Shown: positions 1 to 64,000 of the stretch, one piece after another
Layout of the letters: the number at the start of each line of letters is the position of its first letter
Position numbering within the stretch: position 1 is the stretch's first letter
Assembly: GCA_963514005.1 (NCBI GenBank)
Contig: OY740823.1
Coordinates: 8,122,001-8,186,000 of the forward strand
Reading direction: 5' to 3'
Length of the DNA stretch: 64,000 nt
Source: Raja brachyura
Lineage: Eukaryota
Position numbers and translations under genes: made by a program
The notes under the pieces: model-generated
Seen by the model: only the letters and a program-made list of their open reading frames with translations
The model's database searches: none
What the model was told of the DNA's origin: nothing

Positions 1-64
1 GTTCACAGGTCCAGATCCGCCAGCACACCACAGCTCGGAGGAGTTCGGTGAGGAGGAGTGTGGT

Positions 65-1628
65 GTGCCGCCAGAGCAGGGGGACCCTGCCATGGCAGTC
101 AGGTTGTCAGCGGGCTCGCTGGCGACCTCGAGCAGGGCGCGTGCCGTTGCACGGCCTGTTCCACTCAGCCCTCCGAGAAGGGGGAGGGGAGGAGCCCAGA
201 AGCCTAACCCTGTTAGGGCTAAGGCATTGCCTGTCGCGGAGGAGCGGTCAGGTTCCAGGGCGAGACCCGGGGCGGCTGTGAGGTCCAGCCGGCACACCCC
301 GACTCTCGACGCCGGGACGGGTCGGTTGAGTCGGGTCTCGTCGCGGTCGCCGAGCCCCCCATGGATGGGTGGGCGGCACCATGCGTCGGCAACGTCCACG
401 ATGTGGGCAGCCGGCAAGACTGCGCGGGCCCCAGGCAGCCATGCTTCGGCTGGTGCCGACACCTCGCCGCATGTGCCCTTAGTGGCAGCGGCTTCAGCTC
501 TCGCTAAACGGAGGCGATTGAACACGCCCGCGCAGGAATCGCGCAGTTTCGCCTCGGCGGCTGTTAGCGACAACTACCGGCACCGGCAGGGCCTCGACGA
601 GGTGCGGGCCGATGACAGGAGCCCGGTTTTCTTTTCAGAGCCGGAGGACTCCGACCACCTGAGTGTTCAGGGTGAAGGGCGTATTGACCGTATGGAGCGG
701 CTGCTGGAGCTTCTGCTTCTATGACGAGCTACTAAAGCGTCAACAACAGCAGGGCAGCAACAGGCACAGGGCGTCTTCACCAACATCTACTATCAGCCTG
801 GAGCAGCACGAGGAGGAGGTTCTGGTGGATCCCGTACCACCTCCGGTGGAGGTGCCAGCGGAGGAACTTTTGGATGTGGCGACCAAATTCGCGGCCCCAC
901 ATACGGCTGGTCTTCCTCTCAATTCAAAGCTGGCAGCCACAGTGGACTTTCTTAATAATCAGGTGCTGCAGGAAGAAGTCCTCATCCAGGCTATGAGCCG
1001 TCACAAGGCTCCATCAAACTGCAACTCCCTCAACGTGCCTGTGGTCAATACGCCAATATGGGGCAACATCAGTGCGGCTATCCGTCAACAAGAGCTACAA
1101 TTGCAGCGGATCCTGAAACTCCTCACGGCCGGTATTACCGCCTTTGCGCGGTCGGTGGACGAGGACGAGCTGAATTTGGACCAGGAAGATGCTCTGGCCT
1201 TATTGTGCGCGACCCAGCACGAAATCAACGGGTTTCGCAAAAACAGCATCCGCCCAGCACTCAACCCGAAGTTTGCAGGATTGTGCAAACCACCGCCGCC
1301 GCCGCCGCCCCGTCAGCTCTTTGGTGAGGACCTCTCGAAGAGAGTCAAAGAGCTTGACGAACAAGCCAAAACGGTGGGGATCATGCGCTCTAAGAGTGCC
1401 CCCACACCGTCCGGCTCAATAGCTCCATACATTCGCTCACGAGGGTCGGCCAGGGCCTCGACGAGGACTCACCCTCTAGCTCCACAACGACAACAACACC
1501 AGAACCAGCACCAAGGGTCTTTTTTAGGACAGGGTCGGCAGAGACCTTTTTGGAAATCGAAGACGCCGCGCCCTCAAGCCAACCCAGCACCTCCACGGCC
1601 ACCCACACGTGTCAAGGACCGCCGGTAA
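65..1628 (+). pseudogene. gag: DIRS1 gag-like ORF, frameshifted near 720
   Basis: ORFs 65-724 and 663-1628 together align with the intact gag of copy B (RIDRMERLLE; NC.SLNVP.VN.PIWGN; PALNPKFAGLCKP; LFGEDL). Confidence 0.8.
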
Positions 1629-3469
1629 CCACGGAGGTGAGGGGGTCTGGTTCTCTCTTTTCTCTCTGTTTCACTTCCCATGTTGGTGGTCGTTTACGGT
1701 TGTTTTTGGATGCATGGGGTAATTTTACTGGTGATGAGTATGTGTTGCGGAATATTCAGGGGCATAAAATTGAGTTTATTAATGGCGACACTCCTCCATC
1801 CCAGCACATGCCTGGTCGTACGTTCAAATTGTCTGCTGCAGAACAGGCAGCAGGTTATAAGGAAATTTTAAGTCTGGAACAGAAGGGTGTGATTGAGAAA
1901 ACGGTGCATGAGCCAATTGAATTTGTTTCAAACATATTTACTAGACCTAAGAAGGATGGAGGCTGTCGTGTCATCATTGATCTAACCCGTTTGAATACGT
2001 TTGTAACATATACTCATTTTAAAATGGATACGTTTGAAACAGCCAAATCATTGATTTCTCATGGCTGCTTTATGGCATGCATTGATTTAAGGGATGCATA
2101 TTATTCAGTATCCATCCAGAAATATGATAGAAGGTTTTTGAAATTTATCTGGATGGGGCAACTTTGGCAGTATAAGGCTTTGCCTAATGGGCTCACTACA
2201 GCCCCTAGATTGTTCACTAAATTGGTGAAGCCAATCATGGCTTATTTGAGACAAAGACATCATATAGTTATGGCCTATTTAGATGATGTCTTTATTGTGG
2301 GCCACACCCTGCAATTGGCTGAACAGGGTGTTGCAGCTGCTGTCAATATATTTCAACAATTAGGATTCATTGTCCATCCAGAGAAGTCGAAGTTCTGCCC
2401 TGCCCAGGTAATTAATTACCTAGGGTTCACGGTGAACTCAATGAGCATGAGGATAACTATACCAATTAACAAAATTGAGGAAGTCACTCAGGTGTGCAGA
2501 GATTTAATTGGCACCAATATACCATCGATTCGGCATACAGCCACAGTAATTGGCAAGTTAGTGGCTTTGTTTCCGGCAGCACGATATGGACCTTTGCATT
2601 ATCAGAATTTGCAAAGAGCTAAAATTACTGCGTTAAAATGGAACACTGGTCATTACGATCGATCTATGCAGCTGCCGTCCGAAGCGATAACTGAGTTGCA
2701 ATGGTGGGTGTGTCACATTAGCAACTCATTTAAGCCTGTTAGGGAGGCTAATCCGGTGGTATATTTACAGACTGATGCAAGCTCCAATGGCTGGGGAGCT
2801 ACTGATAATTGCTCTAGTTGTGGGGGCAGATGGGACACCCTTGAGGCATCGATGTTGTTGACTCAAGGGATTAACTATTTGGAGTTGCTGGCAGCATTCC
2901 ACGGACTTCGTGCATATTGTTCCAAGCTTGTTGGAGCACACGTCCGTCTCCAAATAGACAACACCACAGCTGTGGCATATTTAAACCATATGGGTGGTAC
3001 CAGGTCAGTTTCGTGTGACAAATTGGCTAACTCAATTTGGCTCTGGTGTGTTCAAAGAGACATTTGGATTTCAGCTACCTATTTGCCAGGTGAGCTTAAT
3101 ACTGTGGCGGACACCAGGTCACGCAAATTTAATGACAACATTGAATGGATGTTGCATCCTGAGATTTTTTCTAAAGTCACAGCCAAATTTGGTAAACCGG
3201 ACATTGACCTTTTTGCGTCACGGTTAAACCATCAGGTACCAGCCTACGTTTCATGGGAACCAGATCCTGGGGCAATAGCGCTAGATGCATTCTCGCTGGA
3301 CTGGGGGAATTGGGTTTTCTATGCCTTCCCTCCGTTTTGCCTCATCAGTCGGGTATTGGGAAAGATTCAGGCAGATGCTGCCAAGGGCATCCTTATTATA
3401 CCCGACTGGCCCACACAGCCTTGGTATCCGGTGGTCTTTGACATGCTCAACGAACCTTGGGTCCTTTAG
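1550..3469 (+). CDS. pol: DIRS1 reverse transcriptase / RNase H / Dam-like methyltransferase ORF (stops slightly early)
   Basis: RT motifs IDLRDAY, LPNGL, YLDD; RNase H motifs LQTDAS, INYLEL, IDNTTAV, ADTRSR; C-terminal DIDLFAS...YAFPPF methyltransferase-like domain. Confidence 0.9.
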   Translation: MEIEDAAPSSQPSTSTATHTCQGPPVTTEVRGSGSLFSLCFTSHVGGRLRLFLDAWGNFTGDEYVLRNIQGHKIEFINGDTPPSQHMPGRTFKLSAAEQAAGYKEILSLEQKGVIEKTVHEPIEFVSNIFTRPKKDGGCRVIIDLTRLNTFVTYTHFKMDTFETAKSLISHGCFMACIDLRDAYYSVSIQKYDRRFLKFIWMGQLWQYKALPNGLTTAPRLFTKLVKPIMAYLRQRHHIVMAYLDDVFIVGHTLQLAEQGVAAAVNIFQQLGFIVHPEKSKFCPAQVINYLGFTVNSMSMRITIPINKIEEVTQVCRDLIGTNIPSIRHTATVIGKLVALFPAARYGPLHYQNLQRAKITALKWNTGHYDRSMQLPSEAITELQWWVCHISNSFKPVREANPVVYLQTDASSNGWGATDNCSSCGGRWDTLEASMLLTQGINYLELLAAFHGLRAYCSKLVGAHVRLQIDNTTAVAYLNHMGGTRSVSCDKLANSIWLWCVQRDIWISATYLPGELNTVADTRSRKFNDNIEWMLHPEIFSKVTAKFGKPDIDLFASRLNHQVPAYVSWEPDPGAIALDAFSLDWGNWVFYAFPPFCLISRVLGKIQADAAKGILIIPDWPTQPWYPVVFDMLNEPWVL

Positions 3470-4535
3470 AAGGGTTGTCCACAATTGGTTACTCACCCTG
3501 TCTCAGGGGAGCCGCATCCCTGCCATGGCTATTTAAATTTGTTGGCTTGCAGGTTCTGAACAGGCCGTTAGTCCAATACGGCCTCTCGGCTCGGACCATG
3601 GATACCACCAGGGCGTCGTGTCGAGAGTCTACAAGGCGAAGATACCGCTTGCATATTAAGAAGTGGGAAGCCTACTGCAGCCGCTCTCGCATCACGTACG
3701 ATGACGTGACAACAACCGACGTCCTGGAATTCCTCGCGGGGTTGCACCATGATGAACACTTAAGTTACAGTGCCATCAACAGCGCCAGAAGTGCGCTATC
3801 GTTCTACCTCAGTTGGAGGTAGGATCCAACAGGCTAGTGTCCAGACTCATGCGGGGTATATTCAATATGAATCCGCCTACACCACGCTATAATATCACCT
3901 GGGATGTCAGGGACGTATTAACCCTGCTCAGGACGTGGTCTCCCATGGAAGGGCTCCAACTGGACCAACTCACCATGAAGCTGGTGATGTTACTAGCGCT
4001 GACTTCAGCTCAGAGGGTACAGACACTACACAAACTGCGTGTCGACAAAATGACAGCTACCCCTACAGAAGTAGTCTTTTTCGTTGACGAGCTACTAAAG
4101 CAGCATAGACCTGGGTGCACAGGGCTGCAGCTGAAGTTCCCGGCATACCCCGCAGATGCTAGGCTATGTTTAGTCTCACATATCCGCCACTATGTCAAAG
4201 TGACGGCACGCATCAGAGGAATGGAGAGATACCTGCTTGTCACTCACAAGAGACCTCATCATCGAGTGACAGTCCAGACGATATCCATGTGGCTTCCAGT
4301 CGTCTTGGGTAAGTCAGGTATCGACACTAATGTGTTCAAGTCTCTTTCCACCAGGGCTGCATCGACGTCAAGGGCGAGGGTCATGGAGGTGCCCATGGAC
4401 CAAATTCTCGCCACAGCAGGATGGGCTAATGAAGCTGTGTTCCAGCGTTTTTATAACAAGCCTGTTGCTGCTCCTCTACGGTTCGCAGAAGCCGTGCTGA
4501 ATGCAGGTCACGAACGTGGAGATGTCCCCGCATGA
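3457..4535 (+). pseudogene. DIRS1 tyrosine recombinase, frameshift/deletion near 3815
   Basis: Split ORFs 3457-3822 and 3813-4535; SAINSARSALS, SAQRVQTLH, STRAASTS (His of H-x-x-R reads Leu), AGW...F.RFY. Confidence 0.85.
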
Positions 4536-4674
4536 GGGGTTTTGTTTTGTTGTTAATAACTCTGCTCTTGTTTTGCAGTATGAACTATTGAGCAAGTTTG
4601 TTCCTCCCATCCATCCCTGGTAGTGGTGTGTCAGCATGGACGTGGTCCAGGGCGTGTAATCACAGAAGCTTTGA

Positions 4675-5011
4675 AGTCTTCACGAAGTCACTCACGTGAC
4701 TCCGAAATGAAATAGTAAGATTGAACGAGAACTTACCAGTTCGAAGGTTGATCTTTATTTCATGAGGAGTCGAAGTGAGGGATTTCGTGCCCTCCTCGCC
4801 CAACCCTCAATCACCTTCATCTGGTAATCTTAGTCAATTCAATCATACTATGCGAAGTCATTTCTATTGTTGGTTCTGTGATTCCACGCCGCTACTTTGA
4901 AGTATGTCGAGCATGCGCGTCGGCGGGCTCTTCACGAAATCCCTCACTTCGACTCCTCATGAAATAAAGATCAACCTTCGAACTGGTAAGTTCTCGTTCA
5001 ATCTTACTATT
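4675..5011. repeat. DIRS1 internal complementary region (ICR) and right terminal repeat
   Basis: 4711-4789 is the exact reverse complement of 4933-5011; 4678-4712 resembles the complement of the left terminus seen in copy B (46017-46051). Confidence 0.9.
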
Positions 5012-5714
5012 CCTCAAGATTACTGTGATTTGAGGCAACATTGTAAGTCTCCCATTGTAACATCTTTAACTGACAGAGCACTGCCTGGACCCTTTATCCC
5101 ACAATGTTTATAATTCCTGAAAAGGAAGTACATTTGAAACCTTCAGTTATTTCACTGAAACATATGCCATTGTTTATCTCTTGGCACTCATTATCTAGTT
5201 TCCAAATTTGTCCTTGCCAGCATTGCACAGATGCTGAACAATAAATCAATATAAGTTCTGACTTGTCGAGTTTGTCATCAATCCTCTAGATGTTATGACC
5301 CCAATATCAGACTCAACTAACTCGCTCCCTAACATGACGTACAATTCCACCAGCACATGCTGCAGCCTCTGTGTGTGGCGGGGAGGTGATGGAGCAAACT
5401 GTTGGTCTCATATCATCTGTTGGTCACTGCTGCACATCCACCTGTTTGTTCTATGACAGTCCCATATCCGGCATTGGACAAGTTGTGTCTATCACCATTG
5501 GACATTGTTCCACGGATAGTGTTTACAGCAGGGAATCGGGACACCTGTCCTGACTGGTTCATGCTGGTATTTCTGTTCAACCACCAGCTTCCTCCCATCC
5601 CTCTCTCTCACACCGCTCAGTGTGTCCTTCCAATCCTCTCCCATTGTCTGATTATCCAGCTTCCCCTTCTCCAACCTCTCCCAGTGGTAGGGAGTTTCAC
5701 CTTCCTGTCTCTCT

Positions 5715-6010
5715 CCGGGGTGAAGTTTCCCTGAATTGTGTTTGATTTCTCAGTGACAGTTCTGTATCAGTGACACTGCATCCAGTTCCAGCCACTAGTG
5801 GAAGCACCTGGTCCCATCAAACCCTTTTGTAACATTGAGAACGTCCACCAGATCAACTCTCATCCTTCTCATTCCCAGGCTGGACAGTGTTACTGGCTGG
5901 GACCACTCCTTGTAAATCTGTAATGACCCTTCTTCAGCACCACGGTAACCAGAAACGTGTGCTGTGTCCCAAGTGTGTTCTGACCAGGGCTGCTGACAAG
6001 GTTAACATAA
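5715..6010 (-). mobile_element. old, degenerate CR1 LINE 3' fragment
   Basis: Weak similarity to the reverse complement of the CR1 ORF2 tail present elsewhere in the window (GTAACCAGAAAC...CCCAAGTGTGTTCTGACCAG...AAGGTTAACATAAC). Confidence 0.35.
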
Positions 6011-8342
6011 CTCCTGCACTTTCCACTCCGTCCCACTGGACAGGAGCCCAGGGTTGCATTTACGTCAGTGACCTTGTTAATGTCCATGGGTGCCGGTGTG
6101 ACTGAGCACAGGGGATGTGGTGGGAGGGCTCAGAGTGGGGACGTGTGCATCATCTCCATGTTCTCACACAACACTGCAGTGATCCGGCACTGTGCTCTCC
6201 CTCCTGCAAGGGGGAATGTGGGCGTGAGTACATCTGATGGAGCTCATCTGTGTTTCCTGTTTCAGGCAGTCCTGCAGGAGGAGACGGCTGATACCCTGAT
6301 CCACCACCGTGTGGGGAATCTGCTGCCCAGACCCAGGCTCAATGCTGCTGCAATTTCCCACTTCAGCCCCCACCTGCTCCGGACCAATAAATGAGGAGAT
6401 TAATTCTTCACATAAAGTTGTTTGTTACCATTGATTTAACAGTTGAATTAATTTTTTTTGATATATATTTTTATTAGAGTAGGTAAGCAGTGAATGAGCA
6501 AACACATATTATGATAGCAATATTTGGTGTACAGCAATCATACATTATTAATATTATCAAATGAATCATATTGTCTCTAATAATTTTTTTTTATAAATGG
6601 AGAGAAATACAGAGAGAAAAATAAAGTAAAAATCAAAAATAAATCATAAAGAATGGAATAAGTTACCATTAATATATCATTGGAGATAAGATCAAGGAAT
6701 ATAGAATATAACTTTTTATCTAATCCTGAGCCCAAGTTTCAGTTAGGGTTCCCCGCTGAACCGATCTACCCCTTTAAATAATCAATGAAAGAAGACCATA
6801 TTCTAACGAAAACTTCTTGTTTGTCCATTAGGGCAAATCTAATTCTTTCCAGGTGTAGGGTCTCCGACATTTCCGCAATCCACATTTTAATTGTGGGGGA
6901 TATAGGGCCTTTCCAAAATTTTAATGTTAATTTCTTCTCAATTATTATACTATAATCTAGGACATTTCTTTGACTTGTTGTAAGTGTTAAACATTGTTCT
7001 GATATTCCAAGTATTATTAATTTTGAGTCCGGATCCAATTTACTATTAGTAACTTCAGAAGTTATTCTAAAAATCTCAGTCCAGAAATTCTTAATTTTTA
7101 CACAATTTGCAAAAGTATGTATTAAATTAGCCTCTGGATGCTGACATTTATCGCAGATAGAGGAGACTTGTGGGAAGATTCTATTCAATTTAACTTTTGG
7201 GTAATATAATCTATGTAATACTTTAAATTGTATTAAAGCATGTCTGGTATATAACGAACATTGGTGTATATATTGTAACTTTTGTCCCATATATCTTTTG
7301 TTATGGGTTGGTTTATTTCATTTTCCCATGTATGTCTATATGCTTCCGTTGTTGGTATCTCGCTATCTAAAAGGATATTATAAATATAAGTTGTTAGTTT
7401 TTCTGTATTAGGATGCTTATTCAAACATTCATCAAGGATTTCTGGTTCCTTATTCCTATAAGCTTGTGTATTTGATTTAACACAATCTCTGAGTTGTAGA
7501 TATCGAACAAAATTATTTGAGTGTAATCCATACATCTGTTGTAATTCCTGAAATAAAAGAAAAGTGCCTTTCTTATAAAGGTGTTCCATCTTTTTGATTC
7601 CATAATTTTTCCATTGTGTAAATCCTTTATCCAGCATGGAAGGTTTGAATAAGGGATTGTTTACAATAGGGAGATAGAGTGGTATATTATCCAATTTTAA
7701 GGCCTTTTTTAGTTGTTTCCAGATTTGTGGACCACTATATATTATAGGGTTTTCCCTATAGGTTTTTTTGTGCAATTTTGTCGGTGCAAATATAATCGAA
7801 CCGATTTCAAAAGGTAAACAGTCCTCCTTTTCCATCCTTAACCAGTCTGGTTGTTGATCCATTTCTTCCAGCCAAAAATTCATGTTTTTAATATGGACTG
7901 CCCAAAAATAAAACAGGAAATTTGGTAGAGCTAAACCTCCATTAATCTTTGATTTTCATAAATGTTTTTAATGTATTCTATGATTCTTGTAGTTCCAGAT
8001 GAAACTTGTAACAGTAGAGTCTACTTTTTAAAAAAAAAGATTTTGGAATATATTTGGGGATTGACTGAAATAAGTACAATAATTGTGGCAGAAAGATCAT
8101 TTTTATAGCATTAATTCTACCAAACATTGAAGTAGGAAGTGTTTTCCAGTATTGAATATTCTTAATTAGTTTATTCAGTAAAGGTGGGAAATTTGATTTA
8201 AATAAAGAAGTATACGCCATAGTTACATAAATACCTAGATATTTAAATTATTCCTCAACTATTTTAAAAGGTGATTGTTGTAGTTTATGTAAATTGAGTT
8301 CCGTTTTTGGCATGATTTCGCTTTTATTCCAATTAATTCTAT

Positions 8343-9185
8343 ATAACCATATAACAATTACAGCACGGAAACAGGCCATCTCGGCCCTTCAAGTCCGTGC
8401 CGAACAGCTTTTTTCCCTTAGTCCCACCTGCCTGCACTCATACCATAACCCTCCATACCCTTCTCATCCATATGCCTATCCAATTTATTTTTAAATGATA
8501 TCAACGAACCTGCCGCCACCACTTCCACTGGAAGCTCATTCCACACCGCTACCACTCTCTGAGTAAAGAAGTTCCCCCTCATGTTACCCCTAAACCTCTG
8601 TCCCTTCATTCTAAAGTCATGTCCTCTTGTTTGAATCTTCCCTATTCTCAAAGGGAAAAGCTTGTCCACATCAACTCTGTCTATCCCTCTCATCATTTTA
8701 AAGACCTCTATCAAGTCCCCCCTTAACCTTCTACGCTCCAGAGAATAAAGACCTAACTTATTCAACCTATCTCTGTAACTTAGCTGTTGAAACCCAGGCA
8801 ACATTCTAGTAAATCGCCTCTGTACCCTCTCTATTTTGTTGACATCCTTCCTATAATTGGGTGACCAAAATTGTACACCATACTCCAGATTTGGTCTCAC
8901 CAATGCCTTGTACAATTTTAACATTACATCCCAGCTTCTATACTCAATGCTCTGATTTATAAAGGCTAGCATACCAAAAGCTTTCTTTACCACCCTATCT
9001 ATATGAGATTCCACCTTCAAGGAACTATGCACGGTTATTCCCAGATCCCTCTGTTCAACTGTATTCTTCAATTCCCTACCGTTTACAATGTACGTCCTAT
9101 TTTGATTTATCCTGCCAAGGTGTAGCACCTCACATTTATCAGCATTAATGCCAAGGTGTAGCACCTCACATTTATCAGCATTAAG
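8343..9185 (-). mobile_element. young 5'-truncated CR1 LINE, (TATATGGT)n-tail family
   Basis: Open ORF2 C-terminus (KCEVLHLG...RRRLRGDLIEVFK...TRGH); nearly identical to 14053-15557; interrupts L1 at SGY|RINW. Confidence 0.92.
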
Positions 9186-11649
9186 CATATCCTGAGAACT
9201 GACCGAATTGAGCTATTCGATTTAGTAAATTTGGAATACTAATTTCTACACCCTCTAGAAAGATTACATTTAGTTGATAACATTTGGTTTGTTAGTATTC
9301 TAGCTGTTGGGTTAGAGTATAAAAGTTTAACCCATGTACAGTACTTCTCTCACGGTTGAAATTTTTCCATCACAGAAAATAAATATTACCATTCTACTTG
9401 ATCGAAGGCTTTTTCAGCATCTAGTGAAATAATTGCTAGATCTGCATTAGCAATTCTATTAAATAATCGTCTCAGATTGTACAATGAGTGACGTTTTGGG
9501 ATAAAGCCTGTTTGGTCAGGGTGTATTAATTTGTTAATCACTGTGAGAAAAGGGGTTAACAGACATGGTTGATTTAAACTAGGAATAGAAAAATTGTTAG
9601 CAATGAGGAAGGTTACTAACAGCTGTAAGGTAACGAACAACACTTTGTATCATCGCAGCTTAAAAGGGAAAAGTTGGAAAATGAAGGTTGCTTGGTTTTG
9701 CTTATGTTTCTATAGATTTCTTTTCAGTAAAGTTAATTTGGAAAATTGTTACTAGTACTAGGAATTGGAAGTTTAAAAATAGTGGTGAGAATGGATTGAA
9801 AAAAATTGGAAATAAGTTAATTGCTGAAACATGACCAGCTTTTGTGGTTTGTTTAGATAAACATTCTGGTTGGAGAAGGGTAATGATTGTTTGCTGAGAT
9901 TTTCAGAGACAGTTGTGACGAAGTGGCTCAAAGAAAGCACTTTCAAGATATTAAAGAAGGAACTGCAGATGCTGGAGAATCGAGGGTACACAAAAAGTTG
10001 GAGAAACTCAGCGGGTGCAACAGCATCTAAGGAGCGAAGGAGATAGGCGATGTTTCGGGTCGAGACCCTTCAAGATAAATGTGTGACAAGATGGAAGTGT
10101 TAATTACGAATTATATGTCACAGATAAGTTGGAAAGATGGGAAAAGGGGAGAGGAAAGGAATTAGATGTACTTAAGCAGTTTAGAGAGGAAAGGAGAGAG
10201 AGGCAGTGAGGAGGTAACAGAAGGAGGAAACGACAGGTGTGAACGTAATAAATCAGGAGGAGTCAGTGGAAAATTTTAAAAGAAAGGTGAATACATTTGC
10301 AAAGGAGGGTAAACTATCTGAGAAGTAAGAAATTGAGTTTAGAATGAGAAAGAAGGCATATCAGAAAGGATTAAAGTGGGGAACAAAGGGATAAATTGAT
10401 GAGACTGCTTTAAAAAGATAAGAGCAGGCCAGACACAGATTATCCTTTGGGGCACCCATAAACTGAGAGGGCTAAAAAAAAAATACCTTACCCAATATTC
10501 CCGATGGGGCAGGAAATGGATTATGGCTTTGGAGGAGGAGAACGTGGGACGATTATTGGCTATGGGAGATTTGAAGGCACTGTTGGTGAAAGTGATAGGA
10601 ACCACTAAACTGACAGAACCCCTGAAGATGGCTGGTAGAAAAATGCTGTGAACAATGCAATAAACAATGGCATGCTGTTTGATACAATCAGGCAGGGGGT
10701 ATGGCAGGCCCTCAGACAATAATCCAGCAACCTATCTGGAGAACAAGCTGAAAAGGTGGAGACTGGAAACTGAACAAGAAATAGAAGGCAACCAGTTAAT
10801 GAACACTATATTCTGAACCACTGTGGTGGATGTCATTCCTTCTAAAGTCAAGTCTAGATTGGAGGAGGTGGTGGGATTGTCATCTATTTCCCACCCCGGA
10901 TTCAGTGATCATTTGGTCAATGAGGTTGAGAAATATCACAAAGATAGGAAAAAGACTTGCAGACCAGCAGGAAGAGGTGCAGCAGGTAGAATATTTTGGA
11001 CGAGTAATATCTAAAGAAGTAAAAGCTATAGTGCAGGATCAATTTGAAGTGATGCATCAGGATGAATTAGACTTTAAGGTAATCAAATTGGAAGCTTGCC
11101 TGCAATCTTGCGTAGCTCAGTTGGCAGAAATTAAGGCTTTAAGAGCAGCATGTGTACATGGAGTCTGGCACATGTTTGGAGCAGTAGGGAAACAGAAAGG
11201 CTTCGAGAAAAGCAACGGAGACCCCATGCAAAGTTAGCAGTATCACCATATGAGATGTTATTAGGGCTCCCATACTTAGGGAAGGTAGAAGGAGTTCCAA
11301 CAATGCGATGGCTGTGATGTATTCTTAAGGAACTATTTACTGGCAGTGTCCCAATTTCTTGCAGAACTAAAAATTAAAGGATTGCTGGCCCAGAGCCCAC
11401 CACTGGACTTCCCAATTCACTCAGTCAAGGCTGGAGGCTGGGTATAAATAAAAAACGTGGAAAGAAGAAAAGCTGCAACCTGGTGTTACTAATCACCGTG
11501 ACAGCAGTACGAACAAGAGAGAAAAGATGGACACACGCAAGTCGAGTTAAGGGTCCTGTGAAGGCCCCACCAGACAATGTCAGACCGTGGACTGTGCGCA
11601 AAGGAGAGGAATAATTGACTTTTATATTTACCAGGAACCCGCGGGAAAA

Positions 11650-13472
11650 ATGAAGATTTCATGTTGGTGGGTCGTGTGTTGGGAAATCACCCAACTTGTA
11701 AGTAATGTAACATGCATAAAAACCACAATACCACAGAATAGAAGGTCCACCACCATCCCATTTGATGTATGTAAAGGAAAATGATGGTGCAGCTATAGAA
11801 TGTATGTATGCACCCATCCCTGTAAAGATTGGCACGCGGTGTTCACTTCATCAAAATACGGGTGGCATCGGACCACCTATCAAACTGATAGGTGGAAAGT
11901 GTATCAAAACCTGACCGAGAAATTACCAGGACGCGTATATGTGAGCATACAGAGTGTTCAAATGCAGGAAAGTGGTAGATATTGGATATAGAACAAGGAA
12001 GGATGCATGTCTTAAGTTTGAGATAGAAGTGAAGTGGTATGGATAGAGAGTAAGATATGAGGAGAAGGGAGAGGTGTTCAAGATAGATGACAGTCAGAAT
12101 AGGGATCCCGGGGCAAAACCAGCACCACCAGCAGTCAGCAATGTAAATAGGGAAAATGAGCCTAAGGATCTGAAGATAATGATAGTAGCAGGAGAAACAT
12201 GATTAAGGCAGTTATATGAGAAGGGAACACCAACAGGGGGAAAAGGAGCCAACACCTGGTTAGCCTGGATGATGTGCACAGCTAGACATATACAACGAAC
12301 CAATTGTTACGCCTGCGCCGGAGCCAGGCCTCAGCTGGTCCCAGTACCATTTCCGCTGAATTGGGATAGAACACCTGGGGCTATGTCATGTATACTACAG
12401 CTATTCACGAATCCCATCTTACCAAAGAATGCAATATGCCAGAGTTATCATTACCTATTTCCGACCAGCAACAACAATACGAAGGGCCGAAGGGAAGACC
12501 CTAGACCTCCTCCATTTATCATTCCTCTTGGGAAGGAGGGATTTGAGTGCTATACAAGAGATAACCCAGAGGGACAGGACATGGGGAAGGTGCTCAACTG
12601 CAATCAGACGTATAACATAACGGCTGAGGAACAGGGGCCACTGTTCAATAGCAGTGGAACATGCTGTAGAACGCAAGGAAGGAAACCGACGACAAAAAAG
12701 AAAGGTGAAGGGATCATTCGACACACACATCTATATAGATGCGATAGGAGTGCCAAGAAGGGTACCCGATGAATTCAAAGCCAGAAACCAGATAGCTGCG
12801 GGCTTTGAGTCCATGCTCTTCTGGTGGTCCACAATTAATAAAAATGTGGACTGGATCAACTACTTATACTACAATCAACAACGCTTTATAAATTACACTC
12901 GAGATGCAGTTGAAGGATTAGCGCAACAACTGACAGCTATCAGCCAAATGACCTGGCAAAATCGCATGGCCTTGGACATGCTACTGGCTGAGAAGGGAGG
13001 GGTGTGTGTGACGTTTGGCGAACAATATTGCACATTCATCCCCAACAACACTGCTCCGGATGGGTCATTGTCAAGAGCCCTAGCAGGTCTCACCTCTCTG
13101 TCTATCGAATTGGCTGAGAACTCTGGAGAAGACACCTCCTGGACTGGGTTTCTAGAATCCTGGTTTGGGAAATGGAAGCACATCTTTACATCAACCCTAA
13201 CATCAGTGGTAGTCATGGTGGGATTACTGTGTTTGTTTGGATGCTGTATCATTCCCTGCGTACAGGGGTTGGCCCAGAGATTGATAGAAACAGCCCTGAC
13301 AAAGAACAGCGCTGCCACCATAATGGCTTTCAGAACACAGTATGACCAACGAGAGGGGGACCAACGAGATGGAGGCGAAGAATCTGTTGATAGCATTAGA
13401 AATGGAGGATGTAGTGTAAATCAAAAGTTGCGTGGCAAAAAGAAAATGATGGATTGTGAGAAAAGGGGTTAA
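11650..13472 (+). pseudogene. env: retroviral env of ERV copy 1 (stops, deletions)
   Basis: CYAC motif, RQKR furin site, ISD QNRMALDMLLAEKGG, CX6CC mutated to CX6YC; internal deletion near 12650 relative to copy 2. Confidence 0.9.
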
Positions 13473-13909
13473 CAGACATGGTTGATTTAAACTAGGAATA
13501 GAAAAATATAGCGTAGAAAGAAATAAGGTTTCAACAAAGCCAGACTGTTAGTGGGATGGAAAGTAACGACAGATAGAACAGAGCACAGAGAGAACTTTGA
13601 GATAAAAAGTAGCAGACAGATAGAAACTTCAGTATAAGCCTTTGACGTCAGGAGATGTTCCGAGGCGTTCCTGGACTTTCTCGTGGGAATGTGTGCTTTA
13701 TGTTATAATTAAAAAGAGGCAAAATGGTGAGAAAAGAGGGTGTGGCTATAATGTAATGAAATGTATAAAGATAGAATACATCCCGACCCTTGGTGTGCCT
13801 CAAGGGGACAGCAAAGGAGAGGCACCCTATTCTGCAGAATATTATCTTAATAAAAGCTTCTTTGCTGACTTTGTCTCAAACAGCGTTTGTGATTTTTTTA
13901 TATCTCACA
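13455..13909 (+). repeat. ERV 3' LTR (455 bp)
   Basis: TGTGAGA...TCTCACA termini, purine-rich tract upstream, TGACGTCA, TATAAA, AATAAA; homologous to 57192-57634 and 63123-63565. Confidence 0.93.
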
Positions 13910-14052
13910 ATCACTAAGCTCAATCTATAAGATAGGATTTTAGTTAATATTTTCTGATCAGTATTTAATAGAGCTATGGCTCTATATGAGGCCGGGTCTT
14001 CCAGATCCTTATCAGTTTTAGGTATAAGTATTATTGTAGATTCGTTTAAAGC

Positions 14053-15557
14053 TTCTAATGACATTTCAAATGTCATTAGAAACTGGAATAGTCCCCGAGG
14101 ATTGGCGTACTGCGCATGTTGTTCCATTGTTTAAAAAGGGTTCTAAAAGTAAACCTAGCAATTATAGACCGGTTAGTTTGACTTCAGTGGTGGGCAAATT
14201 AATGGAAAAGATACTTAGAGATAATATATATAAGTATCTGGATAAAGAGGGTCTAATTAGGAACAGTCAACATGGATTTATGCCTGGAAGGTCATGTTTG
14301 ACTAATCTTCTTGAATTTTTTGAAGAGGTTACTAGGGAAATTGACGAGGGTAAAGCAGTGGATGTTGTCTATATGGACTTCAGTAAGGCCTTTGACAAGG
14401 TTCCTCATGGAAGGTTGGTTAAGAAGGTTCAACTGTTGGGTATAAATGCAGGAATAGCAAGATGGATTCAACAGTGGCTGAATGGGAGAAGCCAGAGGGT
14501 AATGGTGGATGGCTGTTTGTCGGGTTGGAGGCAGGTGACTAGTGGGGTGCCTCAGGGATCTGTGTTGGGTCCTTTGTTGTTTGTCATGTACATCAATGAT
14601 CTGGATGAAGGGGTGGTAAATTGGATTAGTAAGTATGCAGATGATACCAAGATAGGGGGTGTTGTGGATAATGAAGAGGATTTCCAAAGTCTACAGAGTG
14701 ATTTAGGCCAGTTGGAAAAATGGGCTGAAAGATGGCAGATGGAGTTTAATGCTGATAAATGTGAGGTGCTACACCTTGGCAGGACAAATCAAAATAGGAC
14801 GTACATGGTAAACGGTAGGGAATTGAAGAATACAGTTGAACAGAGGGATCTGGGAATAACCGTGCATAGTTCCTTGAAGGTAGAATCTCATATAGATAGG
14901 GTGGTAAAGAAAGCTTTTGGTATGCTAGCCTTTATAAATCAGAGCATTGAGTATAGAAGCTGGGATGTAATGTTAAAATTGTACAAGGCATTGGTGAGAC
15001 CAAATCTGGAGTATGGTGTACAATTTTGGTCGCCCAATTATAGGAAGGATGTCAACAAAATAGAGAGGGTACAGAGGAGATTTACTAGAATGTTGCCTGG
15101 GTTTCAACAGCTAAGTTACAGAGATAGGTTGAATAAGATAGGTCTTTATTCTCTGGAGCGCAGAAGGTTAAGGGGGGACTTGATAGAGGTCTTTAAAATG
15201 ATGAGAGGGATAGACAGAGTTAATGTGGACAAGCTTTTCCCTTTGAGAATAGGGAAGATTCAAACAAGAGGACATGACTTTAGAATTAAGGGACAGAGGT
15301 TTAGGGGTAACATGAGGGGGAACTTCTTTACTCAGAGAGTGGTAGCGGTGTGGAATGAGCTTCCAGTGGAAGTGGTGGCGGCAGGTTCGTTGGTATCATT
15401 TAAAAATAAATTGGATAGGCATATGGATGAGAAGGGTACGGAGGGTTATGGTATGAGTGCAGGCAGGTGGGACTAAGGTAAAAAAGTTGTTCGGCACGGA
15501 CTTGATGGGCCGAGATGGCCTGTTTCCGTGCTGTAATTGTTATATGGTTATATGGTT
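14053..15557 (+). mobile_element. young 5'-truncated CR1 LINE with an uninterrupted 472-aa RT ORF
   Basis: NYRPVSLTS, DFSKAFD, GVPQGSVLGP, YADD; TATATGGT tail; interrupts L1 at LPET|LNES. Confidence 0.95.
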
Positions 15558-16800
15558 TCCGGGAGTTGCTGTTGAGTATAAACGTGTTTATACAGTGTTT
15601 GTAAACGTGGAGAAATCAGATCATAAAATGTTTTATAAAATTCAGAGCTTAGGCCATCAGGGCCTGCGGCCTTTCCATTTTTTAAAAATCTAATTGACTC
15701 TTCGATATCCTTTGTCGTTATTTCAGCTCCTAATAATTCTTGCTCTTGCAAATCTAAGCCTTTAAGGTTCCATTCCTGTTGATTGTTCTGTCACTTTAGT
15801 TGAATAAAGATTTTGATAGTATTGTGAAAATCTGTCATTAATATCTTTGGGGAGTGTTAGTATTTCTCCCTTATCTGATCTAATCTTATGAATCGTGTTT
15901 TTCCCCGTCCAATTTACGAAGCTGCCGTGCTAATAGTTTTTGTGGTTTTTCACCAAATTCAAAATTGAATTGTTTTGTGTGTTGATAAAGTTTTATTACT
16001 TGGTCAGAGTATATTTTATTTAATTTATATTTCAGTGCTGCAATTTTGTTATGTTGTATAACAACCCCTCGTATAAATGCTTTAAATGTTTCCCAGAGAA
16101 GGGAAGCAGAGATTTCAGGCTGGTCATTGACCTCAAAAAACATTTAAATCTGTTTTACAAGATATTCACAACATACCTGTTCATTTAAGATTTGAGGATT
16201 AAGTCTCCATTGTGTCTGTTTCTTGTCCATTCCCTTTAGTTTAATCATAAATGTTAATGGAGCATGATCCAAAATTATAATGTTATGATATTGTGGCTTG
16301 TAAGTAAATGGAATTAGTTTAGAGTCTACTAAGAAATCGTCTATCCTTGAATAAGTTTTATGTACAGATGAGTAAAATGAGTATTCTCGTCCGGATGGGT
16401 TTTCAATTCTCCAGACATCCTTAATATTGGTATTGTTTATATATGAGTTTAAAAAATAACTTGACAGAGATTTTGATTTTCTTTGAGTTGATGATCTATC
16501 TAAATATGAATCTAGTGTACAATTTAAGTCGCCACCAATTATTAAATTATTTTGTGTGCATTCCGGAATAATATTAAGTATTCTCTTGAAAAACAGTGGA
16601 CTATCAAAATTTGATCCATATACATTAAGGAGAGTCACTTTTTTTGAGTATAATTCGCCTACTACTATGATATATCTACCATCAGTATCTTCTATAGTTG
16701 ATATATGTTTGAAAGGTATACCTTTACGGATTAAAATTGCAACCCCTCTAGATTTATGTGTGAATGAGGAATGATACGTTTGAGCAATCCATTTTGTTTT

Positions 16801-17260
16801 CAATCTATATTGTCCCCTGCGGGCTGCGGTGTAGAGTCGGGTTGCCTCTGCCGTCCTCCGCTGGTGAGTGTGTGAGCCCAGACCTTCCTGGTCAACGGGC
16901 TGCCCGACTTCAAACTGTTGGTGCCGCCGCTTACTGCCGCAGCAGTCCCATACGAGGCGGCCTCGAGAACCTGCGACAGGGTCACCTGGAAGAAAAAGAC
17001 TGCAGGTTAGTTTTTTCCTTACCTGCAGGTCCCTGCAGTAGAGGAGCAACGCTCCTCCCTGCCTGTCGCTCGCATGCGGTCGACGATATGTCGCGCATGC
17101 GTGTCTGGCGGGGACTTCATGAAGTCACTAACATGACAAGGAAAATCCTGCACATGCATGGTATAAATTATTTAGAATTGTTGGGTGCATTAATATTGGG
17201 GGGATTAAATGCTTATTGTTCAACAATGAATAATTTACATGTTCAACTCCAGATTGATAG
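16801..17260. mobile_element. DIRS1 fragments: 5' end on the minus strand and an RNase H scrap on the plus strand
   Basis: 17085-17129 GATATGTCGCGCATGCGTGTCTGGCGGGGACTTCATGAAGTCACT matches the DIRS left terminus; 17160-17260 translates GINYLELLGAL...LNAYCS...VQLQID. Confidence 0.65.
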
Positions 17261-17413
17261 AGGATGAGGCGACATCGAGGACCCGACAATGGAGGCAGAG
17301 GAAGAAAATGGGTGAAGAAAAAGGAAAGGCCACGCTATTGTCCCCAGCTCCGGGAGACTGGGAGCATAACAGCAGCCAATGGGCCCAGCTCCAGGAGACT
17401 GGGAGCACTGAAT

Positions 17414-17551
17414 CAAAGATTATAGAGGAGCAAGATGCGCCACTCAGTGGAAAAGGCGTAGTGTCACATGTGTGATTGTCGACGCCATTTTAGCAGAGTG
17501 CCTGAACCAAAGCTGGCGTCTACATCATTATAGGCTCCTCTATAATCTTTG
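17414..17551. mobile_element. MITE-like element with TIR CAAAGATTATAGAGGAGC
   Basis: 18-bp terminal inverted repeats around about 100 bp; the same TIR recurs at 17605, 18682-18704 and 21862-21884. Confidence 0.6.
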
Positions 17552-17560
17552 TCTCTTGAT

Positions 17561-18748
17561 CTCCCATTGTGTAATCAGCTCCAAAGCTACAGAGCAGTTG
17601 CAAGCAAAGATTATAGAGGAGCAAGATGCATTAGAAAGTTATTAGATTTATTTGTAATAGATCTTTACTTGCCTCTCCATCCCTCTCTATCACTCTCTCT
17701 CCCCTCTTGATCTATTTCTCTCCCCTCTCGATCTCTCTCTCCCCTCTCGATCCCCTCTCGATCTCTCTCTTATCTTGATCTCTCTCTCCCCTCTCGATCT
17801 CTTTCTCTCCCCTCTCTTCTCGATTTCCCTCTCTCCCTCCCTTCCCTCTGTGTGAGAGTTGGCAGCCCTGCTATGCCTTAGGTCCAAAAGAGGATATAAA
17901 TAAATTACATAATGGTCTTTGTAAGAAGATTTTAATAAGCTCTATCTGTCCCACCATATATTTATATGAATGTGTTTGTGTGTGCCTGTAATTTTGCGCA
18001 CAGTGTGTGTTAAAGCAATACAAGGGAAGCTGCACAATACAATGCAAGGGAAACTACGCAAAGGTGGGGGCTGGGGAGGAAAGATGCGAGGGAAATGGGG
18101 GAACAGGGGGAAAAGGGAGGGAGAGAGGGAAGGGAGGGAGGGAGAGAGGGGAGGGAGGGAGATCGAGAGGGGAGAGAGATCGAGAGAAGAGAGCGGAGAG
18201 AGAGAGATCGAGAGAAGAGAGGGGAGAGGGGGAGATCGAGAGGAGAGAGGGGGATCGAGAGAATAGAGGGGAGAGAGATCGAGAGAAGAGAGGGGAGAGA
18301 GAGGGATCGAGAGAAGAGAGGGGAGAGAGATCGAAAGAGAGGAGAGAGAAAGAGATCGAGAGGGGAGAGAGAGGGATCGAGAGAAGAGAGGGGAGAGAGG
18401 GATCGAGAGTAGAGGGGAGAGAGAGGGATCGAGAGTAGAGAGAGAAATCGAGAGGGGAGAGAGAGGGATCGCGAGAAGAGAGGGGAGAGAGAGATCAAAA
18501 GAGAGGAGAGAGAGAGATCAAGACGGATCGAGAGGGGAGAGAGAGGGATCGGGAGAAGAGAGGAGAGAGAGAGAGATCGAGAGGGGAGAGGGGAGAGAAA
18601 GATCAAGAGGGGGAGAGAGAGAGATCGAGAGAAGAGAGGGGAGAGAGAGATCGAGAGGCAAATCTAATAACTTTCTAATGCATCTTGCTCCTCTATAATC
18701 TTTGCTTGCAAATACTCTGTAGCTTTGGAGCAGATTACACAACGGGAG
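17561..18748. repeat. large inverted repeat enclosing CT-rich and GA-rich (GAGAGATCGA-type) low-complexity tracts
   Basis: 17561-17649 is the near-exact reverse complement of 18660-18748; the pyrimidine tract 17670-17850 is complementary to the purine tract 18090-18658. Confidence 0.8.
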
Positions 18749-21700
18749 TGTAAAGAATTGGCGCGTACACAGATAAATCTTTACTACAACTTTATTAACT
18801 AAACACACACATCACTGCCCTAGCTGTACGTGGTCTGTCACGGATACTAGAGAGAGAACTATGGGTGGGAAGGTCACAGTTATACTGGATGATAAGGGGA
18901 GTGGTTAGCAAGGGCTATGTCACTACTGTTAAAGGTGTACACACATATCATCTACATCCTTCCTCAATAAAAACAAAATAATAAGCAGTGACAGGCGACC
19001 ATGTCTCATGCGCTAAGGCAGCAGTAATGCAGGAACTCAAAATCACACATAATCACCATAACGATCTGGCGGCTTGACAAGGCGACCAGACCGGGTCTGA
19101 ACCTCGCCATCACATCCCCCCCCAACGGGAACGAGAGGGACCGGCGCCCGGGCAGGAGGGGAGCCCCTGACAGGAGAACCCCAGGGTGACGGAGAAAGCG
19201 GAGAGGATGGAGAGGGGGGAGAAGCTGTGAGCTGAGCTCCTTCACAAGCCTGGTCGGACTTTTAACGAGGCGCTGGTGAACTGACTGGCATTGTCCGACT
19301 GCAGGCTGGCCGGGGACCCAAAAGTAGCAAAGTGGCGGCGCAGCTTTTCGATGACAGAAGATGAAGATAAAGAGTGAAGCTGGTCAACCTCAAACCAGTT
19401 GGAGTAAGAGTCGACAAGCACCAGAAAATGCTTTCCGCGCCACTCGAAAATGTCAGTTGCCAGCGCAGACCAGGGGAGGTCGGGAGCAGGTTGCTGCAAG
19501 AGGGGCTGCCGTTGCTGTTGCGGGGCGAGGCTGCTGCAAGTAGGGCAGGAGGAAACCCGATCCTGGATATAACGAGCCATATCAGGCCAGTAGAACTGGC
19601 TCTGAACGATGGAAAGAGTGGCTTCGGCCCCGTGGGTTCAGCTTCAGGTTGACTTCCCGAGCTCGTTCCAGGACCCAGCAGAGGTTATAGTCGTGCTCAG
19701 CAACATCCTTCCCGTAGACTAGGATGTCTTCGACAATGATGGCACACGGGAGCCCAGCAAACAGTTGTTCCATTGTCCTTTGGAATACCTCACTGGCAGA
19801 GTTGATCCCGAATGGCATGCGGAGAAAGCGGAACCTGCCAAAGGTTGTGCTGAACGTTGTCAGGTATGAAGACTGTTCGTCAAGTGGTATCTGCCAGAAC
19901 GAGCTCTTGGCGTCGAGAACCGAAAACACAGTGGCTGGACCGACTTGAGCAGCAACATCTTCAACAGTCCGCATGGGGTAATGCGGGCGCTTGATGGCCA
20001 AGTTTAGATCCTTTGGGTTGATACAGATTCGTAGTTCACTCTTATCCTTCTTTGCAGCAATGACCATGGTAGAGACCCACACTCACCTCCTTCAGGATGC
20101 CCATGGTCACCATTTCGCGGAGTGTAGACTCGACTTTGTCCTTCATCGCGAAGGACACCCGGTGCGGTGGGCGGATGACGGGTTCGATATCCGGATTGAG
20201 GGCGATTTTGTAGCTGCAGGGAAGTTTTCCCAGCTTGGCGTCAAAACGGTCTGGGTATTCGGCCAACGGGTCTAGGGGTGACTGCACCAAGCGAATGTCA
20301 CGGTGGAAGTTAACCAATCCGAGGTCTTGGCAAGCCCGAATGCTTAGCAGGGGGTCACATTTGCTGTCCAGCAGAAAGAAAGAGAGGGGCCGAGAGGCCT
20401 TCAGTACCTTGCAGTGGAGAGTGACCTTCCCCACAGGAACAAGCACGCATCCCCCATAGGCATGCAGGACAGAGTGGTCAGTGGTAACAAGCTTATTATT
20501 TCTTATCTTCTTGAACAAGCTTGTTGACATAACGTTGGCAGCAGCCCCCGTGTCGACTTTGGCAGAGAAGGTGGTGCCATTCACAGTGACTCGCACGGTC
20601 GGATCCGTTATCAATGCAGGTGCATTTCTCAGCGAAAACACACTCAGCTCGCGCTGGGAAGAGCTCGAATCAGACAGGGGGAGTTCTTCTTGCTGGTGAT
20701 GGGAACCAGACACCGTATCAGCACATGTCAGGTAGTTAGAGGGCTTCTGCTGTGGCTGTGCAGGCTTCCCACGGGAACGACATGCCGCTGAGAAATGGTT
20801 TTGCTTGTGGCAGAAATTACAAGTCTTGCCCAGTGCAGGACAAACATTAAAACGATGCGAAGCAAAGTTGCAATTCGGGCAGCGTTGATGGGATCTGGAC
20901 CCGGGTGCAGGGCTTACCCTTTGTCGCTGTGGAGCAGAGTACTGGTGGCCGGCAAAACTAGCCACGTGGACCTCATGATCGGGCGGCAACACGGTGGAGG
21001 AGACAGCCTCTGTCAGGCGAGAGGCATGCAGCGCCTCTCAGATCAGGCTTGCAAAGGAGCTCGGCTCGCAGCTTCTCATCCCGGAGGCCATAGACCAGAA
21101 TGTCCCAGGTCAAAGTTTCAGGGATTAAGGCATCCAGGCTGCAGTGGCGAGCTAGGTGCCGCAGCGCGGCTACAAAATTATCGACCGATTCCCCAGGGTT
21201 TTGGCGGTGGCCGAAAAGTTTGAAACGCTCCAGAATACAGTTTGTAGGGATGTCACACAACGCAGTAAACTTTTCAAGAAGACATACCGGGTCCCGGGCA
21301 CTCTCGTTGATCCCGTAGACAAATTACTCCGATCGTTCCAGGGCTTTGGGACCGGCCAAGTTGAGCAGGAGAGAGGCTTTGACCACAGGGGTAACAGCGG
21401 GGTGAGCGATGGTAACGTAGTGCTCAAAGTCACGTCTGAAAACGTTCCAGCGGTGAGCAATGTCAGCATCAAAAATCAGGATGTCAGGTTTACGACAAGC
21501 AGAAGCCATCGCGGCACAGGGAGGGGGTACTGGGACTAAAGAAACAAAAAACGATAAACAGGAGGCGCGGGGCAAAAAACTTCTGACGCCATGTAAAGAA
21601 TTGGCGCATACACAGATGATTCTTTACTACTAATTTATTAACTAAACATACACATCACTGCCCTAACTGTACGTGGTCTGTCACGGATACTAGAGAGAGA

Positions 21701-21798
21701 GCTAAGGGTGGGAAGGTCACAGTTATACTAGATGATGGGGGAGTGGTTAGCAAGGGCTATGTCAACACTGTTAAAGGTGTACATACATATCATCTACA
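18749..21798 (-). mobile_element. Gypsy/Ty3 LTR retrotransposon (Mag-like), internally deleted
   Basis: LTRs 18749-18956 and 21592-21798 (TG...CA); 5-bp TSD GGGAG/CGGAG; PBS TGGCGTCAGAAGT (tRNA-Leu-like); PPT GAGGAAGGA; gag double Cys-His knuckle, protease VDTGA, RT (LDAKSSFWQ, MPFG), integrase ATD...SDN; RNase H absent. Confidence 0.92.
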
Positions 21799-22189
21799 CG
21801 GAGGCTGTGACGTTTCGTTACCTACTACACACCAGTCCATTGGATTTCGGAGGAGTGGCCGATCTTGCTCCTCTATAATCTTTGGCTGGGCCTGCCAGAG
21901 CGTTGAGTCAATCCGGTCCAGTGATCCCAGGGATTCCAGCGGTTCCCGGTATTCCAGCGCGCCTACCTGCTGCTGGTCGGAAAGCCACAGCTGATCAGCG
22001 CGGGTCGCTAGTCTGATCGAATCATCGAAGCTGCCCGCGGATGTCTCGCGGCAACTGCGACAGGTAAGTAAATACAAAGAGCGGGCAGGGCAGGTGGTCG
22101 CCCGTGAGCGTGAACATTTCACTCATGAGGGCCGAGGGCATCCGGTCGCCAAGCCCGCCCATGTTAAGGACCTGACAGGTGCGCTGCAT

Positions 22190-22690
22190 TCACCTCGGCC
22201 CGTAGGTCCGGAGCAGCAGCTGCTTGAGGCCGGTGTACTTACCCGCCGCCGGTGGGTTATCAAGGTAACGAATGAGCAGACCGTCCGTCTGTTGGTCAAG
22301 GGTGCTCACCACATAGTGACAGCGAGTCTCGTCAGCTGTAACGCCGCTGATGTGAAATTGGGATTCGACCTGTTGAAACCAAACCCTCGGCTGCAAGGTC
22401 CAAAATGTAGGCAGCTTCAGGGAGACCGCGTTGAGTTCGGCCTCGTCGGCCTTGTAGGCAGCAGCGGCAGAATGCATTTTTTTTAAAAATTTCCCTTCCA
22501 GGATTACACTGGGCGTCTGGGGTCACCAATGTGGCGGAGACTGGCAGGAGTCCAGCCAAAAACTATCGGACACAAGTGTGTGCTGTAGACGTGTTAAATC
22601 TTCTGCATACAGCTCCCTCCCTACTCCTCAGCTGACACGGGCGTAGCCCGGCCTTAAATAACAACTCAGATAACGACCCCATGACTCGCG
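22190..22690 (-). mobile_element. Gypsy (CsRn1-like) 5' fragment: LTR end, PBS and gag N-terminus
   Basis: AVSLKLPTFW...WFQQVESQF...HYVVSTLD gag motif; PBS TGGTGACCCC (tRNA-Trp-like) at 22519-22528; LTR boundary at 22530; far LTR end not resolved. Confidence 0.7.
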
Positions 22691-23382
22691 CCTCCCCCAC
22701 CAAGACACCGCCCTCTAGACCCGATGGTTCGTCGTTCCCCCACACCCGCACAAATAATCTCAGTCCCGCATGCAAACGCACACATTTTAGGATTCAGAAG
22801 GATCCCGGGATGACACCGCTGACGGCGATGGCAGCCGCGCCTCGGGAGGAGGAAGCCGCGAGCAACCACACAGAAAGCGGTGGACCATCGGAGAGGGAGG
22901 GAGACCGCCTAGAACCAATGGGTGGGTGGGGTGGGGGGGAGGGTGCGGCGGCAGGCAGGAGAGAGAACTATTTGGCCAATGTCTAACTTTGGCGGCGTCA
23001 AAATGTGGCGTCACTAGGTGAGGGCTGCTACATGATTTTACTGAGTTGTCTGCAAAACTCAAAATGTCACTGTCTCCAGGTACGTGTGACAATATAGTAT
23101 CTTTGAATCATTGAAATTCTTGCAAACGCATACACTTACACACACACCAACTCATTTGCACAATTTTGCATATTCACACTCGCATACACGTGCTAACGCA
23201 CCCAAGCAGGGCCTCACACAATCACACTGTCACACACAAACAACCAATGCGAGTCAGGCTGCATCTCTGGAGAAGTTTAGTTTAGTGTATTAGTTTAATT
23301 ATTTTTTTGTCATGTGTACGGAGGTACAGTGAAAAGCTTTGGTTACGTGCTAACCAGTCAGCGGCAAGACAATATATGATTA

Positions 23383-24665
23383 CATAGAAACATAGAAACA
23401 TAGAAATTAGGTGCAGGAGTAGGCCATTCGGCCCTTCGAGCCTGCCTTCTCTCCATACCCTCTGATCCCCTTAGCCACAAGGGCCACATCTAACTCCCTC
23501 TTAAATATAGCCAATGAACTGGCCTCAACTACCCTCTGTGGCAGAGAGTTCCAGAGACCCAACACTCTCTGTGTGAAAAAATTCCTTCTCATCTTGGTCC
23601 TAAAGGATTTCCCCCTTATCCTTAAGCTGTGACCCCTTGTCCTGGACCTCTCCAACATCGGGAACAATCTTCCTGCATCTAGCCTGTCCAACCCCTTAAG
23701 AATTTTGTAAGTTTCTATAAGATCCCCTCTCAATCTCCTAAATTCTAGAGAGTATAAACCGAGTCTATGCAGTCGTTGTTCATAAGACAGTCCTGACATC
23801 CCAGGAATCAGTCTGGTGAACCTTCTCTGCACTCCCTCTATGGCAATAATGTCCTTCCTCAGATTTGGAGACCAGAACTGTACGCAATACTCCAGGTGTG
23901 GCCTCACCAAGACCCTATACAACTGAAGTAGAACCTCCCTGCTCCTATACTCAAATCCTTTTGCTATGAAAGCTAACATACCATTCGCTTTCTTCACTGC
24001 CTGCTGTACCTGCATGCCTACTTTCAATGACTGGTGTACCATGACACCCAGGTCGCGCTGCATCTCCCCTTTTCCTAATCGGCCTCCATTTAGATAATAG
24101 TCTGTTTTCCTATTTTTGCCACCAAAGTGGATAACCTCACATTTATCCACATTATACTGCATCTGCCAAACATTTGCCCACTCACCCAGCCTATCCAAGT
24201 CACCTTGCAGTCTCCTAGCATCCTCCTCACAGCTAACACTGCCGCCCAGCTTAGTGTCATCCGCAAACTTGGAGATATTGCCTTCAATTCCCTCATCCAG
24301 ATCATTTATGTATATTGTAAATAGCTGGGGTCCCAGCACTGAGCCTTGCGGTACCCCACTAGTCACTGCCTGCCATTGTGAAAACGACCCGTTTACTCCT
24401 ACTCTTTGCTTCCTGTTTGCCAGCCAGTTCTCTATCCACATCAATACTGAACCCCCAATGCCGTATGCTTTAAGTTTATATACTAATCTCTTATGTGGGA
24501 CCTTGTCGAAAACCTTCTGGAAGTCCAGATACACCACATCCACTGGTTCTCCCCTATCCACGCTACTAGTTACATCCTCGAAAAATTCCACAAGATTCGT
24601 CAGACATGATTTACCTTTCGTAAATCCATGCTGACTTTGTCCAATGATTTCACCACTTTCCAAAT
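23383..24665 (-). mobile_element. young 5'-truncated CR1 LINE, (TTTCTATG)n-tail family
   Basis: Open RT ORF (QHGFTKGKSCLTNL, GVPQGSVLGP, FADD) and 8-bp repeat tail at 23383-23407. Confidence 0.92.
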
Positions 24666-24679
24666 GTGGCGGGCATTTA

Positions 24680-25180
24680 CAATCGAGCATTTACAGTGTA
24701 TGGATACACGATAAGGGGATAGCGTTTAGTGCAACGTAAAGTCAGCAAAGTCCAATCGAGGATAGTCCAAGTGTCACCAAATAGGTAGATAGTAGTTCAG
24801 CACTGTTCTCTGGTTGTGGTAGTATGATTCAGTTGCCTGATAACAGCTGGGAAGAAACTGTCCATGAATCTGGATGCGTGTATTTTAACACTTAAAAAAC
24901 CTCTGCCTGATGGGAGAGAGGAGAAGCAGGAGTGGCCAGGGTGCAACGTCCTTGATTTTGCTGCTGGCCTTGCCGAGGCAGCGTGATTTATAAATTGAGT
25001 CAATAGAAGGGAGGTTGGTCTGTATGATGGTCTGGACATTTCACAGCAATTTCTCACATTCTTGTCTGGAGATGTTCCCAAACCAAGCTGTGTTGCACCC
25101 TGATAAAATGCCTCATATGGTGCATCTGTAGAAGTTGCTGAGTGTTGAAGGGGACATGCTGAACTTCCTAAGTCTTCTGG
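24680..25180 (-). mobile_element. degenerate Rex1/Babar-like LINE 3' fragment
   Basis: HPGHSCFSSLPSGR...RFMDSFFPAVIRQLN C-terminal motif. Confidence 0.6.
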
Positions 25181-25184
25181 GAAC

Positions 25185-25870
25185 ATCGAGACCCTTCTTC
25201 AAACTGATTTGGCTCGAGTCCCTTCTTCAAAATGATTGTGGTGGAAAGGGGGCGAAGGCTGAAACAGAGCGAGGCAGGACAATCCGAGGAGCGGGTGAGT
25301 GAGTGAGTGAGTGAGTGAGTGATATGGATGATGAGCGGATGCGGGTGAATAGCGTTTTCATACTCAGGTGGTTGAGACTAAAGTTTAAAAGATGAAAGGT
25401 GTGAGATGAGGATTGAAGAGGATGGAATTAGAAAGAGAGAGGAAGGAATATCGGTGGAGGTGGAGGCAGAGGGGATACACAGGTGGGAGTCCGGGTGAGG
25501 CGCGAGAAAGAGCGAGGGGAAGCGGGAATGGTAACGTTAGTTACCTAACATTGGCTAATTTAATGTATATGACATGTCGTAATGTACCAAATCGGAATAT
25601 GAAGTGGCGTCCTTTCAGTTTGCATGTTGCCTCACTCTGGAAATGGAGGAGGCCCAGGACAGAAAGGTCAGTGTGGGAAGTGGAGTTACAATAGTTAGTA
25701 ACGGGGAGACCCAGCAGGTCTCGGTGGAACGAGGAACGATACAATCGCCGAGTCTACGCTTGACCACGCCGATGAAAATGAGGCCATATTTGGAACACCG
25801 CATGCAGTAGATGGGATCAGAGGAGTTGCAGGTGAACCACAGTCTCACCTGGAAGGGCTCCTGGTGAGTG
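25185..25870 (-). mobile_element. Penelope-like element 3' fragment (GIY-YIG endonuclease and terminal repeat)
   Basis: FTCNSSDPIYCMRCSKYGLIFIG..KRRLGD; LKGRHFIFRFGTL; degenerate hammerhead motifs at 25187-25232. Confidence 0.75.
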
Positions 25871-26845
25871 ACGGAAGGGTGTACAGCGACAAATGTTACA
25901 TCCCATGGCGGCTAACCGTTTTACATGCATTTCCCAAGAAAGACGTTGGAGAGAGAAGTGAGGACGAGCAGGTGGAGAGTTGGGGAAAATGGAGAGAGAG
26001 AAGATGAAATGGAGAATTAGAGGAGAAGATGATAGAAGAGATGGAGGGAGAGTGAACTGTCAAAGGGAGACGGAGAAGATGAAGAGAGAGGGGAGTTCAG
26101 AGTCAGTGGGAATCAAAAGGGAGAGAGGGAAGGGTCAGAGAGATACAGAGAAACGGAGGAAGAGATGCAGTGAGAGTGAGAGGGGAGGAAGGGTTAGTGA
26201 AGAGAGGTTGACCGTGAGGGCGGCGCAGAGAGGGAAATTAGAGAGGGTAAGAGAGAGAGAGTAACAGTTCAGAGAGAGTGACAGCAGTAAGGATGGAGGG
26301 AGAGAGAAAGGGAGGAGGGTGCGAGAAAGGGAGGAGTGAACTGTGCTGCATCATTCGCCGTTTTATCTACGTTTAGGACAATTCTGAGGCGGCAATGTAT
26401 CTGTCTCTGAGTGTCGTGAGGCTTTGGGACGTCCCTCCTCATGGGCGATGAAGGCAGAGAATGTGATTGTTCCAGAGCAAAGTCAGATCCTTTCCAGGCA
26501 AGCAAGGAGTGAATGGTTACCGGGCTCACCTGTCGTGTGGGATTGAGGTCACAGTCAGTTGAGCCGAGATCACATTAAGTAGCAGAGAAGAGTGGAGGGG
26601 CATTTTCGTCTGTGGTGATCTGTTGAATTAATTCTTCAACCAAGGGACAAAGGACGCCCAGTCCACCTTCAAACTGGGCAGCAGAAGCCCTGAGAGGGTG
26701 CCTGGAGTTTAGGATTGTGTTGCTCAGTGAAGCGGATTGAAGGAAATCAGACAGACAACATGAGGTGGAGAGTTGGATCTGATGGAAACAATATCCCCTT
26801 TGCTGGAACAATGCCGCTCTCAATTTCCTTACCTCAGTATCGTCA

Positions 26846-27013
26846 CAATTCCCAACCTGTGGAGTTTCCCAATCAATTCCCTGAATAAATCACAGCTTGT
26901 CTCATCGGGGATTTCACTTGGCTGATGCAATTTCTTTGGAAATCATTTCCAAATCTCTATTTTTAAACTGTTGAAACTTCACTGTCCCGGTGGAGACATA
27001 AAATGGTATAAAA
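26846..27013 (+). promoter_or_regulatory. putative proximal promoter of the GPR139-like gene
   Basis: TATAAAA at 27007-27013, about 80 bp before the ATG; NF-kB consensus GGGAAACTCC (minus, 26861-26870); kB-like GGGGATTTCA at 26907; TGATGCAAT at 26923-26931. Confidence 0.45.
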
Positions 27014-27093
27014 TCACCGGGAACGTTCTGCACCAGCATTTATATCCGAGAGATTACCGGTAGCTCACGGGGACACGTCGCTGGGCAAAGAAA

Positions 27094-29816
27094 ATGTGGG
27101 AAAAGCTTCAGGAATATTTTGACGTGGAGAAAATCTTGTACGTGACCATTGCTGCCGTTGGAGTCCCTGGTAAGTGAGCAGAACAATTCAACTTTTATAT
27201 TTCCGTGTGTTAAGCTGTGTTTAACTGATTCTGATCATGTTACAAGATGCCCAACTGATGGTCGTTGTGCAAGAATATGGGGTTTATCAATTCTCTCAGT
27301 GAGATATTTTTAAATGTTTCTTATTTCAGACAGCCGAAATCTGTGATGTTTCTTATTTTCAGACAGCCGAAACTAACCCTGGTTTTCTCTCACTGCCGGG
27401 ACCCACGAGAACGTTGTTCTTGCCTACAGTGGGATATTACCCAGAGTTGTCCCAGTGCTCGGGACAGGCAGCTCTCTGGGACGGTGTGACTGAGAGCGGT
27501 TTACACTGTGAAGTTCACTGTGTCTGAGTTATTGATCAGAGTGAACACCCGCTCCAATGGCCACGTCTCAGTGTGGAGTCTGTCACAGACGGCTGAGGAG
27601 GTGGATCTTCTGAACCAGTGGCCGCGTATCTACCGGCGTGTGTTGTTACCCATCTAAACTCACTGTGGAATGAATCCATTAACGGATCCACTCTGTTGCC
27701 TGTTATCCCTGCCTTACTTCTGGAACCATTCACATCCCCATCAGATGCAGCATTCCCAGAGCCCTGGTTAAACACGGCAGGTCGCGGTTAAGTCTGTAAA
27801 ACCAGCTCTGTCAGAGACTGTGAACAGGGTTAACACGAGGAAGGGTTATTGCGCTTATTGTAGCGGGTGGGTCCTCATTCCCTCCCTGCGCTTTACCCCG
27901 CCCGTCTCCTTATCTCTGCTCCCCTGATGCAGGCAGGTCGGGCACAGTCGGAGCCGGGTCTGACATTGTTAAAGTTGCCGCCGTGAACCGACTCCAACAC
28001 TTCTGATCAAAGACACTAGGCTTCTGATCTTTAAACCATATAACCATATAACAATTACAGCACGGAAACAGGCCATCTCGGCCCTTCAAGTCCGTGCCGA
28101 ACAACGTTTTCCCCTTAGTCCCACCTGCCTGCACTCATACCATAACCCTCCATACCCTTCTCATCCATATGCCTATCCAATTTATTTTTAAATGATACCA
28201 ACGAACCTGCCGCCACCACTTCCACTGGAAGCTCATTCCACACCGCTACCACTCTCTGAGTAAAGAAGTTCCTCCTCATGTTACCCCTAAACCTCTGTCC
28301 CTTAATTCTAAAGTCATGTCCTCTTGTTTGAATCTTCCCTATTCTCATAGGGAAAAGCTTGTCCACATCAACTCTGTCTATCCCTCTCATCATTTTAAAG
28401 ACCTCTATCAAGTCCCCCCTTAACCTTCTGCGCCCCAGAGAATAAAAGACCTAACTTATTCAACCTATCTCTGTAACTTAGCTGTTGAAACCCAGGCAAC
28501 ATTCTAGTAAATCTCCTCTGTACCCTCTCTATTTTGTTGACATCCTTCCTATAATTGGGCGACCAAAATTGTACACCATACTCCAGATTTGGTCTCACCA
28601 ATGCCTTGTACAATTTTAACATTACATCCCAGCTTCTATACTCAATGCTCTGATTTATAAAGGCTAGCATACCAAAAGCTTTCTTTACCACCCTATCTAT
28701 ATGAGATTCCACCTTCAAGGAACTATGCACGGTTATTCCCAGATCCCTCTGTTCAACTGTATTCTTCAATTCCCTACGGTTTACCATGTACGTCCTATTT
28801 TGATTTGTCCTGCCAAGGTGTAGCACCTCACATTTAGTTGAATGTCGAGCCGGTGCTCAGCCCCGGAGAACGTGTTCAATAATGCCCAGTGTTTGTCCCC
28901 TTCTCTTTCCGCAGTGAATTTAGTGGCGATTGTGATCCTGTCCCGGGGAAAGTGCGGCCTCTCCACCTGCACCACTCGCTACCTGGTGGCCATGGCAGCG
29001 GCCGATCTACTGGTCCTTATCAACGAGGTCATTTTGTATTGGATTCGACATCATTACATTAATTGGAGTTTCCCGGCCCCTGTGTGCAGTGTTATCGATG
29101 TACTGAGGTTTGCGTCTACAGACTGTTCCGTCTGGTTCACCGTCACTTTCACCTTTGATCGGTTTGTGGCCATTTGTTGCCAGAAGCTGAAAATAAAATA
29201 TTGCACCGGGAAAACTGCGGCTGCGGTTCGGGCAACAGCCGGCGTTCTGCTCTGGCTGAAAAACGTTCCCCGCTACTTCACAGTGGAACCCCGGGGAATC
29301 ATGGACAATGTCCCGTGGCTGTGTGTCTTGAAAGACAGTTATTACATTGACCCCGTGTGGGTGGCATTTGACTGGTTCGACACAGTTTCAACGCCGCTCC
29401 TTCCTTTCGCTGTAATCCTGCTGCTCAACGCTCTGACAGTCCGGCACATTTTAGTGGCCAGTCGGGTCCGTGAGGGGCTGAGGGGTGAGAGCAAGGGGGA
29501 GAACCGCAGTGACCCGGAGATGGAGAGCAGGAGGAGGTCAGTGGTTTTACTCTTCACCATCTCCGGCAACTTCATCCTCCTGTGGCTGACGTTTGTTGTA
29601 CAATTCGTCTATTATCAGATCACAGGAACTGGAAATGATTGGAATGAATCTCAATGGATCTTTAACAACGTCGGTTTTTTGCTGAGGAATCTCAGCTGCT
29701 GCACGAACACATTTATTTATGCGGCGACCCTGTCCAAGTTCAGGGAGCAGGTGAAGAGCGCGGTGAAATATCCGCTCACCTCAGTGCTTCGGCTCATTAA
29801 TAAATCCGCGCCCTGA
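27094..29816 (+). CDS. GPR139-like: GPR139/GPR142-like class A GPCR, two exons (27094-27169, 28915-29816), 325 aa, intact
   Basis: Exon 1 MWEKLQEYFDVEKILYVTIAAVGVP ends G|GTAAGT; exon 2 follows a pyrimidine tract and GCAG; phase-1 join reads GVP-V-NLVAIVILSR; seven hydrophobic segments, MAAADLL, SVWFTVTFTFDRFVAIC, LLPF, CCTNTFIY...SKFR; 978 nt in frame. Confidence 0.88.
28034..28836 (-). mobile_element. young CR1 LINE (TATATGGT family) in the GPCR intron
   Basis: Nearly identical to 8343-9185; 1-nt frameshift near 28445; ends about 80 bp upstream of the exon-2 acceptor. Confidence 0.92.
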
Positions 29817-29984
29817 GCGCATCCATCCCAGAGGCGGCCGCAGTCTCTCCGCTCCGGGCTCCGGCTCCTGACATTCACTGCTGGATCTTCCAGGTGTCAG
29901 TCCCAGGCAGATGATCCCATCGACTGCCCCGCTCAGGGACCTCCAGCCCGTCACAGCGAGATCAGTCACATTGATCCTAGTTCG

Positions 29985-30348
29985 CCCTGGACCCAATCAC
30001 CCCGTCTCCCTCCGCTTGGACACTGGTCTAGGGTAAACTCCGCCCTGGGACCAGTCGTCCCGCCTCTCTCCGCTGTGGGGCCGGTCTGGGGTATACCCCG
30101 CCCTGGGACCAGTGGTCCCGTCTCCCTCCACAGTGGGGACCAGTCTCGTGTAAACTCCGCCCTGGGACCAATCACCCCGTCTCCCTCCACAGTGGGGACA
30201 AGTCTCGGATAAACTCCGCCCTGGGACCAGTCGTCCCATCTCCCTCCACAGTGGGGACCGGTCTGGGGTAAACTCCGCCCTGGGACCAATCACCCCGTCT
30301 CCCTCCGCAGTGGGGACTGGTCTGGGGTAAACTCCACCCTGGGACCAA
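29985..30348. repeat. minisatellite, about 6 copies of a 58-59 bp GC-rich unit
   Basis: Unit CTGGGACCA...TCTCCCTCCACAGTGGGGACC.GTCT.GGGTAAACTCCGCC starting at about 29987, 30045, 30103, 30162, 30221, 30280, 30339. Confidence 0.9.
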
Positions 30349-30669
30349 TGTTCTCTTCTCCCCCTCAGAACTGTCACCTGAACGTGTTCCGTCCAGTATT
30401 ACCATCCCCAGAATGGTACATCCCCCTGCCCGTGCTTGGCCCATATCCCTCTCAATCTGTCCTATCCTTGTACCCATCAAAATGTTTCTTAAACATTACA
30501 ATAGTACATACCTCTGGCAGTCTGTCCCATCCACCCATCACCTTGCGTGTACGAGGAAATTCTGTGCTATTTTGTGCAGGGCCGTACGCAGCTTTTCAAA
30601 AAGGGGGTGTGACATGACAGGATTACACATTTTTTAAAGTGATATAATGTGCGCGAAGCATGAATATAA

Positions 30670-31455
30670 TAGTTTCTTTATTGTCATTGTAACATGAACC
30701 ATGTACAACAAAATTTAAAAATGTCAGCCAGTCAGTGCAACATTCAAACCATAAAAGCTAATGATTTATACAAGGTAAAATATTTTAAAAAAGATGATAA
30801 ACAACTAAAATAAATATGAAATATAAAAACATCACGCATAAACACCCGACCCTACATCCTTCTGTCGATTTCACAGTGTACCAACCATAGTCCCTTAGTC
30901 CCCGCGTTCCTTGGCGGCTACATTTAGTGCCTTTATAGCAGTGGGGTAAAAACTGTTTTTAAGTGTGTTTGTCCTTGTCCTTGTAGATCTGTACCGTCCA
31001 CCTGACGGCAACAGTTCAAACAGGGAGTGTCCGGGGTGGGAAATGTCCTTTATAATATTCTGGGATTTTTTGATGCAGCGGGAACTGTGTAAGTCCTCCA
31101 AGGTAAGGAGAGGGCAGCCGACAATCCTCTGGGCGTTGTCAATGGCCCTCTGGAGCGCTTTCCTCTGAGCTGCTGTGCAGCTGGTGTACCACACACATAC
31201 ACAGTATGTTAGGATGCTCTCAATGGAGCACCGATAAAAGGACAGCAGCAGTCTCTGTGTGATGTTATTCTTCCTGAGCACCCTCAGGAAGTGCAGTCTC
31301 TGCTGGACCTTTTTCAGCAGCGCAGAGGTGTTCACGCTCCACGTCAGGTCCTCCTCAATATGGATTCCCAGGAAGCAGAAATCCGCCACCCTCTCCACAC
31401 AGTCCCCTCTGATGATTAGTGGTACCATTTCTGTTTTGTTCTTCCTGAAGTCTAT
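30670..31455 (-). mobile_element. Rex1/Babar-like LINE, 5'-truncated
   Basis: 177-aa ORF VERV..F.FLGIHIEEDLTWS...QQRLHFLR...FYRCSIESILTYC...HPGHSLFELLPSG...LKNSFYP. Confidence 0.85.
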
Positions 31456-32631
31456 TATTATCCGTCGTTGCAGGGGTCCAGGGCCTGCTTAAGGGCCCTG
31501 AAGGTTCTGAAGTTTTAGAAGCTCTCTGATGCATTCTGAGCCTGATTTTGGAGCATTTGGCACCAAATTTATAACCAATATTTCAGAAATTAACAGGAAT
31601 CTTTTTTCACACAAGGGTTGGTAGGTGTATGGAATACGCTGCCATAGGAGGTAGTTAAGGCTGGGACTATCCTAATGTTTAAGAGACATTTGGACACGTA
31701 CATGGATAGCACAGTTTAGATAGACCCAAATGTGTGTGAGTGGGAGTAGTGTAGATGGGACATGTTGGTCGGTGTGGGCAAGTTGGGCTGAAGGGCCTAT
31801 TTCCACACTGCATCACTCTATGACTAATAAGTTAAGAAGACAAATGCATGTAGATAAGTAGAGCAGATTGTGACGGTGCTTGCCCTCTGCTACCTTGAGT
31901 GATGCAGGGCAGGACACGAACTTTGGGACACGCTGTGAAGCTGTTGCAGTCCGTCCCAGCCTGGTAAAAGCCAGAATGGAGAGGATGTTTCCACTAGTGG
32001 GAGAGTCTAGGACCAGTGGCCACAGCCTCAGAATTAAAAGACGTTCCTTTCGGAAGGAGATGAGCAGAAATTTCTTAAGTTAGAGGGTGGCGAACTGTGG
32101 AATTCATTGCCACAGACAGCTGTGGAGGCCAAGCCAATGGACATTTTCAGGAGGAGATGGATAGATTCTTGATTGATATTGTAACATGAACCATGTACAA
32201 CAAAATTTAAAAATGTCAGCCAGTCAGTTTAAAACAAAGATAGACACAAAAAGCGAGACCCCTCTTCAGAACCCAGGTCTCTGCCCCCCCCCCCCCCCCC
32301 CTGAGGCAGCAGCTTCACTAGCAGGCATGTGGCATGATATACGCTTTATATTATCGGTCTGACCCAAAACGTCACCCATTCCTTCTCCCCAGAGATGGTG
32401 CCTGTCCCGCTGCGTTGCTCCAGCAGTTTGTGCCTATCTTCAATTGAAACCAGCATCTGCAGTTCCTTCATACACATGTACGATTACAATCAAGCTGTCC
32501 ACAGTATATAGACCGACACATGATAAAGGATAAAGGGAATAACCTTCTAGTGCAAGAACGCCCGATTAAAGATAGTCCATGGGACTCCAAAGTGGGAGGT
32601 TGATGGGAGGACAGGACCGCTCTCTAATTGG

Positions 32632-32890
32632 TCCAGTCTTGATCTTGGCTGCTGTCTGTGTGGAGTTTCCACGGTCTCCCCGTGACTGCGTGCGTTTTCA
32701 CCGGGCGCTCCGGTTTCCTCGCACACTCCAAAGGCGTGCGGTTTTGTCGGTTAATTGGGCCTCTGTAAAATTGCCTCCTTGAGGGTCAGGAGTGGATGGG
32801 AAAGTGGGATAACATTAGACTAGTATGAACGGCTGATCGATGGTCGGCATGGACTCAGTGGGCCGAAGGGCCTGTTTCCGCGCTCAGCTA
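32632..32890 (+). mobile_element. V-SINE (HE1-like), 5'-truncated
   Basis: V-domain GCTGTCTGTGTGGAGTTT...CTCCCCGTGACTGCGTG...GCTCCGGTTTCCTC.CACACTCCAAAG and a CR1-like tail TGGGCCGAAGGGCCTGTTTCC. Confidence 0.75.
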
Positions 32891-33076
32891 TATATGTATC
32901 TCCAAACTAACCTAAACGTCTGCAGTAGGAACAAAGAACTGCAGATGCCAGTTTACACCAAACAACGACACAAAGTGCTGGAGTAACTCAGCGGGCCGGG
33001 CAGCATCTCTGGAGTAAAGCGGTGAGTGACGTTTCGGGTCGGGACCCTTCTTCACGGGAGAGAGGAGGAGAAGTTC

Positions 33077-33577
33077 GCAGAGAAGGTTCACCAGACTGAT
33101 TCCTGGGATGTCAGGACTGTCTTATGAACAAAGACTGCATAGACTCGGTTTATGCTCTCTAGAATTTAGGAGATTGAGAGGGGATCTTATAGAAACTTAC
33201 AAAATTCTTAAGGGGTTGGACAGGCTAGATGCAGGAAGATTGTTCCCGATGTTGGGGAGGTCCAGGACAAGGGGTCACAGCTTAAGGATAAGGGGGAAAT
33301 CCTTTAGGACCGAGATGAGAAGGACTTTTTTCACACAGAGAGTGGTGGGTCTCTGGAACTCTCTGCCACAGAGGGTAGTTGAGGCCAGTTCATTGGCTGT
33401 ATTTAAGAGGGAGTTAGATGTGGCCCTTGTGGCTAAGGGGATCAGAGGGTATGGAGAGAAGGCAGGTACGGGGTACTGAGTTGGATGATCAGCCATGATC
33501 ATATTGAATGGCGGTGCAGTCTCGAAGGGCCGAATGGCCTACTCCTGCACCTAATTTCTATGTTTCTATGTTTCTAT
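33077..33577 (+). mobile_element. CR1 LINE 3' fragment (TTTCTATG family)
   Basis: Nearly identical to the 3' end of 23383-24665; ORF 33108-33479. Confidence 0.88.
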
Positions 33578-33619
33578 ATGGGTGTCAGGGGTAATGGGGA
33601 GAAGGCAGGAGAATTAGTT

Positions 33620-34095
33620 TGAGAAGGAAAGATAGATAGAGTGATACAGTGTGAAAACAGGCCCTTCGGCCTAGCATGTCCCATCTACATTTGTCCCACC
33701 TGCCCACGTTTGATCCATATCCCTCCAAACCTGTCCTATCCATGTACCTGTCTAACTGTTTCTTAAATGTTATGATAGTCCCTGCCTCAACTACCTCCTC
33801 TGGCAGCTTGTTCCATTCACCTACCACTCTTTGAGTGAAAAATATACCCCTCAGATTCCTATTAAATACTTTCCTCTTCACCTTAAAGTTATGTCGTCTG
33901 CTCCTCGATTCACATACTCTGGGCAAACGACTGAACCTGATCTATTCAAATCATGATTTGATACACCTCTATTACATCATCCCTCATCCTCCTGTGCTCC
34001 ATGAAATAGAGACCCAGTCTACGCAACCTCTCCCTATAGCTCAGACCCTCTAGTCCTGGCAACATCCTCATAAATCTTCACTGTACCCTTTCCAG
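33620..34095 (-). mobile_element. older CR1 LINE 3' fragment
   Basis: NLRGIFFTQRVVGEWNKLPEEVVEAG...FKKQLDRYM. Confidence 0.75.
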
Positions 34096-34959
34096 TTTGA
34101 GGACGAGATTGGCGAGGGCCCGACGGGTTCAGATTCAGTTGTTCCCGCTCCCGCCCGGCAACGGGAGAACGATCTGCCCGGACCGCCTGCCAGCAGCAGA
34201 CCCGCTCCCTGGACGCCAGGCGTTGGACGGTCACCGCAGCGCCTGACCTCTCCCCCCTCACCCCTCACTACCCCAGCCTGGAGAAATGGGGTTTTCCCCC
34301 AAGGATAAGAAACAGACGCCCCTCCCACAACGCAATATTCCACTACTGTCTGGTACCCTCTCCAAAACCACAATTTCTTCCCTTTAATGGGGCGATTGGA
34401 TCTGTACTCAATGCTCCAATTGCGGCCTCATCAAACTCATATAGAACTGCATCATGACTTCCTGACCCTTATGCTCAATACCCCTAGCAATGAACGAAAG
34501 CACACCATACGTCCACTTTACCATCAATATGTGCTGCCAACTGCAGCGAGCTATGAACTTGGACTCCTAGATCCTTCAGCACATCCATGTTCTTCAGAAT
34601 CTATCAAGTTACTGTATAAAACAGCCTATCATTGATGATCATTGAATGGTGGCAGCTTCACGTAAATTAAAATGGATTTCAGATGGTAAGCGAGGATCAA
34701 ATGTGAGGGAAATGTCTTTTCCGATTCAAATGGATTATAAATGGATTATAATATGTTCACTGTGGAGGAATGATGTGTTGTTTCCAAGACCATATGTAAT
34801 AATAAAAGGGATTGAAGCATCTTTTATTTGCAGCGCCAAGCCAAATGTTATTAACTAACTATTAAGAGACGTTGAGGGTATGTTGGCAATTGGCTAGGAT
34901 AGACTGGCAAATTATACATAAAGTGTTGATGGTGGAGATGTAATCGCAAATATTTAAAG

Positions 34960-36785
34960 ACCGCATGGACTTTAAAGACTCCAAAATATGTTCATCCCCA
35001 GAAAGAAATAATATGGGGAAGGCGGCTCAACGTGACTAACGAGGGAAATCAAGGATAGTGTTAAATCCAAGGAAGAGGTTATAGAAATTGGCCAGAGGAC
35101 TGGAAGAAATTTAGAACCCAACAGGGTTAATTAAGAGCGGGAAAAGAGAGCATGAAAGAATGCTTGCAGGGAATATCAGGCTACAATATCTTCTTTAGAT
35201 ATGTAAAAAGGAAAAGATCAGTGAAGAAAATTTACAATCAGAGACAGGTGAAATTCTAATTGAAAGCAAGGAACTGGCAGGACATTTAAACGAGTACTTT
35301 GGTTCAGTATTTACTAAGGAAGACAAAAACAATCTCCCAGACATACTAGGGACCGAGGATTTAGTGGGAGGGAGGAACTGAAGGGAACCCACGTTAGCCA
35401 GGAAATGGTGTTATGTAAACTGTTGGGACTGAAGACAGATAAATCCGCAGGGCCTGATTGTCTGCATCCCAGAGTATTCAAGGAGGTGGCCCTAGAAATC
35501 GTGGATGCATTGGTGATCATTCTCCAATATTCTCCAGACTGGATCCATTCCTGCAGGGTAGCCGTTGTAGCTCCACTTTTTAAGAAAGGAGGGAGAGAGA
35601 AAACAGGGAATTATAGACCAGTTAGCCTTACATCGGTCATGGGGAAGATGCTTGAGTCAATTATTAAAGATGTTACAGCGACGCATTTGGAAAGCAGTGA
35701 CAGGATTGGTCAAAGTCTGCATGGCTTTATGAAGGGAAATCATGCTTGACTGATCTTCTGGAATTTTTTGAGGATGTAGAATGGATAAGAGAGAGCCAGT
35801 GGGTGTGGTGTATCTGGACTTTTATAAAATCTTTGACAAGGTCCCACACAAGAGATTAGTGTGCAAAATTAGATCACATAGTATTGGGGGAAGGGTATTG
35901 ATATGGATAGAGAACTGGTTAGCAGACAGGAAGCAAAGGGTAGGATAAACTGGTCCTTTTCAGAATGGCAGGCAGTGACCAATGGGGTGCGGCAAGGCTC
36001 AGTGATGGGACCCCAGTTATTTGCAATATTTATTAATGATTTAGACGAGTGAAATAAATGTGTCAATTCCAAGTTAAGTTTATGGATGACACAAAGCTGG
36101 GTGGCAGTGGGAGCTGCGATGCAGATGTTATGAGGCTGCAAGGTGACTTAAAATAAGAAAGATGCATGGCAGATGCAGTATAATGTGGATACATATGAGG
36201 TTATCCACTTTGGTGGCAAGAACAAGAAGGCAGTTTATTATCTGATTGGTGTCAGATTGGAAAAAGGGGAGATTGCAATGAGACCTGGGTGTACATCAGT
36301 CACTGAAAGTAAGCATGCAGGTTCGGCAGGCAGTGAAGAAATTTAACGGCCTTCATTGCGAGAGGATTTGAGTTTCGGAGCAAGGAGGTCCTACTGGCAG
36401 TTGTACAGGGACCAACTGAGACTACACCTGGAGTATTGTGTGCAATTTTGATCTCCTAATTTCAGGATGGACATTATTGCTATTGGAGGAGTGCAGCGTA
36501 GGTTCATCAGGTTAATTCCCGGGATGGCGGGACTGAGAGGCTATATGCAGGAAAAATGTTCCCGACGTTGGGGGAGTCCAGAACTAGGGATCATAGTTTA
36601 AGAATAAGGGATAGGCCATGTAGGACTCTTGGGTCTTAGGACTAATGGAATCAAGGGATGGGGGGGGGGGGAGCAGGAACGTACTGAATTTAGATGATCA
36701 GCCATGATTATGTTGAATGGTGTCTGTTCGAAGTTTCGAATGACACATCTTTTTCTATATTTCTATGTTTCCTCTATGTTTCTAA
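34960..36785 (+). mobile_element. older degraded CR1 LINE
   Basis: KSAGPDCLHPRVFKE, NYRPVSLTS, multiple frameshifts, TTCTATGT tail. Confidence 0.85.
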
Positions 36786-36880
36786 CACATGACGCGTCAA
36801 GTATCAAGAATGTATAATTTTCGTAAGTTCCGAAAGCGGTACAATTAAATTCTTACTTGGGCCTGGACGTACATGGCAGT

Positions 36881-37455
36881 NNNNNNNNNNNNNNNNNNNN
36901 NNNNNNNNNNNNNNNNNNNNNNNNNNNNNNNNNNNNNNNNNNNNNNNNNNNNNNNNNNNNNNNNNNNNNNNNNNNNNNNNNNNNNNNNNNNNNNNNNNNN
37001 NNNNNNNNNNNNNNNNNNNNNNNNNNNNNNNNNNNNNNNNNNNNNNNNNNNNNNNNNNNNNNNNNNNNNNNNNNNNNNNNNNNNNNNNNNNNNNNNNNNN
37101 NNNNNNNNNNNNNNNNNNNNNNNNNNNNNNNNNNNNNNNNNNNNNNNNNNNNNNNNNNNNNNNNNNNNNNNNNNNNNNNNNNNNNNNNNNNNNNNNNNNN
37201 NNNNNNNNNNNNNNNNNNNNNNNNNNNNNNNNNNNNNNNNNNNNNNNNNNNNNNNNNNNNNNNNNNNNNNNNNNNNNNNNNNNNNNNNNNNNNNNNNNNN
37301 NNNNNNNNNNNNNNNNNNNNNNNNNNNNNNNNNNNNNNNNNNNNNNNNNNNNNNNNNNNNNNNNNNNNNNNNNNNNNNNNNNNNNNNNNNNNNNNNNNNN
37401 NNNNNNNNNNNNNNNNNNNNNNNNNNNNNNNNNNNNNNNNNNNNNNNNNNNNNNN
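36881..37455. other. assembly gap
   Basis: Run of N. Confidence 1.
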
Positions 37456-38903
37456 ATAATGAAAACCCTACAGTGGAAGTGTTGAAAGAACTCGATTCCT
37501 CCATTGATCTCGCGTGCTTAGACATTTCTTCAAGTGGAGATTCAAGTGGGCAGCAAAATAATATTCTGAAGTGAATCCGTAATATAAAATCGCATTATTT
37601 TATTTGAACAAGATATGATAAAATAGACTCCCTCGGAGAATTCAGTTGATTCGCGCCAACTGCCGATATCGTTAAAACATATAATCGCCATCGAGAATGA
37701 TATCTTCATTGCCTTATTTGTGTTGCTCTAAAAAGGGCTGGAAGCAGATCAGCTGATTTCAACAGCCCCAGACCTGTTCGTTTACTGAGGGACAGAAACA
37801 GAATCAATGTTCCCCCAGAGGCGGAAAACAGATAAAGTGAGAAAGGAATGCAAATCTCCGAACAGATTTCATCAGAGACATTTATTTTAAATTGTCAACG
37901 TTCTCTCCTGTAAATAAAATAAAGTTGATGTGCATATGGATGATGTTAGTCAATAATATGTCTACAAAACTAGGTTAACTGAGAACATGCATCATATCCC
38001 TTTATTTACCAACAATGGCTGGGATCAATAAGATTCTCTGCATGCATTTGAATGGCACACGTGACAAATTCACAGATGCATAGAAAATACAATAAGTTCA
38101 AATTCAAGTCAGAAGAATACTATGTTGGAACGCGGGAAACTTTAATTGTCCGTATGCACCTTAAAATTTTCGACACTCCTCGTGTTTTCCTCACAAATCG
38201 GTGAACTACTGTTTCTATCTATCTCCTCAGATAACTCTAGTGGATTCTTCTTCAGATATCTCTATTAGGTTTTTCGACACCATCCGCCCAACCAGTGCAA
38301 GCTGAATCATTGAAACACTATCCAACAAATATGCTCATTGATTGATTGGTTAGAATGTGCCTTCATTCAGCTTTGCTCTTTGGAAGCAGCATCTGAAAAT
38401 CAACACCACATGAATCATCCCTAATGCCGATCATTTCTCCAATCACTCCACAGATCCACAATTCCCCTCCTGCACTATGCCGTCCATTAATTTCCTTCCG
38501 ATCTCTTAATGACATTTTAATAGAATGTTGTGTTTGCTTTGTATCAATTTCCTCTACTGCCTTTTATGTAACAAATCTCGATATTGCCATTTTATCTGTA
38601 GGGCTGTATGGTGACCACACATTTCACTGTACCAACTGGAACATGTGACAAATAAATGTATCTTGATATTGGAATGGACAGTCCCAATATTGTTCGAGCG
38701 GCTCATATTGATAACAACGAATGTGTTGGAAAGAACTGCAGATGCTGCTTTAAATCGAAGCTCGACACAAAATGCTGGAGTAACTCAGCGGGACAGGCAG
38801 CATCTCTGGAGGTCTGAAGAAGGGTCTCGACCCAGAACGTCACACATTCCTTCTCTCCAGAGATGCTGCCTGTCCCGCTGAGTTTCTCCAGCATTTTGTT
38901 TCC

Positions 38904-39050
38904 NNNNNNNNNNNNNNNNNNNNNNNNNNNNNNNNNNNNNNNNNNNNNNNNNNNNNNNNNNNNNNNNNNNNNNNNNNNNNNNNNNNNNNNNNNNNNNNNN
39001 NNNNNNNNNNNNNNNNNNNNNNNNNNNNNNNNNNNNNNNNNNNNNNNNNN
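38904..39050. other. assembly gap
   Basis: Run of N. Confidence 1.
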
Positions 39051-39319
39051 ATTTTTTCTCACCGCTCCTCTCTCTCCCTCTCACACACGCAAGCACACGC
39101 ACACCCAGAAACATTGTAATATAAATTTGAGGAATTCCGAACATATTTAACGAAAAAACTGCACTGTGAAACCAATCTTTCAACCATCTTATTTACAACT
39201 GAACCATGAGTTTATATTGTGTAAGGGGCGGAAAAGCACGCTGTTTTATTAACCTCTTGTGCATCTGTATCAGTTAATAGATATGAAAGCGTGAGTCCAT
39301 CTTGCTGTTGAGTTAGGAG

Positions 39320-39390
39320 CCGTGTGTCAGCTCCGCTCGAGTTTACTGGCCCCGCCCACAGCAACACCGGCTTTTGCCGGGTATTTAATT
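39320..39390 (+). promoter_or_regulatory. putative IgH V promoter without a proximal octamer
   Basis: TATTTAA at 39382-39388, about 95 bp before the leader ATG; GC box GGCCCCGCCC at 39348-39357; TGTGTCA at 39323-39329; no ATGCAAAT nearby. Confidence 0.5.
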
Positions 39391-39479
39391 CTCTCTGAGA
39401 GGGTCCGAAATCCAACTTCCTTGCAGTTGGTTTGTTGCGAGTTTCTGTACAGAAACAACCGGTCACACTACCCAGCGGG

Positions 39480-39525
39480 ATGAGGTCGGCGGTTTCACTG
39501 AGTCTGTTCCTGGCGTTAATAGTCC
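39480..39525 (+). CDS. IgH leader exon
   Basis: 46-nt exon MRSAVSLSLFLALIV followed by donor GTGAGT; typical VH leader length and phase. Confidence 0.9.
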
Positions 39526-39699
39526 GTGAGTAATGAGTTGGAAACAATCCTCACGCAAGTTTCTCAGTGGTATATCCCCTACACCATTCCCCTTCTACCC
39601 ACTCTAGAACCCTCCCAATTTCTTTCCTCTTGATAATTAGAGTCGGGGATTAATGGTCAATAATTTATCCTCACCATTCATGCCTTTTTTAACTTGCAG

Positions 39700-40067
39700 G
39701 CGTCCATTCCGATATCGTTCGAACTCAGCCCAAGGCAGAGACCGCCCGTCCTGGAGGCTCCATCACACTGACCTGTGAAGTCAGCGGGTTCAGTGTTGGC
39801 CGCCACCATATGGCTTCGGTCCGTCAGTTCCTCGGGCAGGGGCTGGAGTGGCTGCTTGCCTCCCCCACTTCTCACACCAACTACTTCGCTCCGGGGATAG
39901 AGAGCCGATTTACTCCGTACACAGACAATTCGAATAATATGTTCACTGTGACGGCCAGGAACCTGAGGATGGAAGACACCGCCGTCTATTACTGTGCGAG
40001 AGATATAGACTACAGTACGCCGGTCTTGACTACTGGGGGGGAGGCACCGTGGTGACGGTAACCAGCG
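39700..40067 (+). pseudogene. IGHV: pre-joined VH-D-JH exon, non-productive
   Basis: Acceptor TTGCAG; VHS|DIVRTQPKAETARPGGSITLTC...MASVRQ...GLEWL...EDTAVYYCAR; about 20-nt junction; JH LDYWGGGTVVTVTS in a different frame, ending G|GTAAGA; V frame stops at 40053-40055; conserved Trp TGG reads TCG. Confidence 0.93.
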
Positions 40068-41767
40068 GTAAGAAACTTCATCCTATTCAGTCTCTAGATG
40101 TATCCAGTTGTAATTGTATTCTATATTTCCAATAAATATATTAAATTGTTCTTCTGGATTAATTATCCATTCATTGCAATGTTGGATCGATGTTGTTTAA
40201 GAAATGGTATGTGATTCCGCTGCAGTGAGATTCCCGATTTATGACTTTCGATCCTTTGAGTATAAAACGGATGCGGTTTAGTTCCAAATTAGTGGGAAAA
40301 TGTGCATCAATTTGCTTTCACTGTGCTTTCTAATTGTTTGAGATTGTTGTGGTTCTTGATCTGCATCTAACTGTATTTTCTGATCAACAGCAGGTACTTT
40401 GTCTCCGTTTGTTTCTTCTCAGCGCATATGAAACAAACGACAGAAACCGATAAATCCTGGGTGTAAACTGTTCAAGTTTTTGAAGTGTGTGTATTAATTG
40501 GTGGAAGCGCCTTGCCACCTATAACCCAATCGATAACAAAACTTGCATGGAAGAAGTAAACATTTCTTGCAGCAAAACACAGAAGTGCAAGGTTCATCGT
40601 CAGGGTTAATTGCGCAGTTATATATCTTGAAGTGCAATGAATAGGAAGAGCTGTGGATGATGATTTGTGCTGACGATTGACACAAAGCTGGAGTAACTCT
40701 GCCTGTCCCGCTGAGTTGCTCCAACTTTTTTTTGTCTATCTTGAAGTACAATGAGTTGGCCATGTGAACCAGTGATACAGCAAAGCTAAGAAAGCTAAGT
40801 CCGTGAAACGCGATCTATAAAATGACAATGTACCGGGTGTACTAGGGGACAGGAACTAAGGTGACGGAGGAACTGAAGGAAATTCACATTATATGGAAAT
40901 GATATCTATGTAATCCATGTGTATTGTGTTGTTCGTAGTTATTTCAACAAAGATTGGCTCCGTGGTCATTGGAACAATGAATTTCGGTGGACATTGGACA
41001 GAGATGTTTGGATTTTTGTGCAGTGTTTCAGCAAATCGATTCATCCCATCGGCGGTATCATTCTGCCGGTCATTGTGGGAGACGATATTGTTGCGCAAAT
41101 TAACCTATTTGTACGTTCAATTGGAGTGGCAGCGACCGGGTATTGCTGTTGTATGAAGTGTCGGATAATCTCTGAACCATTTATAAACAAAAACTCTTCC
41201 CTCTTCCTCCAAATCAAAAGTTTAGCCATGGTCACTCTCAGTGGCCCAAGCGAAACCTACCTAAATTATTTAATAGTAAGATTAAACGAGAACTTACCAG
41301 TTTGAAGTTTGATCTTTATTTTATGAGGTGTCACGATGAGGGATTACGTGAAGACCCCGCCAGCACGCATGCGCGACATTCTTCAAAGCAGTGGTGTGAA
41401 ATCACAGAACAAACAATCACAATGACTGACATAGTAAGAGAAAAAAGAGAACTTTCATACCAGGTGATCTTTATAATAGAGGGTCGGGAGCGGAGGGCAC
41501 GTAATCCCTCATCGTGACACCTCATAAAATAAAGATCAAACTTCAAACTGGTAAGTTCTCGTTTAATCTTACTATTTTACTTCGGAGTCACGTGAGTGAC
41601 TACGTGAAGATTTCAAAGCTCTGTGATTTCATGCCCTGGAAGCTCCATGCTCACACACCGCTAAAGCTGGGATAAGAGGATGGACGTGATTCAGACAAGA
41701 CACTGGCTGAAAAACAAAACAGGTATTTATTCATACCAAACACAATATTGTGTCCCAAAAGGGTTAT

Positions 41768-42751
41768 TTAACTGGCAGCACTTAAGATCCTCCCTGCATA
41801 ATTGTCAGGGGAGGTCACGGGTTTGTTATAAAAGCGGTGGAAGGTTCTCTCATTGTTCCAACCCGCTGTGGCCAGGATGTGATCCAGTGGTACCTCCATC
41901 CTTCTAGCCGCCGAGGTGGATGCTGCCCTGGTGGAGTGAGATTTATACACATTAGTATCCACCCCCGCCGCATCCAGTACCACCCTTAACCATCTGGAAA
42001 TGGTTTGCACCGTGACCCTGTGATGAGGCTTCTTGTGACTGACAAGCAAAGCTGTTTCCGTGCCCCTTAGATCTTTAGTGACTGAAATGTATCGCAGAAT
42101 CAATGTAACGATACAAAGACGAGTGTCCGCTGGGTAACCCAGGAACTCCAAAGTATGTCCAGACACTCCGGGTCGATCTTGCTTCAATAGTCCCTGCACC
42201 TGGAATGTGATCTTCCCACTGGTAATTGCCATGGCATCCAGACTGAGTTTGTGCAGGGACTGGACCCGTTGCGCCGTGATCAGTGCCATTATCATGACCA
42301 TTTTGTAGGTTAATTTGGCCAAAGGGAGTCCCGTGTTCGGTGTCCATCCTCGCAGCATCGTCAATACCGTGCTGATGTCCCAGGTATGGCTATATCTGGG
42401 CCTGGGGGGATTAGAATTAAATATTCCCCGCATAAATTTGGATACCAGGGGATGTGACCCAATTCCCAATTGGTCACTCCCCTTGCCCAAGTAAGACGAT
42501 AGGGCACTCCTGGCACAGTTAATGGCGCTGTAGCTTAAACCCTCATCGTAATGAAGGGTAGCCAGAAACTCCAGCACTTCCGTGATGGTGGCGGTTTCGT
42601 ATGTAGTTTTAGTAGTCACGCAGAATCTTTCCCACTTCCTGATGTAGGTCAAGTACTGCTTCCTTGTGGACTCTCTGCAGGCTCCCGTGATAGTATCAAT
42701 GGTCCTGTTGGAGAGTCCGAGTCCATGAAGTGGCCGTTTTAAAGTCTGCAA
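41768..42751 (-). CDS. DIRS1 tyrosine recombinase (intact)
   Basis: TAQRVQSLH, HSTRAASTS, AGW...TFHRFY: catalytic R, H-x-x-R, W and Y all present. Confidence 0.9.
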   Translation of the reverse strand: MQTLKRPLHGLGLSNRTIDTITGACRESTRKQYLTYIRKWERFCVTTKTTYETATITEVLEFLATLHYDEGLSYSAINCARSALSSYLGKGSDQLGIGSHPLVSKFMRGIFNSNPPRPRYSHTWDISTVLTMLRGWTPNTGLPLAKLTYKMVMIMALITAQRVQSLHKLSLDAMAITSGKITFQVQGLLKQDRPGVSGHTLEFLGYPADTRLCIVTLILRYISVTKDLRGTETALLVSHKKPHHRVTVQTISRWLRVVLDAAGVDTNVYKSHSTRAASTSAARRMEVPLDHILATAGWNNERTFHRFYNKPVTSPDNYAGRILSAAS

Positions 42752-44752
42752 ATTAACAAATCCATACGATCATGACATGGATGACTTTCTCCTGTAACAG
42801 GATGAACAAGCAGGCTTGGTCTTTTATTCACCCTGACACAGGGTTCTGTGGCCATCTTTTGTACCAGAGGGAACCATGGTTGAGTAGGCCAGTCGGGCAC
42901 TACCAAGATACCCGATGCGGAGTCTTGCCTGATTTTTTTGCAAGACCCGACTGATGAGGCAGAAAGGGGGGAAAGCGTAGAAAAACAAATCCCCCCAGTG
43001 TAGCGAGAAAGCATCCATCGCTACCGCCCCCGGGTCTGGCTCCCAAGCAACATACGTTGGTAGTTGGTGATTTAGCCTGGACACGAAAAGGTCGATATCT
43101 GGTGTCCCATAACGTTCTACAATATCTGTAAACACTTTCCGATCCAACATCCATTCTATGTTGTCGTTGAATTTCCGTGATCTGGTGTCTGCCACTGTGT
43201 TTAGTTTACCTGGTAGGTAAGTTGCAGAGATCCAAATTCCTCTTTGCAGACACCAGTGCCAGATATTGTTGGCCAATTCATCACACGATATCGACTTTAC
43301 ACCGCCCATGTGGTTAATATAGGCTACCACCGTGGTGTTGTCAATCTGTAGTCTAACATGAACTTTGTGCATGTTAGTGCAGTATGCTTTAAGTCCGTGA
43401 AATGCTGCGAGCATTTCTGAATAGTTAATCCCTAAGTTTTTAAATAGGGTTAACTCTGGTGCACTCCATCTACCTCCACAGCTAGAGGTAGTGTTAGTAG
43501 CTCCCCACCCTTTGGCACTGGCATCCGTTTGTAAGGTGATCGAGGGATTGGCGATAGTCATGGGTTTGGAACAATTTTGGGCATTACCCATCCACCAATA
43601 TAGTTCAGCTTTTGCCTTTTCTGGAATTTTCATGGGCCTATCAAAATGGCCAGCATGATTTTTGAGCGCCGTAATTTTTGCTCTTTGTAAATTTTGGTAA
43701 TGTAAGGGCCCATATTGTGCTGCAGGAAATGCAGCTACTATCTTCCCAATCACCCTGGCCACCTGCCGAATGGATGGGACCTTAATGCCAAAGAGGCTCC
43801 TGCAAGCCTCTATCAGGTCTTCCACCTTGCTTGGTGGTAACGTGACAGACATTTGCACTGAGTCAATAATGAACCCCAAATATTTCATGGTGGTAGAGGG
43901 TTCCAATATTGATTTATCTGGATGTATCGTAAACCCCAGTATCTGAAAAATATGTTTCGTGGCTGTGACTGCCAAAGTAGCCATTTCCAAATTCTCCCCC
44001 ACTATGAGGATGTCATCAAGATAGGCCATAACAGTATGATTCTGTTTCCTTAAATAGGACAAAGCTGGTTTCAATATCTTGGTAAACAATCTGGGTGCTG
44101 ACGATAGCCCATTAGGCAAAGCTTTATATTGCCATAATTGTCCCATCCAGATAAATTTTAAGTATTTCCTATGATCCTTGTGTATGGGTACTGAATAGTA
44201 TGCATCTTTAAGGTCAACGCATGCCATGTAGTACCTATTGGCTACAAGCTGAGTAGCAGTGTCGAAGGTGTCCATTTTAAAATGAATATACTGGACAGAA
44301 GTATTCAGGTCGGTCAAATCTATGATGATGCGGCACCCGCCATCTTTTTTGTTTTTAGTGAATATATTAGACACGAACTCCTGAGGTTCTTTAAAGGCCT
44401 TTTCAATTACCCCTTTTTCTATTAACCTCTGTAGTTCAGCATGCCCTGCTGCCTTATCTCTATGAGAAAGGACGAATTTCCGACTAGGCGCATGCTGTAC
44501 CGGGGTAGGGAGTTCGTGAATAAATTCAATTTTGTAGCCCTGAATACTCCTGAGTATATAAGGATCAGAGGTAAAAGTGAGCCAATTCTCGAGGAACATG
44601 TGCAACCTGCCCCCTATGCAAAGTGAATTTGGGCCAGTAGTGTTCTTGGGGATCCCAGACCCACCTACCTCCATGGTTACTGCCGGTGTGGAGGTTTCTG
44701 CCCTTGCTTCCTCGGCTGGTTGTAGGTGTTCTGGGAGTGGCGCATCTTCCAA
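42739..44752 (-). CDS. pol: DIRS1 RT / RNase H / methyltransferase; single +1 frameshift in the homopolymer at 42933-42939
   Basis: VDLKDAY, LPNGL, YLDD, LQTDAS, YAFPPF; the C-terminus KIRQD...VPDWPTQPWFP continues in ORF 42739-43014. Confidence 0.9.
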
Positions 44753-45984
44753 GGAGGCCGGCCTGGGCCTTGGCCTAAAAAAGACCGCTGTGCAGGTATG
44801 CCGGCCTTCGAGCTTTCACCACCGGCAGACCTGTTAGGGTAACTCTGCCCGGTGGGTGCGTAGGGGTGCGTTCTGTGTGGGTGATGAGGCTTAGTGTACC
44901 CAGGTACTTTAATAAGGCCCAAAGCCTTAGCCTCCTCGTCAAGATCTTTAACCTGTTTGGGGAGATCTTCCCCAAATAGCAGGCTTGGAGGCTGTGTCTT
45001 CCCAGGCTTACACAACCCCGCGAACTTGGGGTTAAGCGCCGGCTTTATAATGCTTTTCCTGAAATTATTTATTTCATACTGTGTGTTGCACAGTAAGGCC
45101 AAAGCATCTTGTAGTTCTTCCGGCATGTCCACTCCCACTGCTGTTCTGGCTACTGCAGTAATCCCTGCGGTAAGGAGCTTCAGGATCTTCTGAAGTTTCA
45201 TCTCCTGCCCTCTACTCGAGGGGCTCATGTTTCCCCATATCGGGTTGTTCACCGCGGGTACATTTAATGACTTGCAGTTTTCTGGCGCCATATATTTATC
45301 TGCTGTGGCATTGATGGCCTGTTCCTGAAGTTGGTTAGTGGCCATATAATCAATGCTGGCAGCCAGCTTGGGGTGGATGGGTAGGCCCTTCTGGTTGGGC
45401 ATGGCATGTTTGCTCACCACATCCATATAATCTTCACACACCCCTGACGCTGCAGGTGCTTCAGCCAACTCCCCTTCTTCTGGGTCAGCCCAGTTCTGAC
45501 CCTCAATGCTCCCCTGTATAGAAGGGGATACATTAGGCAGTCCTCGAAAGGAACTTGCCGTGGGCCTACTAGGGGTCCCACTGTGATCCTGCCCCTGCTT
45601 TAGCAGGTCACGTTGGAGCAGCTGCTCCATCATCCGCTCAATGCGGTCAAGGCGGCCTCCGTCGCTGCCAGCGAGCGGGGTGCCCTCGGGACCGGACTCC
45701 GCTGAGTCGGCCCCGGCCGACTTCCGGATAGTTTTCCCCTGACCGTGGCGTACCAACGGTCTCAAAGTCCGAAAAGTCGGGAGCTGCAGGTAGAACCTGT
45801 AGCTCTGGAGAGGCGGTTCTCCGTTGGCTGCTGTCCTTAGCCGCTGATTTGGCCGCCGCTCTCTTTGATTTTCTCCCTTCCATGATGGTCGACTCCCTCC
45901 TTCGGTGAGACTTACCTGGCGTGAGCTTTTAAACTCACGCTGGAGGAGCCCCGCTCCTCCCGACCGTCGCTTCCGCATGCGCAC
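44677..45984 (-). CDS. gag: DIRS1 gag-like ORF (open; true start codon uncertain)
   Basis: 435-aa ORF overlapping the pol start; homologous to copy A gag. Confidence 0.8.
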   Translation of the reverse strand: MRMRKRRSGGAGLLQREFKSSRQVSLTEGGSRPSWKGENQRERRPNQRLRTAANGEPPLQSYRFYLQLPTFRTLRPLVRHGQGKTIRKSAGADSAESGPEGTPLAGSDGGRLDRIERMMEQLLQRDLLKQGQDHSGTPSRPTASSFRGLPNVSPSIQGSIEGQNWADPEEGELAEAPAASGVCEDYMDVVSKHAMPNQKGLPIHPKLAASIDYMATNQLQEQAINATADKYMAPENCKSLNVPAVNNPIWGNMSPSSRGQEMKLQKILKLLTAGITAVARTAVGVDMPEELQDALALLCNTQYEINNFRKSIIKPALNPKFAGLCKPGKTQPPSLLFGEDLPKQVKDLDEEAKALGLIKVPGYTKPHHPHRTHPYAPTGQSYPNRSAGGESSKAGIPAQRSFLGQGPGRPPWKMRHSQNTYNQPRKQGQKPPHRQ

Positions 45985-46249
45985 GACGATATGTCGCGCA
46001 TGCGTGCTGGCGGGGTCTTCACGTAGTCACTCACGTGACTCCGAAGTAAAATTGTTATTAAATAAATACAAATGTAATTTTGAACGTCAGTCAAACACTC
46101 CTTTGAACCATTGATTTCAATTTCCACTCTGTTCACGGATTAGTGGGATTCCTGTTCTATAATTCAAATAGCAGAGAAAATGTCCTTTCCAACAATTTCC
46201 CAATTTCCATTTCACCAATTTCCATTTAGTTGGGTACATGGGACAACCC

Positions 46250-46710
46250 CTGACACAGACTGGCCGATTCCCCAAACTCTTCATCCTGTACCCATGCAGA
46301 ACTCATTGACTTAATTTTCTACAAACTTTGACCGTACAATCAAATTCACCGGGTCCATCCCCGACACATACCTCCCCTTTGTTGATCTCACCGTCTCCAT
46401 CGCAGGAGATAGACTATCAACTGACATAAATTACAAATCTACGGACTCCCACAGCTATCCGGACTACACTTCTTCCAACCTTGCCTCCTGCAAAGACTCT
46501 ACTTTGTCCTATTCCCAAATCTCCTACTCCCAAATTCATCCATCTCCGCGCAACTGCTCCCAAGACGAGTTGTTCCACACCAGGATATCCAAGGTCCTCA
46601 TTCTTTAGGGAGCAGGTATTCCCCACTTTTACCATAGATGAGGCACTCGCGCGTGTCTACACTGTATCCCGTAATTCTGCCCTTACTCCATCAACCCCAG
46701 TCGCAACAAG
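46250..46710 (+). mobile_element. Penelope-like RT C-terminal fragment
   Basis: LPFVDLTVSIAGDRLSTDINYKSTDSHSY.DYTSS motif. Confidence 0.65.
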
Positions 46711-47076
46711 GAGTTTGGTGAGATTGTAACCCCTAGGCCAACGTTAGTTATAGCCGCTGAGCATTGAGCATTCCTGAGAAACCCTGGGAATTTGACAGTA
46801 ATTAATACTGGAGGCCTATCGTTATATTTCCAACTCGGAATTGTGCGTACACTTGACAGTAACTGCCAGATATTGGCACCCCAAGAGGTTTTCAGCCAAT
46901 GTTTTCCAAGGAGGGATCAAGGCGGAATGATTAACTAATAGTTTACGATACTCAAGTGAAGTTTCATGAAATAGAAAACTGTGTAACGAATTGCTGTATA
47001 CTGATTCCTCGCACTGAATATTTTGCAAAACGAGCATGAGAGAGAGTTTAACATTCATGTGGCCTTTGACTTGCAG

Positions 47077-47373
47077 CGGCTCCATCCGCCTCCAGCCCCT
47101 TCATTCTCTTCACCTGCGAGGATCACGGCTGCAGTGGTTCGTTCACCTATAGTTGTTTGGCGTTGGGTTATTTCCCTGCGGGCGCCAGTGTTTCTTGGAA
47201 GAAAGATGATAAGCAACTGACCACCGGAGTGAAGGACTACCCGGCAGTGTTCAATAAGTTGGGAACTTACACCCGGAGCAGCGTGTTAACCATCACCGAG
47301 GCGGAGGCAGGGGGAGGCGACATCTTCTGCGTGGTTCAGCACGACCAAAAAGAGTATGAAGTGAAAGTACCAG
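47077..47373 (+). CDS. IGHM: IgM CH1 exon
   Basis: TTGCAG acceptor, G|GTTCGT donor, 297 nt; AAPSASSPFILFTC...CLALGYFP...VSWKKDDK...YPAV...GTYTRSSVLTITE...IFCVVQH. Confidence 0.92.
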
Positions 47374-47429
47374 GTTCGTGTTGGGGTTCACCGCGAGGCC
47401 GAGGGTGGAGTTGAGAGTCGAGAGCCAAG

Positions 47430-47830
47430 AGTTAAGAGTGTTTTATAGTCATATGGCCCAGATAGAACAATGAAATGTTTGCATGTATACACGCACACAT
47501 ACTCAAAACAAACAATAACAGTGCAATAATAATAGTCTATTGTAGTTCAGATGCATATGAGGTTGTAGTGTTTAATAGCATGATGGTTAAAGGGAAGTAG
47601 CTGTTCCAGAACCTGAACGTTACAGTTCTCCCGATGGCAGTGGTGAGATGAGTGTGTGGCCAGGATGGTGTGAGTCTCTGATGGTGTTGGCTGAGTTTTG
47701 ACAGCGACTCCGATACATCCCTTTGATGGGGGGTCCGAGCCGGGTATGGATTGGGCCAGCGGTCACAACATTTTGCAGCCTTTTCCGCTCCTGGATGTTC
47801 AAGTTGCCGAACCAGGCCATGATGTAATCC
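47430..47830 (-). mobile_element. degenerate Rex1-like LINE fragment
   Basis: IMAWFGNLNIQERKRLQNVV...DSHHPGHTLISPLPSG. Confidence 0.65.
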
Positions 47831-47919
47831 ATATAATTCGCAGGATTTGACAATTGAAGATAAAATGTCTTAATGTGCCCTGTTCGATTTTATTCTTCAT
47901 GTCATACTGACTGTCAATA

Positions 47920-48322
47920 AACAATAGACAATAGGTGCATGAATAGGCCATTTGACCCTTCGAGCCAGCACCGCCATTCAATGTGATCATTGCTGATCAT
48001 CCCCAATCAGTTCCCCGTTCCTGCCTTCTCCCCATATCCCCGACTCCGCTATTTTTAAGAGCCCTATCTCTTGAAAGCATCCAGAAAACCTGCCTCCGCC
48101 GCCCTCTGCGGCAGAGAATTCCACAGACTCACCACTCTCTGTGAGATAAAATGTTTCCTCGTCTCCGTTGTAAATGGCTTACTCCTTATTCTTAAACTGT
48201 GGCCCCTGGTTCTGGACTCCCCCGACATCGGGAACATGTTTCCTGCCTCTAGCGGGTCCAAGCCCTTGACAATCCTATATGTTTCAATCTCTCTCACCCT
48301 TCTAAACTCCAGAGTGTACAAG
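47920..48322 (-). mobile_element. CR1 LINE 3' fragment
   Basis: ESRTRGHSLRIR...SQRVVSLWNSLPQ. Confidence 0.8.
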
Positions 48323-48333
48323 CTTGTGACGGA

Positions 48334-50163
48334 ACGAAATATCGAGACAATTCACCATTTACAAAATCATAAACATTTATTTGGGAGCTCGAAAGGAGAT
48401 GATAATCAATGTATTATCATTACGAGTACATCCATATAATTCATGAGGAACTGATCTATCCATAGGTAGGCTACATTTTAACTCGCGAGCAATCGAAGCG
48501 GCTCGTGTTGAGAACATTATCAAGAGTATTAAAAGCACAAACACAGTCACAGAGGACAAAAGCAGAACAGTCGGCCCATTACATCCCTGTGATAACTATT
48601 TGACATCCTATGTTTAATCCTATGGTGTATTGTGTATTTTTATGTTTTTATTTTATATGGATGTATGGTAAGCTAATTTTTTTCTCTGTAAAGCACTTTG
48701 GCTACAACATTTGATTTAAAAGTGCTATGTAAATAAAAATTACTTACTTACCGAGCTATAATGTCCCCGTTTACGAGCACTTGATGTACCATGACAAACA
48801 AAGAATTTAGCAGCATCTCGGGAAGTCCAAGTGAGTGGATGGCTACTTTTAATCGGAAAAGGTGATTGTTTTTTGGTCAAAATATTGGGTGTCATTAATT
48901 GACGATAGTTTATGAGCAATTCCAATGTAGTTATTTTCAGTTCGCGGAGGCCGTGCTGAATGCAGGTCAAGAACGTGGAGATGTCCCAGAATGAGGGGTT
49001 TTTCTTTTGTTGTTAACAAATGTTGTTCTTATTTTTCAGTACAAGCAGTCTGGAAAGTTGATTACTCCTATCCATCCTTATAAGTGGTGTGTGACAGCAT
49101 GGACGTGGTCCAGGGCATGGAATCACAGAGCTTTGAAGTCGTCACAAAGTCACTCACGTGACTCCGAAATGAAATAGTAAGATTAAACGAGAACTTACCA
49201 GTTCGAAGGTTGATCTTTATTTTATGAGGAGTTGCGATGAGGGATTTCGTGCCCTCCGCTCCCAACCCTCGATCATAAATCAATTGGTAATTAGAGTCTC
49301 TTCAATCTTACTATACCAAGTCATTTCTCTGTTGTTGTTTCTGTGATTCCACACCGCTACTTTGAAGAATGTCGCGCATGCGTGCTGGCGGGTTCTTCAC
49401 GAAATCCCTCATCGCAACTCCTCATAAAATAAAGATCAACCTTCGAACTGGTAAGTTCTCGTTTAATCTTACTATTTTATCACATCGATTTGCACATCAG
49501 AACTTTTCAAATGCAATTTTAAGAAACTCAATGGTAAATTTTGCATGGAAATTTTGCACGAAATATCGAGACAATTCACCATTTACAAAATCATAAACAT
49601 TTATTTGAGAGCTTGAAAGGAGATGATAATCAATGTATTATCATCACGAGTACATCCATATAATTCGTGAGGAACTGATCTATCCATAGATAGGCTACAT
49701 TTTAACTCGCGAGCAATCGAAGCGGCTCGGGTTGAGAACATTATCAAGAGTATTAAAAGCACAAACACAGTCACAGAGGACAAAAGCAGAACAGTCGGCC
49801 CATTACATCCCTGTGATAACTATTTGACATCCTATGTTTAATCCTATGATGTATTGTGTATTTTTATGTTTTTATTTTATATGGATGTATGGTAAGCTAT
49901 TTTTTTTCTCTGTAAAGCACTTTGGCTACAACATTTGATTTAAAAGTGCTATGTAAATAAAAATTACTTACTTACCGAGCTATAAAGTCCCCGTTTACGA
50001 GCACTTGATGTACCATGACAAACAAAGAATTTAGCAGCATCTCGGGAAGTCCAAGTGAGTGGATGGCTACTTTTAATCGGAAAAGGTGATTTGTTTTTTG
50101 GTCAAAATATTGGGTGTCATTAATTGACGATAGTTTATGAGCAATTCCAATGTAGTTATTTTC
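48334..50163 (+). repeat. about 605-bp direct duplication of the CH1-CH2 intron 3' end (48334-48938 and 49558-50163)
   Basis: Two near-identical blocks, ACGAAATATCGAGAC...GTAGTTATTTTC. Confidence 0.92.
48939..49477 (+). mobile_element. DIRS1 3' fragment (YR tail, ICR, right terminus), copy-A-like family
   Basis: Homologous to 4480-5011, including the inverted repeat. Confidence 0.9.
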
Positions 50164-50169
50164 TTTAAG

Positions 50170-50487
50170 AACCCGTGGTACATCATCCTACCGTCACCAT
50201 TACCATAACTGCCCTTGATGAAATCAAGCGCAGCAGAAAAGCGATCGCCGTGTGTTTGGTCAACGATTTCACCCCAGCGAAATTTACTGTGAACTGGCTG
50301 AAGAATGGAGAGCCATTGGATTCTGGCATCGTCACCTCTCCCGCCTTCCAGGTGAACAGTAAGGTTAACTTCTCGGCGACCAGCCAGTTGACATTCCCAG
50401 CTGCAGAGTGGTTCCGAGGTTTGGTCTATACCTGCCAAGTCAACCATGAAAAAGATTTGAAAAGCCAAAACATCAGTAGGTCTCCAG
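50170..50487 (+). CDS. IGHM: IgM CH2 exon
   Basis: TTTAAG acceptor, G|GTAAGA donor, 318 nt; HPTV...AVCLVNDFTP...VNWLKNG...FSATSQLTFPAAEWF...YTCQVNH. Confidence 0.93.
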
Positions 50488-50574
50488 GTAAGAAATACAT
50501 CCGTGGTATGTCTCGGGTATTAGTGTAAACATTAGCGCTCACGGTGGTAGTACTTCACTGACATTGTGAAAGCC

Positions 50575-52900
50575 CATGTGTAGGAAGGAGGTGCTGGTTT
50601 GCACCGAAAGCAGACACATAATTCCCGACTAACAGCAGGTTAGGCATCTGCAGAGAAAAGGAATAGGTGACGATTCGGGTCGAAACTCTTCTTCCGACTT
50701 AGAATCAGAGTAGAGGGAAACTAGAGATATGAGAATGTACAAACAAATGAATCCGAGGAGAGGGAAACTAGAGGTATGAGAATGTACAAACAAATGAATG
50801 AAAGGTATGAAAAGAACAAATCAAAGCCAGCAACGATGAACAAGGAAAGGTCGAGGCCACGATGGTCCCATTGTTGCTCTGGAAATGGTGATAACGAGTA
50901 CATACAAAGTGAAACGAAACAGGGCCGCAGTGAAACTAGTCAGATGACGAGGGTGGGAGGTGGATGGAGAGAGATGAAATGCAAGGGTTACTTGAAATTA
51001 GAAAAGTCAATATTGATACTGCTGAGTTTTAGGTTGCCGAAGCGAAACATGAGGTGTTGTTCCTCCAATTTGCGTTTAGCTTCACTCTCACAGTGGAGGA
51101 AGCCCAGGACAGAAATGGCAGCGTGAGAATAGGATGGGGTTTGGCAAGCTGGTGATCGCTTAGGGCAAGGCGGACAGAGTGAAGGTGTTCAGAGAAACGA
51201 CCGCCACAGTCTGCGCTTTGATTCACCGATGTACAGGAACCCACATCTACAACAGCGGATACAGTGGTTGGTGGAGGTGCAAGTGAACCTCTGCCTCATC
51301 TGAAAGGACTGTCGGGGTCCCTGGATGAGGTCGAATGAGGAGGTATCTGGATAAGTGTTGCGTCTCCTGGTGTTGCAAGGGGTGGGATGATTGCTGCAGG
51401 AAGGTGTGGATTAAACAGGGAGTTGCGGAGGGAATGTTCTCTGAGAATGGCAGAAAGGGTGGAGATAGAAAGATATGATCGAGGTGGAATCCCGTTGGAG
51501 GTGGCGAAACATTCGGAGGATTATGTGCAGTATGTGACGGCTAACGGGGTGAAAGGCGAGGACTTTAGGGGGCTCCGTCCCTGTTGAGACGGGGAGGGGG
51601 GGTGGGAGAAAGTGTGGAGCTGCGGGATACTGAGGTGACATGGGTGAGGGCATCATCTGGGATAGAAGTGGGGACACGCGGTTCCCTAACGAATGAGCAC
51701 ATCTCGGATGTTCTTGTATGAAGGACGGCTCATCTTAGGTGCAGATACGATGGAGAGAGAGGATAAGTGACCTGGGGTTAGAGTCTTTGCAGGAGGCAGG
51801 ATGAGAAGTGTCGCCCAGCATCTGTGGTTACCCGTAGGTTTGTAATGGACGTTTGACGATAGCTTTCCCCTGTGATGGGGCCGGTGAGATCAAGAAAGTG
51901 GAGGGAGGTCGGAGATCGTCCACGTGAATTTGAGCGCAGGCTGGGAAATGGTAATGATGATAATGATGTCCGTGAGTTCTGCATTGGTCCAGGAAGTAGT
52001 CCCTTTGGAGTCGTCAATGTAGCGGAGAAAGAGGCAACCATAGCTGGGGCCAATACGAGTCCATGGACCAATGCTACGCCTTTGATTTGGAGGAATTGGG
52101 AGGATTCTAATGAGACGTTGATGATAGTGAGCAGCAGTTCCTTGAAGCGGATTGGAGTGTTAGTAGAGGGAAATTGGCTGGTTCAGCTGTCCATGAGAAA
52201 ACGTAGGGCATTAAGCCCCCACTGTTGGGGGGTGGAGGTGTAGAGTGACTGAACGCCCACGGTGAAGTTGAGGGCACTGGGGGCTGGCAAACGGAAGTAA
52301 TTGAAGAGAGAAGGACGTGTGACGTGTCTTGGACATAGGTCGGGAGGGATTGGATCAGAGGAGATAGGATGGAGTCGCGGTGCATGGAAATGATTTCAGG
52401 GGGACAGGAGTTGGCAGAATCCATTAATGGATTTTGGGGAGCAGGTGAAACCGCGCCACGCGGGCCGAGGAACGATGAGGTACTGTGGCTTTGGAGGGCA
52501 GACAGCTGCAAGTGATAAAATTAAAGATGATCGGCGAGATAATGTAGAGGGTACACAATAGGCTGGAGAAACTCAGCGGGTGCAGCTGCATCTAAGGAGC
52601 GAAGGAGATAGGCAACGTTTCGGGCCGAAACCCTTCTTCAGATAATGTGGAGCCATGGTCCAGGGTTAAGTAGGAGGTGTCCACGTTTTGGGATCTGGCC
52701 TCAGCCAGTAGAGGGCAGCTCGCCAGACAACCAAGGTACCTCCCTTGGCGGCGGGCTTAATGCTAAGTCAGAGCGCTGGAGAAACGGTTAAAACGGCCGA
52801 TGCCACATCAGAAATGAAAATGTCCAGGAGGGCTGAAGGCCATCCGGTGAAGTCCAAGAGGAGGAAACCAGTGGAGACGGTATAAGTGGGTCATCACTGG
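50575..52900 (-). mobile_element. degraded Penelope-like element (RT and GIY-YIG) with terminal-repeat copies
   Basis: LPTYVQDTSH, QFLQIKGVA, YIGESKRRL motifs scattered over several frames; hammerhead-like motifs near 50670 and at 52611-52642. Confidence 0.75.
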
Positions 52901-53309
52901 CAAGGAGGTGGAGACCCTTGTTTTTTTATTTGTACCTATTAATACCTCTAGTCTCACCCCCCCCCCCCCCCCCCCCCCCCCGGACTCTCAGTCTAAAGGT
53001 GTTTCTAGACCCAAAACGGCATGTATTCATTTTCTTGGAGTAGGTGCGTGACCCGCTGAGATACAGTAGTCCAGCATTGTGTACCTATCGTGCTATAGCC
53101 CATGGTGCGATCTCTCATTTCATTTATTGTGTCGTTCTCTGCACAGAGACAAAAGTCAGTTCATGACGATTTAGGACCACAGTTCCTAGAATCAGAACTC
53201 AGAAGGGGTCATGTACACATTAAAGTTTTGGGGGCGGATGATTGGTGTAAACATTCGATCACGGTTACTCCTGCAAATGCTTATGTTCACATTAATTACT
53301 GTGCCACAG

Positions 53310-53612
53310 ATGATAGTTCCTGCGGCGAACCGAAGATTACAATTCTTCCACCACCTGTTGAACAAGAGTTAATGGAGATGACCGTGACGTTAACCTGTCT
53401 GGTATCCGATGCACCTTGTGGTATCACGGTATCTTGGAACCACATGAAGGAACATTTGGAATCAGAGATCCAGCCCACAGAACATGCAGATATCGTAGAG
53501 AGCAAAGTCAACATTTCGACTCGTGACTGGCTGAGTGGGGATTATTTCGAATGCGTGGTGAGCCATGATGATATGCCGACTCCAAAAACTGAAAGAATCA
53601 ACTGGAAGAAAG
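53310..53612 (+). CDS. IGHM: IgM CH3 exon
   Basis: CCACAG acceptor, G|GTGAGC donor, 303 nt; SCGEPKITILPPPVEQ.LMEMTVTLTCLVS...VSW...VNISTRDWLSG..FECVVSH.DMPTP. Confidence 0.93.
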
Positions 53613-54009
53613 GTGAGCCGGGGTAGCTGCAGCGATGTTCAGTAGGCCAGAGGTGACTGGTGCACCTTTCTTCTGAGATAAAGCTAAAATTAATGATTGA
53701 GATCACTCCGTCGGCGAAGCAATGTCCATACAAAAGGAAATAGTGCTACCACTTCACTTAATCCTTGGTCAGAACTGGAAAAGAGAGAATACGAGATGAC
53801 TTTGCATGAATATGAGGTGCGGACAGGTTACTGGAAACATCGATGATAATTTGCGGCGAGAGTCAACGTGCGGACACGTTGTCTCTGGTCTCTGGTACAA
53901 TATGGGCATTCAGAGCATTGCAGCGGTTGTAATACTTGCAGGGATATGGGTTTGCCGACCAAATTACCATGTGGTGATGATGGTAAAAAGATTTGTGATG
54001 ATTTCCAAG

Positions 54010-55875
54010 GAAGGAACACCATTAATTTTATACCTAGCAAAGCAGAGGCTAAATTAGACAAAGGCATCTTATGAGATTTCAAAGCTAATAGCAAAAACTG
54101 GAAAACCGCATACCATACCAGGTGAAGATTTGATTTTGCCCGCAATATCTGTGGTGATTTCTACTGTCATGCAACAGAATCCCCCAAAAATTTTTGGAGG
54201 TCATTCCCTTGAGCAACAATACAGTATCAAGGCGCATTGATGAAATGGGAAAGGATGTAGAAAATCAACTGGTTACACTTTTACAAGTAAAGAATTTTGC
54301 ATTACAAATTGATAAATCATCTTTATGTGATAATCAAGCCCTTCTTATGGCGTATGTTAGGTTTTTGGATCATAATAGTGAACTTAGAGAGGAAATGCTT
54401 TTTGCCCGCAGCCTTGTGACAGATACTAAAGGTGAAACAATTTTCAAAGAAGTATTGGTCTATTTCCAAGCAAAAAATATTCCAATGGGTAACATTATGG
54501 CTTGTGCAACTGATGGTGCCGCTGCCATGGTAGGTAGATACAGGGGCTTCATTGCATATTTAAAAGAGACTGTGCCTAATGTTTTTTGCATACACTGCGT
54601 GGTTCATCGTCAACATTTGATTGCAAAAAATTTGGGAGGACGTCTGAAAGATGCTCTTGATAGTGTAATCAAGGCTGTCAACCTTATCAAGTCAAATCCA
54701 CTTCAAGACCGTCTTTTCCGACAACTCTGTGCTAGCAATGAAGAAGGGTTTGAACGCCTACTTTTGCATACAGAGGTGAGATGGCTTTCTAAGGGCAATT
54801 GCCTGTGTCGTTCTGTTGAACTTTGGGAGAGTGTTGTAACGTTTCTGACTGGTAAGCAGCCTGGAGAAGAAATCATAGCTGCCAAATTTGACATATTCTA
54901 CCTTTCAGATATATTTGAGAAGCTAAATATGTTGAACAAACAATTACAAGGTAAAAATACAAATCTTTTAACTTGCAAAGAGGCAATCAGTGCTTTCCTT
55001 GGAAAACTTAATCTGTTCAGGATTAATATTGGGCATAAGGAGTTGTTACACTTTCCAACCCTCGCCACTACTGAGGAGGAGCTGCATGAGGATGATATTT
55101 TAGTGTACATTGATCACTTGAAAAAAATGCACAATGATATGGAAATTAGGTTCAAAGATCTCCTGGAAATGAACATTCCAAGTTGGGTGGTAGACCCATT
55201 TGAGACAAATGCAGCTGATGTTGATATCATACTGCAAGAAAGTCTCATTGAGTTGCAGAGTAATCAAATTGCTCAAGCTAAATTTAAACATGGCCTCAAT
55301 AACTTATGGACAAGTAGTGAAATTGCCATGAAATTCCCATTGCTCTGGCAGGAAATAAAATTATATTTCATTGCCTTTCCAACCTCTTACCAAGTTGAGT
55401 CAGGTTTTAGCCGAGTGTCTCAGCTATTATCAAAAGCTCGCAACCGCTTAGAACATTGACATTGAAAACATGCGAAACTGCATCAGCCACAAGGATCTCA
55501 CTGAATACAGTAAAAAGCTAATATGATATATTTGTTTTTATTTTGCTAAAGGATTTTATTTTTTGAAGTACAAAAGTAATCATTTTTTAAAGGTTATTAA
55601 TTTTCTGGGTGTCCATGGATTTTTTTTTGTTATGCTGCTAGATCAGAAAATTAATGTATGATTATAAATGGTAGTTTTATTGAACCCACAAAATATTGTT
55701 GATGTTTGTGGAATAGAATAAAAGAGAATATATGTGCAATTAATAGACACTGATATTTTTATAGAAGGTATTATAATATTGAAGTACTTCTTTCCCGCTA
55801 ATAATGTCAGGGGGGGCTCAGAAAAATTAAAAGATCCCAAGGGGGCCATGAGCTAAAAAAGGTTGGGAACCACTG
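54010..55875 (+). mobile_element. hAT (Buster/Charlie-type) DNA transposon, 5'-truncated
   Basis: 3' TIR (reverse complement CAGTGGTTCCCAACCT) ends at 55875, followed by TCCTAACT (NNNTANNN target pattern); 5' TIR not found. Confidence 0.85.
54194..55459 (+). CDS. hAT transposase catalytic core and dimerisation region (ZBED5/SCAND3-like), N-terminally disrupted
   Basis: LSNNTVSRRI, FALQID, TDGAAAM, HCVVHRQ, TEVRWLS, FPTSYQVESGFS. Confidence 0.85.
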   Translation: MEVIPLSNNTVSRRIDEMGKDVENQLVTLLQVKNFALQIDKSSLCDNQALLMAYVRFLDHNSELREEMLFARSLVTDTKGETIFKEVLVYFQAKNIPMGNIMACATDGAAAMVGRYRGFIAYLKETVPNVFCIHCVVHRQHLIAKNLGGRLKDALDSVIKAVNLIKSNPLQDRLFRQLCASNEEGFERLLLHTEVRWLSKGNCLCRSVELWESVVTFLTGKQPGEEIIAAKFDIFYLSDIFEKLNMLNKQLQGKNTNLLTCKEAISAFLGKLNLFRINIGHKELLHFPTLATTEEELHEDDILVYIDHLKKMHNDMEIRFKDLLEMNIPSWVVDPFETNAADVDIILQESLIELQSNQIAQAKFKHGLNNLWTSSEIAMKFPLLWQEIKLYFIAFPTSYQVESGFSRVSQLLSKARNRLEH

Positions 55876-56251
55876 TCCTAACTGATACAATAGGTAATGG
55901 CCCTGAAGAAGGGCCTCGACCCGAAACGTTGCCTATCTCCTTTGCTCCTAGATGCTGCTGCACCCGCTGAGTTTCTCCAGCTTTTTGTGTAACCCAGGTA
56001 ATGGTACAATATGTACTAGCATGTATGGCACTTCTATTTTCATTTGTGAAATGTTCCTGAACACTCCAGAGCAAACAGCGTCTCGCCTCACGCCAACCCT
56101 GTGTCTCGGCGGCGTGTGGCCACCTTCAGCCATGGCGAGAATGGAGCGGGCAAAGCGGAACCATGACTGGAACCGGAGCAGTGAACGCCGCGTCCCGCCC
56201 CGCCGTTTCCTCGGAGACAATAAAACGCTAAGATACTCAAGCAAATTTATA

Positions 56252-56980
56252 GTTTACTTCGGGGTCACGTGAGTGACTTCGTGAAGACCCCGCCAGCATG
56301 CATGCGCGACCTCCAGGTAAGTTTTGCTAACTTTGAGTTGGTTTGGCACTCTGTGTTTCCAAAATCTTCTATTACAGAGCACCCAGAGCCGAGTATGAAG
56401 AAGGGTCGAAGCAAGAAAAGGGCTGCTTCCAGGCACGCCACGGAGGGCCGCGGGACCTCGGAGAAAGTTCAGTGGCCAAATTCTCCAGAGCTGGCCGTTG
56501 AATATACGGCAGCCCCCATTCCACTACAGTCCGGGTAGCCCCGTTCTATTGGCAGGCCCCCACTCTCCACCGCGACAGTCCGGAAGAACGCGGACTGGCG
56601 GCAGATCCGTGCGGAGGTCGCGTAGCCCCGTTGATACAGCAGGCATTGACTTTCCACCGCAACAGTCTGGAAGACTACCACGGACTGGCGGTCACAGCCC
56701 CGTTGACTCAGCTGAGTCGGGGGACGACGATCTGCCATTCGTAGATAGCAACGGCGATCGCATTGCCCGCATGGAGTGGATGATGGAGCAACTGCTCCAG
56801 AGGGACCTACGCCAGCAGGAGCATGGTCCCCATGGACCGTATCACAGGCCCACGACAGCACCCTATCCAGGACTGTCCAATGTCTCTCCTGCCTCGATGG
56901 GGAGTGCCAGAAGTGTGGGCTGTGCTGACTTTGAAGAAGGGTTGACAGAAGACCTAAAATTGCAGGGGATGCAAGAAGTA
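56252..56980 (+). mobile_element. DIRS1 5' fragment (left terminus and gag start)
   Basis: TTTACTTCGGGGTCACGTGAGTGACTTCGTGAAGACCCCGCCAGCATGCATGCGCGAC matches the copy B left end; RIARMEWMMEQLLQRDL. Confidence 0.85.
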
Positions 56981-57191
56981 GGTATGTTGCAAAACTTACC
57001 TTGAGCAGCGCTGCAGTTCTGCCGCTGCCCGTGTGCGCGACTTTGGCGCCTTTCAGAGGGGGGCGGGCTTAAAGGTCCGTTTTTCTACAGACAGGGATAA
57101 TCGATGAATGTCGGGCGATTTCGTTGCGGAAGAAAAATCGCTCCGACATTTCATCAATGAAGGTATTTTTAAATTACTCTAAATTATTTAT

Positions 57192-57634
57192 TGTGAGATA
57201 TAAAAAAATCACAAATGCTGTTTGAGACAAAGTCAGCAAAGAAGCTTTTATTAAGATAATATTCTGCAGAATAGGTGCCTCTCCTTTGCTGTCCCCTAGA
57301 GGCACACCGAGGGTCGGGATGTATTCTATCTTTATACATTTCATTACATTATAGCCTCACCCTCTTTTCTCACCATTTTGCCTCTTTTTAATTATAACAT
57401 AAAGCCCACATTCCCACGAGAAAGTCCAGGAACGCCTCGGAACATCTCCTGACGTCAAAGGCTTAAACTGAAGTTTCTATCTGCTACTTTTCATCTCAAA
57501 GTTCTCTCTGTTCTATCTGTCGTGACTTTCTATTCCACTAACAGTCTGGCTTTGTTGAAACCTTATTTCTTTCTACGCTATATTTTTCTATTCCTAGTTT
57601 AAATCAACCATGTCTGTTAACCCCTTTTCTCACA
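57192..57634 (-). repeat. ERV 3' LTR
   Basis: TG...CA termini; direct repeat of 63123-63565. Confidence 0.95.
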
Positions 57635-57669
57635 ATCCATCATTTTCTTTTTGCCACGCAACTTTTGAT

Positions 57670-59568
57670 TTACACTACATCCTCCTTTTCTAATGCGATC
57701 AACAGATTCTTCGCCACCATATCCCCCTCTCGTTGGTCATAATGTGTTCTGAAAGCCATTATGGTGGCAGCACTGTTCTTTGTCAGGGCTGTTTCTATCA
57801 TTCGCTGGGCCAACCCCCGTACGCAGGGAATGATACAGCATCCAAACAAACACAGTAACCCCACCATGATTACCACTGATGTTAGGGTTGATGTAAAGAT
57901 GTGCTTCCATTTCCCAAACCAGGATTCTAGAAACCCAGTCCAGGAGGTGTCTTCTCCAGAGTTCTCAGCCAATTCGATAGACAGAGAGGTGAGACCTGCT
58001 AGGGCTCTTGGCACTGACCCATCCGGAGCAGTGTTGTTGGGGATGAATGTGCAACATTGTTCGCCAAACATTACACATATCCCTCCCTTCTCAGCCAGTA
58101 GCATTTCCAAGGCCATGCGATTTTGCCAGGTCATTTGGCTGGTAGCTGTCAGTTGTTCCGCTAATCCTTCAACTGCATCTCGAGTGTAATTTATAAAGCG
58201 TTGTTGATTGTAGTATAAGTAGTTGATCCAGTCCACATTTTTATTAATTGTGGACCACCAGAAGAGCATGGACTCAAAGCCCGCAGCTATCTGGTTTCTG
58301 GCTTTGAATTCATCGGGTACCCCTCTTGGCACTCCTATCGCATCTATATAGATGTGTGTGTCGAATGATCCCTTCACCTTTCTCTTTTGTCGTCGGTTTC
58401 CTTCCTTGAGTTCTACAGCATGTTCTACTGCCATGGTAAAGGGCATCATCAGTTGTATGAGGGTACAGGTTCCCGTCCATGACCCTTGTAACCGGGGCCA
58501 CAGGGTATTCTCCCCGCACCACCACCAGACATCAGCTCTACTGACTATCTGCTTTCTCAGCCAGGAGCTATTGAACAGAGGCCCCTGTTCCTCAGCCGTT
58601 ATGTTATACGTCTGATTGCAGTTGAGCACCTTCCCCATGTCCTGTCCCTCTGGGTTATCCCTTGTATAGCACTCAAATCCTTCCTCCCCAAGAGGAATGG
58701 TAAATGGAGGAGGTCTAGGGTCTTCCCTTCGGCCCTTCGTATTGTTGTTGCTGGTCGGAAATAAGTAATGATAGCTCTGGCATATCGCATTCTTTGGTAA
58801 GAGGGGATTCGTGAATAGCTGTAGTATACATGACATAGCCCCAGGTGTTCTATCCCAATTCAGGGGAAATGGTACTGGGACCAGCTGAGGCCTGGCTCCG
58901 GCGCAGGCGTAACAATTGATTCGTTGTATACTTCTAGCTGTGTATATCATCCAGGCTAGCCAGGTGTTGGCTCCTTTTCCCCCTGTTGGTATTCCCTTCT
59001 CATATAACTGTCTTAATCCTGTTTCTCCTGCTACTATCATTATCTTCAGATCCTTAGGCTCATTTTCCCTATTTACATTGCTGACTGCTGGTGTTGCCCC
59101 GGGATCCCTATTCTGACTCTCATATAACTTGAACACCTCTCCCTTCTCCTCGTATCTTACCATCGCTCCATCCCACTTCACTTCTATCTCAAACTTCAGA
59201 CATGCATCCTTCCCTGTTCTATCTGCACATATCCAATATCTACCACTTTCCTGCATTTGAACACTCTGTATGCTCACATATACGCGTCCTGGTAATTTCT
59301 CGTTCGGGTTTTGATACACGTTCCACCTATCGGTTTGATAGGTGGTCCGATGCCACCCATATTTTGATGAAATGAACACCGCGTGCCAATCTTTACAGGG
59401 ATGGGTGCATACATACATTCTATAGCCGCACCATCATTTTCCTTTACATACATCAAATGGGATGGTGGTGGACCTTCTATTCTGTGGTATTGTGATTTTT
59501 ATGCATGTTAAATTACTTACAAGTTGGGTGATTTCCCAACACACGACCCACCAACATGAAATCTTCAT
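57670..59568 (-). CDS. env: retroviral envelope, 632 codons with one in-frame TGA at codon 45; 582 aa open from the next ATG
   Basis: Signal-like MKISCWWVVCW, CYAC, RQKR, fusion peptide, ISD QNRMALEMLLAEKGG, CX6CC, TM helix. Confidence 0.92.
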
Positions 59569-59966
59569 TTTTCCCGCGGGTTCCTGGTAAATATAAAAGT
59601 CAATGATTCCTCTCCTTTGCGCACAGTCCACGGGCTGATATTGTCTGGTGAGGCCTCCACAGGACCCTTAACTCGACTTGTGTGTGTCCATCTTTTCTCT
59701 CTTGTTCGTACTGCTGTGTCAGTGATTAGTAACACCAGGTTGCAGCTTATCTTCTTTCCACGTTTTTTTAATTTATACCCAGTCTCCAGCCTTGACTGAG
59801 TGAATCGGGAAATCCAGTGGTGGGCTCTGTGCCAGCAATCCTTTAATTTTTAGTTCTGCAAGAAATTGGGACACTGCCAGTAAATAGTTCCTTAAGAATA
59901 CATCACTGCCCTCGCATTGTTGGAACTCCTTCTACCTTCCCTAAGTATGGGAGCCCAAATAACATC

Positions 59967-60765
59967 TCATATGGTGATATCCCTATGTCTTTTCGAGGTG
60001 CCGTTTCGGATTCTTAACAGGGCTATCGGGAGGCACTTAGTCCAGGTGAGTCTTGTTTCCTCTATCAACTTGGTGATTTGGGTCTTCAAGGTGCTATTCA
60101 TTCTTTCCACCTTTCCTGAGCTCTGGGGATGCCATGGTGTATGCAATTTCCATTCTATTCCCAGTGCTTCACATATCATTTTATGTGTTTTGGAGGCAAA
60201 ATGGGTCCCTCTATCTAAGTCTATTGTTTCCACAATCCCATATCTGGGTATAATTTGTTCTAGTAATATCTTGGCTACCGCCTGTGAGGTGGCAGTTGCC
60301 GTGGGGAATGCCTCTACCCACCTGGTGAAATGGTCCACTATCACTAACAGGTACTTCCAGGTTTTTACCTGGGGCAGCTCGGTGAAATCTATCTGTATTC
60401 TCTGGAAAGGTTGTCCACCTCCTGGGACTGCTCTCATGATTTTTTAATTTTTTTTTAATTTGCTGACATATTACACAGCCCCCTATGACTTGTCCGGCCA
60501 TGGTATACATTCCACGGCAAGGGTAGGTTCTGAGGAGGGTGTCACAGAGGGCTTGTGTTCCCCAATGGCTTTGTCCATGCAACCTCCCTAATAATTCTCT
60601 CATTATTTCTTTGTTCAATAGCTGCTTTCCATCCGGTGTCCACCATTTCCCATTTGAAGTACGTTGAGCCCCCATTTCTCGCATGTGTTCCTGCTCTTTC
60701 TCACTAAAGATAGGTATCTTTTCCTCTTGTCCCCTTAAAGGTATTAATGACTTCATTTCTACCAT
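59967..60765 (-). pseudogene. pol: retroviral integrase, frameshifted in a poly-A run near 60440-60457
   Basis: HHCC (HGQSHWG...CVIC) and D-D35E (QIDF, DLDRGTHF, GKVERMN). Confidence 0.9.
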
Positions 60766-63100
60766 CTGTTCTGTGGCTGCTCTTATCTTTATAAAGCAGT
60801 CTCATCTATTTATCCCTTTGTTTCCCACTTTGATCCTTTCTGATATGCCTGCTTTCTCATTCTAAACTCAATTTCTTACCTCTCAGATAGTTTACCCTCC
60901 TTTCCAACTTATCTGTGACACATAATTCGTAATTAACACTTCCATCTTGTCACACATTTATCTCGACCCAAAACATCGCCTATCTCCCTCGCTCCCCAGA
61001 TGCCGCTGCACCCGCCGAGCCCCTCCAGCTCTTCTGTGCACCCTCGATTCTCCAGCATCTGCAGTTCCCTCCTTAATATCTTGAAAGTGCCTTCTTTGGG
61101 CCACTTCCTCACAACTGTTTCTGAAAATCTCAGCAAACAATCATTACCCTTCTCCAACCAGAATGTTCATCTAAACAAACCACAAATGCTGGTCATGTTT
61201 CAGCAAATAACTTATTTCCAATTATTTCAATCCGTTCTCACCACTATTTTTGAATTTCCAATTCCTAGTACTAGTAACAATTTTCCAAATTAACTTTACT
61301 GAAAATAAATCTATAGAAACATAAGCAAAACCAAGCAACCTCCATTTTCCAACTTTCCCCTTTTAAGTTGCGATGATACAAAGCGTTGTTGTTACCTTAC
61401 AGCTGTTCATAACCTTTCTCATTGCTTACAATTTCTTAAAGGAACACACACACACACACACACACACCCTTACATCATGTGGCCTACAACAAACAAAAGA
61501 TCACATATATGAACTTTCTCATTCATTCAAAACCGGTTTTTACACACTTTCGTTCCATTCTTACTTCAAAGAAATTATGCAATTTTCTACACAGATTCAA
61601 GTTTCAAAATTAACATTTATATAATTCTTATCTCCCCTTTTAAGTTAAAGTACGATGGTCTAATCCCCCATCAATCAGGTTCCTGAGCGCTGTGATTGGA
61701 TAGTGATTCAGATCGTGATTAGTCAGACTCATCGTCACTCAAATTCTAACCACACCCCACTAAGATCACAACCAATCAAAATCCTAGTCATTCAACATCT
61801 GACCACACCCCACTCCCATTAATCTCCAAACAAAGAAACTCATTTTGTCGATCTCTCAGCAGAGAGAATGCAGCAATTTTATCTCCACAGTCAAGAAACG
61901 CAGTCCTTACACCTCCTCTGTCCTCGTAGTCACCATATTACATTATTCTTATTGCAATTCTACTTTCTGCTATTCTACAATATTTTGCACTAACTCCTCA
62001 TGTACCTGACCAATCTGTATATGAGTTCCTTCTATAGATTTTGTGAAACAACTCACAACAACAACATTTCTTTCAAGTGCTTAAGATGAGCTTCTTCAAT
62101 TTCCTGAAATTTCTTTGAGGTTTCTGCCAATTTTTGTTCAAAATCTGTTTTTCCACATATAATTTATAGTTTTCTGTAGCCTTTTTTTTTTAGATGTGAC
62201 AGTTGCCTTTTCTATTTATTTCTGTGTTGCTCCTTGCTTTTTAACTTTTCGTACTCAAAACATTTGGCACAATGATTTTCCTTAGATTTTTGCAATGTTT
62301 GAGTGATACTCTAAATATTCTGTACAGCATCCAAAGTGCCCAATCCTCATTATTGGTTCCTTTGGTTAATCAAAATAACAGAACTTAATCATAGTCTCCT
62401 TATCTTTACCCCCAGGGCTTCCTCCTTCCCAAGATTGCCACATTCGCCCCAACGGACTATCAGGCAGAATGTGCGGCTCTTCACCATTGAGCCTTTTTCT
62501 TTTCCCCCCGGACTCTTACTTTTCCCATTCCGGTTATCCATTGTCCTATCGGACTATTCCCGTCCAATAGACCCCTGACCTCTCAGGGTGGTATCCACGA
62601 GGAGTTAATGCCTGTTGTACCCAATCCTCATCTGACTCATCCTCTGGCCACCAGACCGAAGCTCCTGTATTGGGTGTTTTGGCCATTCAAAATAACAATA
62701 CCTTATCATTATTGTCTTCTCCGACCCCTGGGTATTTCTTGCCCCCCAGTGGTTCAGCATTCGCCCCCAACGGACTATTTGGCAGAATGCTGGGATGGGT
62801 TTTTCACTTACATTTCCCATTCTCTTTATCGGAATTCCTCTCCGATCTTTTATCAAATCGCCCAGGTAATACTATAATAGTCAAAGTTTCTTACCGGGGT
62901 CTGTGCACAGAATTACTCGATTTTCGCGATTTCCAACCAATCTCCAACCACCTTCACTTCTTTGCTGAGTCTCTGTTTGGTCCGGGCATCACTGGCTCAA
63001 ACCTTCGGACGGTAAGCAAGGAGTCTGAGACCACTGAACTCAGCGGGGTGCACCTTCTCTTCGTCCGTGTACCCCCGTCAGCTGGCTTGGAGTAATTAAA

Positions 63101-63120
63101 TACCGGAACCGAGCCCCCAA
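63101..63120 (-). promoter_or_regulatory. primer-binding site, tRNA-Pro-like
   Basis: Minus strand TGGGGGCTCG(GTTCCGGTA) three bases after the 5' LTR; canonical PBS-Pro is TGGGGGCTCGTCCGGGAT. Confidence 0.75.
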
Positions 63121-63122
63121 AT

Positions 63123-63565
63123 TGTGAGATATAAAAAAATCACAAATGCTGTTTGAGACAAAGTCAGCAAAGAAGCTTTTATTAAGATAATATTCTGCAG
63201 AATAGGTGCCTCTCCTTTCCTCTCCCCTAGAGGCACACCGAGGGTCGGGATGTATTCTATCTTTATACATTTCATTACATTATAGCCTCACCCTCTTTTC
63301 TCACCATTTTGCCTCTTTTTAATTATAACATAAAGCCCACATTCCCACGAGAAAGTCCAGGAACGCCTCGGAACATCTCCTGACGTCAAAGGCTTAAACT
63401 GAAGTTTCTATCTGCTACTTTTTATCTCAAAGTTCTCTCTGTTCTATCTGTCGTTACTTTCCATCCCACTAACAGTCTGGCTTTGTTGAAACCTTATTTC
63501 TTTCTACGTTATATTTTTCCATTCCTAGTTTAAATCAACCATGTCTGTTAACCCCTTTTCTCACA
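63123..63565 (-). repeat. ERV 5' LTR
   Basis: TG...CA termini; TGACGTCA, TATAAA and AATAAA on the minus strand. Confidence 0.95.
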
Positions 63566-64000
63566 TTTATTAACTAGAGTAATTTAAAAATCACCTTCAA
63601 AAGCCGTGAGCGCCGACAACCGGAAGGATTTTCCGTAGGGGAGAAATAAAGGTAAATAGTTTATTTTTATATTAAAAGTTGGTTTTTCGGGAGGCTTGAA
63701 TAATATTTTTATGTTGCGAAATGGGGTCCAAAAAAATGTATGAACAAACAGTATTTTTCCTCCCGACTTCACCGCTAACCGCAACGTTCCAATCCACCGC
63801 ATTCCACTAAAACCCACTCGCTAGTTGATTTAAATGGCCATTAATTTACAGGAATCAAACACTAAATTCCTTCCATTTGGCCCAGAAATTCATGAAAATG
63901 AGATTTAAAAATTATGTTATATTGTGGATTATTGTGTGAATGTTATTTGGACACTTAGGCAATTTAAAAAAAGTTTATCTTTTCTTAAGAAATGGATAGA

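What the first reader, a model, noticed from the sequence alone, without database searches (positions are those of the whole stretch)
39480..40073. Germline-joined but out-of-frame VDJ: a fossilised RAG recombination event
Seen: VH runs through YYCAR into a roughly 20-nt junction (GATATAGACTACAGTACGCC) and then a complete JH with its splice donor. No heptamer or nonamer remains, and the leader intron and 7-kb J-C intron are intact, so this is not a processed cDNA. J codons start at position mod 3 = 2 and V codons at mod 3 = 0. The shift lies in the junction, not in the G7 run. Known: sharks and skates carry pre-joined IgH clusters attributed to RAG activity in germ cells. Inference: a non-productive join could not have been B-cell selected, so it records unselected germline joining; ACTACAGT may be a D core flanked by N/P additions.
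Basis: partly seen in the sequence, partly recalled or inferred. Interest (0 to 1): 0.75.

Follow-up and report, generated by a model that had tools for sequence, protein, structure and literature searches.

The report
Pre-joined dead skate IgM gene
This skate antibody gene has its V, D and J pieces already joined in the genome, out of frame and without its tail exons, so it is a dead example of a known shark-and-skate oddity, likely joined by the lymphocyte recombinase acting in an ancestor's germ line.

Summary
Leader, VH, a 20-nt junction and JH are fused without recombination signals; Cys-to-Trp is 44 nt, so J is out of frame. One contig from a public run matches 39893-40049 exactly, which argues against an assembly error. 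The gene is IgM: C1-C3 are open, C4 and TM are missing, and 4.8 kb of the J-C intron is a DIRS-like retrotransposon. Against split clusters in this genome the junction parses as untrimmed V + 5 added nt + D1 + D2-like 8-mer + trimmed J. It is not unique: of 27 IgM VH loci found, 9 are fully joined (6 distinct junctions, 3 out of frame), 5 partly joined, 13 split. Germline-joined Ig genes are known; Lee 2000 found 4 of 6 in frame. The frame alone does not prove germ-cell joining, and a later indel is not excluded (about 22%). More interesting than this gene: all 10 dispersed clusters are joined, in-frame ones keep whole constant regions, and several junctions carry N-like bases. Earlier scan notes seen (8 of 25) did not concern this.

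The parts
39480..39525 (+). IgM VH leader exon, open, GT donor intact
39700..40003 (+). VH exon to its untrimmed germline 3' end; open, but with radical changes at residues invariant in intact paralogues (L7R, V43F, P44L, S73Y; also L39S)
40004..40008 (+). 5 added bases at V-D1 (N, or partly P; could also be an unseen D1 allele)
40009..40015 (+). D1 core ACTACAG, identical to the 5' end of D1 of split cluster L006
40016..40023 (+). 8 bases: either D2 with two transitions (6 of 8 match to the L015 D2) or N bases
   Evidence: whole parse, 300 shuffles, p = 0.017
40024..40067 (+). JH trimmed by 4 nt, out of frame with V; donor GT at 40068-69; V-frame stop at 40053-40055
41272..46055 (-). DIRS-like retrotransposon in the J-C1 intron (RT ORF, tyrosine recombinase ORF, gag-like ORF, repeated ends)
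   Evidence: the DIRS label is recalled from this gene combination
47077..47373 (+). C-mu 1 exon, open, AG/GT intact
50170..50487 (+). C-mu 2 exon, open, AG/GT intact
53310..53612 (+). C-mu 3 exon, open, AG/GT intact
53975..53990 (.). 3' breakpoint: homology to IgM clusters stops inside the C3-C4 intron; C4, secretory tail and TM not found in the rest of the window or the next 40 kb, and no C4 hit on this contig
34346..39479 (+). 5 kb of upstream flank homologous to split clusters (two stretches read N)

Best explanation
This is a dispersed skate IgM heavy-chain cluster whose V, D1 and J (and likely D2) are fused out of frame in the genome and whose C4 and TM exons are gone; it was likely joined by RAG-type recombination in an ancestor's germ line, and the frameshift likely dates from that join. 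Shown: the fused out-of-frame junction, absent signals, kept introns and flanks, loss of C4/TM, single copy. Inferred steps: (1) a whole split cluster of 20 kb or more was duplicated as DNA to this contig and worked for part of its separate history; (2) RAG cut at the 23/12, 22/12 and 12/23 signal pairs, the ends were trimmed, a few bases were added by hairpin opening or a TdT-like polymerase, and the ends were joined with no reading-frame check; (3) the dead allele was inherited and spread by drift, the loss being buffered by the split clusters; (4) it then decayed. Any transcript would stop at 40053 and make no heavy chain.
For: Frame and missing signals. Split clusters give the parts list and spacers V23-12D1 22-12D2 12-23J; V end untrimmed, D1 core and trimmed J fit ordinary coding-joint processing. 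Partial joins of the same kind exist: VD1-D2J (L013), VD1 (L016/17), D1D2J (L021/22). P-like bases at untrimmed ends in sisters: CCA after D2 in L003 and L008, T in L013 (read). Real and shared: a 157-nt contig of run X2 covers 39893-40049 with 0 differences and 0 gaps; contigs of X1 (39621-39911, 0 substitutions, 1 gap) and X3 (39738-39918, exact) carry this V; three samples, three studies, two organism labels. Not a somatic product of a split cluster held here: flanks differ 6-9% from the nearest ones, own branch 0.0475. The only frameshift in 1,251 coding nt plus the junction lies in the 20-nt junction: about 0.08 later frameshifts are expected there (hand arithmetic: 20 x 0.0475 x 0.08, ratio) against 2 in 3 for a blind join. 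Two other lineages are out of frame with heavy trimming (L010; L008/12/18/19, which lack the second Cys).
Against: The gene was not dead for its whole branch: 0 stops or frameshifts in 1,251 nt where 4-12 are expected under full neutrality across the parameter grid, and 7 of 178 invariant C residues changed, a rate like intact genes (0.83 per branch unit; intact 0.45-1.14; three Cys-less copies 1.8-2.3). That fits a late join of a working split cluster, but equally an in-frame joined gene that died later. The expectation is probably too high: dead L010 shows only 2 frameshifts in about 1 kb of exons. The junction starts in a GAGATATA dinucleotide run where slippage is easier. Only 1 of 4 runs showed a junction-spanning contig among 32 of 196 records listed; it has depth 2.7 and 26 nt beyond the junction (under the tool's 31-nt bridging rule for 40019-40023); run kind and tissue are not on record, and any of the runs could be the assembly's source. 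RAG or TdT activity in germ cells was not tested.
Confidence: 0.7

Rival explanations
1. The cluster was joined in frame in the germ line, worked as a pre-joined IgM like its three intact sisters, and later died by a 2-nt slip or 1-nt loss in CDR3 and loss of C4/TM.
For: C1-C3 and all splice sites intact, C conservation like intact genes. In-frame joins L002, L003, L020 keep open C1-C4 and TM on branches of 0.06-0.11, so such genes persist. The J frame read upstream through the junction is open, and the junction begins in a dinucleotide run.
Against: A later indel must hit 20 of about 1,270 nt and none elsewhere (about 0.08 expected). No in-frame sister. Other out-of-frame joins here look dead from the start.
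Confidence: 0.22
2. The joined locus came from a lymphoid cell's DNA that entered the germ line, rather than from recombination in a germ cell.
For: All 10 dispersed VH loci are joined while all 13 split ones sit in two arrays, as if moving and joining went together; junctions look lymphocyte-like with N-like bases; out-of-frame VDJ occur in shark lymphocytes (PMC2435157, passages).
Against: No hypermutation footprint: private changes in V framework 6/225 against 139/4039 in distal flanks, 0 tandem changes in V, 0 of 3 G/C changes in AID hotspots; five joined genes pooled show no tandem excess in V (Fisher p = 0.68). Partial joins exist inside the arrays (L016/17, L021/22), so joining happens in place. 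C conservation argues against death at the time of the move. No route is known to me (recalled).
Confidence: 0.04
3. Assembly error, or a somatic B-cell allele taken into the consensus.
For: Source tissue unknown; only one junction-spanning contig was seen, at low depth.
Against: That contig matches letter for letter, including the G7 run; no split cluster held here has these flanks; the shift is not in a homopolymer.
Confidence: 0.02
4. A relic of a never-split ancestral V gene, or a retrocopy.
For: None found.
Against: It falls among the split clusters on a tree of non-coding DNA, carries D1 and trimmed J, and keeps introns and 5 kb of upstream DNA.
Confidence: 0.01

Closest known systems
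Germline-joined IgH (VD-DJ, VDJ) clusters of horn shark and skates (Kokubu 1988, Harding 1990: not held; known here through PMC5192425, PMC4279169, PMC2435157 and PMC2193153, passages)
   Same: Cluster-type IgM gene with V, D, J fused in the genome beside split and partly joined clusters; PMC2435157 notes germline-joined VDJ among clearnose skate IgH.
   Different: Here the germline D and J alleles are at hand, so the junction can be parsed; this copy is out of frame and 3'-truncated. Whether Kokubu or Harding already showed out-of-frame H-chain joins I could not check.
Nurse shark germline-joined NS4 light chains (Lee et al. 2000, PMC2193156; parts 1, 3, 4 of 7 and passages read)
   Same: Independent joins among split relatives, signals fully removed, trimming and P bases; 4 of 6 in frame, 2 pseudogenes.
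   Different: Heavy chain with D segments. Lee found little evidence of TdT in the germline joins and called the H-chain mechanism unclear; here several joins hold bases not assignable to germline V, D or J (24-40 nt over 4 junctions).
Nurse shark IgM1gj (PMC4279169, PMC5192425, passages)
   Same: Fully germline-joined IgM VDJ.
   Different: IgM1gj is in frame, expressed in neonates and lacks C-mu 2; this gene has C-mu 2, is out of frame and lacks C4/TM. The intact sisters L002, L003, L020 are the closer analogues.

Membership tests
Elasmobranch IgM heavy-chain cluster | V-(D)-J followed by C-mu exons in one minilocus | tested here: met
Elasmobranch IgM heavy-chain cluster | C region closest to C-mu; four C domains plus TM in intact paralogues | tested here: met
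   P0002 (77-88% to window exons) has named hits horn shark membrane Ig heavy C (53%), Triakis IgM (50%), IgM1gj (48%), and no hit named IgW among 20; paralogues have C1-C4+TM. No labelled IgW was compared directly.
Elasmobranch IgM heavy-chain cluster (functional) | C4 with secretory tail and TM exons | tested here: not met
   absent
Germline-joined IgH | V, D, J fused with signals and intervening DNA removed | tested here: met
Germline-joined IgH | Introns and flanks retained (not a retrocopy) | tested here: met
Germline-joined IgH | Derived from split clusters | tested here: met
   non-coding tree, 17 loci
Germline-joined IgH | Same junction in non-lymphoid DNA of several animals | tested here: inconclusive
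   exact junction contig in 1 of 4 runs laid, this V in 3 of 4; tissue and run kind not on record
RAG coding joint | Trimming, P bases at untrimmed ends, 12/23 rule obeyed | tested here: inconclusive
   J trimmed 4 nt, D1 trimmed at 3'; at most 1-2 possible P bases here; clearer P bases in L003, L008, L013; D2 use required by the spacers but matched only 6 of 8
RAG coding joint made in germ cells | RAG and TdT active in skate germ cells or early embryo | not testable with these tools
   no RNA holder listed
IgM1gj-like functional joined IgM | In-frame VDJ, expressed in neonates | tested here: not met
   out of frame, stop at 40053

The most novel reading that the evidence does not exclude
This gene is one entry in a genomic record showing that the full lymphoid machinery, RAG plus a TdT-like polymerase, has acted repeatedly in the skate germ line. 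Every IgM cluster outside the two tandem arrays has ended up joined (10 of 10 loci; 6 distinct full junctions and one double partial join), out-of-frame joins decay, and in-frame joins are kept as three whole pre-made IgM genes. Joining would be a one-way ratchet that only array turnover resets, or be tied to the move itself.
Probability: 0.35. Interest if true: 0.62.

Novelty: new member of a known kind. Interest (0 to 1): 0.33.

Why it matters
By itself this is one dead copy of a gene type known since 1988. Its value is as part of a set: with the germline D and J alleles in the same assembly, heavy-chain germline joins can be parsed base by base, which Lee et al. 2000 said was not possible for H chains. 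That makes two standing questions testable: whether TdT acts in germline joining, and whether in-frame joined IgM genes are kept by selection (here 3 of 3 in-frame joins keep C4 and TM, and 0 of 3 out-of-frame lineages keep C4).

Tried and rejected
IgW/IgX: my first guess, from the missing framework-2 Trp; dropped because the four-domain C region matches IgM and all 27 paralogues lack that Trp. G7 slip as cause: rejected, J length equals paralogues. Inverted D2 as the core: 5-nt match, shuffle p = 0.26. Hypermutation footprint: none; a first impression of tandem changes in L020 (10 of 23) did not hold against flanks. dN/dS on C exons is uninformative: near 1 in split clusters too. Orthologous junction in another skate: the protein search returned 17 hits, none named as a skate protein, none above 49% identity; run X7 (organism C) has no cover over 39876-40011, which proves nothing; the junction in runs X1 and X3 stays unseen. 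No RNA holder listed. Five extra C4 copies (C15, C19, C3, C35, C5) have no V within 30 kb upstream. PDB search gave only generic antibody hits. The C3 stop counts used a wrong frame and were dropped; one search gives the right frame. Papers not held: PMC332511, PMC454840, PMC4874517, PMC29333; PMC2191167 held only as 10,251 characters with no hits. No supplements were read. The 8 earlier scan notes shown, of 25 that fitted, concern other genes.

Full report
Observation. The window is G000:C47:8122001-8186000. A leader exon (39480-39525), a 174-nt intron and an open VH exon (from 39700) run through YYCAR into a junction and a full JH with a GT donor at 40068. Cys-TGT (39993) to J-TGG is 44 nt, so J is out of frame and the V frame stops at 40053. 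The G7 run is ordinary W-G-G coding and has the paralogues' length. No signal sequence remains. The junction is single-copy.

What the gene is. C exons lie at 47077-47373, 50170-50487 and 53310-53612, open and with intact splice sites. The best named relative of C2 is an Amblyraja radiata protein at 92%, so the animal is likely a skate. A 468-aa relative with four C domains and TM matches shark IgM C regions best: the class is IgM. Homology to other clusters runs from 34346 to about 53980 and then stops; C4, the secretory tail and TM are absent from the rest of the window and the next 40 kb, and none of 26 C4 hits is on this contig. About 4.8 kb of the 7,009-nt J-C1 intron is an element with RT and tyrosine recombinase ORFs, DIRS-like by recall. 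The gene is dead twice over.

Census. DNA and protein searches found the same 27 IgM VH loci (40 of 45 and 150 of 207 candidates scored), so counts are lower bounds. Thirteen are split and four partly joined, all in two arrays (C2 150.3-151.1 Mb, C3 5.26-6.33 Mb). The ten others are dispersed and all joined: L013 is VD1-D2J, nine are full VDJ with six distinct junctions. In frame: L002, L003, L020. Out of frame: L001 (this gene), L010, and a four-copy family (L008, L012, L018, L019) that lacks the second Cys and lies 36-90 kb from contig ends; in L019 a tandem expansion has restored the length to a multiple of three. The three in-frame genes have open C1-C4 and TM1 (splice sites not checked); no out-of-frame lineage has a C4 hit nearby. 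With three against three this is suggestive only.

Junction. Split clusters have spacers V23, 12-D1-22, 12-D2-12, 23-J, with short D alleles. The junction reads: untrimmed V end (to 40003), tatag, ACTACAG, TACGCCGG, then J trimmed by four. ACTACAG is the 5' end of D1 in L006 (shuffle p = 0.02), and L005 and L006 share CDR features with this V. The spacers require D2 between D1 and J; the next 8 bases match one D2 allele at 6 of 8, both transitions (whole parse p = 0.017, 300 shuffles); with exact matches only, the best parse is different and weaker (p = 0.10). So 5 to 13 bases are non-templated, and fewer if the lost parent had its own D1 allele. L003 and L020 parse more clearly (0 and 3 of 300 shuffles reach the exact-match score) and L002 does not (p = 0.3-0.55); 24-40 nt over four junctions stay unassigned, 50-60% G+C. 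L021 also has a long insert between D1 and J, while L013 and L016 have none or one base. P-like bases appear in L003, L008 and L013.

Is it real and inherited? Four public runs were laid. A 157-nt contig of X2 covers 39893-40049 with no difference; X1 and X3 have contigs with this V. The X2 contig has depth 2.7 and 26 nt beyond the junction, 164 records were not shown, tissue and run kind are unknown, and one of the samples may be the assembly's source. Independently, flanks differ 6-9% from the nearest split clusters and the locus has its own branch of 0.0475 on a tree of non-coding DNA from 17 loci (support for its exact place is low, 36-56), so it is not a somatic product of a split cluster held here.

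When did the frame break? For joining: the only frameshift falls in the 20-nt junction, where about 0.08 later ones are expected (hand arithmetic), against 2 in 3 for a blind join, and two other lineages look dead from the start. Against death at the start of the branch: no stop or frameshift in 1,251 coding nt (4-12 expected; L010 suggests this is too high), and invariant C residues changed at the rate of intact genes while invariant V residues changed at about the neutral rate (7/178 and 4/45, small numbers). The gene therefore likely worked for part of its history, as a split cluster joined late (my reading, 0.70) or as an in-frame joined gene that slipped later (0.22).

Non-productive VDJ are common in shark B cells and thymocytes, and many were mutated (PMC2435157, passages), so the frame does not locate the event in a germ cell. 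I tested the lymphocyte-origin idea for a hypermutation footprint and found none. Partial joins inside the arrays show that joining occurs in place.

Known work. Reviews describe partly and fully pre-joined clusters attributed to RAG in germ cells (PMC4279169, PMC5192425, PMC8355894, passages). Lee et al. 2000 (PMC2193156; parts 1, 3 and 4 of 7 and passages) found 4 of 6 joined light chains in frame, two pseudogenes, P bases, little evidence of TdT, and called the H-chain mechanism unclear. Lewis and Wu (PMC2193153, passages) discuss the same. PMC12227049 (passages) says the genomic distribution of clusters is not well known. Five searches listed no genome-wide census of joined skate IgM clusters, but the library lacks most subscription papers and the 1988-2001 originals were not held; I do not claim it is unpublished. 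No supplements were seen.

Verdict. A real, likely inherited, out-of-frame germline-joined IgM pseudogene: a new member of a known kind, interest 0.33. The genome-wide pattern around it deserves a separate look.

Noticed in passing
L002 (C24:41.95 Mb), L003 (C9:1.06 Mb), L020 (C15:0.55 Mb): Three independently joined, in-frame IgM VDJ genes with open C1-C4 and TM1 exons on long branches: candidate functional pre-made antibodies, like nurse shark IgM1gj.
   Followed up: partly
L001-L027, genome-wide: All 10 dispersed IgM VH loci found are joined; all 13 split ones are in two tandem arrays. Eight of the 10 dispersed loci lie within 1.4 Mb of a contig end.
   Followed up: partly
L008, L012, L018, L019 (C4, C5, C17, C2 ends): One dead join (second Cys lost, D2 core plus P-like bases) copied to four places 36-90 kb from contig ends; in L019 a 10-nt junction unit has expanded by five copies.
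   Followed up: partly
L021, L022 (C3 array): D1-D2-J joined with a long insert while V stays split, and the V signal spacer is shortened to 13 nt, so the last step is probably blocked.
   Followed up: partly
L004-L027 VH exons: This whole IgM VH family lacks the framework-2 Trp usual in Ig V domains (Leu, or Phe, instead); D1 alleles differ by short triplet-like length changes.
   Followed up: no
window 41272-46055 (-), and 663-5011 (+): Two DIRS-like elements about 66% alike, with long open frames; the first sits in the J-C1 intron. Fragments also near 49083-49479 and 56254-56890.
   Followed up: partly
window 57673-59433 (-), 59970-60801 (-), 12203-13469 (+): A 587-aa open frame that looks like an endogenous retroviral envelope, with integrase-like pieces beside it, and a second, broken envelope-like copy; labels by recall, not scanned.
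   Followed up: no
window 54158-55456 (+): 433-aa frame resembling a hAT-type transposase (by recall; no Pfam hit) just past the 3' breakpoint of the IgM gene.
   Followed up: partly
window 28842-29813 (-): Single-exon 324-aa rhodopsin-family GPCR (PF00001), a usable synteny anchor.
   Followed up: partly
G000 C15:59.04 Mb, C19:48.33 Mb, C3:128.64 Mb, C35:31.57 Mb, C5:24.23 Mb: C-mu 4 copies with no V within 30 kb upstream: cluster fragments.
   Followed up: partly
G000 C10:5.03 and 5.34 Mb, C8:9.15 Mb, C283: V exons only about 40% identical to this VH: another isotype or receptor family, not examined.
   Followed up: no
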